Origin: Schmidtea polychroa
Lineage: Eukaryota
Reading direction: 5' to 3'
NCBI GenBank assembly: GCA_044892525.1
Contig: CM097885.1
Span: 4,404,001-4,468,000 of the forward strand
Length of the DNA stretch: 64,000 bases
Shown here: piece by piece, positions 1-64,000 of the stretch
Numbering within the stretch: the stretch's first letter is position 1
How the letters are laid out: each line of letters begins with the position of its first letter
The notes under the pieces: model-generated
The model's input: only the letters and a program-made list of their open reading frames with translations
Database searches by the model: none
What the model was told of the DNA's origin: nothing
Position numbers and translations under genes: made by a program

Positions 1-196
1 TTGTCATAAATATAAAAGTGTAACATACTTGTTATGTCCTATATACGAAACTCTTGATAAACAACATAATCATTTAACCCAATGTATGCCTTCTAAAAAA
101 TCAGTTTTCCAAATTGCTTATTAAAAATATATATCAATAACATAAACCACTAATAGGAACACCGAAAAAAGTACTAACTTACAAAATCGATCATTA

Positions 197-899
197 ATGG
201 AAACAGTCAATAGATTAATTAAAAGACATTTAGAAATTCCCACAAAAAAGATGAAAGAAATAATAATCATTAGTGATGACGACGTTGTAAATAATGAAAC
301 TATAGCAATTAGTGATGACAACGATATTGTAAATAAAGAAATTGTTGTACCCCAAGTAGTTAGTGGTATAGTCGACGTAGTTTCTGACCGGAATAGTTCC
401 CATGTAATAGTTAGGATGGACATATCATCCTCGAATTGTGAAGTTCTTTCTGTTCCTGTCGTTCTCATAAAAAAGTTGTTAGAAGTTGTAAATAAAATGA
501 AATCACTAAAAATTCAATTTTGTATTAGAGTTTGAGAAAAATGATGAATTTCAGTATTTCATAATATCAAACTCTGCTCGTGTTTGGAGCAACACGTTTA
601 TTGATGATGGTATCTCTCTTTTAGATGAGAAAATTAGTAAGATAGATGAAATTGAACTAGGATTATATCTTGATGAATCTTTATCAGAAAGATATGAATT
701 ACTTCCATGTCGACTGATATATGTAGAATATAGGAATGATTCAGAAATTCTCAATGATGAATATGTAACAGACGGAGAATTTGACAAATCTCATATAGAT
801 TTTCTATTTGGTTTATATTTAAAATTATATTCGTTTGTATTGTATTTTCCACTAATTCCGTAGCTATTTTTATATGTTTGTTCTCAAGTTGGTCTTGAA
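197..899 (+). pseudogene. Fragment of Polinton pPolB N-terminal region (related, divergent family)
   Basis: ORF 197-535 plus a frameshifted continuation reads KKLLEVVNKMKSLKIQFCIR/EFEKNDEFQYFIISNSARVWSNTFIDDGISLLDEKISK. By eye this aligns with EERLIEEIEKMGNVKIQFTILIKFEKDP/DNYFSNNAQVFTANFINEGVSKLNEKIEQ in the Polinton at ~53640-53810. Homology is clear only to ~650. Confidence 0.65.
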
Positions 900-2573
900 T
901 AAGATTTACTTGTATTATACTTCGACGGATACGAAGATTCGTAATTTCGAATCATTGAATTGCTTGTTGAGGTACCGTAATTATGCAACATATTATTAAC
1001 ATTCTTCTCCAAATTCGTAAAAAAAAAGTAACACGTTTTTAAATCAATGTTCTGAAATAATATATGTAAATAAGATTGAATTTAGTATCTGGCATTTTGC
1101 TATTCAATGTATAAATGCTTATAAAATAGAGAAATCAACCTTGCCAAATTTATCTATTATTCTAACAATTTATCAAATTTCTAAAAGACAATTTCTGCAA
1201 TTCGTAGGAATGGAATCTGTTGGAATGAATTAATACTTCTCCCATTAACCATTTTAACAGCTTTGTAGATGATGTAATTTCCTGTATTGCGTCATCAATT
1301 ATATAATGGTTCTTTGTTCAGGGGTCCACGTGTTACCCTAATCTCATGCACGTCTGGTCGGCTATCAAAAATTTGGATTTTTCACATGTGATCTTCGTGA
1401 GTTGTCAGGTCTTATCTCGGCTACTAATTTTCATTGAACCAGCGTCCGTCTAGCCAAGTGGAAAATTTCGCTTTAGTCAATCGAAAATCATGGAATATAT
1501 CGAGGTGATCCAACGAAAATATCTGAAGATTAGTCTCCGAACATTGATTAATCTCAATTTTTCGATTTTACGACATCGTGTTATTGGATAGGGTAATTTT
1601 CTTTTAATGTGTAATTTTTATGAAATATTTTGAACTAATAAATTTTATATTCAATTTTGTTTTGTGTTAGTTTTTCTCCGTTCTTTTCAATTAATTTAAG
1701 CCGATCAACGAGTTAATAAACTATAGTTGTTGTATGAAACTGCTGGTGATGGAGTTGATGGAAATCTTGGAAAATTTCACAATGACTTGAGTTTACCTTT
1801 TCCAAACATGACATGATACCGCATTTTTCAAGAACGTTCTTTCAGTAAAATTATTTAAGTTTTCATGATTTTCAGCTTAAGTCTGTGGCACGATTTGGCA
1901 CAGTGATCACTTAGAGAAATACCTTATTTATTGACTTTCTTAAATTTCCTGCTGGTGTAACTCGTGTTCGAAGAAATGAGAATAACGAGATACGGACATT
2001 CCTAGTCATTGTGATAACATAACATATACAGAACAATGCAAGAACAGAACTATGACTAAACATGTAAATATTTAATTATATGTATATTTATTCTGTGTTT
2101 AGACATTAATTTATTTAAGTTTATGTTTATAAAAAATAATTATATAGATTATATAGAATTATATAAAGTGGTAATTACCGGTTTTGACAATTTTAAAATT
2201 TAGGAGAAATAAACTTTTCGAGAATTAAAGTTAAATTTTTAAATAATGATCGCAAAAACCAAAAATTTTTAAACACCACACTATATATCAAACTAATTGT
2301 TATTTGGGGTAGTAAAAAAATACTCAAAGACATTATTAATATCATATATACTGAGTTTATCCGACAATATATCCTGCTCCTGTTTGCCTTTTATTGAGGA
2401 CCAGGAGTTCGAAAATTAAGAAACCGGATAAAACAGAACATGATAACATAACATATATCGAACAATGCAAGAACAGAACTATAAAAAACATTTAAATATT
2501 TAATTATATGCATAAAATCACGTATGCTTGTTAATATAGAATTGACATTAGCAATCTAAACAATTTTAAAATT

Positions 2574-2786
2574 ATGGAATTTTCGTTAACGCAGAAAGGA
2601 AACCAAGTTCTACTGTACCAAGAATTTGAATACAGAGCAAATACGAGTCCAGTGATTAAATGGATATGTAAAAAATACTTCGATACCAAGTGTAAGGCAT
2701 TCTTGAAGACAAATGAAAAAAATGCTCTTGGAAAGATCTCACGTTATTGTCATGATTCAAAATCAAGGCACAAGCATACAGTTTGA
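2574..2786 (+). pseudogene. FLYWCH-type zinc-finger remnant, probably a MULE transposase N-terminus
   Basis: MEFSLTQKGNQVLLYQEFEY...IKWICKKYFDTKCKAFLKT...YCH matches the F...KG...L...Y...W.C...C.A...H pattern. No downstream catalytic domain seen. Confidence 0.55.
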
Positions 2787-5001
2787 AGGGTTTTAGTGCA
2801 ACTCCAAGGAATGTTATAGGAAATGTCTTAACTGTTGGACCTGAAAATTACAATTTGATGGTCACGCATTAACCCAAGAAGAATCATGGACACTTCAGAA
2901 GCTTTATATTGAAATAGGTGTAAAAGTCGTTAAAGTGCAGAGTTATTAAATTTAAATAGGCACCAAATTTTAAAAATTATATAGATAAGATAACGCAATT
3001 GAAAACTAATTCTCATTGTGAATTATACGAGACCTTTATAAATTTTTTAATAATAGTTTGTACGGGAAATCTGTAGAACTCAAAAAAAAGAATTTGAGGC
3101 TGTATGTTTCAAAGTCCCAATTCAGAAAATCAATAAGAAATCAATAAGGATGTGGGTTTAATTGCGAAGAATTTTAATGAAGTGTGTGCTTTGATAGACT
3201 CATCTACATCGGATATACCAGCTACAATATATAGAACTGGCCAAATATCGAGAAGAATTTATTTTTCAAAATTAATATCGTTGTCGGTGTTGGGCTAGAA
3301 CTGACTTCTAGACCCAAATTTCTAATTGTGACTGAAATGTAAGTACACAGCATACAAAAAGCGAAAAGTATAGTTAAATATTAAAAACTACACCAAATAA
3401 ACAATAGTAATTAAAAGAAAAAACAACAAAAACCTAAAACACAGAAATTAAATAAAAATTATACAAAAGCAAGTTATGCAAAATCTAACTCAAAAATACC
3501 CAAATAAACATAGAATTACAAAAAAGCAAACTCGAATAACTTAAAGAAAACGGTAAAAACAGTAAAAATTTCCAGAAAACCCGGAACATTCCATAAAAAT
3601 GGCGATGACCATCACAAAAGCCAGTTAGAACAACAAAAGTTAGAGAAAATAAATAAATTAGTATTAAAAATAAAAAAATCTTAAAAAGAAATTCCTAAAA
3701 CATCAGTTAAAATTAAAATAAAATTAAAATTAACATGGAATGTTCTGTAACCGTTCCAAATCCATCATGGACTGCAAATTAACGAAAAATAATTAAAAAA
3801 TAAAAATATAAAAATAAAAACAAAAATTATGGCACAAAAATTGCCATTAAAAATAGCAAAATCGTAAAATAGAAAATTCTGGAATAAAAAGAATTCGAGT
3901 TTGTTTTAATGCATCAATACATACACGTGTACAAAATAGGTATATATACTGACACGTTTCAGTCACAAGAATCACTTTTTATGCCAATATTTTGTGGACA
4001 AAATTTTTGTCGAAAATCTAATAGTAAGTAGTTTTTCTTTTTGATTGACATTCATCGTTTTCATTATCGATTATAATATTTTTATGTTTTGTATCTGACT
4101 CATTAATGTAAATTATTTTAATGTCAACTATTTTAATGTAAATCGATTTTAACATTCTCAAGACCTAATTTGTTTCTATTATATTTTTTTTAAATACGAC
4201 TAATCAGCGGCGTCTCAGTGCGTCTCTATTTAGTCCTGCATTTGATGTTAATCTTCAAATAACGATTTTACATGCAGACATGCAATATCTCTTATATAAT
4301 TTTTTTGTTCGGTCATCGGAGGTCGGCCACTTCGGTCGACAGTGATGTTTCGACTCAACATTACAGTAGGGCTTGTCGTAGCGGTCACAGTGGGGCCGTG
4401 TAAGCAAGCATTCTTCCCGAGTTGAATGCAGAACATAATTAAACTCAACATTAAAAATCTTATACAATAGTTTTACACTAAGGTCATAATTGAGTAGAAC
4501 TCAGACCCAAACTAAACACATGTAGTCGGTTGAACATCATGGAAAAGCTCGATTATATCTAAACGTTGTCGAACCTCATTGATATATAAAATTTTCGTGT
4601 CATTGTAAAGATCTTTCTCAGAATTAAAAGCATTGATCCTCATAAAGAAGTTCGACAAGCGTAAATAGTAAAATGAAAAGACTCAGTTAATTATATCGTA
4701 GAATATAATCAGGAAGGGATAGGTCGTGAAGGCCTCATGTTAGTAAATTGTGAACGTAACCTCATTTTACCATTAAATTGTTAACCTGCAGATGTACGAT
4801 ATGCCGAACTATAAAATATAATTTTGAATAACACCTGATCTCTAAATGTATGATTCGTCATACAATCGATCATCTTTTAGACATTGCATATAGGTCTTAT
4901 TGCGTATGGGGTGTCCCCAGGGACGAGATGACCTTCCCTATCCTTCATCTATTAATTCTATACGATTAATTGTATCGCTTTTACGCCTATGAAGACTAGT
5001 T

Positions 5002-5469
5002 ATGGAGCTTCATTATTACCTTCATTTAGTGTACAAATTCCTCGAAAATCTACGAAAGGACCGCGAACAGGCCCAGCAGCAAGCCGAAGACCTTCGAAGT
5101 CGGGTCCAGAAGCTCAAGATCAAGTGCCGGGAACTCGAAGGTACTTGGTTCAGTCCGGCTGAGATGAAGAAACGGACAACACACATCTCACAACTCCAGA
5201 CCCAGGCGGAGCAAGATCAACTAGAGATCCGAGCGCTGAAGCTACAAGTGCGCTCGCTCGAGAGCAAACTGAACGAAAGGTTCATCCAGGACACTCACTG
5301 CGAGCAGATTCGCCCACTTCCGGTGGAGCTGGCCAAGATATACCCACCAGCCCAGGCAAGCAAGCCGAAACGTAAACGGCTAGGGCGGAATACCCGAGAC
5401 AAATTGAAAAGGGCCTGGCTGGCCGAGCAAGAAAAATTGAAAGAAACTGAAGCCAATCCACGATCCTGA
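5002..5469 (+). CDS. Unassigned 155-aa coiled-coil/basic ORF in a locally GC-rich island, probably mobile-element derived
   Basis: Open frame with heptad-like E/Q/K/L/R composition and a KPKRKR basic patch. Base composition is much more GC-rich than the flanks. Family not recognised. Confidence 0.35.
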   Translation: MELHYYLHLVYKFLENLRKDREQAQQQAEDLRSRVQKLKIKCRELEGTWFSPAEMKKRTTHISQLQTQAEQDQLEIRALKLQVRSLESKLNERFIQDTHCEQIRPLPVELAKIYPPAQASKPKRKRLGRNTRDKLKRAWLAEQEKLKETEANPRS

Positions 5470-6157
5470 GAGACGTTCGAGAGTGCGACCCTCCTGAGCA
5501 AAACAGATCTTGTAATATAGTAGTGGTTAAATAAATGATTTTTGTTGGCTAATGAGTATGTGATTAAACTTTGCGGTTGTCTAGAACAAGATGGTTGACA
5601 GAAAGGCGTTTGGGAAAACAATCTCGATAAGGGACCGAAATAAATCGGACACGTGCGTTCTATCGGCGTCCGTGAACCCATAGAGTGCTCGACAATTATA
5701 GTGCTCTTAACGCGCTCACTTTTTGCGAGTACTCAACCCCTTGGTACAGTACCAACGTTGATTGCTCAACGGGTACCAAGAGGAAAACAATGTTGTGTGT
5801 TGGGTTGCGCTGGTAACAGCACTTAAACATTCAACCATCAGTAACCCACCATCGGTGACACCGACTTCTTGAAGTTATGCACTGTAAGCTTGACTCCTAT
5901 ACCGACAATGATTAGAGACCAGCTTTAAGATACTTCAAATTATGACTTTGCTCATTTTTTGTACTCAAGAAACCCTAATTCAATTTGGAAAATTTAAGAG
6001 TAAAGGTTTTGAGTACAAAGAATTGTATTAAAGTTTGTTATGAAACAACACTAATTAAATTGAGTGATGCTCATTAGGTTTTACTATTAATTATTTTGGA
6101 AAGAAATTGATATTTATATATATTTATTGAATGAATATCACAATTGCAAAATCTCAA

Positions 6158-6865
6158 TGTTAAAGTGAATTCTGGCAAAAAAGTTTATGGTATTCAGATA
6201 CGAATAAATAATATCAGAAATATATAATTGAATTTTATCGGTTGATCAAGTTTTGATTAATTGTTGTGTAATATGAAGTATATAAATGACAACACTTTAT
6301 TTAATAGTCAATCGTATCCACTCTCAAACTTTCGTAAGTTTTGAAATTATTTAATTAACTTTTATATTATTTTTCTAGATATTGAACAACTTAACTAGCA
6401 ACAATAAAATGAATGGAAATAATTTATTAGTACAAGGTTATTTCGCATAAATATTATTACAAGGCCGCTAGCAATATAATTTCATAGTCCTTAACTTTCT
6501 ATTTATAAATCGTTATAATGAAAACAAGTATGTATCGAAAGGACATTTTTCTTATAACCACCTTTTTAGCAAATTAAATTCTGCCTATATGGAAATTTTA
6601 AAACTATGAAAATAAAATTATTTTATAAATGTTTAAAAAATCACGGTCGCCTCATTTAAATTTTAATTGGCGAATTTTGGAAAATAAAGTTTTCTGTCAT
6701 TTTTATTTTAAAATTGCTTTGATGTGGATATTCGTAAAGATTTATATAGCAATTCAGTTTCATCAGTTTCAATCAGAAACATCGAAGGATCAAAAAGCGA
6801 TGTCACTATGAACACTTGGCCGCCACAAGCCAGTTATGCGACATAAATTTTTTCAATAAATGAAG
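6158..6865. repeat. Dispersed repeat; inverted copy at 62746-64000
   Basis: Near-identical to the reverse complement of the window end (e.g. tgttaaagtgaattctggcaaaaaag...gaacacttggccgccacaag). This copy lacks the MITE found at 63060-63607. Confidence 0.9.
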
Positions 6866-6984
6866 AAAAATTATATGGATGCAACTATGTAGTCCAGTCA
6901 ATGATCGAACGAGCCAACCGAACCATATCCGGAATGTTACAAAAATTGCGTCACTAGATACAAATGTGGAGCCAATGAATCGGA

Positions 6985-7330
6985 CCCCATCAGCTTGGTC
7001 AAAGGCGTAAAACAAGGCTGTCCCTTACCCATGACCCTATTCATCATCTGTATCGAGTTTATGCTGAGAGGAGTCATGGAATTACACCTTGGGTCATGTA
7101 TAGCGGACACAAAAAAATATATACTCGCATACGCAGATGACTTAGTCTTAATTGCAAACACAGCACAGGACCTACAAACAATAATCGATGAGCTCATCAA
7201 CTTATCCAAACACTGACATTCAAACCTAAAAATGTGGTTATTACAGGGATCCGAGAGACAGATGCTGTATGATAACTATCTATGGCAGTGACCTCAAATT
7301 GATGGACTTCAATAGCCTCTACACTCACCA
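6985..7330 (+). pseudogene. Non-LTR retrotransposon reverse transcriptase fragment
   Basis: GVKQGCPL..LF and ILAYADDLVLIA motifs (RT domains 4-5). Truncated on both sides. Confidence 0.85.
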
Positions 7331-7344
7331 GTCCACTGCTCATA

Positions 7345-7605
7345 ACCATTAAATTTCTTAGGGATTCCAGCTATGTCTTGGAATTCCGCATTATTAATTT
7401 TAATCTCCCCAATTGAGCTCCTCACCGATATGGAGATGTATAACTTTTTCGAGGGTGGTATCCGCGGCGGACTAACTTTTGTAAATAAGCACTAACCTCG
7501 AGACCCCAGACCAAGTTGCTTTACATAGATATAAATAATTTATATGGTTGGGCTTTAAGTCAACCATTACCTTGCAGTGACTTTGCATGGGTTACTGATG
7601 ATTGT
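7345..7605 (+). pseudogene. Polinton pPolB catalytic-domain fragment
   Basis: Across frameshifts it reads PLNFLGIPAMSWNSAL / FNLPIELLTDMEMYNFFEGGIRGGLTFVNKH / LLYIDINNLYGWALSQPLPCSDFAWV. These are the GxRGG motif and motif A (D.N.LYG) of protein-primed PolB. Confidence 0.85.
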
Positions 7606-9279
7606 ATGTATTCCTCCTTTCGGACTATTTCCAACAATTCCGTGCCAAGACCATTACATATATTTGTTATAGAGAAATTTTATATTGAAATAAAGAAATG
7701 GATAACTGCAAAGCAAAGTAAAAACCTTTCAATCGTGTTATGGAATAAAATATTGATAATAATTAGTATTTTATTCACTTAATTTGGTGTTAGTAGCCCT
7801 GGTCACGTGTATTCCAGCCCACACCACCGAAAATAACATTCTTCTAAAGAAATGCGAGAATAAATGAAGAAAAATTATATGGATGGAATTTCCCTCAAAC
7901 ATGCCACAATGAGTGAATGCCAGTCGCGTTCCCACTCGCTAAAATCAGTATTAATATTAAATTCAAAAGGTACGCTAACATTAATATAGGAAGATCTGTT
8001 GCGTAAAGCTAATTCATATAACCTAATGTCAAGCATATTCCATATCGATGGATGTTTGAATGGAAATCATTATCTGTTGCTGTCAAATAAATTTTTATAT
8101 ATTCGATTATTTGCTTTATAGAACAAATTTATTAAAAACATGACCTTGACCTTATACAATATAGAAAGGTCTGTTACGTAATGATAATTCATGCTGACTA
8201 TCATATAAGGATATTGGAGGGTAATTATATATAATGCAAGGACATTGTGGTAAATATGCTTTAGGTTCATTTGTACGAGCAACTCCAATAAATATATCTC
8301 GCTCGCGTTCATTTAATATGATTTACATTTTTATAATCACAATATATTTCCCCTCCAATAATTATTTGCTTGCCTATGCAATCATCAAGACTAAATTTGT
8401 GCAGCAATAAACAAAATCCGTGATTCCAGTTATCGCGACAAATTGAAGTAAATAAAGATTTCCTCCATTAGATAACCCCTTCTGAATTAATTGTTTTGGC
8501 TTTCCCTGCTTTAGAGCTGATAATAAGATAAATTCCGAGCACACGCCGAAGAAACTCTTTGTTTTTCCAATTATATAAATCAGGATGCTTCTCAAAATAC
8601 TTATTGACTTATTGTCGATTGTGCTCATCAGTAACATCGGAATCACTATTTGCCATAACAGTCGAAAATTCATTATAAATTAAGATATTCCGCAAAATTA
8701 TGAAATCGTATTAACAAACTATCATAAGCGATTAATGGTGTTAAATATCGATTTTTTAAATCATTATATAGATAAAAACATTAAAAACTATTATCAGCTT
8801 TATTGAGAGCCGAAAAATATTATAATTAATAAAATGAATAATATAAATTCAGAAATTTTACCCAGTCCAGAATCGCCATTTTGCAATTCAGCATTTCGAA
8901 TTACATATAGAAATCTATCTTAGCTAAATTAAATTCAATAAATATATCAATTAATATATAATAAACATACTAGTTCGTCAAAATATTTGACGTTAATCAG
9001 AAAATTGAATAAAAAATGCAAATAAACATTTATTGGACATTTAAAAATAAAATCTACATTAATAAAACAAATTTATATTATAATAAAATTAAATATTTAA
9101 ATGATAAATAATTATATTTCAACTTTTTGCATTTAAATAATATTTTAAATAATTTAAAAGGAGTTATGAAATTTTTTTTCTTTGAATCCTGAATTACTCA
9201 TTTATAGCCTCCATTTCCAAATGGAAACAATTATAGAAGTTTCAAGAATATAAAACAAGAATATAAAAAATATAAAACA

Positions 9280-9858
9280 TCACTCTACATTTTGATCTTC
9301 CGAACAGCTTACACAAATTAACGCCGCTTGTCTAAAGCATATATTTTACCGCATGAAACGCATACAGTCGAATACTTTCTGTCAAGATTTCGGGGCAATG
9401 TATGCATCGTTTTATGGCTGATGGAACTTCCCTTTGATATTGTTCTTGTAAAATATTGTTACTATGAAGTGCATAATATGTCGGCGTTGTGTTCGTGTGA
9501 AGGTTTGCATAGTACTTCTATATTTCAGGAAGTCATCAAAAAGAGAAAAATCTAATGTTTTGAGATATTTTTCTAGGTTTTATAAATTTTTTCATGCAAA
9601 AAAATATACGTAATCGGTCGTATGGAGTCTTTACAAGCCCGTGCGCTAACAAAAGTCTACTCTACTCAGGCATTGTGTGCAAACTCAGCCGCGCATATAT
9701 TGCAAAGTGCGTACTTGTTATTTAGGCAGCTATTGAGACACACAAACCTGTAACTTAAATAATTAAAAAGTTATGTCGGTTGTTCTAAGCTCCGGGCCTT
9801 TAAAGACCCCACGCGACCGACGATGTAAGAAAAATGGGCGCTACCGACGTAGGGTTAA
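9280..9858 (-). mobile_element. piggyBac-like remnant
   Basis: Minus strand across frameshifts gives HKRCIHCP..LDRKYSTVCVSCGK...ICVSC, like the piggyBac C-terminal Cys-rich domain. A TTAA-CCCT terminus (agggttaa) is at ~9851-9858. Other end not found. Confidence 0.5.
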
Positions 9859-10677
9859 TTAGTAATTTAATATACAAATAAATATACATGTTCGTATATT
9901 ATAGCAAAACCTTGTTTTTATTCTGTTAATTGTAGTTTTAATTTTTTTTGTATTAAAGTTATTATTGTTTAAAACGTGTTAATATTATTACTTATATTAA
10001 AAAAGAAGATGGGGAGGCGCCAAGAAAAAATTTTTTGGGAGGAGGCGCGTTAGCATAGAGGTTGGAAACCGCTGCTTTAAGATATATTTATATAACTTAA
10101 AACTTTCTAAGATGAAATGAGGATATTTAAATGTAAAAACAAAACCAACAAATATCAAAACAAATATTTGAACAAAATATGACCGCTTAACAAAATTGAA
10201 TTTGGATGTCTTTACTGGCAACCTCATGGACTCATCCAGTGACCATTGTCTTAAGAGATACTGCAACTGAGAAACAAATAATTAAAGCTGAATTGCTGAA
10301 TATGTTCTAATAACTGACTTTTTACGCATATCTCAAAGATGATTTATGGAAATTGTGCATGCTCTTTTTATTTTCAGTGAATGAATAAGTTCAAGGATTT
10401 CACAATGACCGCTGCGGTCGACTAGGTCCACATAACCAACTGTCTTGAACTAAAATTTTAAAACAATCTTAATGCTATGGGCAGAAAGACTCATGGTTTC
10501 TTTAAGCGGGATATAGTAAGTATTTCGCCACTAACTCGGTTACATCTAGTTAATTTCCTAACAAATCCCAAATTGTAATGCGGCCTTTCAATTTGACATT
10601 CACTATGGTTGACAATAGAATGTATAAATATATTTAATCATCATATCACTCTAACCATCCGAGTCGCTTTGTAAGCC

Positions 10678-11000
10678 TCTTTACTTGTGTCATTAATAAT
10701 ATCACAGGGATCACTCCTGCCTCTCCTTGTGTTCTATTATTTTACAGTTATAAATTGAAAGGGCGTTGATTGATTAAAAATTAATTTTTGATTTACTAAT
10801 TTATTAATTTATTGAATTAATTAAATTTTTATTACAAAAAACAAATACATTTATTTGCTGTTAATTATGATCCGCCTGTTCCTAAGTCTCTCATAATAGA
10901 ATTCATTGCGCAATCGTGTTCAGTATTGCATCATTGCGTTTTCTATAATATATAAATGTTGTTGTTGGTTTTGATGTTATTGTTGTTGTTGTTTTTCTCT
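10678..11000. repeat. Dispersed repeat; direct copy at ~19005-19380
   Basis: Shared blocks ttttacttgtgtcatt...cactcctgc...aaattgaaaggg and atccgc.tgttcc...aatagaattcattgcg.aatcgtgttcag.attgcatcattg, each followed by (gtt)n. Confidence 0.8.
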
Positions 11001-13862
11001 TGTTGTTATTTTTGCTTTCGGGATTTTTAAAATTATTTTTGAAAGTAATTATAGGAGTCTTCTCAATTATTCTTTGTGAATTGGATAGCCATTTCCTGGC
11101 TTGCATTCCAGCATTACGTCATACCCTTATCAGGTCATGTTTCAGCTCAATTCCTTCATCTACTAAATCCATAGAACCCGTCGTGTCGTCCATATATGTT
11201 GACTTGCAGATTCTTCCAGTTACATTTCGGTGTTCATCTGCAAAACCGTGCTCCGCCAATTTCTTTCATATATCTTTTACAACGATCTCCGTAAACCAAG
11301 TTAGTCAGCTCCAGTCAATCCATTTGCTCTTCTTTTTTTCTATTTTTTCTTCAATTTTTCTTTTTCTCTAGTCAATTAACTATTCTCGGATCAAATATTT
11401 ATTAATAAAAATGTTCAAATACATAATTAATATGTGAAGAGGAAATATAGTAACAAGCTACTGTATGGGGCGTTGAGTTTGCTCGAGTGCCGTTCTTACG
11501 ATACTTGTACTATTACCAGTGACATATTTTACGGCTTACCCGTTGGATTTCTTTTTAACTTTCTAATTGTGCAAATAAAAATCATTTTACTCTCCTCGTA
11601 GTCATATTTTGTAAATTCCAACCGATGACACTCACTTAATATTTAAGTACACCAAGGCTGAGAACGCAGCTTCACGCGTATAAGTGGTGACAAAAGACAT
11701 GAAAAATTGTATCGCTTTATTGCTATTGCTTGGATATTCCTTTTGACAGCGAGACCAAAAATTAATTAGTGGTACAGTTTTAAGCACTTTTTAAGATCGG
11801 TGTCACATGATATTATTACATCTGTTAGTCACTAGGAATAGTGCCACAGTGTGTATTTGTAGTATAGCAGATATTTGTATTTGTATACACACTTCTGCAT
11901 TATTCCTAATGACTAACACATGTAATAATATGTAAATGATTTCTTTTTGTGATTTTACAAATATTTCCGCAACCCAGCTGAATTTTTCTGCGACTCGGTG
12001 GGGGGTTGTGACACACACTTTGGGTAACGCTGCACTAAATAACAACGACCATTTAAAAATATTGGTTATTTGTTTAAATGTAACTATATAGTTAGATGAA
12101 AAACATGAAAAAAATATTTTTATACGAACCTCGCCGACAGTTACATTTGACAGATATATACATATTAGTAATATATTTACTAGTATCAGACAATCAACAA
12201 ATTAGATAAATAAGTTAAATAATAGGTAATGCATATTTTGCAGACATACTAAAACGATTCCGTAATATATATATAATATCCATTTGAATGCCCTATCAAA
12301 TACATTTGCAATTTTTAATAACCTCAATAGCAAATACTACCAACTAACCGAAATAGTAAACCCACATAATAAACAACCGTACCATACAACCTTTTCCAAC
12401 AAATAACATCCCAATACCACCAATACAACAGCCACAATATTATCTATACCATTAATACCTTGAATAACTTATACAAACAACTTTTAATTACATTTATACG
12501 CAACTCAGAAATAATAGTAAACAAATTAACTATAATATAATAACCGACTTCTTTTTTATATTAAATTACTAATACAAACAATTAATAAACTTATGAACTT
12601 TTATTCTATTTTCACTACTGATTTCTTTTCAATTGACATTGAATATCCAAAACATCGATATATTTACTGATTCATAATCAAGCGTTTTAATAAATACAAT
12701 TAATAACCTGTCTTGTTATAAATCAAAATCTTACAAAACAACAACTTATATCAATCAATAACGATACAGTCCATATTATAAAACCAATTATCAACAATGA
12801 TACAAATACTCATTCACAATCATCAGCTCTCAATCCATAAAATATTATTAAAACTACTTCATTAAGTATGCCAAGCACCCCACAAAACTCAAACAACACT
12901 GCATTAGAAACAAATATTTCCAACTTACATAACATAAATAATTCACGCAGACCACACCATACATAACCTATACAATCAATAGAAGGACATAGTAAAAATC
13001 ATGCCCCAACAACACCAGACCAATTAGAAGATATCGAGAATTATACCCCAATGAGTCTTATAGATATAGAAACAACCTCTAATCCTTACCTAGATGATGA
13101 GAGTTTGAATAAAAGACAATACTCTCCTCTACAAACAACCAATAACATTTCACCCAAAAATGTCACAATAAACATAAAACTAACACACAACAGCCACAGT
13201 CTACCTTTGGTTTTAATGAATACCCCAAAATAATCTCCCAGTCTAATCAAATAAAACCAATATAAAGAATAACACAACTGACAATCTTAAACCGAAAGCC
13301 ACTGCAAACAACTCAAACAATTATAAAAATACTAAAGATATTCAAAAGAAAATTGCCACCCCCCCTTATAACTATTTCTTATCAACAAAGCTATCAATGG
13401 AATATAAAGGAAATAAAACGAATACTAACCAAACAGAAACCATAATACAAGAAACTCAGAAGCTAACTCAATCTCATAAAACCCCCTCTCTTTTAGCAAT
13501 ACAAACCTTTAATGAAACAATAAACACAATAAATGTCATAATAAACTAGAACACCCAGATGTCCCAATGCCCCAATCACTTGATATTTTGATAAAGAATG
13601 AAGTAACAGAGAAGCCAGTTTTAGTCATACAGAGACCACGACTCGTCCTGACGGATTCACCTGACTCCAACATACAGAGTAGTCAGAATTAACCACCGAT
13701 ATTAAAGCATCAAATCGGTCAAGCTCATAACAATAAATACTGAAAGCAAAATAATATGAAGAAAGCGCAAATATTATTTTTAAATAAAATTAAGACAATT
13801 ATATAAATAGTGAAAACAATTAGATCAATTTTTATTTAAATATTTGTTTAAATGAATTTCAA

Positions 13863-14060
13863 ATTTTCAATTTTGCACCTGAGCAGCAATTAATCTTTTT
13901 GTGGCAGCAAATGAATTGATTGAGATATCAAGGCAATTATAAATGCAAATGAGATCATTTCTATCATTTGATCATTTCCTCCATTTGCCATCATCGCGAT
14001 GGAGAATTCGTTGAGGCGAATTTACTCATGAATTACACGTTATGCAGGAAATGGCCTAAA
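13863..14060 (-). pseudogene. Degenerate 3' end (MATH C-terminus) of a second TRAF paralog
   Basis: gcacctgagcagcaatt...ttgattgag.tatcaa...taaatgcaaat...tttct.tcatttga duplicates 14235-14360 of the adjacent TRAF gene. Confidence 0.7.
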
Positions 14061-14232
14061 TGTGGAAATAAGTATAATGACTCACAGAAATATTAATAAA
14101 TGATCAAATATAAATAATTCATTTTATTTATCAATCACAACTTGATAGCATTACATAATTATATCAAACGCATAATTAAACAAATCAAAAGCCAAAATAA
14201 ATCAATTTTTTATTGAAATGTTTGTTTAAATG

Positions 14233-15593
14233 TCATAATTTTTCAGTTCTGCACCTGAGCAGCAATTTGTCATTTTTGGCTGCTAATTTATTGATTGAGT
14301 TATCAAAAGCATAAATGCAAATTGGCTTATTTCTGTCATTTGACGGTTTCCCCCATCTGGTAGGATCAGGGCGATCTGAATATTTCATTGACCTGCTCAT
14401 ATAAATGCTGCCATTTGCTGGATCGATCATATCGATTGTCACCGATTGATTGAACGGCCAATCCAATTGCTCATCATTTGCCCCACGCATCACACAGAAA
14501 CCAACATCAACCCAATTACACCCAATCCTCACCGTCAAGCACAATTTGTAACCGATTGGCCCGGAATAAAATGCCTCGCTGTAAATCCATTCATCTTCCT
14601 TTTGTTGTGAAAATTTATCGATTTGCCATTCCAAAAATCCATAATTTATATATTTTTCACTTCCTAATTTTGTTTCAACCTGCCGAATTTCATTGGCGCA
14701 TTTCGCCATTTCAAGCTGCAACTGAATGTCAAATTCAAACATTTCAATAAATCAATAAATCACCTTTTCATTCTCCCGTTGCAGCCGCTGCTCGCATTTC
14801 TCTTTCATCTCATCAATTTGCTGTTGATATTTTGATTCAATCACCTCAATTTGTTGTCTGATCTGCTTTGCATCAATAACAAATCAATAACAAATCAAAT
14901 CAATATTCAAACTTGATTGATTGATCCAATATTTGTCTCCATCTCCATTCTCAATGAGCGATTCTCATTCTTCACTGCCACCATTTCCTCATTCAATTCT
15001 TCTATCTCTGCTCTGTTCTCTGCCTCTTTCCTTTCAATATTGCGCAATTTGGCATTCTCCTCTCTCATTTCCCGCATCTCATTGCACAAATTGCTGATCT
15101 GATCAATCAGTAATTTGCTATGGCCTTCATTGTTCTCATTGAGATGTATTTTCATTTTGTCCTTCTCTACATCATTCATTTCGCATCCAATCCTATTGAA
15201 TGGACATCTGATTTGCTGTTTGTTGCATATTCTCATGTGGCTCTCCATCATCTCTAATTCATCTCTGAATCGACAATTTTGCATTGGGCATTTCACTATC
15301 ACTTCTGAGATCCTTAAATTGATTGCCTGATCTTCAGAAACATCTTTATTGAAATTTATCATTTTCTTTCCGCAATGTTTTGCTGCTCCTGGGCAGAATT
15401 TATCCTTTCCATCCAAATAATGCTCAATGCAATCAGAACAAAAGCGACAACCGCAAGGAGCATTGCAAGCCTTTATCATTAAACATTTGCAAATTCTGCA
15501 TATCAATTCACTGCTGATTTCATTATCAAATTCAAATTTATTCCTCTTCATCATTTCCCATACGCTTGCAAACATTTTATCTGAAATTGGCAT
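14233..15593 (-). CDS. traf: TNF receptor-associated factor (RING, zf-TRAF, coiled coil, MATH); 3 coding exons
   Basis: RING CRIC...C.C.FC..C, zf-TRAF CPMQNC...H...C...CPF...GC, MATH motifs W.I..FS, YSEAFYSGPIGYKLCL, LDWPF, RWG. Two short phase-0 GT-AG introns (~14912-14866/63 and ~14763-14722/16) join the two listed ORFs through a middle exon. Exact start codon uncertain. Confidence 0.9.
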
Positions 15594-17149
15594 AATTAAT
15601 TGATTAAATGATAAATAATTATTATTGTGAAAATAAATCAATTAAATATTCCAATTTTATATTTCAAATTATGAAATTATCAAAATAATTCAACATTTTA
15701 CATATTTTATAAATCATAATTATTATATTAATTATTTCCTCTTACATTTTAAATTTCAAAGTTTTACAATTAATTTTTTTATGTAGATAAACAAAGATTT
15801 TATAAATATTGTTTTTTGGCTTTGAATGCGACATTAAAATTTAATAATTTTATTTTTCAGTGTTTTCTTATTTATTTAAGCCAGAATTCTGTCATTATGA
15901 ATATCTGGAATTTTTGTTATATAAAATTAAATAATTAAATGATAAAAAATTATAATTCAACTTTTTGCAGTTAAATAATATTTTATTATTATTATTTTTT
16001 ATTATTACTAATTTTTTTATTTTCATTGAATTAACTCATTTATAGCCTACATTTAATAAGCAACAAATATCAAAACAAATATTTGAACAAAATATGACCG
16101 CTTATCAAAATTGAATGTGGATGCCATCCAGTGACCATAGCCTTATGCTGCAACTGAGAAGGCAGTTTGTGAAAATCGTGCATGTTTTGGTTTTCTTCAG
16201 TACATGGAGAAGTTCAAGGGTTTCTCATTTGTCATTTACTACAAATATTCAATGACTTCTCTGCAATTCTACGTGCTGATCTAGCACCCGAGTGCTACAT
16301 AAATTCTTTTGAAAATCAAGCAAATGTAGTGAAAGTTGTCAATATTCTTTTCATGAGATTGGCTGACAATTGGTAATAAGTGAGTAAACTACTTCCAATC
16401 ATCAAATGCTCTGTATTTTGTGAAGTCCATTGAATAATCACTAGATCAAAGCAATTTTGCAAATCCTTTGAAACTCCGCACCGAAGCTGCTGACATTTCC
16501 CTAGCTAATCATTTGCCATTTGTATCAAAGAATTACCATTTATAATATGCTTTCCTTTCAAAATGAAATTATTTCTGAGCGCGCTGCTAAATTTAAATTG
16601 CAAATTGCTGTTGCTGCCAATTCCTCTGTGAGGCTTACGGATTTATCGGATACGTGGATAAGGACAACAGTTAATTGCTATAAGAACACATCCCTTAACC
16701 GTTATGAAAAAATGACATGTCTGTTTTACATTATAACCTTGTTAATTTTATTACATATAAATTTTCAATTTATATAATAAATCGCTGTTTTGATGGTCAC
16801 AATTTTTATGATCGCTATTATTAACGTAAATTTAGTATAGTAGGTTTTTTCGGGTGCCTACGTCACCCTTTTTTTCAAAATCCCAAGTCCTTCATGTGAA
16901 TCTTATAATAAATTCTTATAATAAATTATATCGATTATGATAATATTGACTGCTGATGATGTTGATATTATAATAATCATAGTAAGCATTGAGCGTTACA
17001 GAATCAATGAGTGAGTGAATGAACTGGGCATTTATAATATAGATTTGCATAGGTAAAGTATTAAATAATGATTTGATAAAGGGTATTTAAAAGATTGTTC
17101 GTGCAATAATTGCGCATTTAATACACAGTGTCACAGCCACATTGTTAGT

Positions 17150-18025
17150 AGAAAAACACCAAGAAATCCTCAACTTTCACGAACATCAACTAATACAAAA
17201 TGTCCTAACGAGATGGAATTCCATATACTATATGATTGAGTGATTCCTGGAACAGAAAAGAGCCATTTATGCAGTTTTATCGAACAAGATAAAATGAATC
17301 AAATAAATATTTTGAAAGATAAAGATTTTATACTTCTGAAACGCTTATTGGAAATATGAAAACCTTTGAGGAAGCGACTACGCATGTATGTGGTGAAAAT
17401 TATCCAACGGCATCTTTAATTCTCCCCATATTGCGTCAGCGTAAATAATAACAATTAATGCGATATCATAAACAGGTCAATGTGACGCAATGAAACCTTT
17501 ATATGATAATTTATATATTGAAATTTTGAGAATATATGAAAAATATGACAACAGAATAGCGTTTCTGGGAAACGGTTCATACTTAGATGCGAGAATGAAA
17601 CATTTAGAGTTCTGTGATGAAGAACTAAATACAAAGGTCCGTAATGAAATAAAAATTGAAATAGATCTTTTCGCTGATGATATCAGGAAAGTGGACCTTT
17701 TGAAAACATCCGATGAAGATATAGTGTGCTATAGCAAGGATATGAAGCTGACAAATTGTTACAAGAATCTGAGATGGGCAGATATGAACAGTTTTCGGTT
17801 TTGCGAATGAAAGATGAACCAATAAGTTTTTTTAAAAATAATAGAGTGGAATCTCCGAGTATTTCAACCGTTGCGCGTAAATATTTGTGCATTGCCGGAT
17901 CATCTGCTGGATCGGAGCGGGTAATTTCTTGTGCTGGATTCATTGTTGACGAATGTAGAAATCGACTACCACCCAAAAATTTTGAAATGCTTATATTTAT
18001 GAGGCATAACCATAAAAGAACATGA
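17150..18025 (+). pseudogene. hAT (Ac/ZBED1-like) transposase pseudogene
   Basis: TRWNSIYYMI, PFEEATTHVCGENYPTASLILP, YLDAR and the C-terminal dimerisation motif ARKYLCIAGSSAGSERVISCAGFIVDECRNRL. Broken by stops and frameshifts. Confidence 0.85.
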
Positions 18026-18352
18026 TATGATTAAAAGCGCTGTTATAAAAATTAACACTCTGTGTATGATGCTGTAAACTGTGACAACGAATGAAATAAA
18101 ATGTTACGTTTGCTAGCCGGCAGAACGTATATTAACAAGAATAGACGAAACTAGTAGAAAATACTATCAACACGAGTGGGACAAGCGTTGGTTGTAATAG
18201 CACAGAGAATGAGCCATCTATATTTTTTTCAAATTTGACTGGGACATATATGTCCCGACAGTGGTCAAAGGGTTAAATAACTTCGTCAAAATTAAAAGTT
18301 GTGATTTGTTATTTTTTATATTTGTATCAATAATTATACAAATGCTCTAATG

Positions 18353-18791
18353 AAGGGGTCCTCAAACTGTTTTAAATAGGGACCCACTAGCCAGAAACCA
18401 GAAACTTGGCGACCCAATACAAATTTTTTTCGTACTTTTGCAATCAACTTTATATTTATCAACTCCGACTAAAATATTTTCCCATTAAACGTATTTTAAT
18501 TCTTTCAAAATTTTGCTAACAAACCCTTAATTCTTAAAGATAATTATTACAATTAATTATTAAAAATAAGAGAATAAATTTAAAAAACACAGTTGCATTC
18601 TCGATTAAATTTAGCATATTAATGAGATGGGTGAGCTTGCATATTGCTGACTAGTTCGTTTTGTTTGTAGCAGATTAAAATGTTTGTGACGTAGTTTGTT
18701 TCATTTTTTTTACAAATAGCATCCTCGCGACCCACCTGGGAAGTTTACACGACCCACATGTGGGTCGCGGCCCATAGTTTGAGAATAGATG
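18353..18791. mobile_element. Non-autonomous hAT (Charlie-like) element
   Basis: Degenerate TIRs (aaggggtcctcaaact / agtttgagaatagatg) and 8-bp TSD ctctaatg at 18345-18352 and 18792-18799. Confidence 0.75.
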
Positions 18792-19963
18792 CTCTAATGA
18801 TTCTTTTTTTATGCTCGCTATTTTGAAATTGTACAAAAATGTTTTCTGTATCAAACTGCGGGCCCTAGCGCTTTTTCAAGCGCATAGGGTAATTGATTTT
18901 ATAAAATTTATTAATAAGCCCATCCCTTCTTTTTACATGAACTGTTTTTTTCCAAAAACCAAGTGAAGCAAGCGCCTCTTCGTCCACTGGTCCTTTTGCA
19001 ACCCCTTTTACTTGTGTCATTCATATTATCATAGGGGTCACTCCTGCCCTCTCCTTATGTCTTATTTGGTTACAGTTCAAATTGAAAGGGGCACTGATTT
19101 ATTTAATTAATTAATACAAAAAATAAAATACTTATTCATTATATATTAAATAAAAAAATATTTAAAATAATTAAATATAATTTTTTTAATTAATTATTCC
19201 CCCCCCCCCCCATTATTGAATGCCACCTTTAATTGTTTATTATTATCCGCTTGTTCCAAATTCTCTGATAATAGAATTCATTGCGTAATCGTGTTCAGCA
19301 TTGCATCATTGAATTATCTATAATATATAATTGTTGTTGTTGTTGTTATTGCTGCTGGTGTTGTTGTTTATGATGATATTGTTGCTGTTATTTTTGCTGT
19401 CTCACACTGTTGCAACATAGGCCATGCTGAACATGGATTTGTAAAATGGTTTTGTTGGAAATGTTCATAAAGAAAAAAAATGTGAATGGCCTAGAAAGTT
19501 GATTACCTCAGAATGGGGGGGGAGACTCCAATGAACTCTAAAAGTAAAATTTGGAATTATTTTCTTAGTAAATCGAAAATAAAGCTCCACATTGGTCAAG
19601 CTCAAAGGAAAAATACTGAAAGTAAAAAAAATATGAATAAATTAAAAGCATCGCCAAGGTGGAGTTGGGTAGATCTTGTTCATCATTCTATATCAACGCC
19701 GCTCCCCCCTCCTTGCATTCCAGTACCCAATTTCATTTCCTATTCATGAATCTTCAATAAATGTTTTTTCGATAAATACATCAAGTTTTATGGTCACAAA
19801 GCTCTTGGAAAAGTGAAAAGTTTTCGATTTCGTATGTAACTTCTGTTTCTGACATTTATCCAGCTGTTACAACGGTGACCAAGGACATTTCTCCCACCGA
19901 TAACAGGATTCGCATCTCAACTAAATATAATTTAATTACCACATAAACTTCAATTTTAATAAT

Positions 19964-20560
<597 letters not shown>

Positions 20561-23500
20561 AATAATAGTATTAGTATTAATAGTAATAGTAAAAATAACA
20601 TTAATATTAAAAGTAAAAAGAAAAAGAAAAAGTCAATTTATTTAATAATAATATTGTTGATATCAATGAGCTGGGTCCGGTTCAAGGATTAATGAACTCA
20701 ATTGCAAGTGGGTATCACTGTTAATTCATTTGATTTGATGGGAAATGCCATTAATGGTGTTACTTCAAGATAAGCCATTAACTGATAAGGAGTCCAATTT
20801 GGTCCTGGTATTTGTGGGACAAGATTCCCCGCAACAGCAAATGACAGGGCGACGAACAACAGTCACATACATACACGCATATTCACACTCACACATACAC
20901 ACACATACACACACATATATACTTATACACATACACTCACACACTCACAGAAGGGGAAATCCTGATAAGAAGGTAACTGAACCCATTTAAGTGACAGGTA
21001 TTAGAACTTGTGATATGGTAACTTGTATATGCCTCCCCATTCAACGCAGCCCCAAATTTCAAAGCCGATATATACATTGCCTACAATAATCCATGTTCAT
21101 ATGAAGTGGGGAATTAAATTTAAACATCTAAATAGCCTCCACTTTCTTCCTTGTGATGATGGGAGGGTGGTAAACAAATTGGGGAAAAGTAGCCGCAAAA
21201 TCAGGCTGGAGTAAATGTCAATAATGAGTTTATATTACACAGAGGATAAACATGGCCTAGGTGTTTGGTCAGATGCAAATTGTCCAAGGCCCAACCGAGG
21301 ATTCCTGTACAAGTTGGCGACAGTTTTCTAAATCTAAGCGAATATTGTTTACATAAATTTCTACTAAATTTCTCTGGAAATTTCACCGGTTCTGTATTTA
21401 TCAAAATGGATGATAAAGGTGAGGGGAACAAAATTTGATTTTATTCATTTGTGTTCCTTTGATATTCATTTGGCATTCCTTGACATGTAAGTACTTGGTT
21501 GACGCTGAGGAAGTCGCCTCACGAAATGAAATCTTTTTGGAAATCAGAAATATCTTTTCTATCAGTTTGGCTAAACATTTGGCTTGCTATGTAAGAATGA
21601 GGAGAGAATGACAACCGCCTTTTTACAGATTTATATTTCTTTATTTTTTGGGTATTTATGTGAGGTTCATACATAAATGGGATGGGGAAAGGATGAAATA
21701 TCCATTCAGCACTGAATCTGCGTACATTTGCTTGAAAATATTAAGTTCCACGTAAGTAGCCCTTTAGAGCAATTTCCTTGTAGATGTCTGGGATCACTAT
21801 AAGACGCATGTTCAACATAACGTAGTTGCCATTGAATATCTAGGGTTGGCAAAAGTCTGAAAGAAATATCAAATGTTTCACCCTTTTTCTAAATTGTTGG
21901 TTCAACAACTTTTTCTGGAACAGCGAAACTCATCGCCAGAAGCATTTTACCTTTGTCCCGGAATTCCTAAAACTTATTAATAATTTACCATATTTTGATT
22001 AGTAATTAATGTTAATAAAATCCTCTACATTTATTTTCACATTTGATCAATTTATATTTCATTTATTTTCATTACGACAATAAATCAATTATTTTTCCAA
22101 TGTAACCCAAATATAAGATATTATGAAAATTACTGTAAAATTGCCAGTAATATTATTTTACAGTGAAACATTTGTAGTTGATGTTATTTATTAATTTCAT
22201 TTTTTATTTTTGATAATTCAGCTTAAATTCAAATAGTAAAAAGTTTGTTTGACCTGTTGATTTTTGGCGTTCCTTGGACCATGTTTATTGATGCTCCCCT
22301 TCAAATTAGTTGAGGTGGCTCTACGCGGGTTACACCTTCATAAAATGAAGATGAAACAAATGAGATCATGTTTACTGCTACCTTGACTATAATGCTTCAT
22401 GATTTTCTCATTATATTGTTGCCTAGATTATCCTAATAGTAACGCAGCCATGCCTAGATAAAACCTCACAACGACGTATGGGAAAAAAATATTTCTAAAG
22501 TAAAAAATTTAATATCAACACTTTTAAACGATTTCTTAACTACAAGATACTCATTATAAATATTTAGTAATACTTGATCAGTATTTTTTAATTTAGCCTA
22601 CTGGGACGGGTCACCTTCCCACCTCTGTCTTTAGCAATGCTTCCACTATCAGCAGTTAATAAGCCCTCCTATATCTATTAATTCCTTGTTGAGCATTTCC
22701 CAGTGAAAATATTCATTGATGAATTTTCTTTTCTCGAAGTCAGAATAGGTATTATTTTCAGTGGTAAGGGTACAAAGTTTTGCATTGTGTATATATTAAC
22801 GCTTTATGTTGCGCAGTGGAGGAGAAGCCATACGGCCACAATTAACGCAAGCCTATTTTCTAATGATCGATTTTATTAAATTCGATAATTTTCATATTAA
22901 TATTTGTAAAACTATAGATCAAAATATTGTATAAGATATATGGTATTTCAGCACTGCCTTTATCAAGTTTGCCTTTTATATTTTTTTGATCGAGTCTTAC
23001 AACTATTTATATGAAAATTAGTGAATTAAAAAAAAATCAAATGTGAAACCAAAAGATAATTACTTTATTAAAATTGAGGATCCAGTTGATTCTCATTATG
23101 ACCTAACGGCAGTCCGAACCTCATAGATTTGACTGTAATAGGAATACATTGGTAACACTTGATTTTTATCATGACGCTGAAGGATAAATGGTTGTTGTGT
23201 GTCATACTTTCAGTGTCTCTTAGATAGCCTTTTAGTGGTTACCCCGAATAACTGTGAATTCACCGTACTATCCCAAAAACGTTCATCTCTATCATCCTAC
23301 TTTAAATCCTTAAAATAATAAAGATAAAAGTGAAAAAACCAAATAAATTTCATCTTTTCAACAAGTTACTATTGTTGCATAACTTTTTCACTTTAATATT
23401 TTTTAATTATTTTTTTATTACGTCAATATCGTAGGCAAGAGGACGGGCGTTGGATTGGTGGATCAAGATTGGAAGTTACAATCATTACAAAACCAGCGAT

Positions 23501-25044
23501 CGAGATGGTTAAGCAGCAAGGTCCTTTCATCTTGTAGAACAGATCCGCCAGATAATGACATACTTAATTACATTTATCTGTTAATATTTTAAATGAATAC
23601 GGATGTTTATAATAAACTCTTCCTCTTCCTTTTGTTAACTTAGTGACACTTATTGCCATTTTTGTTTCAGAAGTTTTCTTTGGCTCATGTTCAAGCAAGA
23701 GTTTTAGTAAGTTTTACATGTGATCTTAATCTTATTTAGTCTGATTAAAAGTTCAGGGCCCCTAACTTGCCGCAACATGGTGCTGTTTTATTCTCTACTA
23801 GATTGAGTTACATTTGCTCAAAATGTGACGCGGTGGGAACATCTTACCTTTATTAACTAATTATACATTATAAAAACTTTTTTTCCAATTTCACCACTGA
23901 TTTCTTTTCCATTGTATTTATTAAAAAGCTTGAAGACTGAATCAGTAAATATATCGATTTTTTTGATATTCACATTATACATTGTCAACGATGCAAAGTA
24001 CAAACCAGAAATGTTGTGTAAGTCCTTGTGTTGAAATAAACTCACTATGAATGAATTATTTGATTTGTTTCGGGGTTTTCTTTCTTGTAAACTTCAATTT
24101 ATTTAAGCGTATATAGCAGAAAAAGAAATAGAAAAATATAATTTGTAATTTGACTAGACTAGAATGACTTTTCCCTATTAGAGCTTGATCTTTCTTGCCT
24201 GCTTTGTATTCCTTAAATGGTATTTGCTTTGGAAACTTTTCCAACAAATTTCCATTTAAAAAGAATTACATATTTTTTCTTTTTTTAAAAAAATCATCCA
24301 ATAAAATTAATACAAAATATAAAATAATATTCATAAAAAAAAGGATTGATTTGCAAACACCTGGAAAAGGCAGCGCCTAAAATTTGTGTTGAATATAAAT
24401 CAAAATATTGATCGACAGTCAAAAAAAGAAAATAAAAATAGAGTTTATTATAATAATGGCAATTGTGCCTACAAACCATTTTGGCACCTAACCATAACCT
24501 TTTGATCAAGTTTACTAAATAAATATTTTTTCTATTGTTTTTTTTTCGGTTGTAATCTCTTGTCAGAATTGTTTATGATAAAAATAAAAAACATTTATCC
24601 CAACAAAAAAAAACAGTTGAATATAAAAAATCAAAAATCTCCATATTGGCAAACTGTGAAGGCAATTAATCATTCACTTTCAGCTCGTTATCAGGAAAAT
24701 TGCGAAAGGAATGCCAGGAAGTGATGTGAAAGTCACTGGCAGATAACCACGAAATATCCGCAGTTAAAATGGGATAATTTCCCACTGTTTTACCATGGGC
24801 TCGTTAGATGGGCTCGTATATATATATAGTACTATAATTTGTGTAAATAAAGAAAGGGGGGCTTTATTTGTTTAATATTTTATAATTCAAAAATTTTATT
24901 ATTTCTTGTCAAGTTTCATGTACAAATTCTGTCGATCTCTTTCCCTTAATTTGTGTCCTGGACGCCATTGATGGTAATCTCACCAAATTATAATGAATTA
25001 TAGGACAAACTTTCTTTATAATTATTATTTTTTTATATTTAATC

Positions 25045-25184
<140 letters not shown>

Positions 25185-26397
25185 TAGTAATAATATATTG
25201 TTATTAGTAATATTATATTGTTATAATAAATCTAATGTTATACAATAGTAATGTCCTTGATCCCGATCAAATGTCAATTGATCCACCCAATCAGATGTCA
25301 CTTACAGTGCGTAAATGAGGCCAACCCTCAACAAATTCATTAATAATAAATTACAAATTAATCTCAAGTGCCCAAATTCTGAAACAAGGTTTACTGTCCT
25401 GCGATGCTAGAATTTGAGGTGGCATCGAAGGGAATGTTTAGTGTCATTAGGGAAATGCAAAGTAAAAAATGTGATGCTGCCTGTCATGAATTCATAATAA
25501 TTTGGCCTAGGGACTTGCCATTCCAGTCCGGACTGGTCGCATTTGAAAGGAAAACAATTTTAAAAATTTGCAAAATTTATCTTGCTTAGTGAATAACAGT
25601 AAAATTTTAATTGTTTTCAGTAGGACTGGCAGATTGATATCAAATCTTCCTCAATTGTTATGGATGACTGCACTTTACCTTATCTCTAGGAATCATTCGT
25701 TATCACCTGGAATGCCTTGTCATGCAATCGTCCCTGGACTGTTCAACCTTCATTCAACCTCTACAATTGACCTATCAATTAGTTCGACAAATATGATTAC
25801 TCAATTGGAAGGGGAAGGGGTGGGAGGGGGTGGGAGGGGGTGGGAGGGGGTAGTTTGGTGAGTTGGTGGGGAATTTACCGTGTCAATGCCAGTAAAATTC
25901 AAAATCAAATTATTTATATATTATGATTATATATATTGAAATTTTGCAGTAAATTCGCACTGGCATGTTAACTGCATTTTAACCGATTTTATGCTTCATC
26001 AGCCGCTTAAGTTTCAGAGACTTCGGATGTCATTTTGTACTTTCTTGAGGAATTTCTGTACCGAAAAGCTTATGGATGGAAAGAATTTGAAGATTCACAT
26101 TAGTACATAAAGATGTTTTAATAAAAATAAATTATAAATTCGATTTGGCGGGATATTTCAAGGGCATTCAACTATCTTTGTCATTTTGATACACTTAATA
26201 ATTCAAAAAAATAAAATGAAATTTATATAAAAAAATTAATGTAAAAACATAAAATTACAAAATTATATTTTCAATAAAATTCTTTTTAATTAAATTAATT
26301 AAAAGTAATTAAAATTGAAATGAACAGAAACATTAATAATATCACTCCAATTCTACCAAACAAAAAATATAAATTTAATAAATATAATAATTTATAA

Positions 26398-26476
<79 letters not shown>

Positions 26477-27120
26477 GAATTTAATAAAAATAAAAAAAAG
26501 TTTAAGATTGATCTAGACAATTCAAAGAGGTGATTATTAAAACGGTTGAAAAGACTCATAAAACAAATTGAAAATGCCGATTTTTCTTTATCGTCATCTG
26601 CAAAATTTGAGATAAAGTATTGTCAAAGTATTGTCGAGGTATTGTCGAAGTATTGCCAAAGTATTGTCAAAGTATTACCAAATGAAGGACAAAGGAAAGA
26701 AACTGGCGAATATATAGTAAATAAAATTGATAAATATTTATTATGAATTTATTAAGATATGAGATCATTATTCAAGCTCATAAATATTATTTTGATTCTA
26801 CAATTTCATTTAGATTTTATTATTCATTTTTCCAGTATTTTCAGGTAATGATGAATTTTATTTTGGTAATTATTGCGATATAAAGTGAGTTAGATCAATT
26901 GAAATGAAAAATTATTATATAAGAAATTAATAGCCAAATACTGTGAAACCTCGATAATACGAAATATTGGGATCTGAGAATTGGGTTCTAATTATCAAGG
27001 CTTTTGAATATATATATAAATTTTTGTTGACATGATGTCATTTTTGTTCATTACCAAATGTTTTTTAGCTGTTAGATTGATATAAAGAATGTGTTTGCTA
27101 TTGAAATAAGCTGTTACGAT

Positions 27121-27182
27121 CACTGGCGTAGTGAGGGGGGGGGGAACCGTCCCAGGCGGCACTTTGCCTCACTACGCTACTT
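27121..27182. mobile_element. 62-bp hAT-type mini-MITE
   Basis: TIR cactggcgtagtgagg / cctcactacgctactt and 8-bp TSD gttacgat at 27113-27120 and 27183-27190. Confidence 0.7.
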
Positions 27183-27995
27183 GTTACGATTATTACGAAA
27201 AGTTTTATTCGCGTCTACTTAGTACAAAAATAGTTCAAACGGTTCATTTTTCCATAAATCTAGTTCAAATTATTGAGAATACCTCGAACAGTACGGTTAA
27301 TCGGTTCTGGAATTCAGCCGTACTATTCGAGGCATTCTGGCGCTAATAAATTTACGGCTTAGTACCCCTATTAAGAAATTTAAAAATCGTGATTATAATC
27401 TAGTAAACAAAAAATATTTTTTTTTGTATTTTTATTTTTCTGATATTCAAGAGCAAAACAAGCATATTTAACACAGTTGTACATTTAAATACATATTTAT
27501 TGAAATTTATAAGCCGGCAATACCAATTCATTGCAACTAAATCAAAAAAAAGAATTTATTTCATTTTAAAAATATTAAAAATAGCTGATGATAAACAAGT
27601 AAATAAAATTAAATAAACACAACAATTTAATTTAAAAAAGATCAACCAAAGCAATTCACTTCAATTCTAATGTTTAGATTCATTTTTTATTGTTTGAAAA
27701 TTTCAATAACGATGTCTGAACTTTTATTTGTCGTTTCTACTCATACAATTCTTTGTAGCAATTAATTGCGTTGGCTATTGTTCGACGAATTGTAATGCGG
27801 CGTTCTATATTAGAATCAATTTCCATTATATGATCCGAAACTTTTTCGATCATTTCAAAAAACTTTTTTAAATTTCGAAAATTTTATTTAATCATTTTAA
27901 AAACAATCATATTTTGAAAATTTCAAAACCGTACTATGCGAGGTATTCCTGTAAATGCAAATATAGAGTTCATTAATTTTTATAACAGTTTTACT

Positions 27996-28601
27996 CAGTG
28001 GCGTACCAAGGATTTCTGGGGCCCTTGTGCAGATTTTTGGACGCACAAAATATTTGTCGAACGAAGTTATCCGAGGAACCAAACCATAGGCAGGCTTGGG
28101 GGAAGGTGATTAGCAACTCTCTGAGTAAATTTGCGCAATTTAAAACAGAAATAGTAGCGTTTCGGGTTGGGTTGAAAGGATATTTTGTTACTTCTCGGTT
28201 ATCTCTGTATATAGAATGGGTACATGCCAGGTACCATCATGATATAATGAACAATAATTGTTGTTATTGTCACTAATTTATTGAAACATAATTCTTAGAA
28301 AAAACTCAGATCATACGCTTATTTCACCATAATATAAAATTGAATCACATGATAAAAAGAAAGAACAAATGTGACATATGTGGTTTACAACTATATCCAA
28401 TATAGATTCCTAATGATATTAAATGTATAAACCGTCCAAACTGTGGTTGCTGTCTTAATAAAAACAAAACAAACGCCAAAGCGATGCTTGGTTTGATGAC
28501 AATCGGGGAATTTATAATGCTCGAACGTATAAATTTTACTAATTTTTCGTCCTGGGCCCTTGTGCCGTGCACAACCTGCACAACCTATTGCTACGCCACT
28601 G
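27996..28601. mobile_element. hAT MITE (CAGTGGCGTA termini)
   Basis: TIR cagtggcgta...tacgccactg and perfect 8-bp TSD gttttact at 27988-27995 and 28602-28609. Confidence 0.88.
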
Positions 28602-29107
28602 GTTTTACTGTATTTCTATTTGTCGTCCGAAGGTTTTAATGAACAATTCTAATAACTTATTACTACCTTTTATGCCTTGTAGAAATTTGTCCAAACTTTT
28701 TATACTTATAAATTATGGATTTAATGGGGCTCTTCAATATTCCAAAAAAAAATTTTTTTAATTTTCTGCTCCCTTAGTAAAAATGGCCTGTATTATCTAA
28801 AATGTTAAAGATATATAAAAACAATTAACTAAGATAAGGCTAACATTAATATCTCTTCATTTTTTCAAAAGTGTTTATTATAGGAAAGGGTCACATTAAA
28901 ACTCATGCACATATCGAAAATATGCATGCAGCTTACAATGTATTGTGTTTGTGTGTTATATTTGATTTTTCTATCACTTTTTCAATTTCTACAGTAAAGA
29001 TATATCTCAATGAAACAGCAAATAATAACTCCAAGATTTATAAGCAAAATTCCTAGAAACATATAAAACTGTATTTATGTAAATTTGTGGTTTGCCATTA
29101 GCATTAT

Positions 29108-30230
29108 AGGTGGTGGTCCTCAACTTATGACCGTCCGATTTATCACGATTCGCATTTACAACCGGAAAAAAAATTTTTTTAATAAAATTAATTATTTTTC
29201 AAAAATTACTTAATAAATTACCTGCGGCTGTAATAAATAATGCACAAGTTCAAGAAATATATTTGACTTATTTCCTTTAAGGTTTGGTTATATTCAGTGA
29301 TGGGATTCAGTCGGCATGCCCGTACTGATTCTGAATAAGCTCTAGTAAGTGTGTACGGATTTTTCATTTTACAAATCAATAACAAATCGGAAAGCGTACC
29401 GGTTCCAAAGAAAATTGAATCCCATCACCAGTGTTATATTATATATTGCTTAGATAGGGATTCGGCAACAGAGAAAGAAAAACCATTTCAAGAATTTTAG
29501 AAAAATTACAAAATTCTTCATGGAATAAAAATTATAGTAAAGGTATGAAAAAGAAAAGAATATCGAAGATAATACTTATCTAATCATACAGCTTACTGAA
29601 TTACTAAACGTCGGCTTTAATAATAAAGACATTAACGAACTTATTGTAAATGATTCGGAAGGTCTTACCAATACAGGATTATTAGATCTTGAAACTGAAA
29701 TTGTCGTGGAAGAAGAAATTAATGAAAACGAGTCATATCAGCCAAACGAACGAAAATATCGTGTTGAGAGAAATGCCTGTCACGTTTCATTTCATTAGTG
29801 AAGGAATACAAAATTTGAAGTAGTGGGCTCAGGCAATGAAAGACTTTAAAATGTGAACCTCTGGATTCAATATAATCTCGCCTGCTACCAAGAAATATAC
29901 AGAGAGAAAAAAACAGATTACCATTCTATGAAAATTAGATACAGATTTAAAAAAATTCACACTTCTTTACCTCACACTGAAGATTAAGAAATTCGTTGAC
30001 CTTATGTAACGGCGAAGATGCAGGGGATGAGAAGGATGGGGGAAATGGGAATGAAATGGAAATGGGAAGGATGTGGAGGATGTGGATGATGTGGAGGATG
30101 CAAAGGATGCAGAGGATGCGGAGGATGCGGAGGATGTGGAGGATGTGGAGGATGCAAAGGATGCGGAAGATGCGGAGGATGCGGAAAATGTGGAGAGAAC
30201 GTATCTCCTTCGTATTTTGAGGAATATCTG
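29108..30230 (+). mobile_element. Tigger/pogo transposon remnant with an acidic 9-bp tandem repeat
   Basis: Tigger-like end ggtggtcctcaacttatgacc. Broken translation DINELI...GLTNTGLLDLETE...EGIQKFE...NERL...IQYNLACYQEIYREKK resembles the Tigger transposase C-terminus. (gaggatgyg)n at ~30065-30195. Right boundary approximate. Confidence 0.55.
29295..29432. mobile_element. Small hAT-type MITE nested in the Tigger remnant
   Basis: TIR cagtgatgggattca / tgaatcccatcac and flanking direct repeat gttatatt at 29287-29294 and 29433-29440. Confidence 0.6.
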
Positions 30231-30668
30231 TATTTACATTTTGTAATTTATCCCATTCACATCATTTTCTATCATGAAATTGTGATAAAAACAGTATTAT
30301 TTAATAAAATAAAAAATCTTTATTTCTAATGTGCATTCAAGGGGTCGAATATTATTAAAATTTAAAAATTAAAAAAAAATTTAATTTAATTAAATCAATC
30401 TTTTAAATTATATATTTAAAGATTTTTAATATAATTTTACCAGTGGTCGACAAACAGATACCGCGCATGGGGGGTGCACGGTTTGTAAAAATGCGTATAA
30501 CGCGCGCGTTATATGCGCTAAAATACGGTAAATTACCAAAAAATGGAGTAAAAATGAAAATTTTGGCATTAATGAAGGTGAACAATTAAATAAATATTCT
30601 GTATATTTTACTTGGTCGGTGGTTATTAAACTGCCAATAACTGGTCTGACTCCGAGCATGTTATATAA

Positions 30669-31069
30669 CAACGGTGGGCAAATGCGGCTCTTAGAGCCGC
30701 ATGCGGCTCTTCGTTGAGTAAACTGCGGCTCATTGATAATTGAATTCTTGATAATCGAATTCGATTTTTTATTTTGAAATTTTTCACTATATGTTTTGAG
30801 AAAAAATTTTTTGTTGCAATTGTATTTTCATAAATGTCAAAAATTAACGAAACATTGTTTTTCACATTTTACTGCTTTTTAAAATTATTTTGTAGTAGGC
30901 GGCGCTTTTTTATAACAACGAGAGAGAAGCATCAAAAATAAATTTAGCGTTTAAATCTCTTTAATCAAATTAATGAAATAAAAAAAAATATGTACTTTAC
31001 TATGGTGGCTCTGTAAAAAATAAATTTTCGGAAAATGGCTCTTATTGAACCCATGCGTGCCCACCCTTG
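30669..31069. mobile_element. hAT MITE
   Basis: TIR caacggtgggca / tgcccacccttg, subterminal GCGGCTC motifs, and 8-bp TSD ttatataa at 30661-30668 and 31070-31077. Confidence 0.82.
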
Positions 31070-32401
31070 TTATATAATAACGATAATTACAAATCCAAAC
31101 TACATAAAAATTTATTGATTATCGCAATTGATCACAGTGAATTCAACGATACCAATTCTCAAGACACCTCAAATGTTTCAAATGCTTATTACAACCCTTC
31201 AGGAGGAATAGCACAACCACTTTACTACTGCCGGTAACGGGCGATTCGCAAATTGTTCTGATAGCCTTTAGCTTGATTTGAGTTTCTCAACCACTTCTGA
31301 TTTATTAATTCAATACGCAAGTTTCTTCCTACTGTTTCCTGATTCTCAACAATTTATTTTAAATCTCCTTGTAAATTCAAATTTCTCATCAATTTCTCTC
31401 TTCTCGTCCCAAATTTTTTCTCTTCTCTGCTATTTTGTTTTCAGTTTTTTATATCTTTCTATCTGATGGCACTTATTGATTGTTCATTCCTTTTTTCCGC
31501 CTGTTCCATTGGGTACTCCTTAATCTCTGACAGCTTTCGAGATGTATATTAATAATTTTTGACAATCCTATCTCTCGGATTCTTATTTATCTCAAATAGG
31601 CCATAGAGATAACAAGATAATCTAAATTTTGTTTTGCTTTTTGTTTTGACCTTCTTTTATTTAATTGTGTGTTTTTATTGATTTTCTTCTGTTGCCTTCT
31701 CATTTTTCAATATGTATTTTCCACTCCTATTTCACTGAGTTCTAGAACAATACCCCATTCATTTATTATCATTCCCTCCCCTTTACGCCTTCAATAATTA
31801 TTTTATCCTAAACAAAATTAATCTCTTCTTTCAGTATTACTAAGAGATTTGTTTTACACAGTAAAGATTAAATTATTTAAATCCAGAATAGCTTTTTCCT
31901 GTACTGTTATTTTATTTTATAGGTTTTCAAGGGTCCTAGACGCAGTGCTTATTGTGACTATGGAATAATTACTATTAAATTAGAAATTAACTTTATTAAT
32001 TCTCAAGGTCGCACTGATTCCCGTTCTGTATGGAGTGCAAGTTGTGCAATGACCCGAGTTGCAATTAAAACATACAATTAGAATAAAAAATATTTTATAA
32101 GTGTTTCTGATTGGCTAAATAAAGGCAGCAGCTCATTATTTGTTATTTCTACAACATAATTATAACATGTTTAAACTTTCGCTTATTGGCCAAAGTGGCA
32201 CTCTATAAGCTAATGGCGTATAAATTAAGATTTGGTTCTAACTAAATACATTATACTTTTATAAGACTTCATAAAATAAATTTAAGATTGAAGATTAAAG
32301 CATTTCATTTTTTGTATTTAATTTAAATTTTTTTTTAAATTCTTTCTAATTGTCGTTTTCTCTTTTGATTTATTTACATTGCTCTTAAATTGTACTATAA
32401 C

Positions 32402-32479
32402 CAGTGCCGTAACTAATATTTTTATGGCCCCCTCGATCTCGGGTCCTTGTATTGGTGCACCTGTCTAGTTACGGCACTT
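32402..32479. mobile_element. 78-bp hAT-type mini-MITE
   Basis: TIR cagtgccgtaacta / tagttacggcactt and near-perfect 8-bp TSD actataac / attataac. Confidence 0.68.
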
Positions 32480-33981
32480 ATTATAACACATGGAATTGTT
32501 AGAAGCCTTTAGAAATAAAATGGATATTTAAAATATATTTATAAATGTCCTTTTGGTTGTGGCCAAGTGAAAATATATGAAACAGTCCTGGCTAATATAA
32601 TTTGCATACAGCATTATACGAGGGTCGCATTTATATACATTATTTGTGTGGAATACTCGCAATTAACACTTGGAAACACTTTCATTTGTGTTAGTATAAA
32701 ACATTGATCTAAAGTCGAAAACTAAATGAAGATGAATAATATGATGTAATTGATTCATGTAGTCAACAGTCTTAGCGTTAATGCTGTCTCTGTTGTTGCC
32801 AATAATAATAATAATTTTATATATTAAAATAGAGATTATTTTAAAATTTGTCTCACATTCATAAAATTAATTTTTCTCAATAAATGGGAAATGCTAAATT
32901 TTATTTGTCTTGGGCGTCAAATATGGAGATACCGGAACTGATTCAATATAAATTGCTCATTTATTTTGTGGGCATCCTCTAGTATATGGAATCACTGACA
33001 TAGATGGGGTGGGGTTCATTAGCAACGTTCCCTCTAAGCAGCTCAAGTGTGTGGTCACGTGGCAGTCTTGAAAGTACTGCACAGTTATCAAAAGTTATCA
33101 CGCACGTCAAAAGTAAACAGACCAAACAAAATGTTTACTATTTGAATTTCTAAAAAAAATGAAATAAAAAAATAATATCAACTACATATGAACTTGGTCT
33201 TAATGATAGTATATTACTTGCTTTGAGTAATAAGTAGCTGAAGAAATAAAGGGTATTGTGAGTTTGACTTATTGACCAGTTCTTTTGATTCAGCATGCTT
33301 TACAGAATTATTGCCATTAATAAGTTTTTAATGAATGAAAACTGTAGAATTCTGAATCAATTTTTTTGAATGAAGCCGGTCCCACCAAAAACGTTTTTCA
33401 ACGGCCCCCACCAGCTAAAAATGGCCTGGTGAATGTCCAATCAAATAATTATAAAATATTAATGCAGCTAATGATCACAGGGAACATGATTTGATTTGCT
33501 GCCAATCAAACGCATTCAAAATTAAATGTTTCAACGCGTCCTAAAATTTCACGGTCTACTGAACAATAAATGTTTGAGTAAACGGCGAAATTCGGCATTA
33601 CTTTATCATTTCAATTAAACAAACGCAAACTGTCACAATTTCGCCAAACTGACAAAAGGCGCTAAATTTAACATTGAAAATCACAATTTCACGCTTCAGT
33701 GACTATTTCACCTTTTGAAAGTGATTTCGCTTGCAATTGGTAGATATCGAATAAAGTTTGATGTGTAAAAGTGCAATTATTGACTATCAACTTTCTTTGA
33801 TGTGCATCATTTTAATGAACTTTTAGACATTGCGTAATCGACTTGACAGCTTTACAAGCCTTCATAACGGTTTCTAAGGTTTGTTTTACAATTACTCATG
33901 AAAGTGTAGATTTTCGAAATATTATGGAATTTCCTCGGTTGAATGATGATGATGAATTTGGCAACAATTTTTGGTAACATG

Positions 33982-34082
<101 letters not shown>

Positions 34083-35732
34083 CAGATTGCAATTAACCAA
34101 CAACATATTTTTGTCAGAGTTTTTATCAGATTCTAATTCTCCAAACAAAGTGAGCTACCTTTCTGGAGGTGTATTGAACCTTGGAAAGACGCTGAAAACG
34201 TTTTCTTTGGAAATTATTTCCCCCAACAAATATTAGAGCGATATTAAAAGAAAAATCGGGAGAATTTAAAAGAGGAAATTTGTATTAATTGTGATACTCG
34301 ATTAATGGAAAATGACAAGTTTCGAAGTTTTGTTTGTCAGACATTGGAAAATTTCCTACAAACACCCCGCGGGAGCCCGAGAATTCTGGTGACGCCAATT
34401 TATAAATTTGTCCAACACAATTTCTAGATAAATGCAACCCGAGAAAAACATGCGTTTAGATAAACAGAGAAAAGTTCAAATTTATAATTTGACGCCATTT
34501 TTGACTGAATCTTTTCTTTTGGTGGGAAAAGTGACATTTTCAAGTTCAATGGATTTGATTCGTGGATGAATGATTGGGTCATTGATATTGTTTGTGAATA
34601 GGGAATTGGGAAATATTGCTCTAGAAATATCCCTGGGCCATCCTTCTGATGATCTCTTTTTATGAAAGGGTTTGAAAAATTCTAATTTTTATAGGGGAGT
34701 GAGAAAGAGGGAGGGTGGGGAGGGAGGGGTATTGGTCTTTTCAATTTGAATTTCAATGATTATCATAAATCCTATTTAAAGTTCTCAATGGAACTGGAAT
34801 CAAAAGATTTTATTTAAAATATATAAAGTGCATTAAAATTAATTCAAAACCTTTTATTCCCTTCCCTGGATATGCTCCTGAATCCTTTGAGCCTCCCCTT
34901 CCTGAATATTTACATTTTCAATAATTTAATCAATTAAATTGCGAACATTTACTGGCGAATTATTCGCTCATAATATTCAAATTATTCACGAGTTTTTGGA
35001 AATTGTGCCAAAATCGAATAAATCAATTAAAAATGCAATTAAATTTTTAATTAAATTTTAATTAAATTTTAATTAAATTTTAATTAATGATATTTATCGA
35101 CTATTTTGAATGAATCGATAGATAATTGAAAATGTGAATAAAAATTGATTACGCAATTCTGGATCGGATTTCGCTAACAACTGAAAGTGATCATAGATAA
35201 AATGCTTCCCCATTATTGGATAATTCACCGCACCCGAAAGCGCCTTGAAAACAATCCTAAACAATAAATCAACACAAACTTTCATTATTTAGTTAACAAA
35301 TATTTTATCTCACTTTTTTTCAATGTCAATCCTTGATGTTTTTGTTGTTTCTTGGCGTGCTGTTTCTCATGGCCTTTACTTATCAGAATTCATACGAATA
35401 CAAACGATTGGAAACGGATTTCGAATTTTATTATGAAGAAAATCATTGAAAATAATTTTGAATAATTTTCGAAAAAAAAAAATTTCCTTAGTCAATCCAC
35501 ATTGACACAAACACACAAACACAATTGCTAATGAAATCCAATCAGATCTGTCTGTTGTTTGGTTGTGTATTTGCTTTCCATTGTATACGAGTGGCATAAC
35601 TGAAATCGATTGGCCAATAGTTTCTATGCGAATTATCGTATCGGATAAATCGACCAATCAAATTCAAGCGACAGTGAAGATGAAATAAAGTATTTTATCA
35701 GGACGAATTCAGTAACCTGGCATATTATCAGT

Positions 35733-37971
35733 ATGCACCAGCAACAATCACCAGGTTAGTGATAGCACTTATCTATGAAATTAAAGATAAATTTATTATT
35801 ATCATTAATATTTTTTGACCGATACTTGAATTGTGTTGTAAACTATTTCGTTTATAGATTCCCAAAATCCTCAACATCCTCAACATTTGCCATATCTGAG
35901 AAGTTATGAGAATTTGGGCTTACGAAACTGCTCTTACGACATGAATCTATGCAATGGAGTGAGATATCCTTTTACTTATCCTTCAGTTCAGGCGTCTGGT
36001 CAAGACTTTCCTGATACCAAAGTTCCACCAAATCTCATCAACAGTAAGCTTTAAATTAAGTTTACATTAATAAAACATAAAATAGTAGATTATCATCTTT
36101 TGAATTCAATGTGGCCGAATCATATAGACTCGATATCTCGAGCACAAATGCAATATCCGCAAATGCAATATTCACAGTGCAATTATAACCCCTTGCAGCC
36201 ATCTGTTCCAACCCATTATTCAATCCCATCAGAAAACCAAATGTTCATTGAACAAGTAAAAACAATGGTCAACGACCAAGCGCATTTACAAAACTGTCAG
36301 AAAATGAATTTCTCCGATTATTCCATGCTGGCTTCGGAATATTCGAAATCCGATGGTAAGAATTTGAGGGAAATTTGTGACTGATTGTCTCATTAGATTT
36401 TCTCTCCTCCTCAGTCAACTCGTCAAACCGGGCGAAAGAGTGCGTAATTTGCGGAATGGAAAACGGTGATACGTATCATCAAGATGGCAATGGGAATTTC
36501 CATTGTTTGAATTGCGTGAGAAAGAATCCATGCGTCAATCCGTCATTGGACTTGATTCCGTCGTATAAAAAGAATCAAATGAACAAAAATCTCGCTAGAA
36601 AACAAGTAAGCAGAAAGGGAAATTTGGGGATTTTTTTTTTTTTTTTTTAATTTTCTAATTATATTAAATAAATATTTTTTTTTAAAAGAATTTTTTTAAC
36701 AAATAATTCGTAACGATTCCCGACTGTAGACATGGGAGATTTTTTTCTATGAAAATCTCTTGCAAAATTTGGCGACTCACTGACGATGTGGGGCTAAATA
36801 AACATTGAGAGTTAGGAAACTGTGAATAGAATCTGATGGAATCTAGATTACTTGATGGATTTCTGGCAGTTTTACAGGCCGGACGATGCGGCTCGTTTGC
36901 TTTCACATAAAAAAAAATCCAGATACGGTTGTTTATTGCACAGGGAGAAAATATTTTCTATCGTGTTGGTTTTCTGGGCGCCATAATTGTTTGTTTATTG
37001 CAACAAGTATTATGGTCAACATCAACCGAACAATGCCACCGACTTTCTATCAATCACTTTATCCATATTTTGTATATATTATTATAATTTATTATCATTT
37101 CAACTTTTTCCATTTTCTTTCTCTCGCTCTCTCTTGCTTCCTCTCGCTCTCTCTCGCTCTTTCACTTTCGCTCTCCCTAGGGAATTTCCATAATTATTTT
37201 TATCCTAAATAGATTCACTTTATCAAATCCATATCGGTTACAGTTGAAAAAAAAACAAAATTTGTTATCAAGACTTACATCATAGCTTATCGAAATAATT
37301 GACAACATTGAGATAAACACTTTATCGAGTAGCCAATGCAAGCAATGATGTAAGCCGAATAGACCGTATGACATCATAGTTATTTTAAAGATATTATATT
37401 TATATTACCAACCGCTTATCTCTTAGCATTTCGTTATTTAGACTGCAAAACGAACAGGACTCCAGTGCTCGAACTGTAAAACAGAAAACACGACCCTTTG
37501 GAGAAGAAACAGCGAAGGACAGCCAGTATGCAACGCATGCGGTCTCTATTACCGGCTTCATAAAGTACTGGCTGAGATATTTATTAACTTCTTTATTCGT
37601 CAATTCTAGACACATCGGCCTCCAACAATGAGGAAAGAGATATTACAGAGTAGGAAGCGAAAAACGAAAAAGAAACAAACGATGTGCATGAAGTATATGG
37701 GTAAGAATCATTGGAATGGAACGGAATGTATAAGGTTGATTAATGTGATATATTTCTAGATCAAGAATTCCCAATCAAATCAGAAACCCAACTCATGTCA
37801 TCTCCATTCACTAATGGCCATTGCATACAACAGACAACAGACAAATACGATTCCACATTTCGACATCACGGATTCGAGCTGACTCAGCCGCCATCCAATA
37901 TCAATGATATGGTCCAACATCCGATCACAAACATCAGTCATCATGGACCATTTGACTATATACCCCAATAA
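35733..37971 (+). CDS. gata4/5/6: GATA4/5/6-class transcription factor, 7 exons, 369 aa
   Basis: Exons 35733-35754, 35858-36043, 36089-36355, 36397-36605, 37442-37564, 37610-37700, 37760-37971, all GT-AG and phase-compatible (1110 nt). C-finger [39 protein letters not shown], basic tail [16 protein letters not shown], degenerate N-finger CVIC-x17-CLNC. Confidence 0.92.
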
Positions 37972-38384
37972 GGGTCACCGCCATAGTTCGTGTTCACTAA
38001 CGCCGTTCGATAGATCGTTTTCATGTAGAGTTTTATTAATATAGAATTGTTCGTTTTTCTAACCTTTCACTCGGTCATATCAATTTGTCTTTATTATAAA
38101 TAATGCTGTCATTTTGATGTCGTCAATCTGGCGAGTCGGACCCGACCGCTGACATCCGTAAATACCAACCGCCATCAGTTTGGCAATTAACCATCAATTC
38201 GCAGTTAAAAATGTATAAAAGTTAAATAAAATATTTCTTGTTAAATAAATCATTTATTATATTTGTGCAAATCGATGTCAATCAAATTTCAATGGGAAAT
38301 TAATTGATTTTCTTTTTTATTGATTTCTATTTATTGATTTTATAGTAAATTTTTACTTATGATTTCTAAATTAAATTGCCATTT

Positions 38385-40962
<2,578 letters not shown>

Positions 40963-43580
40963 ATTAAAAAATTATATCAATTTCAATTTAATTGCTTTCT
41001 AATCAGGAAATTCATGAATAAATTTAAAAATTCAATTTATATTTTTATGTAGAACTATTTTAGGGCCTTTAAACTAAGGTCATATGTAAAGTTTGTGTGG
41101 CTGTGGGCAATGTTCCACTATGAAGAGGCGGTCTCTGGGTGGAATCCCAAAAGCTTGAGCAAGCCCAATCATTGCACCATTATTTTTATACTGACAAAAA
41201 ATTAGTGATTTAACAATTGTAGCTGATGTTATTTTTTATTTCATTTCGGTTTTTATTTTAGAACATTGACCCATATGACCCATCATCAAATCTATCGGAA
41301 AATGAAATAATTTCCAATAATTTTTCATTTTCTCATGGACACTGAAAATGTTTATCCAAATTTACGATAAAAATATATTTTTCTTTTTCTTCAAAAATCG
41401 AGGCATACTTTTCTTCTTGCTGCAAGGTACTAACAACATCAAAGCAACCATGCCACTGGAAGGGTCTCATATCTGACGTAACATGTCATCAAAAGATATT
41501 TTTAATTAATTTGGTATTTTTTTCATATTAGTCAGAGATTTTTCTATTATTTTTTTAATCGTTTTTTTAGTCATTTCTAATTTAATTTACTTTTTTCTTT
41601 GGGCATCACCATGATGGATTTTGCTTAATTATGTACTTTTTATTTATTCATTTTAATTTAGTTGGAGTTTTGCGGTTTTCTGGCCGTTTCTAAAATTTTT
41701 TAAATTAAATTAAATTTAAATTTTATTTTTTGACATTGACTTGATAAATTCCAAATGTTTTTTGGATGTTAATTTCTCCCTTTGTTATGTTCATGCTAAA
41801 CTTAGCGCCTTAATGATAATTTTACATTAATTTTTTATGTTTATTATTCTTTTGTCTGTTTAGTGGTAAATAAAGTATTGAGTTTTATGTTTTGATTTTT
41901 ATTTAACTTAGGGTTTTCTTTATTTGATTTATTACTGATACATTTGAACAAATAAATTTTAGCCTTAGTTTTTGCCAAACAATAGTCATATTTTTATAGT
42001 TATCGCTGTTTGAATGAGAAATAATTTACCTAAACTGGATGTAAGTATGGCATTAATAAGTTTACCTTATGTAAAGGTAAAGTATAGGAGATTAACATGA
42101 TGAATGCCGGTAGATATGGTAACCATACATAATCATAGATAACCTTTCTATTTTAAAACTGGAACCGTTCAACATGTAGTTAAGGCCTACATGTTCTAAA
42201 ATTCATTCAGAAAGAAATTACGGTATAAACCTTTATTTTTTGAAAATAAAAAGAACAAAGGATAATTTTTTGGTAGTAACTATAAATTATGTAATATAAG
42301 TAAATGATCAAATAAGCTTTTGCTGCAAAATATGTATTATATCAAAAAAGAAATAGTAATTTAATACATATTCAAATATCCTATTTTTTGGTTTTAAAAA
42401 TAACCACCGTTTTTCAACCATGCAAAATTCCTCCCAAAAAATTTATTCATAATTGACCGATAAGGTTTGACTGAAAGACAAAATATTTGAAAGGCAGCAG
42501 AAAATATAATTTTTTGAAAAATTGATCGCTTAAAAAAAAGAAAATTAAAAATTTATTTACTCCATTTTCATGTAGAATTTTATATTTGTTGTCTAAATGT
42601 TTCAATTAAATTAATATTTTTCAAATATAAAATTATAACTTATTTGTTTTATTATTCTTTCATTTTAAAAATAAAGTTAAATGAATTCTTATTATGACTT
42701 TGAATACTGAGAAAAGTACATTTTATATGATTTATTTATGTATTAAACCTTTTTATTTTTATTAGGAATGAACTTTGTTATATTTATTTTAAATATTTCA
42801 GTCCAAAGAGATTCATAAAGTAAGTAACTATGTTATTATATTTTTATTATGAATTAAACCAAAATACGTAATTCGCTTATTTAAAAAAATGGGAATTCCA
42901 AGAATAATGAATAAAGATTGTAGCTACACAATAAAATTAGTTCTTTTTTCTTATTTGTTGCAGTTAATTGAATTTAATTCATTTTTTCATGTAATAACAT
43001 TTTTCAAATCGGAGTCGTATTTGAAATAAAATGGAGTCGGAATCCGCACCACTGTTCATAAAACCTGTTATTGAAATATTGATATCCTTGAAATTATCAT
43101 AGTTTAATAAATAATTCCTATTTGACATAAATTTACTCATACTGATTTACTCATTCAACTAAATACCAATAACATTTAATAAATTCATAAAAATCTTATT
43201 TAAATAATTTCCTTTAATATTGATATTTAACCATATAAATTGCCATAATTACTCATACTAATATCTGAACTATTATAAATAACCTCACATAAAACAATTT
43301 AATTCTAGTGATCAAAGTGTCATACAGCACTATTTACTTAGAACATTGATACATTTTCAATTCAATCCATCGATATATTCTATAAATTGCCACTTGTTAG
43401 AGATAAAGTCAGTATTTAACCGAACATTTCCATTAAAACTTTGATACTGAACTCACAAGTAAAGTGTAAACCTAGAATAAATCCATATATACAATTCATA
43501 CATACATTCACAAAATTCTGCGTAAATTGTTGACTATTATTATATTAAATTACAAATTTTAGTCCACATTATATTTCTAA

Positions 43581-46059
43581 GGCTCCTAATTAAATGCAAA
43601 TTAAATAATCCCATTTTGCACACTAAAAAATTAACATTTGCTAACTATTTTTGCAAACTAAAAAATAATTTTTGCACACTATAAAATTGATTTTTGCTAA
43701 CTATTTTTTGAAAACTAAAAAAATGATTTTTGCACACTATAAAATCGATATTTGCTAACTATGTTCTGCAAACTAAAAAATAAATATTTGCACACTATTT
43801 TCAAAAATATTTATACATTATAAAATAAAAATTTCAGATATATTTCAATGAATAAAAAAGCATAGAGATTACAATTTATTGTGAATGCTTAAATACAACA
43901 ATTTATAGACATTTAAAAAATGGTTTAACAAAATGTTTTGTATGATGGCTGCATTTTATTTGCACTAGATATAATATATTTTTAGTTCTACTGCAACAGC
44001 AATGGTTTTCTTGCTTTTGCAGGGCGACCTCTCTTTCTTTTGGTTCCAATTGGAACATTTTTCGCTTCGGTTGGAGGGGCTGCAAGCTTTAGTCGAATAG
44101 CTAATCCAACAATGTGTTTGCAAAGCATTTTTTTAAAAAAAGAAGGGCAGTTACAGTCTCCGTTAATCCAGTCATTTTGATCTTTTGGTAAAATAGTAGT
44201 CCATGAAAGAAATGCATTAATTTTAAACTCATCAAACGTTTCCCAGTTGTCAATTCCATCGTAGGTTTCTGTCAAATCTTTTGCAGCAATTTTGTAAACA
44301 ACACCACTCTCTGTTGATTCTGGAGAAATGGTTTTCTTCAACTTTGCCCAATGGTATGAGCTAGTCCAAAGTTCCAAGTCAATTTCTGGTTCGGTTTTGA
44401 TGACTTTAATTCCAGATTCGTAATTGTTGGACCACCTTTCAATCCAATCAACCAATCCAACAGTAAATCTTGATAGTGAGACTCGCTCTCTCATAGAATA
44501 TTCATCTTTCATGACTCGGTTGTATGCCTCAAGGGCATTGTTTGTGCTAGGTGTTAGTTTTTTGGCACCTTCAAACCAATTTTTATTTGATTTCAGCCAT
44601 TCAGCTGTGAAGTATTCGACAAACTCCTTGTTTGCCTTCCACTTTTTCAAGAATAAAATTGATGCTTTTTCAAAAACTTCTCTGGATTGACTGAGTTGCA
44701 AAGAATCAATGTCAGACAAAATTTCCTGTCTTGCATCTTTTGGAATCAAAGAATCCACTTTTTTCTGAACATTTTTTTTCATATGAGCCCAGCACATAAT
44801 CACCAATACGTCTTTGCCAAACACTGCTATGAAAGAGTTTTGGATGCTTTTTGATGCATCAGAAATTAATGTGCTTGGATTGAAGGGAGCATTGAAGATT
44901 TTAGGAACTTCATTCTTCAATGCAGTAAACAAAAATTTGAAGTCCTCAGTTTTTTCATCGGTGCATACTCCAATACCAAAACAATGAAACTGGCGATTGC
45001 GATCTGTTGTACCAATAACAAGAACAGGGAAGCCTTGCCATACAAGTTTGTATGTAGCATCTGCATGAATGTTGTCAGCGTTTAAAGCCATTTTCAACAT
45101 TGTTTTAGATGAAATGAAGTACCGGAAATATCCAGTGTCCTCATATTTAATTTCATATGCAACAACAAATGCTTTGTTATCTGCTTCTGGAACAGCTGAA
45201 TGAATTTGCAACCACTGATTTAATTCTCCAAGGCTAATGATGTTGGCACCATATTTAGACTTTCTCAAGGATGCCAGATGATTATTCAGTTGTGTTTGAC
45301 TCGGAAGGGGTAATTTTTCGTTAGACAAATGTTCTAACATTGCTTTTGGTTTCAATTTTAAAGCAAACAATTTGTCAATTTCAGCTTTGACGGTATCTGT
45401 CATTGTTGTTCTTGTTTTGATGTTGTCACAATCATGTGCATGTCCTGATCTGTATAGAACAAAATCACAAGTGCTGGACTCGTACCACAAGTAAACTGAG
45501 GCTGAACATTGTTCCCCACGAAATGTAACACGATTACAACGGAAAAACCTCTTTTTCCCCTCTTCAGTTTTATTTGTCCGAAAACAAGACCACACTTTTT
45601 CGTTTTTTACAAAATCCTCAGCTTCATTTGAACTTGCAAATGCATTTGCTCTTTTCCAGTCTTTGCAAATTTTTTTCCTTCGAGTTTCAAGTTTTAAAAC
45701 GTGTTCTTCATCTTCATTTCCTGAAGAACAGTATTCTGGAAAAAAGTCAAACTCTGAATTTTTTTTAAATTCCACCATTGCTATAACGACAAAGAAGTAT
45801 TTATTATGAATAAAACAAACATAGTTAGAAAATAATTTATTTATAGTTAGCATTACTATTTATAGTTAGCAATTATTTATTATAGTTAGCAATTATTATT
45901 TATAGTTAGCATTTATTATTTATAGTTAGCATTTATTATTTATAGTTAGCATTTATTATTTATAGTTAGCATTTATTATTTATAGTTAGAATTTATTATT
46001 TATAGTTAGCATTTATAGTGTGCAAATACATTAAAATAGTGTGCATTTAAATTGTAGCG
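43581..46059 (-). mobile_element. Mutator-like element (MULE), apparently complete
   Basis: 9-bp TSD tatttctaa at 43572-43580 and 46060-46068. Imperfect TIRs (ggctcctaattaaatgca / revcomp cgctacaatttaaatgca). Mirrored subterminal repeats tgctaactat/tgcacact on the left and atagttagca on the right. Confidence 0.9.
43988..45778 (-). CDS. MULE transposase with SWIM finger and C-terminal AT-hook-like motif
   Basis: Uninterrupted ORF (ATG at 45778) with HADATYKL, LISDAS, CWAHM, TNNALEAYN (DDE core), CNCPSFFKKMLCKH (SWIM) and KRKRGRPAK. Confidence 0.92.
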   Translation of the reverse strand: MVEFKKNSEFDFFPEYCSSGNEDEEHVLKLETRRKKICKDWKRANAFASSNEAEDFVKNEKVWSCFRTNKTEEGKKRFFRCNRVTFRGEQCSASVYLWYESSTCDFVLYRSGHAHDCDNIKTRTTMTDTVKAEIDKLFALKLKPKAMLEHLSNEKLPLPSQTQLNNHLASLRKSKYGANIISLGELNQWLQIHSAVPEADNKAFVVAYEIKYEDTGYFRYFISSKTMLKMALNADNIHADATYKLVWQGFPVLVIGTTDRNRQFHCFGIGVCTDEKTEDFKFLFTALKNEVPKIFNAPFNPSTLISDASKSIQNSFIAVFGKDVLVIMCWAHMKKNVQKKVDSLIPKDARQEILSDIDSLQLSQSREVFEKASILFLKKWKANKEFVEYFTAEWLKSNKNWFEGAKKLTPSTNNALEAYNRVMKDEYSMRERVSLSRFTVGLVDWIERWSNNYESGIKVIKTEPEIDLELWTSSYHWAKLKKTISPESTESGVVYKIAAKDLTETYDGIDNWETFDEFKINAFLSWTTILPKDQNDWINGDCNCPSFFKKMLCKHIVGLAIRLKLAAPPTEAKNVPIGTKRKRGRPAKARKPLLLQ

Positions 46060-47039
46060 TATTTCTAAACCAGATGTATTGTTGCAATTTGTTGAGAAGC
46101 GAGCGGAACCAAAGGTACAATTAGAACCATTACAGACAAAAGTCAATGCGAAAAAAGAGCTGCGATGGACTTTTAGTTTATTCGTAGCGGGCCTTAGACA
46201 ATTTTGTGCTATATGCAAGGATAGGAAGGCCGCACTTACTAGGTTCAGTTTTCTAGGACAACTCTATAATTATTCCGTTCATATCCAACTTTTCTGCAAT
46301 TGTTCTCTATAGATATGGTAGCTAAACCAACCAAACGATCCTGAGACATTGTAGAACTAAGATATGTTTTTATGAGTTTGAGCTTCGAAAAGCTTCTCTA
46401 TGCACTCGCAATTGCTATCAGGAGTGTAAACGAAATTCGGAATGTCGCATACCCATTTGGAAAAAGAACAACCAAGCCCATTCCACATAGATAGTCTAAT
46501 AAAGTGTCCGGGCAACATCTTTCTCATCGCGGCACCCTAAGCCAATTTTTTTTCTCGAGGCACCGTTATATAAAAGATCAACAGTTGAAAATCTTAGAAT
46601 AAATTTTTATTTACAAGTAACGAATCGAATACAATTAAATTTTATTTTTGAACAACTTGTGTCATTTAAAAGAATTTTTAGCTGATTTAAAATTTTCAGT
46701 AATTCGGTTATCTCATCATTTAACCTCAGCAAATTTACTTGAATACTGAGTTTTAGATTGTGTGTTAGGTCAGCAGTTGAAATCTTAGGGGGTTCTGTGC
46801 AACTCTGAATTATACTATTGGTCATCCATGTAGTGGCCAGCTTCTGTAGAACTCACTACCTGCATTATTTGTTATTCCTCCGTTTCTATCTACGCAATGA
46901 GTTTTTTAGAATAAAATTTAGTGGTGACCGCGACGAGATCCGCATTCAGAGCCCTCGTTGAAATCGTCCTACTGCTAATGAGAATGTATCGTGGATTAGC
47001 CTGTTCCCTCTGCCCCTTTGCGATACCTATACCACTATT

Positions 47040-47049
47040 TATCTATCTA

Positions 47050-47140
<91 letters not shown>
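47040..47140. repeat. (AT)n microsatellite
   Basis: Pure TA run. Another is at ~63430-63550. Confidence 0.97.
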
Positions 47141-47144
<4 letters not shown>

Positions 47145-47575
47145 AAATTATTAAATTTATAACAAATTCACATATAGATCATGAAAAGTTTCTATTAATG
47201 CTTAAGAGGAAGAACAACTTTTTTTCAAATATTTTAAGTTGTAATTTTTATGACGTAATATGTATAATTAAATAAGTAATCCATATAAAAATAAAATAAA
47301 GTGTTGGGGTGTTGACTAGGTCAACACACATTCACTATTTTCTAGGGGATGAAGGTCAGAACAATGATTATTGTCGACCGCATCCTAAATCGTTCATAAT
47401 TTAAAATGGCATTGTCTATTTTAATACTAATTTTAGTTAAAAAATAATAATTATAAATGGATGATCAGACTAAGTTCAACAATTAAATAAATTTTTTATA
47501 TCCAAACCTATAGTTATTCATGTAATCCATATTTTATTTAAAATAATTTGAATGGATGAACGTCTAAATGAAGTA

Positions 47576-50235
47576 CTGTAAATACTCGCGTATAAGTCGA
47601 AGTGGAAATTTTAAGAGGTTTTTAAGTCCTAAATTGGAGATCCAGTATAAGTCGAAGTAAAAAATTAAACAAAAACATTGAAAAATTTTATTGAAAAATA
47701 ATGATAGGATGAATAAATTATGATTGTTTGATTAGTCGTCAAAAAGTTCATTGTAGACCTCCTCTGAAACATCTCCAACATGGTCATCTATGTGATCATT
47801 ATCTTTAGAGTAAACTTTAGAGTAAATCTGCCTGATCATTAGAATCGTCTACGAAAAAGCATCATCTTTAGTTCCATCCATAGCATTGCTGAAATGAATA
47901 TTTGATAATTTCTTCTGGGATCGATTTCGAAGCTTCATCAACCAAACCAGCTACAAGAGTTATGTCGGGTTTCTGTAAATTGTCACTTTTATGTGAGTTG
48001 CTGAACCGGAACTCATCCATTCAGTCCACATCTTGTGAACTCGATCTTTAAAAGGTTTGTTGAAACAGACATCCAATGGCTGGAAAACAGATGTTATGCC
48101 TCCTGGAATATCAGCAATGTCGATTTTAGGCTTAGCTGCTGTTTTCTTACAACCATCTGTAAGATGAGCATCGAACATGTCCCACACCATCATTGATCTC
48201 TTATTGAGCATCCCTCCCGGCCTTTTGTTCCACATGTTGCTTATCGTATGAATCACGACTTCGTTTCATTTTTTTAACAACTGAGGGTTTTCGTTTTTCA
48301 ACTTAAGAATTCAAATGAATTGATAAAGTTAATCAATTGAATAATTGTATATTACTGTTTTGAACTGTTGCAAAGCTGTCGGTTATTAAATAACATTTCT
48401 TAATAAATGCTTTTTGGTTTAATAAGTTAATTCAAAATTAATTTAATTATGATGAAATAATCCTTTTTCAATTACTGGTATATAATTTAATATAAATAAA
48501 TGTGATTAAGAAAAACTTGAAAAATTAATTTAATTTTTTATTGACCCGCGAATAAGTCGAAGTGGCTATTTTATTTTTTAAATTAAAATCTAAATATATA
48601 AAAGTCAACATACTCTACGATTAAAAATATAATGTATCCGTAGTGAATATTTTTACGGTTTATTTATTCAATTTTTTATTAAAACTACAAACCAGAAATT
48701 AAACGTAACAAAACAAATTATTAAACACGTGCCGTAAGACTTTTACCAGATACCGACGGGGATAGTGAACAACAATCACACATGGAAAGATGACCTGTTC
48801 AAATGCATAAACTGGGAACTATAAGTTCCCGAACACATCTTCTGGTACAATGATATAGAGCCTCAAAATTATTTGCGATCTCGGTCCCGAAAAAAATTAG
48901 ACGAAATTAATTTAATTTAAATGATAATAGTGCTAAGATCAATTTTATGAGAAATAAAATTTTATTATTCATTTTTGTTTGTTCACGTGGTATGATGGAA
49001 TGCTGATAGTACAGCGGTTGCCAAACTTTTTGACCTCACGGACCAGTTAATTCATAATTTAAATCCCGCGGACCACTAATAGATTTTTTAAGTGCTAAAT
49101 ATATTTAGAAAAAAAAATTGATCAAAGAACACATAAAATGTACCTAGTTAATAAAACGAAACTATTAATAGTAATCAAGTTATTAATAAATCATAATAAA
49201 ATAAATTAAACAAAAAAATGGCTTAAATATATCAAACCTTTAGTGTTATACATTCCTAGTGTGATGGATGTTCCTGCTTACTTGAAATAAGATTATGGAT
49301 ATTTGGATCCAATGTTGTTACTGCAAGACGGAGAACTGCATTTATTTCAAGCCGAGATCGGTACCGCGTTTTGATAACTGAGAGACGAAAAGGCCTTTTC
49401 GCACAAATAAGTTGTGGAGAATTGAATCAAAATTTTCATCACATGTTCACTAAGCAAAGGGTATTCACTTTTTATGGAAAGCCAAAACTGAGATCTTGAT
49501 AAGGATGCTTGAAATTTAAATTTAAGAGTTTCATCGGACGATAGGTCGATGAGACTTTCATTTTAGATGCACATTAAAAACTTGAAACATTCATCAGCGG
49601 TATCACCTAAACCGCGGCGTTATTCTACGCGCAGGAAGAGTACATTCTGCGCGACAGAGATTGAAGGCCGATTGTCCAATGGCCAGTGCACAGTAAACGA
49701 TAGAAGTTTTTATAACTTCTCACCTATTTTATGAATTGAATCATGTTTTAATGCATCTTAAAACATAACTTCACATGATAGGTAAGTATATTCAAAATTT
49801 TTCTGCGGACCAGCGAAATTTTCTCGCAGACCACCACTTTGGGAACCGCTGTGATAGTACGACTGACGGTGATTGGTGCATTGAGAAGTTGAGTGAGTGA
49901 TAGCATTTCTCCGGGATGTGGACTGTGGTTGCTGTTGAGACACTCCATCTGTGTAGAGTTAAGTATTTATGTAGAAGTGCGGAATATCAGCCAAACTTTC
50001 TTGTTGTGAGTTATAGAATTGGAATAAAATTTTGTTAATAATCAAATGTATTATTTTAATCCAAATGAAAATAATGCATTATTAAATAATATTATTTTAT
50101 TTAATTTTTAAATATTAATTTAATAATTTCAAAAAAATTAATATTATATTTTAATTAAGTTGTTTAAATTCAACAATTTGTCGATTGTTTTAATATTTAT
50201 TTTAAATTTCTCGACTTATACGCGAGTATATACAG
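47576..50235 (-). mobile_element. pogo-family (Tc1/mariner) element with DDE_1 transposase remnant
   Basis: TIRs ctgtaaatactcgcgtataagtcga / tcgacttatacgcgagtatatacag flanked by TA. Remnant at 47760-48256 has VWDMFDAHLT and IPGGITSVFQPLDVCFNKPFK. Confidence 0.85.
49012..49851 (-). mobile_element. Charlie/Buster-type hAT deletion derivative nested in the pogo element
   Basis: TIR cagcggttgccaaa / tttgggaaccgctg and 8-bp TSD tgatagta at 49004-49011 and 49852-49859. Minus-strand remnant FWLSIKSEYPLL...FSTTYLCEKAFS...KTRYRSRL...QEHPSH. Confidence 0.88.
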
Positions 50236-51772
50236 TAAGCTAAATTAGCCTTGATTTTCTTTAAGGATGAAATTATTTAAGGCAACCCCAAATGTTGGGT
50301 AATGCAACTGAAATTCAGTGAAATATACTAAATTTGGCCATTAAATTAATTTTAGATATCCTGAGAATGAAATCATTACATTTTAATCAAACACCTGTCC
50401 AAGTTTGATGAGAGTGAGAGAATAATGTAGATCAACCAGTTAATTTAATCGGCTATGAAATTTAAGTGACCTGAGAACATTTCCTTCAATTAGCGTTGTT
50501 TCGACCAGTCAGAGGGGGAATGACATCTACCTCTGACTGGCAGTTTTTGTTTTGATTTTTGTCGCGTCTGTGTGCAGAATTATTGTCAAATTGAGGTGCG
50601 CACACAGATGCGAGGAATTGAAAATTGTTTTTTTGGAAGGTTCGAGTACCATTTTGTTTTAAATGGAGTTTTTTAAAATGAAAAATGTGGTTAAAGTTAA
50701 TATTCATCCAGTGGCTCTATCCTCAATAACTGATGCATTTGAAAGAAGGTCTGAATTACACATGAATCTGAAAAATACGCATTGATTTAATGAAAGAAGA
50801 ATTAAGAAATTAAAGAGGACAGGTTTATATGAAACCTGATCTATCTCAGGTGATAAATGTAAGTAGTGATGTTCTTGAAATGATAACAGTTGTGTTGGAT
50901 TATGTTTCAAAAGTCGTTAATAAAGAAATTTCTGAAGCTTCTGTTTTAAAGATTTGTGTTTACTCGAATCAAGCGTTATGACATTGCCGACATATGTAAA
51001 TTTTAATATGGTCGATGAGCTAATTGTTTGTGAATCGGCACTAACGTTCTAGTCAAGCACTGAGCAAATCGAATAATCCTTATCCGAGCCTAGTGTGAAC
51101 GCGTGATCTGTTCGACTAGTGCTGGTAAAGTAGAAATTTTCACATCGATGAAAGCCTATCGTCTAAATTACGTTGATTGGTTCACTGTCGCTTGATAATG
51201 GACAGTAATGATTTGGACGTAATTTCTAGATTCGATTTTTCTATGATGTGCTTTACTTGAAGTTTTCAACGATAATATCTGCTCACGATAATTGCATCTA
51301 TTCTATTCTTACTGTTAATGATATAGATTATTGTTTGCTATTTATCATTTTTATTTTTATCCATTATTCACAATGATGGCATATCATTTCAACACTTATC
51401 ACATATATTGCCTAGTTTTACAAATATTATGAAAATTATTGAATTAAAAAAAATTCAATTGTGAAACCAAAAGATTAATATAATTTATTCGATTTATTAA
51501 TATTGAATCGATTTCTAAATTATTATTTCATAAAGCAATAATAATTAATTAATCGATTCCTAAATTAATATTACATTATGAAATACATTGATTAGAGAAA
51601 AATGATATTAGTGTAAATATTGATATCGTTAAAAATAGTTGTGACTTAAAATTTAATTTCAGTGAGAGAGGTACCCGTAGCAGACTTAACAAAACCGGCT
51701 ATAGTAGATGGATTGGGCACCGCTAGCACAGTCCCCCCCCCCCGGTCGGAAAAATTAAAAAAAATTTTTTTT

Positions 51773-52432
51773 TCAAGGTCAAATTTAAAAAAAAGACATG
51801 ACTCACCAAGGTTGAAAAACAAAGACCATGACTCATCAAATTTCTCAAGGTCATTTAAAAAGACCATGACTCATCCTATGACTCAGCAAGGACATTTTCA
51901 AGGCCCTATAACTCATAATATGACTCTTCAAGGGTATTTAAACAAAGACCATGACTCATCAAGGTAATTTTCAAGGTCTCATGACTCATACTATGACTCA
52001 CCAAAGTCATTTTCAAGGTCATATGGCTCACCGGATGACTCATTAAAATTTTCAAGGTCATTTAAACAAAGGCAATGACTCACCCAAGGTCATTTTCAAG
52101 GTCATATGACTCATCCAAGGTCATTCTCAAGGTCATACGACTCATCCAACGTCATTCTCAAGGTCATATGACTCACCCAAGGACATTCTCAAGGTCATAT
52201 GACTCACCCAAGGTCACTCTCAAGGTCATATGACTCATCCAAGGTCACTCTCAAGGTCATATGACTCATCCAAGGTCATTCTCAAGGACATATGACTCAT
52301 ACTATGGCGCATCAAGGACAAAATTTTTTTTCAAGGTCAGCTATGTCACCCTATGACTTATCAAGGACATTTCAAGGTCGCATGCCTCACCCAAGGTCAT
52401 ATGAGTCATCGCGATGAGTCATCAAGGTCATA
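51773..52432. repeat. Subterminal tandem array, 31-bp unit ATGACTCAYCCAAGGTCAYTCTCAAGGTCAT
   Basis: 31-bp periodicity at 52106, 52137, 52168, 52199, 52230, 52261 and 52292, with degenerate units on either side. Confidence 0.92.
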
Positions 52433-52504
52433 TTATTATTTTAAAAAATATTATTATTATTATTATTATTATTTTTAAAAAATATTATTTTATTATTAAT
52501 TTTT

Positions 52505-54509
52505 TCAAATTAATCCTGCGAGAGACATTGCATCTCCTACATGCCGCTCCGACATATCTACCAGTAAAATGACAATGATCTCACAGGATTAATAATAGCT
52601 TTTTTATACAAGTAACAAATAGTGCTAGATCGAAAGGCACGCTCCTGAGCAAAAGACAAAGTAGACATGCCTTTACGACCTTCAAGATCATAATATGGCA
52701 GGACAATTGTGACAGCAATTTCCTCCACTTTCCTCAAAAAATCCAAAATACAATTAGGTCCAAAAAAATAATAATAAAATTTAGTATTTGTATAATTATT
52801 AATTAATAAAAGACCTGCTGATATGGGTAAATGTATTTGGTGATATGTTTCGTGTTCAGGTAAAACCGATTCAAAATCGGCATAAATTACGAAGGGAGGT
52901 GTAACGGTTTTTGCGTAATCTGTGAATAATAAATCCTTATTTTTAGGAAGTGTATACAAGGTTATGCCAGTCTGATTTTTACAGCATAGAGCAACATGCT
53001 GATCGAAAGCATTCTTATATCTAAAGCCATTTAAACAATGTGGGCACCAGTTACACCTTATTTGAACATTAACATTTTCATTTAAATGGCAATTCATTAA
53101 TTTGTCCAAGTCTGTCACGGCCGTATAGTGATATTTATCTTTATTACTCAAAAGTAATAAATAAATCGGCCTACCGTCTATAACCTTGGAGCGATGTACA
53201 ATATTAAGATGAGGGTGGTGAGCTACATAATCCTCAGAAATATCACAATCAGAACTGGCTGGATTATAAGACAGAACGTTTATGCTTAAGTTTAAATCTG
53301 GATTTTTCCTTTCGAATTTGGGAATGTTACACAGCCTCATCGAGCAATCTGTGTCTTCATCATAATTTAAAAGATGTAAAAATTCTATATATTTGGCGGC
53401 TCTTTGGTGATTACGACCTATTTCTTCTCTTTTTTAAAAGTGCAAGAATGCTATACAAGAAACACTTATGGTCATTTTTTTTTAACATTAATTATTGCGT
53501 GTTTTAATTTTAATGCAGATGGGGTTTTTATATAACTATGTCCGGATAATCTACTAACGGGTGCGTATTTCGTTAAAATAAAATCTATCTCTAAAATATT
53601 CATTACTCGCCACCCGCTTCCTAAATAAGTGAATTGCTCAATCTTTTCATTTAATTTGCTCACCCCCTCGTTTATAAAGTTTGCTGTAAAAACTTGCGCA
53701 TTGTTTGAAAAATAATTATCCCGGATCTTTTTCAAATTTAATTAAAATTGTAAATTGAATTTTTACATTGCCCATCTTTTCTATTTCCTCTATTAACCTT
53801 TCTTCAATTTTAGATGTTAGGGCTATTTTTACTAAGTTTTGATTTCTTATATCAAATTTTAAAGTTTTTCGCGATCCATTCAAATCGGATTCTACCATAG
53901 GTTCAAACAAAGAGCCGCCTATTTGACATATGTTGAAAGACGTTGAAGCTACACATTCATCATTGATGACTATCACTTCTTGTTGTGTAGAGGGTGCTTG
54001 TTGTGTAAAGGCTGCTTGTTGTGTGAACGATGTTGAAGCTACACATTCATCTTTGCTGATGACTATCACTTCAGGTCGCGATAATTTATTAGGAATATAA
54101 TTTTTAATTAAACCAGCAGGTCTTTTAATAGAATCTTTTTTAATAATATTTTTAATAGTATCTTTTTTAATAATATTTTTAATAGAATCTTTATAATCTG
54201 TTTTAATTGAATCTGTTATAATATTTTTTTTAATAGCATCTTTTTTAATAATATTTTTTTGTAACTTTTTTTGTAAATTTTTGTTATTTATTTTTTTAAA
54301 TAAATCATTTTTTGGAATCGAAAATTGCCCTAAGTGACTACGATGTTTATTAAAAAATGCCTTATATTTTATTTTTTCGCTAGTCACGCATTTGGGACAT
54401 ATAAAAAAGTTGATTGAATTAAACGTTTTTTTATAATATTTTTTCATCGTACGATGGCATTGATCGTTATGGCCAATTGACGATTGGCAGTAATTTGGGT
54501 ATAGTCTAC
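52505..54509 (-). pseudogene. Polinton protein-primed DNA polymerase B, N-terminal half only (frameshifted; polymerase domain deleted)
   Basis: GSGW, SYIKTP...AIINVK/NDHKCFLYSILA, FERKNP, CPHCLNGF...HVALC, FVIYADFES (ExoI) and DHCHFTGRYVGAACRRCN (EndoVII-like insert). Ends abruptly at AT-rich sequence next to the 31-bp array. Confidence 0.9.
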
Positions 54510-54705
54510 CTGTTAAATAATAAAATTAAAGTTTTATTCTTTTTCTATATAGAAAACTAATTGTTACATCTATAAGGATTTATCATCATTTGTTATTTAA
54601 TTCAAATGAACTATATAACAAATGATGATAAATCCTTATAGAAAATAGGTTAATATATTCGAGAGAATATGTTAAATATTAGAGAGACTATAGTAGATGT
54701 GTCAG

Positions 54706-55824
<1,119 letters not shown>

Positions 55825-55843
55825 CATTATTATTATTATTATA

Positions 55844-55927
<84 letters not shown>

Positions 55928-56484
55928 TTAACTATTGTAGATGCACATTGCAAACTACAAGGATTTATAACTATAATTTCGTAATCACTTTTTTAAATAT
56001 TTTCATAATAATTTCATTATTTTTTACAGAAACGTAGTATTTACTTCATATAATCATAATATTTTCATCATAAATTCATAATTTTCGTCATAATTTCATC
56101 ATTTTCATCATAATTTTGATCATAAATCATTTTCATCATTTTCATCATAATTTTGGTCATATAATCATTTTCTTCATAAATCATTTTCATCATAAATCAT
56201 TTTCATCATAATTTTGGTCATAAATCATTTTCATCATAAATTCATAATTTTCATAATTTTCTTCATAAATCATTTTCATCATAATTTTGGTGATATAATC
56301 ATTTTCTTCATAAATCATTTTCATTTTTCTTCATAAATTTTCGTCATTAAATCATTTTCTTCATAAGTTTCATTATATCATAATAATTTTTATCAAATTA
56401 TTTAAAAATGTTTTTATCAAAATATTTAAAAAAAAGTGATTACGAAATTTTAAAGAAATATATATATAAAAAAATAAATCTTAC

Positions 56485-56879
56485 ATTCAGATTCCATGTC
56501 GGAATCATCCTCAGAGAGGACATTACCAATTTCATCATTAATTTCATCATCTTCAGAGAGGACATTATTAATTTCATTATCTATGTCGACATTGAAAACT
56601 GGGGCATTCATAATAATTGAATCGCTAATTGAAACATTTTCTAAAATGAAAAATTAATTTAATAAACTGAAAAATAATAAAATTTTTTTTTCTTTGAAAA
56701 CTGGGGCATAATTAGGGGCATCAGTTTGCCCAATAAATACGACATCATCGTCGCTATTTGAATCATTTTCTGAAATGAAAAAATTAATTTAATAAAAATT
56801 AAAATAATAAATTTACTGAAGATCTTATCCACATTTAGAATCGATTCGTCTTCGGTTACTTGGTACCAGTCGAACACAT
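56485..56879 (-). CDS. Putative small acidic 5' exons of the Polinton pPolB transcript
   Basis: Exons 56879-56817, 56769-~56692 (donor apparently mutated) and 56640-56485, with tttag/ttcag acceptors and gtaa donors. The phase-1 donor at 56484 fits the acceptor at 54510, in frame with ORF 54447. Confidence 0.5.
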
Positions 56880-57390
56880 CTAAAAGAATAAAATAAAATA
56901 TAATAAAATAAATTACCCGTCGTTTCTTAAAATATTATTGTTATTTTGCATAGTAGATGGATAGTAGAAAATTGAAGTTGAATTTTTAAAATTTTAAAAT
57001 AATTGTGACAAATTTTAGATTTGTCAATGTTTATAAAGAGAATGAATATTTTCCTGTCCCAACCAATGAGAATATAGACACACACACATATATACACTGA
57101 ATATTTTACTCTCTCAACCAATCACACGCATGCATGTATGTAATGTAAATTACTCCGAAATTACATGTGACTGCCTTTGTTAGTCATGCCTTTGTTAACT
57201 TGCACTGTACATGCTTCAGGCATAGGTAGTCTTTATGTTACAAATAATAATATTTATTTTAATAATAATAAAATTAATTAAAAATAATAATATTTTTCAC
57301 AATAATAATAATATTAATAATAATAATATTATTAATAATAATAATAATAATATTAATAATAATAATAATAATATTAATAATAATAATAAT

Positions 57391-57421
<31 letters not shown>

Positions 57422-57540
57422 ATAATAATAATATTAATAATAATAATAATATTAATAATAATAATAATAATATTAATCACAACAACAAAGGAAAGGATAC
57501 ATTTATTAAACATCAAATTTTATTAAACATTCATTTTTCT

Positions 57541-57940
57541 TTAAACATCAAATTTTTTGTACAATAACCAAGCTAAACAATGTTGACCACATGTTTGGGT
57601 CAAGGGATTTTGAAACATAGTTTTATTTTACACAATAGGTTTTCCCATTGTTTGTAGTTTTGATATCAACAAAGCCGGGTAATAAAAACCCATAGGATCG
57701 AACACGAATATATTACCAGGTTTCATATCCAATGTTCTCCACCAATATGAGACGATTGAGTATTGACGATTATTGCTTGATTATTGCTCAAATATGGAAT
57801 TTTATCAAGAAGAAAAACTCCAACAAATTCATTTCCCAATATCTGTTTTCCAATTTTATTGACCTGAACAGAACTACTTAAATAAATCCAGAGTATAAAA
57901 AACAACTTACTCCATGACAACTTTTTGTGTTTCAATATAC
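57541..57940 (-). pseudogene. Adenain-like (Ulp1/C5) maturation cysteine protease
   Basis: FVGVF...IIVNTQSSHIGGEHW / IFVFDPMG...FQNPLTQTCGQHCLAWL contains the H-D-Q-C catalytic residues. One frameshift and one stop. Confidence 0.88.
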
Positions 57941-57942
57941 AT

Positions 57943-59156
57943 TTATACCAACACAGTTCTATTTGCAGTAATTTGAACTTCATTTTCAAATACTCCATAT
58001 ATTATAACATGTACTGGTTCAGTAATAGCTTTTGCAAACTTTATATCCAGTCGTAAATTTCCATTTTGAGGTAATTGACTCTGATTTAAATCAAAATCAG
58101 GGGCTAAAACAAATGTAAAAAATGGGTATTTGCTTTTAAAATCTTCTAGAGTTATTCCGCAATTTAAATTTTTATCTAAATAACCCAGATTTCTAACAAT
58201 ACTCTGCATATATGTCGCACAGTAATTGTCATTCTCGAAATCTTGAATATATGTTTCTCTATAATCAGTATTTTTCGAAAAAGTCAATAATGTAACACCA
58301 AAGTTTTTGAAAATTGAGCTGGACGCAGTATATGATCCATTATATTGTGCTTCACTTTGAAATGTTATCAGAATAAAATTAGGCATTCTTCTGTCACCAA
58401 ATATTTGTTCTTTATAGAATGATGAAGCACCTTTAGCAATAGCAAATTGTACAATTTCCTTTGTTTTTAATGGATAAATTGCATGTTTTGAATTAAGACC
58501 CAATTGATGACCTGCTAATACTGAGGGGTCTACTCGAACTCTTCTCACCAATAATTTTGCATCAACTAATTGACATATTGGTGTAGTAGTTGCACTAGTA
58601 AGAGATAATGCAGAATCAGACCTTTTCAGTCTAATATGTACATTAACTCCCGGTAGTAAATATTTCGGTTGCTCCATAAAATCAAGTTGTAATGATGAGC
58701 ACATGGTGAAAACCTTTGAGCCTTTAACCCACTTTTTTCTTTCATCATCTGCTGCTGCATAACCCATGGGAGTAAGACATGTATTTTTAGTATCGGAATT
58801 GTAATTTAAAATAGTTTCTATTAATGCCTTGTGAATGAATGTATTATTTCCACCCTCAATCTTGATATTATTAAATCCCAACAGTGCATCTTTAAAAAAA
58901 GTATGAAACAGGAAATTGTTCGGTATTACATCTGCATCCAAAACTTTTCTATCTTTATCTACAACCTTAATCTGAACAGTCAATAAAGTATCGTTCAAAT
59001 CTAAATATTCGGTTTGTGAACCATTAATATAAAACTCGATATCATTTCTACTATCGGTAATTGAATTCATAGGAAAAACTTCCTCAAATGCCCCAAATTC
59101 TATTACAGCCTGGGGCGACGGTCTATCAAATATACATAATTCAGTTTTACCACAAA

Positions 59157-59160
<4 letters not shown>
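57943..59160 (-). CDS. Polinton major capsid protein (double jelly-roll, PY/hexon-like)
   Basis: Intact 405-aa ORF. N-terminus KTELCIFDRPSPQAVIE...P...DIEFYING...YLDLNDTLL and C-terminus GNLRLDIKF...IIYG.FEN.V.I match Polinton MCP patterns. Lies between the integrase and protease genes. Confidence 0.88.
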
Positions 59161-60104
<944 letters not shown>

Positions 60105-60166
60105 TACAACAAGAAGATTTAAAATTAAATTTAATGTCGGGCAATGAAGGATTAGCACCCATTGTT

Positions 60167-60673
60167 TATGACTGTGTAACTCCACCTAATAATGATAATG
60201 CCAGAGGTATCAAATCCACCTTGTTGTTTATATATAATTTTTCTCATTTGTTGACGATTTTTATTATTTACTAAAGATAACAAAGGTTTCCTATGTTTGC
60301 TCAATAGATGCTTTTTTGATTTACTGATTTTAATCTTGCCTTTGACTACTTTAAGTATAATATTGAGTAAATCATCGACAACAAAATTTGGGAATGATTG
60401 CAATATATTCATTCTTTTCATACTCGGGGCCTTTAACAATGCATTAAAAAATGGAAAACTGCGATGATTTTTAACTACTTTTTTACTGGTTTTACGGGTT
60501 TTACGTTTAGGTTTAGGATTTTTCGAAATAAGATTCATTGCAGAAAAATTTTCAGTTACAAGTTTTTTAGATGGTGTATAACTAGTTGTTGGTGGAACTT
60601 TTGGAACTTTAATACTCTTTCTAATACTTTTTCTTAATTTCCTAATATTTTTCACCCTTGCTTTTAGAAACAT
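60167..60673 (-). CDS. Basic Polinton core/membrane-active-like protein ending QQGGF(LIPLALSLLGGVTQS) after a frameshift
   Basis: Lys/Arg-rich, with the pattern LL...R..IL...N.....V.G.I.I......L.K.RK.L..L......R..I..Q.GGF that I recognise from the Polinton gene usually adjacent to the ATPase. The hydrophobic tail continues in a shifted frame. Confidence 0.6.
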
Positions 60674-60679
60674 TATTAT

Positions 60680-61317
60680 TCATAGAGGTTTTGAACTTTG
60701 TTTATAAACCATGGCACCTTTTGGGTTGAAAATATCTGTTTTTACTCGTAAATCATCGGGACATTGTTGTGTGAAATCAAGAAATATATATCCATGAGGT
60801 ATTTTTGTAGCATCTTGAAATGCACTGATAAGAAAATTACGATTGTTGGGTATGCTTGACCTGCAAGAAAATCAATCACTGTTGCATCTCTAGGATTCTT
60901 GAAAATAACTAAATATTGTACATTTAAATTACGTGTTCGATGTGCCCCACCTTGATGAAATAGATTTTGTGTTATGAAAATAACTGTTACACCGACATGT
61001 CTGCTGATCTTTGTAAATAAATTATTAAAATCTTTTTCTTTATTAGCTTCTTGATACAAATCATCGATAATAATGACATCACCTTTCTTTAATCGGCTGG
61101 ACCAGTTTTTATCGAATCCCTTTACTATTTTCATGTTTTTTAATTTACAGAAACTTGATGGAGTTAATCCATGTTCTTCATCAGCACCCCTATGCCAATA
61201 AATCCTGTTGAATTTTGATTTGAATAAATTTGATTTTAGTAATTTACAAACAAATAATGTTTTTCCACTACCACTCGGACCAACGATTTGGTATACTGCA
61301 TCATTTCTTAATTCCAT
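60680..61317 (-). CDS. Genome-packaging ATPase (A32/FtsK-like), frameshift near C-terminus
   Basis: Walker A GPSGSGKT, Walker B IIIDD, SRH, ITQNLF and FKNPRD. The shifted frame continues AFQDATKIPHGYIFLDF...DDLRVKTDIF to a stop at 60680. Confidence 0.92.
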
Positions 61318-61325
61318 TTCAAAAA

Positions 61326-61390
61326 TTTTATATATGTGTATTTGTTTATATTCGATGATTTAATGAACTCGTACTCAATTTGTATATAAA
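61326..61390. promoter_or_regulatory. Divergent TATA-like boxes between the ATPase and TBP-like genes
   Basis: TATATAAAA on the minus strand (~61326-61334) upstream of the ATPase ATG, and TATATAAA on the plus strand (61383-61390) upstream of the TBP-like gene. The AT-rich background weakens this. Confidence 0.3.
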
Positions 61391-61404
61391 GACTAATTTT
61401 CATA

Positions 61405-61841
61405 AATGATTTAATAAAGTTAGCAAATATAAATTATCGAGGAAATTTTGATGTATCGAATATGAGGTTTCCACCAGGGAAACCCCAGCAAATTATCGAT
61501 AGAAGCGGGAAATATCCGATAATATTTTTCAAGACTGGTAAATGCAGAATCATGGGATGTAAGAAACCTTTGGATATTAATAAATTACAATATCGAATAA
61601 ATAATATTTTACCGTTACTATGGATATGGGACATAGTATCAATCTATATAACATGTCGAAAAAATGTGATTGTATGTTTGAACCGGAATTGTTTCCGGCA
61701 CTAAGACTATTAAAATATAACCCTATATGTGTCAACGTGTTTGCTAGTGGAAAGGTTGTCATGTTGGGGTTGAGAAATTTGGAGTATAGAGAATTTGTTG
61801 ACAATGTTCGAAATGAGATAATTTCATTGGTCGATTTCTAA
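61405..61841 (+). pseudogene. TATA-box-binding protein (TBP)-like gene carried by the Polinton, one frameshift at ~61608
   Basis: Repeat 1 LANINYRGNFDV...IIFFKTGKCRIMGCK and repeat 2 RINNI/TVTMDMGHSINL...MFEPELFPALRLLKYNPICVNVFASGKVVMLG match the TBP consensus LQNIV...IFSSGKMVCTGAK and YEPELFPGL...IFVSGKVVLTG. Start codon unclear. Confidence 0.85.
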
Positions 61842-62745
61842 TTGGTTAATTTCTAATTGGTTATTGATTGATTTAAACAAACGGATTTTTGTTTAGGATT
61901 CATTTATTCAACAACATGTACAACATGATACCCTTTTAAAAAAAAATTTTCCGACCGGGGGGGGGGGTACTGTGCTAGCGGTGTCCTGTGCCAGCGGTGC
62001 CCAATCCATCTACTGGCTATGATATAAAAAAGCTAAATAATTTATTGATTTGGATTTTTTTTGGTTTTCATGTTTGTTTTTTGTATTATTATTTTTCTAA
62101 TCAAGCTATTATCAACTGCTCACAAGAGAGATCGAGTTAACAATTTATTGATCCTTGTGTAAATGTAGGCTTAGCTGGGTTGTTAATTGCTACGTTTAAT
62201 GCTAAATTTAGCTCACTGTTTTTCTTTTCAAATTTTGGGATGTTACATAACTTCATGGGACAATCACTAATTGGGTCAAAATTTATATAGTCTAAAAGTA
62301 GATGGTTAGGGGCCCGCTAAATCCCACCCCCCGAAATTTTTTTTAAAAATTATGTAGGTCAACTCAAAATTTTATACATTTTTATAATTTTTTAAGATTT
62401 TCAATGGTTTTCAACTCTTTTTCTCGAAAATATTATAATTTTTTTACAGTTGAATTTATAACGCATTTTTTAATTTTTAATCATTTAATTATAATAATTT
62501 ATCAGCTCGGCATATATCTGTCAAATCCAGTAAATCCTAGTTTTTGATAATATCATACCATTCTCCAATATAATATCTAAATAGAAATATTATCAACTTT
62601 AAATATTAATAATAAATTTACCATTTTGTTATTTTCAATATTTATATTTACCTGAAACATTTGTATACTAACTTTTCGGCTTTCTAAAATTAAATATTTA
62701 TAGATACAAAATTAAAAATAAATAAATTTTCATCACAATAATTTT

Positions 62746-64000
<1,255 letters not shown>

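Follow-up and report, generated by a model that had tools for sequence, protein, structure and literature searches.

An array of AP-1-type and NR5-type words near one end of a deleted Maverick copy in Schmidtea polychroa

Just inside one end of a mobile element, within the 64,000 nucleotides of Schmidtea polychroa DNA analysed here (the window), 660 bp consist largely of short words that match the binding sites of two unrelated classes of host transcription factor. The question that this locus raises is what such an array does: whether it drives the genes of the element, serves its packaging or replication, regulates host genes nearby, or is a repeat that resembles factor sites by chance. To our knowledge, what switches on Mavericks in animals is not known, and the array points to two host factors as candidates and offers a 31-bp probe. 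Since RNAi, wounding and ATAC-seq are routine in the genus, the question of Maverick activation is directly testable.

Words, spacing and phase of the array

An earlier note on this DNA had described the stretch as a dense array of AP-1 and nuclear-receptor sites, and the counts bore this out: 17 TGA(C/G)TCA words (15 TGACTCA and 2 TGAGTCA) and 18 CAAGGTCA words were found in its 660 bp, whereas 1000 dinucleotide shuffles gave means of 0.19 and 0.10, respectively, and a maximum of 2 each. All 18 CAAGGTCA words have the form YCAAGGTCA and all 18 lie on the + strand, and the remaining 63 kb of the window holds 3 AP-1 words and 1 reverse-strand CAAGGTCA. When near matches are counted as well (Table 1), 15 of the 33 receptor-like and 6 of the 23 AP-1-like words are imperfect; every one of the 33 receptor-like words starts with C, and a pyrimidine precedes 30 of them. 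Five copies of a palindrome, GTCATATGAC, link the two word types.

High word counts alone are little proof, because any tandem repeat multiplies its own words. Among the matches listed, of the viral loci selected for having three AP-1 words, 52 of 120 hold at least five in 660 bp; of those selected for three CAAGGTCA words, 121 of 122 turn out to be period-3 repeats. The fact demanding explanation is instead a single unit that combines two perfect words of different factor classes; a random 31-mer would hold both with a chance of about 1e-6, for a pair picked after the fact.

The 31-bp unit proposed earlier holds as a clean period in the tandem core, about a third of the array, but the remainder is built of 42-, 73- and 83-bp modules with the same words, and the spacers between words range from 1 to 17 bp, near matches included. 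Measurement of the core confirmed the 6-bp gap claimed between the two AGGTCA half-sites of each unit. A third word, TTTAAACAAAG, is AT-rich and, but for a single letter, matches the TATAAAC box that precedes the capsid-side genes of the element. The array had also been said to occupy the left end only, which is correct for this copy, where the inner 660 bp of the right end contains 1 near-AP-1 word and 0 receptor words, but the statement reaches no further than this copy, whose right end may itself be deleted.

The period that best fits the word ends across the array is 10.3-10.35 bp. To the left of the core, the phase is seen both for all 23 words (R=0.74, order-permutation p=0.0026) and for the perfect words (R=0.71, n=12, jitter p=0.007); with n=5 each, the receptor words by themselves and the part to the right of the core give p of about 0.08. 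The helical phasing claimed earlier thus persists, at about 10.3 bp, outside the 31-mer core. These phase statistics are not independent, because modules of the array are duplicated, and a 10-bp proto-repeat would yield an identical phase of about 10.3 bp.

The conservation of motif and spacer positions was compared in the seven core units. Counted per cell, 4 of 161 motif positions vary versus 6 of 56 spacer positions (p=0.02, with cells that are not independent); counted per column, the figures are 4 of 23 versus 3 of 8 (p=0.33, from few columns in one copy). Of the 319 substitution rows obtained from the family contigs, 40 were listed, and none of these falls in the array. Motif letters of the core differ at 2.5%, and this copy as a whole differs from deep family contigs at 2-6%; since the two rates are alike, this copy looks to be decaying neutrally, with no sign of selection.

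Two further features of the stretch were discounted. Its single-strand folding score (z=-3.2, 20 shuffles) is as expected of repeated, near-palindromic words and was not counted as a sign of structure, and a 101-aa ORF spanning the array we take to be incidental to the repetition.

The Maverick copy and its family

The element that carries the array is 10.3 kb long (51703-62014); the array starts 70 bp in from its left end and covers the interval from 70 to 730 bp from that terminus. The element has inverted ends, of which the first 47 bases are identical between left and right except for one 16-bp gap and one 1-bp gap, and is flanked by a 6-bp duplication, GGCTAT. Terminal inverted repeats starting with AGT are typical of Maverick/Polinton elements, and a 6-bp target-site duplication is a hallmark of them. 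The further traits of the group that are present here are a double-jelly-roll capsid protein, a packaging ATPase and a remnant of protein-primed PolB (pPolB).

Table 1. The array, its element and the flanking duplication, in window coordinates
Feature	Position	Strand	Remarks
Target-site duplication, left copy	51697..51702	+	GGCTAT; identical six letters on both sides
Left terminal inverted repeat	51703..51776	+	begins AGTAGATGG; reverse CCAAT and C run inside
AP-1-type/NR5-type array	51773..52432	+	56 words (23 AP-1-like, 33 receptor-like, near matches counted), 425 of 660 bases
Third, AT-rich word TTTAAACAAAG	51937..51947, again 52061	+	variants at 51817 and 51854
31-bp tandem core	52075..52300	+	7.3 units, 93% matches; one AP-1 and two receptor words per unit; steps 9, 12, 10 bp
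AT-rich tract, internal deletion junction between array and polymerase remnant	52433..52502	.	pPolB match ends at 52503
Protein-primed PolB remnant	52503..54447	-	several frame-broken pieces; up to residue 588 of a 1242-aa relative
Candidate cysteine-protease fragment	57723..58001	-	92 aa; no Pfam match
Double-jelly-roll major capsid protein	57943..59160	-	405-aa open frame; 159 homologues; model pLDDT 87.5
Probable retroviral-type integrase	59157..60185	-	split by in-frame ATT microsatellite; Pfam rve
Basic 173-aa ORF	60152..60673	-	no Pfam match; Atlas scores all <0.9
A32-like packaging ATPase	60742..61317	-	Pfam Pox_A32 25.6 bits, cut-off 22.8
TBP-like gene, two frames	61390..61841	+	head to head with ATPase; Pfam TBP E 1.8e-9 and 0.011
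Right terminal inverted repeat	61935..62014	-	array-free on inner side in this copy; aligns with left end
Target-site duplication, right copy	62015..62020	+	GGCTAT

Comparison with relatives indicated how much of the element has been lost. The pPolB remnant is 43-52% identical to nine relatives, eight of which are 934-1256 aa long and four of which carry PF03175, but residues 589-1242 of the relative P0122, and with them the polymerase domain, are absent from the element. One family contig has 168 different letters ahead of 52509, at the deletion junction. Because pPolB halts at residue 588 of 1242 beside the array, and because one contig has other sequence at the junction, this is an internally deleted copy; the DNA that the array once faced is therefore missing, and its native target gene is not visible. 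Of the features expected in an autonomous Maverick, neither a complete pPolB nor a length of 15-25 kb was found, and this copy is a deleted, non-autonomous Maverick. It resembles animal Maverick/Polinton (adintovirus-like) elements in its terminal repeats, 6-bp duplication, probable integrase, A32-like ATPase, double-jelly-roll capsid and a pPolB with an endonuclease-VII-like domain, and differs from them in its missing polymerase domain and in its length, 10.3 kb versus the 15-25 kb given as typical in the available part of PMC6431247.

Among the proteins, the capsid model matched iridovirus, PBCV-1, mavirus and Sputnik capsids by Foldseek (best E 9e-17), and the integrase matched rve with E 8.5e-6 at 26.4 bits, versus a curated cut-off of 32.6. 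A motif in the fragment listed before the capsid gene in Table 1 suggests that it may be a cysteine protease. ATAAAC boxes lie 32-46 bp upstream of four of the six element frames checked (the ATPase, the 173-aa ORF, the integrase and the capsid protein), and among these six none was found before pPolB or the protease piece. The element also holds many other simple repeats. An in-frame microsatellite, (AAT)56 at 59547-59715, keeps the integrase frame open, and the interior from 54690 to 56430 contains 86-bp and 121-bp repeats, (ATT)n runs and a ATCATTTTC-rich array.

The status of the array within the family was assessed by comparing contigs of four sequencing runs (from at most four studies; 4 of the 24 listed) with 51300-54600. 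The mean summed depth of the array relative to the pPolB part was 0.76, 2.9, 2.8 and 2.2 in the four runs, and the outer flank bin had depths of 3.6, 41.8, 0 and 0; summed contig depth is not copy number and is inflated by the internal repetition of the array. Contig joints skip or repeat array units, and loose ends show these words at different spacings. The contigs of all four runs contain the array, which is clearly a trait of the whole family and present in multiple copies, and the possibility raised earlier that other family members lack it proved not to be so. Mavericks are described as expanded in the related planarian genus Dugesia in the accessible text of 10.64898/2025.12.11.693146. 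Farther afield, a DNA-pattern search for relatives of the array listed 12 viral and at least 80 metagenome loci; those listed were all single matches, and none of them was like the element by blastn/tblastn. Searches of viral contigs for relatives of the element returned 0 of 16 and 0 of 26 candidates by capsid, and 1 of 56 by pPolB, a distant one (28%) in which the array was absent from the 13.3 kb examined.

Candidate host factors and a baculovirus parallel

TGA(C/G)TCA is the AP-1 site. The identities proposed earlier for both motifs held up. The receptor word is the exact sequence bound by a flatworm NR5A protein: in the EMSA of Schistosoma FTZ-F1 (SmFTZ-F1; PMC8673669 S4 Table, 37 probe rows, tallied by eye), all 8 probes with CAAGGTCA were bound, compared to 3 of 29 without it and 0 of 2 with CAAGGCCA. 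Neither CAAGGCCA nor AAAGGTCA occurs anywhere in the window, and the receptor variant CAAGGACA, which occurs five times in the array, is not among the published probes. ERR, named earlier as a candidate, is unlikely, as it is reported missing in S. mediterranea, where FTZ-F1 and HR39 are present, in the available part of PMC8363021. An NR5A2 of Dugesia japonica is listed in the accessible text of PMC12312329, and this together with the same part of PMC8363021 indicates that planarians have both NR5A and NR5B. FTZ-F1 or HR39 are the candidate receptors for the array. In mouse, Nr5a2 and Esrrb both bind TCAAGGTCA, according to the sections available of 10.1101/2022.05.17.492379.

Other factor classes were considered and rejected: an NR4A reading (AAAGGTCA) and a CRE reading (TGACGTCA) each found 0 sites, and for an antioxidant-response reading the array holds just 1 site. 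Early in regeneration, a Maverick of Hydra falls in one cluster with Jun, Fos and CREB, as stated in the accessible portion of PMC13465017, which is weak support for an enhancer function.

Viral loci were scanned with triple-word patterns, and one of the 242 loci among the matches listed, L272, has both words clustered, with 17 AP-1 and 18 CAAGGTCA words in 660 bp. By Pfam gene content (pif2, F, pp31, fgf, dUTPase, ribonucleotide reductase and iap) L272 is an alphabaculovirus; two further loci, L338 and L341, are the same virus. Its array (9975-10640) consists of 18.2 units of 29 bp, carries the same two words in the same polarity as the planarian array, and ends, at its last word, 166 bp before the fgf start and upstream of a TATA box. 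Across its 11 units of 29 bp (longer units excluded), 0 of 15 motif columns vary versus 4 of 14 spacer columns (p=0.04). Of three relatives with fgf, two (L342 and L343) carry hr-type repeats at the corresponding place, palindromic and 66 bp long, in which AP-1-like and CAAGGTCG words occur; the third, L344, has no hr-type repeats at fgf. The hr palindrome of L342 and L343 has 0 matches in L272, whose array resembles an hr of which just the host-factor words are left.

The L272 and planarian arrays share stretches of at most 12-13 bp, their spacings differ (13/16 bp versus 9/12/10 bp), and a 10.4 phase is absent from the L272 array (R=0.17). The comparison suggests independent, convergent origins; it is suggestive, no more, because L272 is a lone example that came up in a search for these very words. 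As the spacing differs between the two arrays, the idea of a fixed composite AP-1/receptor element was rejected. A scan for the order receptor-AP-1-receptor gave six loci, with L338 the sole array among them. A short receptor-AP-1-receptor-AP-1-receptor composite was noted in a metagenome locus (L071:624-680), just past a CCAAT box on an unrelated contig. Tandem TCAAGGTCA also occurs beside TGACTCA in several families of gene-poor contigs (L018, L022, L024, L076, L083 and L087; L025, L027, L028, L042, L048, L049, L055, L063 and others), which suggests that these words are common in invertebrate repeats; CAAGGTCA repeats are likewise common in animal-like repeat contigs.

What the array may do

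We favour, at slightly better than an even chance, the explanation that the array is a cis-acting enhancer belonging to the Maverick itself and read by host factors, working like a baculovirus hr or the left end of adenovirus. It would have arisen by tandem amplification of two host sites, one for bZIP/AP-1 and one for an NR5 monomer (FTZ-F1 or HR39), at about one per helical turn, and host bZIP and NR5 factors would load cooperatively on one helical face and open the chromatin at the end of the element. Most likely the array would boost host-dependent early transcription, that is, of pPolB and of any genes that the lost stretch once held, and it may also aid the initiation of replication at the adjacent terminus, as in baculovirus hrs and the adenovirus left end. 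ATAAAC boxes stand before four of the element's frames but not before pPolB, which would therefore need a host-driven signal. From the words and their arrangement we infer that factors bind the array in the living animal and that it enhances transcription, as well as which genes it would act on and any response to wounding. Because the adjoining genes are deleted or broken, the array of this copy is probably an orphan.

A more specific version of this enhancer reading is tentative, and we would put it well short of even: the phased array of AP-1 and FTZ-F1/HR39 sites would act as a host-triggered switch for early genes, thrown in a particular cell type under stress or wounding, after which the mini-TBP would drive the capsid genes from a private TATAAAC box, the baculovirus having converged on the same arrangement at an hr position. 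If true, DNA viruses of invertebrates would have AP-1 plus NR5 as an activation code that arises repeatedly, and many copies would scatter dense AP-1/NR5 clusters through the genome of a regenerating animal. The baculovirus parallel suggests a regulatory solution shared among unrelated invertebrate DNA viruses.

Known systems resemble the array in part. Landais et al. 2006 reportedly described clusters of bZIP sites in hrs. Like hrs, which belong to an invertebrate dsDNA virus, the array consists of non-coding tandem units with AP-1-type words, and the L272 array stands where L342 and L343 have their hr-type repeats. In contrast with hrs, the planarian units contain no imperfect palindrome of about 30 bp (the longest palindromes found in the array are AT tracts and one 25-bp stretch), and this copy has one array, at one end. 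Hrs have been implicated both as origins and as enhancers, as set out in the available text of PMC3702617. The adenovirus left end is similar in being confined to one end just inside the terminal repeat and in its redundant, helically spaced repeats, which bind a host nuclear receptor (accessible part of PMC5033970), and adenoviruses are a related lineage that shares pPolB, capsid and ATPase (available sections of PMC6431247). It differs in that no TTTG-N8-CG occurs in 51703-52500 of the planarian element, whose words are host consensus sites and number 56 compared to 7 A-repeats, and which is integrated, with a probable integrase and a target-site duplication. By analogy, the array may work like an hr or an adenovirus enhancer/packaging region while being a member of neither. 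Transposon-borne NR5A sites, in mouse SINE B1 (Nr5a2/Esrrb) and in the repeat at S. mansoni meg-8.3, are likewise cases of TCAAGGTCA spread by a mobile element; going by the portions of those reports available, they are single sites with effects on host genes demonstrated, whereas the planarian array is 18 perfect sites in tandem with AP-1, known from sequence. No description of a subterminal AP-1/NR5 array in Mavericks was found in the literature searched, including the accessible parts of PMC6431247 and PMC8502044, with subscription journals and Repbase outside its scope. An AP-1/NR5 array in a Maverick is seemingly a new form of a known type of viral control region; as tandem enhancers made from host sites are already known in viruses, the surprise is moderate.

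That the array is chiefly a packaging or replication signal, read by proteins of the element (the ATPase, the basic 173-aa protein, the N-terminus of pPolB or the mini-TBP) with host-factor binding incidental or auxiliary, seems to us unlikely. It would account for why the array sits at just one end of this copy, between 70 and 730 bp from the terminus, and why its words recur once per helical turn, in an element that has capsid and packaging ATPase genes; the packaging domain of adenovirus also lies at one end, has to be within 600 bp of the terminal repeat, needs 21-bp spacing, overlaps the E1A enhancer and binds COUP-TF without needing it, as given in the part of PMC5033970 available. The array is deeper than pPolB in three of four runs, as expected if gene-less derivatives retain it, but these depths are swollen by internal repetition. 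The TTTG-N8-CG A-repeat occurs 0 times on both strands of 51703-52500, and viral proteins would give no reason for an exact match to two unrelated host consensus words, or for the same pair upstream of a baculovirus gene. We think it a shade less probable again that the array is a neutral minisatellite, grown from a proto-repeat of about 10 bp (GTCA/CTCA) and carried along with the end of the element, whose likeness to factor sites is due to chance. Both words do share a TCA/TGA core and are joined by the GTCATATGAC palindromes, unit number and order differ between copies at contig joints, the motif-versus-spacer test by column gave p=0.33, and other simple repeats abound in the element. Chance growth sits poorly, however, with two perfect words for different factor classes, in the form preferred by flatworms, that are kept across modules of 31, 42 and 73 bp, with spacers anywhere from 1 to 17 bp long, and that recur as the same pair, with invariant words, in a regulatory position of a baculovirus.

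The least probable of the explanations, and a very improbable one, is that this copy now serves the host, by co-option, as an enhancer of GATA456b or of other neighbours. The earlier note had pointed to a GATA gene about 14 kb away, and the gene is real: its exon is 96% identical to S. polychroa GATA456b, and its coding exons lie on the + strand at 35857-37968, 13.8 kb from the array. Precedents for co-option exist in Nr5a2 sites of SINE B1 (available part of 10.1101/2022.05.17.492379) and in a repeat-borne FTZ-F1 site upstream of S. mansoni meg-8.3. The proposed effect on GATA456b is nevertheless unsupported, as the array is one decayed copy of a very high-copy family, for which some gene within 14-16 kb is expected anyway, lies downstream of GATA456b and past the ORF of a MULE transposase, and has core motif letters that diverge at a rate (2.5%) inside the copy-wide range of 2-6%, so that nothing points to selection.

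Several other features were noted elsewhere in the window. The last GATA456b exon includes a TGACTCA with an antioxidant-response-type extension (37878-37886), and just downstream of the gene lies a 438-bp inverted repeat (38828-39265 and 40533-40970) with 98% complementarity. The MULE transposase ORF, with a SWIM finger, is at 43988-45853, and a TRAF gene with RING, zinc finger and MATH domains is at 14233-15641. A second Maverick-type terminus, of another family, was observed 283 bp past the element (62297-62350; AGTAGATGG, a C run and an A/T tract); the window holds no second end to pair with it, and no array follows it. Fragments of pPolB from other Maverick remnants lie on the + strand at 212-653, 2837-3260, 5854-5985 and 7346-7650.

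What the first reader, a model, noticed from the sequence alone, without database searches (positions are those of the whole stretch)
61405..61841. Polinton/adintovirus-like element encodes its own TBP-like protein
Seen: inside the right TIR, divergent from the packaging ATPase, two overlapping frames join into a ~145-aa two-repeat TBP-like sequence. Repeat 2 keeps the E-P-E-L-F stirrup (yeast E186/E188/L189/F190) and the second intercalating Phe (VFASGK). Repeat 1 is shortened and keeps only its second Phe (FFKTGK). Established: the standard Polinton core is pPolB, INT, ATPase, PRO and capsids, while TBP homologues are typical of large DNA viruses. I am not aware of TBP as standard Polinton cargo but could not check the literature. 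Inference: this family may run or redirect Pol II initiation with its own basal factor, for example a late promoter switch or TFIIB sequestration. It is intronless and highly diverged, so it is not a recent host retrocopy.
Basis: partly seen in the sequence, partly recalled or inferred. Interest (0 to 1): 0.92.

Follow-up and report, generated by a model that had tools for sequence, protein, structure and literature searches.

The report
Polinton-encoded miniature TATA-binding protein
The window holds a broken copy of a 145-residue, stripped-down TATA-binding protein that a whole clade of Polinton (Maverick) virus-like transposons carries as a conserved gene, which suggests these elements bring their own basal transcription factor.

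Summary
The TBP-like sequence is real. The second piece of the window copy (61605-61838) matches Pfam TBP at E 1.8e-9, above the curated cut-off. The window copy is a pseudogene: it lacks the start codon and has a 13-nt frame-breaking deletion after 61608.

Intact copies elsewhere in the genome are one 145-aa ORF (Pfam TBP E 1.6e-15). 26 of 30 fetched copies are intact.

The gene is not in a TIR. In two full ~17.6-kb elements it lies about 2.9-3.1 kb inside the right TIR, and the window copy is cut off at ~61923.

The gene belongs to a conserved family of 144-162 aa proteins: 109 clusters in one search, and 60 representatives at E<=1e-30 in another. In metagenome contigs it sits beside Polinton ATPase, integrase, protease, capsid-like and PolB genes.

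AlphaFold gives a TBP saddle (pLDDT 96) whose first repeat has no helices. Three of four intercalating Phe and the E-P-E-L-F stirrup are kept.

Function as a TFIIB-recruiting TATA binder is inferred, not shown. The only precedent I found in print is a figure-legend "TBP" label in the adintovirus paper (PMC8502044).

The parts
61417..61608 (+). TBP-like gene, first piece (repeat 1, residues 1-64 of the intact 145-aa form). The start-codon position 61417-61419 reads AAG here.
   Evidence: 100% aa identity to residues 2-64 of an intact copy; alignment with two intact copies; Pfam TBP E 0.02.
61608..61611 (+). Break point: 13 nt present in intact copies are missing after 61608, which shifts the frame.
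   Evidence: 3-way DNA alignment; frames.
61611..61841 (+). TBP-like gene, second piece (end of the linker plus repeat 2, residues 70-145, and the stop). It carries FEPELFP and VFASGK.
   Evidence: (Pfam TBP E 1.8e-9, 37.8 bits).
61318..61416 (.). Intergenic region shared by the divergent ATPase and TBP-like genes. TATATAAA lies at 61383-61390, 34 nt before the start-codon position.
   Evidence: Pairwise diversity among 30 copies is 0.056 here against 0.18-0.19 downstream of the gene.
60695..61317 (-). A32/FtsK-like packaging ATPase, frameshifted near its C-terminus in this copy.
   Evidence: Pox_A32, RNA_helicase; two tblastn pieces.
60212..60673 (-). p177, a basic protein of unknown function that is conserved in related elements.
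59247..60104 (-). rve integrase, interrupted by a long in-frame trinucleotide array (poly-Ile run in the ORF).
   Evidence: The intact form has rve plus chromo domains.
57946..59160 (-). p406, candidate double-jelly-roll major capsid protein (a lead only).
   Evidence: 97% to copy B; Atlas nearest clusters 'DJR-like', score 0.98. No Pfam or PDB sequence hit.
57544..57998 (-). Adenain-like cysteine protease, frameshifted in this copy.
   Evidence: The intact form matches Peptidase_C5 at E 4.6e-6.
52579..54447 (-). N-terminal half of the protein-primed-type PolB (76% to residues 1-647 of copy B's PolB). The remainder is missing or displaced.
   Evidence: PolB motifs seen in the intact form.
61842..61923 (+). 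Last 80 nt of element homology. The copy is truncated here and unrelated repeat DNA follows.

Best explanation
IDENTITY: window 61417-61841 is a dead copy of a real, conserved gene of a Polinton/Maverick-type element. The gene encodes a 145-residue 'mini-TBP'. Its second repeat is a canonical TBP repeat. Its first repeat keeps the beta-strands but has lost both helices, so the predicted protein is a TBP saddle with only half of the usual upper surface.

MECHANISM (inferred): the protein binds A/T-rich, TATA-like core promoter DNA of the element in the minor groove. It recruits host TFIIB and Pol II through the unchanged C-terminal stirrup (E-P-E-L-F). It lacks the repeat-1 helices that, from recall, host regulators and TFIID/TFIIIB partners use. 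This would give the element initiation on its own few promoters that is TFIID-independent or escapes host regulators.

SHOWN: homology, predicted fold, conservation, purifying selection, Polinton context, and TATA-type promoters in front of the gene.

INFERRED: DNA binding, TFIIB binding, and the effect on transcription.
For: IDENTITY
- Pfam TBP on the intact ORF: E 1.6e-15, 57.1 bits against a cut-off of 22.9.
- Family profile against PDB: all 35 hits are TBPs, best E 8.1e-21.
- hhalign against a canonical TBP: probability 98.8%, E 1.1e-16, 130 columns across both repeats.
- AlphaFold: pLDDT 96.2, pTM 0.84. Repeat 1 is all-beta; repeat 2 has both helices.
- Foldseek against PDB: all 44 hits at E<=0.001 are TBPs, TM 0.67-0.79.

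A REAL GENE
- 26 of 30 fetched copies have the intact 145-aa ORF, and 20 of them encode the identical protein.
- By my reading of the table, 134 of 150 scored copies have the 154-codon open frame and 3 have a longer one.
- dN/dS between two sublineages is 0.18, similar to the ATPase at 0.16. Pooled over 29 copies it is 0.063, and 0.099 for codons 1-68, which were not part of the query.

A FAMILY
- 109 clusters at 37-97% identity and 96-232 aa.
- 60 representatives at E<=1e-30.
- 14 invariant and 18 nearly invariant columns in 59 sequences.

CONTEXT
- 40 of 80 metagenome loci carry at least one Polinton core gene next to it. Among loci with at least 1.5 kb on one side, 32 of 43 do.
- Its identity to the copy here tracks that of the core genes. 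In L049: TBP 47%, PolB 45%, integrase 54%. In L106: TBP 35%, PolB 31%, integrase 34%.

FUNCTIONAL RESIDUES
- F38, F97 and F113 are invariant. E93, P94, E95, (L96), F97 match the canonical EPELF.

PROMOTERS
- In 57 distinct upstream regions, 31 of 44 TATAWA occurrences start between -50 and -31 of the start codon.
- 10 of 13 ATPase upstream regions have one starting between -50 and -25.
Against: - There is no experimental or expression evidence.
- The first Phe of repeat 1 is an invariant Pro. By my reading of the alignment, the canonical central polar contacts are absent or replaced: the Asn of strand 1 and the Thr of strand 5, recalled as yeast N69/N159/T124/T215. The short protein starts after the first Asn position; the other three read Ser, Met and Leu. 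The DNA target may therefore not be a canonical TATA box.
- In this genome's element the TATATAAA is only 34 nt from the ATG, and a TCAT lies 19 nt after it. That spacing is shorter than the roughly 30 nt seen in relatives.
- The pooled dN/dS contrast with the ATPase (0.063 against 0.63) is biased, because the copies were chosen by similarity to repeat 2 of the TBP-like protein.
- The copy in the window itself cannot make the protein.
Confidence: 0.6

Rival explanations
1. Decoy or competitor. The mini-TBP does not drive the element's own promoters. It titrates host TFIIB, or occupies host TATA boxes without productive assembly, and so damps or re-programmes host transcription.
For: The TFIIB-contact stirrup is kept exactly, while much of the rest of the upper surface is gone and one DNA-kinking Phe is lost. 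That pattern fits a protein that keeps one partner and loses others.
Against: Three of four Phe and the whole beta-saddle are kept and invariant, which argues for DNA binding. Element genes carry TATA-type promoters at a fixed distance, which gives it plausible targets of its own. Nothing tested here separates the two readings.
Confidence: 0.15
2. Architectural DNA bender with no role in transcription. The TBP fold is used to bend A/T-rich DNA at the element's ends or origin for protein-primed replication, integration or packaging.
For: The gene usually lies next to the packaging ATPase: co-oriented upstream of it in 24 loci and divergent in 2. It is often beside p136, whose model resembles viral ssDNA-binding proteins. 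The central base-contact residues differ from canonical TBP.
Against: The residues kept best outside the sheet are exactly the TFIIB stirrup (E93, P94, E95, F97 invariant or nearly so), which a pure DNA bender would not need. Gene order around it varies: it follows the protease in 9 loci.
Confidence: 0.15
3. Recent host retrocopy, or a neutral passenger picked up by this one element.
For: The gene is intronless. The copy in the window is decayed.
Against: - Identity to solved TBPs is 20-26%.
- The host's own canonical TBP locus is separate. With a canonical TBP as query, only 6 matches reached E<=1e-12, none of them at the fetched copies' places.
- The family occurs in Polinton contigs whose core genes are only 27-76% identical to those here.
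- dN/dS is 0.06-0.18.
Confidence: 0.02

Closest known systems
Cellular TATA-binding protein core (Pfam PF00352; solved e.g. 1ytb, 1cdw, 1vol, 1mp9)
   Same: Homologous by sequence and predicted fold. Two tandem repeats. Repeat 2 has both helices, both Phe and the EPELF stirrup.
   Different: - 145 aa against a core of about 180.
- Helix 1 of repeat 1 is reduced to a loop and helix 2 of repeat 1 is deleted.
- The first Phe of repeat 1 is an invariant Pro.
- The central Asn/Thr contacts are not kept (residue roles recalled).
- Invariant Cys at 43, 48 and 109 (C48 nearly invariant).
- Encoded by a mobile element.
TBP homologues of large DNA viruses (phycodnaviruses, mimivirids, marseilleviruses, asfarvirus B263R, iridoviruses, ascoviruses)
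   Same: Virus-encoded TBP-fold proteins. They are the best structural matches in the viral library: E 1.2e-8 to 1e-3, TM 0.54-0.79.
   Different: All listed matches at E<=0.001 are 186 aa or longer and 8-20% identical. From recall, most of these viruses carry their own RNA polymerase. No gene matching an RNA polymerase was found among the 12 ORFs of the element scanned against Pfam.
Herpesvirus late-gene TBP-like proteins (BcRF1 / UL87 / ORF24 class)
   Same: Closest in proposed working: from recall, a nuclear DNA virus supplies its own TBP-like protein to bring host Pol II to its own promoters. Members appear as weak structural matches: Ranid herpesvirus ORF75 at E 3.7e-3, U58 at 6.9e-3, BcRF1 at 2.1e-2.
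   Different: These proteins are much larger (440-1005 aa). There is no detectable sequence relationship here. They lack the canonical EPELF stirrup (recalled, not tested).
'TBP' gene label on a MELD virus or element, Fig. 5 of Starrett et al. 2021 (PMC8502044)
   Same: A TBP homologue noted in a mid-size PolB/integrase element related to Polintons (figure legend and section 3.4 read).
   Different: Only a legend entry, in a section on non-animal datasets. The figure itself is not held. The one supplement held as text has no 'TBP' or 'TATA'. There is no family, structure or conservation analysis, so I cannot tell whether it is the same short family.

Membership tests
TBP (Pfam PF00352) | Sequence match to the family model above the curated cut-off | tested here: met
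   Intact ORF: 57.1 bits against 22.9, E 1.6e-15. Window piece 2: 37.8 bits.
TBP (Pfam PF00352) | Two tandem repeats that form a saddle of ten beta-strands capped by four helices | tested here: not met
   Two repeats and a TBP-like saddle are predicted (TM 0.67-0.79). Repeat 1 has no helix at all by DSSP, and one of its stirrup strands is not assigned. It is a homologue with a reduced architecture.
TBP (Pfam PF00352) | Four DNA-kinking phenylalanines, two per repeat | tested here: not met
   Three of four are present (F38, F97, F113, all invariant). The fourth position is an invariant P23.
TBP (Pfam PF00352) | C-terminal stirrup that contacts TFIIB (E-P-E-L-F) | tested here: met
   FEPELFP aligns residue for residue with YEPELFP of a canonical TBP. 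E95 and F97 are invariant; E93 and P94 are nearly invariant. Binding itself was not tested.
TBP (Pfam PF00352) | Binds TATA DNA and nucleates a pre-initiation complex | not testable with these tools
   Needs protein biochemistry.
Polinton / Maverick (element that carries the gene) | Protein-primed-type family B DNA polymerase | tested here: inconclusive
   The 1334-aa ORF shows ExoI-like YADFES, motif A-like DINNLYG, motif B KLYNNSLYG and motif C GDTDS. There is no Pfam PolB hit and no PDB sequence hit.
Polinton / Maverick (element that carries the gene) | Retroviral-type (rve) integrase | tested here: inconclusive
   rve at E 1.2e-5, but 26.0 bits against a cut-off of 32.6. Chromo at E 3.1e-4, 21.1 bits against 25.1.
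Polinton / Maverick (element that carries the gene) | A32/FtsK-type packaging ATPase and adenain-like protease | tested here: met
   Pox_A32 29.5 bits against 22.8. Peptidase_C5 26.9 bits against 21.3.
Polinton / Maverick (element that carries the gene) | Jelly-roll major and minor capsid proteins | tested here: inconclusive
   For p406 the nearest Atlas clusters are 'double jelly roll-like' (score 0.98, a lead only). There are no Pfam or PDB sequence hits. No fold was predicted.
Polinton / Maverick (element that carries the gene) | Terminal inverted repeats and a 6-bp target-site duplication | tested here: inconclusive
   TIRs found: 684 nt at 93% in copy A and about 510 nt at 81% in copy B, about 17.6 kb apart. 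The exact termini and the target-site duplication were not resolved, because the ends are tandem repeats.

The most novel reading that the evidence does not exclude
A broad clade of Polinton/Maverick elements encodes its own basal transcription factor. This is a natural 'minimal TBP' that keeps the DNA saddle and the TFIIB stirrup but has shed the repeat-1 helices that host regulators and TFIID/TFIIIB partners dock on. With it the element could assemble a Pol II pre-initiation complex on its own TATA-type promoters, independently of TFIID and insensitive to host TBP regulators. That may contribute to bursts such as the one in this genome, where hundreds to thousands of near-identical copies are seen.
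Probability: 0.35. Interest if true: 0.8.

Novelty: new variant of a known kind. Interest (0 to 1): 0.6.

Why it matters
- Polintons are usually described as depending on the host for transcription, and their catalogued core is replication, integration and morphogenesis genes. A conserved element-encoded TBP would add a transcription module to that list.
- It would parallel, in a 15-20 kb element, what herpesviruses and giant viruses do with their own TBP-like factors.
- The reduced architecture is a natural deletion experiment on TBP. It shows which parts a DNA-plus-TFIIB-binding core can do without.
- The gene is a compact marker for this Polinton clade in genomes and metagenomes.

Tried and rejected
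- EXPRESSION: no RNA holder is listed for the ATPase-TBP-p136 stretch. The four runs laid were contigs of unknown kind and cannot show transcripts, starts or strands.
- VIRAL CONTIG COLLECTION: the scan gave only one relative, a 182-aa canonical-length TBP at 25% identity in a 44.7-kb contig, which is not this family.
- PDB BY SEQUENCE: phmmer found nothing for the PolB or for p406.
- ATLAS: no usable hit for p136.
- EARLIER FINDINGS: three look-ups returned nothing.
- SECOND SET OF COPIES: I wanted copies chosen by the ATPase instead of the TBP gene, to remove ascertainment bias from dN/dS. I used the pair A against B instead.
- TERMINI: exact termini and the target-site duplication were not resolved.
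- READING THROUGH THE BREAK: not done in the window copy. The two pieces were analysed separately, and the intact form was taken from natural copies.
- COMPLEX PREDICTION WITH TFIIB: not run. No contiguous host TFIIB sequence could be obtained, and an archaeal stand-in would pass or fail mainly by likeness to solved TBP-TFB structures.
- STARRETT SUPPLEMENT: the one file held as text has no 'TBP' or 'TATA', so I could not find which element carries their TBP label.
- p98, the ORF just downstream of the TBP gene here, had no tblastn match in any of the 80 metagenome loci. I do not count it as part of a module.

Full report
WHAT IS AT THE COORDINATES

On the + strand, the frame that starts at 61405 reads NDLIKLANINYRGNFDVSNMRFPPGKPQQIIDRSGKYPIIFFKTGKCRIMGCKKPLDINKLQYRINNI.... 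A second frame reads ...TVTMDMGHSINLYNMSKKCDCMFEPELFPALRLLKYNPICVNVFASGKVVMLGLRNLEYREFVDNVRNEIISLVDF and ends at a stop at 61839-61841.

Against Pfam TBP (PF00352), the second piece scores E 1.8e-9 and 37.8 bits (curated cut-off 22.9). The first piece scores E 0.02 and 15.2 bits. This is far more than chance would give.

The gene is divergent from an A32-like ATPase on the minus strand (60742-61317 as an ORF). About 100 nt of A/T-rich DNA lie between them, including TATATAAA at 61383-61390.

THE WINDOW COPY IS BROKEN; THE GENE IS NOT

A six-frame search of the window's own genome (781 Mb) with the second piece returned 3540 first-look candidates. 150 were scored, and 149 of those besides the window's own were 99% identical.

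By my reading of that table:
- 134 of the 150 lie in a 154-codon open frame.
- 3 lie in a longer open frame.
- 13 lie in a shorter one.

In those copies the gene is a single ATG-to-stop ORF of 145 aa.

Aligned with two such copies, the window copy differs in two ways:
- It reads AAG at the start-codon position (61417-61419).
- It lacks 13 nt after 61608, which is what splits it into two frames.

Of the 30 fetched loci, 26 carry the intact 145-aa ORF, and 20 of those encode the identical protein. The intact ORF scores E 1.6e-15 and 57.1 bits against Pfam TBP.

THE ELEMENT, AND WHERE THE GENE SITS IN IT

I read two full copies with 40 kb of context each.

Copy A has inverted repeats of 684 nt at 93%, about 17.6 kb apart. 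Copy B has about 510 nt at 81%, at a similar distance.

Gene order in copy B:
- Minus strand: PolB (1334 aa), then a 155-aa adenain-like protease, p406, p123, p236, a 368-aa rve+chromo integrase, p177, and a 208-aa A32-like ATPase.
- Plus strand, after the divergent promoter: the TBP-like gene, p98, p136, and an inverted partial PolB-like ORF.

The PolB has no Pfam PolB hit. It does show ExoI-like, A, B (KLYNNSLYG) and C (GDTDS) motifs, plus an OTU-like NDHKCFLYS stretch. For p406 the nearest Atlas clusters are 'double jelly roll-like', which is a lead only.

The TBP-like gene ends about 2.9 kb (copy A) and 3.1 kb (copy B) inside the inner edge of the right TIR. It is therefore not in the TIR.

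The window's copy is a decayed fragment:
- PolB N-terminal half at 52579-54447.
- Protease with a frameshift.
- p406 intact.
- Most of p123 and all of p236 missing.
- Integrase interrupted by a trinucleotide array.
- ATPase frameshifted.

Homology stops at about 61923. No inverted copy of 61300-61925 exists in the window. The only inverted match nearby is a 40-nt repeat at 61947-61986 against 51715-51753, which belongs to other repeat DNA.

A CONSERVED FAMILY TIED TO POLINTONS

The 145-aa protein found 109 clusters at 37-97% identity, 96 to 232 aa long. All carry PF00352 in the precomputed annotation.

A profile of 59 members (144-162 aa) found 3301 proteins at E<=1e-3, which includes ordinary TBPs. 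It found 709 at E<=1e-10 and 60 at E<=1e-30, among 1.84 billion representatives.

The alignment has 14 invariant and 18 nearly invariant columns. These include N4-I5-N6-Y7, F38, G41, C43-R44, M46-G47-C48, Q67-S68, E93-P94-E95, F97-P98-A99-L100-R101, P107, C109-V110-N111, F113 and G116-K117.

A metagenome scan found 177 stretches that encode relatives, and 80 were kept. tblastn with copy B's proteins gave the following:
- At least one Polinton core gene lies beside the TBP-like gene in 40 of 80 loci.
- Among the 43 loci with at least 1.5 kb on one side, 32 have a core gene.
- 6 of the remaining 11 have the accessory p136.

The position of the gene varies:
- Upstream of and co-oriented with the ATPase in 24 loci.
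- Divergent from it in 2 loci, as in this genome.
- Just downstream of the protease in 9 loci.

Its divergence tracks the core genes:
- L049: TBP 47%, ATPase 73%, integrase 54%, p406 57%, PolB 45%.
- L106: TBP 35%, ATPase 39%, integrase 34%, p406 28%, PolB 31%.

SELECTION

Between copies A and B the gene has dN/dS 0.18 (dS 0.048). This compares with ATPase 0.16, p123 0.17, p406 0.06, p177 0.26 and p136 0.39.

Pooled over 29 copies, dN/dS is 0.063, and 0.099 for codons 1-68, which were not in the search query. The ATPase gives 0.63 in the same pooled analysis. Nucleotide diversity is 0.013 in the gene against 0.08 in the ATPase and 0.18-0.19 downstream.

These pooled contrasts are inflated, because the copies were chosen by similarity to the TBP-like protein. 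A set ascertained on the ATPase could not be fetched.

FOLD AND RESIDUES

AlphaFold with the 59-sequence alignment gives pLDDT 96.2 and pTM 0.84. The strands are 2-10, 25-28, 35-38 and 42-48, with no helix in repeat 1. Repeat 2 has strands 62-74, 90-92, 99-102, 109-113 and 117-123, and helices 81-85 and 129-142.

All 44 Foldseek matches in PDB at E<=0.001 are TBPs, with TM 0.67-0.79 and 20-26% identity. The profile search of PDB gives only TBPs, with archaeal and microsporidian entries first (E 8e-21 to 6e-19) and human TBP at 3.7e-12. This shows no special affinity to animal TBP.

hhalign against a canonical eukaryotic TBP aligns both repeats (probability 98.8%, E 1.1e-16) and shows the following:
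- Helix 1 of repeat 1 is cut by 7 residues.
- Helix 2 of repeat 1 is removed (13 residues).
- KRF of the canonical TBP aligns with GKP, so the first Phe becomes the invariant P23.
- The other three Phe are kept.
- YEPELFPG aligns with FEPELFPA.

Reading the same alignment against the recalled roles of canonical residues:
- The short protein begins after the first central Asn position.
- The second Asn is Ser.
- The two central Thr are Met and Leu.

The sequence preference may therefore differ from a classical TATA box.

The host genome has its own canonical TBP locus (59% identity to the canonical query, with stops that suggest introns) and five further TBP-like matches. With a canonical TBP as query, only these 6 matches reached E<=1e-12.

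PROMOTERS

In 57 distinct upstream regions of family members, 31 of 44 TATAWA occurrences start between -50 and -31 of the ATG. Many of these regions show TCATT or TCATA about 15 nt before the ATG (by eye for the second motif). 10 of 13 ATPase upstream regions have a TATAWA starting between -50 and -25.

In this genome's element, the minus-strand genes from ATPase to protease are packed or overlapping without TATA boxes of their own. TATA-like boxes stand in the shared ATPase/TBP intergenic region and 41 nt before p136.

This looks like a small number of TATA-type Pol II promoters, which are the natural targets for a TBP-like factor. That last step is inference.

HOW IT MOST LIKELY WORKS

Shown: homology, predicted fold, conservation, purifying selection, Polinton context, and TATA-type promoters.

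Inferred: the protein binds and bends A/T-rich core promoter DNA of the element, and brings in host TFIIB and Pol II through the unchanged stirrup. It lacks the repeat-1 helices, and probably a regular N-terminal stirrup. From recall, these serve TFIIA, the TAF1 N-terminal domain, Brf1, NC2 and Mot1/BTAF1.

I put about 0.95 on the identity (a conserved Polinton mini-TBP, with a dead copy in the window). I put about 0.45 on this mechanism. The rivals are a decoy role and a non-transcriptional DNA-bending role.

COMPARISON WITH WHAT IS KNOWN

Virus-encoded TBP homologues are well known in large DNA viruses. The best matches in the viral structure library are all from such viruses, at 186 aa or more and 8-20% identity. 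Herpesvirus late-gene TBP-like proteins appear as weak matches.

For Polinton-like elements I found one trace in print. The legend of Fig. 5 in Starrett et al. 2021 (PMC8502044) and the preprint's legends list 'TBP' among gene labels, in a section on non-animal datasets (passages and section 3.4 read). The figure is not held. The supplement held as text does not contain the term.

Six full-text searches found no description of a TBP family in Polintons:
- Polinton + TATA-binding protein.
- Maverick + TBP + Polinton.
- adintovirus + TATA.
- Mavericks + TATA-box binding.
- Maverick + TATA-binding.
- polinton-like + TBP.

The one other relevant-looking hit concerns mirusvirus-like elements. Subscription-only papers are not covered.

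In the protein collection, 10 of the 109 clusters carry a source name calling them TBP (JGI automatic annotation), 1 is named 'hypothetical protein', 3 carry only a MGnify tag 'FL=1', and the rest carry none. The five clusters I looked up carry no name.

VERDICT

The window copy is a pseudogene of a conserved, selected gene. The gene family is a distinctive reduced TBP tied to a clade of Polintons. Its function is inferred and untested. It is a new variant of a known kind (viral TBP homologues).

Noticed in passing
whole genome G000 (e.g. C1, C2, C3, C81); window 52579-61923: This Polinton family is hugely amplified. With the ATPase as query there were 5058 first-look candidates, and all 150 scored matches were listed at 100% identity, dispersed on several contigs in both orientations. 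With the TBP piece there were 3540 candidates, and 149 of 150 scored were at 99%. First-look counts are loose and are not copy numbers.
   Followed up: partly
L040:7319-7726 (+); relatives e.g. L049:1788-2135, L044:1503-1838: p136 is an accessory gene found next to the TBP-like gene in many contigs. Its model is confident (pLDDT 90.1). The best structural matches are viral ssDNA-binding proteins: ASFV CP312R at Z 7.5, DUF2815 at Z 7.3, T7 gp2.5 at Z 6.9, phage Enc34 SSB at Z 6.8 and Foldseek prob 0.99. It is probably the element's OB-fold SSB. All Z values are under 8, so this is a lead.
   Followed up: partly
copies A (L031-L034) and B (L035-L038): The two full copies are 96-99% identical in protein from p406 to p136 (integrase N-terminal part 93%), but only 75% identical in PolB, with saturated dS. 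At the DNA level the PolB region is 74.7% identical against 91-92% for the rest. This suggests modular recombination between element lineages.
   Followed up: partly
L040:7973-9040 (+) = copy B right part: A 356-aa ORF near the right end of copy B resembles the C-terminal part of PolB in inverted orientation (71% nt identity to the copy's own PolB 3' region). Copy A has different DNA there.
   Followed up: no
window 59544-59715; L040:4132-4216: Trinucleotide arrays lie inside the integrase ORF. In the window copy they read as a very long poly-Ile run. Copy B has an AAT x28 array inside an otherwise intact 368-aa integrase ORF.
   Followed up: no
window 43988-45853 (-): A 621-aa ORF with a MULE transposase domain (E 9.9e-10) and a weak SWIM zinc finger match (E 4.3e-3, 17 bits, below the 19.6 cut-off). 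It is an unrelated DNA transposon.
   Followed up: no
protein P0201 (365 aa, on a 1.7-kb contig): A family member has the short-TBP core (FSNGKCRLMRCK ... YEPELF ... NPLCVNIFSSG) flanked by long low-complexity N- and C-terminal extensions. It could be a domesticated cellular copy or a mis-called ORF.
   Followed up: no
G000:C2:182637078-182637623, C1:195751353-195751880 and others: Besides a canonical TBP locus with apparent introns, the genome has five further TBP-like matches. These include uninterrupted open frames of 215 and 212 codons at 38% and 29% identity to a canonical TBP. They may be TBP-related factors or other viral TBPs.
   Followed up: no
window 61947-62014 and 51703-51753: A short inverted repeat (40 nt at 95%, plus 29 nt) with a G-run flanks the Polinton fragment on both sides.
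   Followed up: partly
coded runs X5, X6 (organism B): Contigs from a second, differently labelled organism hold about a fifth of the sampled words of the ATPase-TBP stretch. One 338-nt contig covers L040:5869-6192 with 3 differences. A close relative of this element, TBP-like gene included, occurs beyond the window's organism.
   Followed up: no
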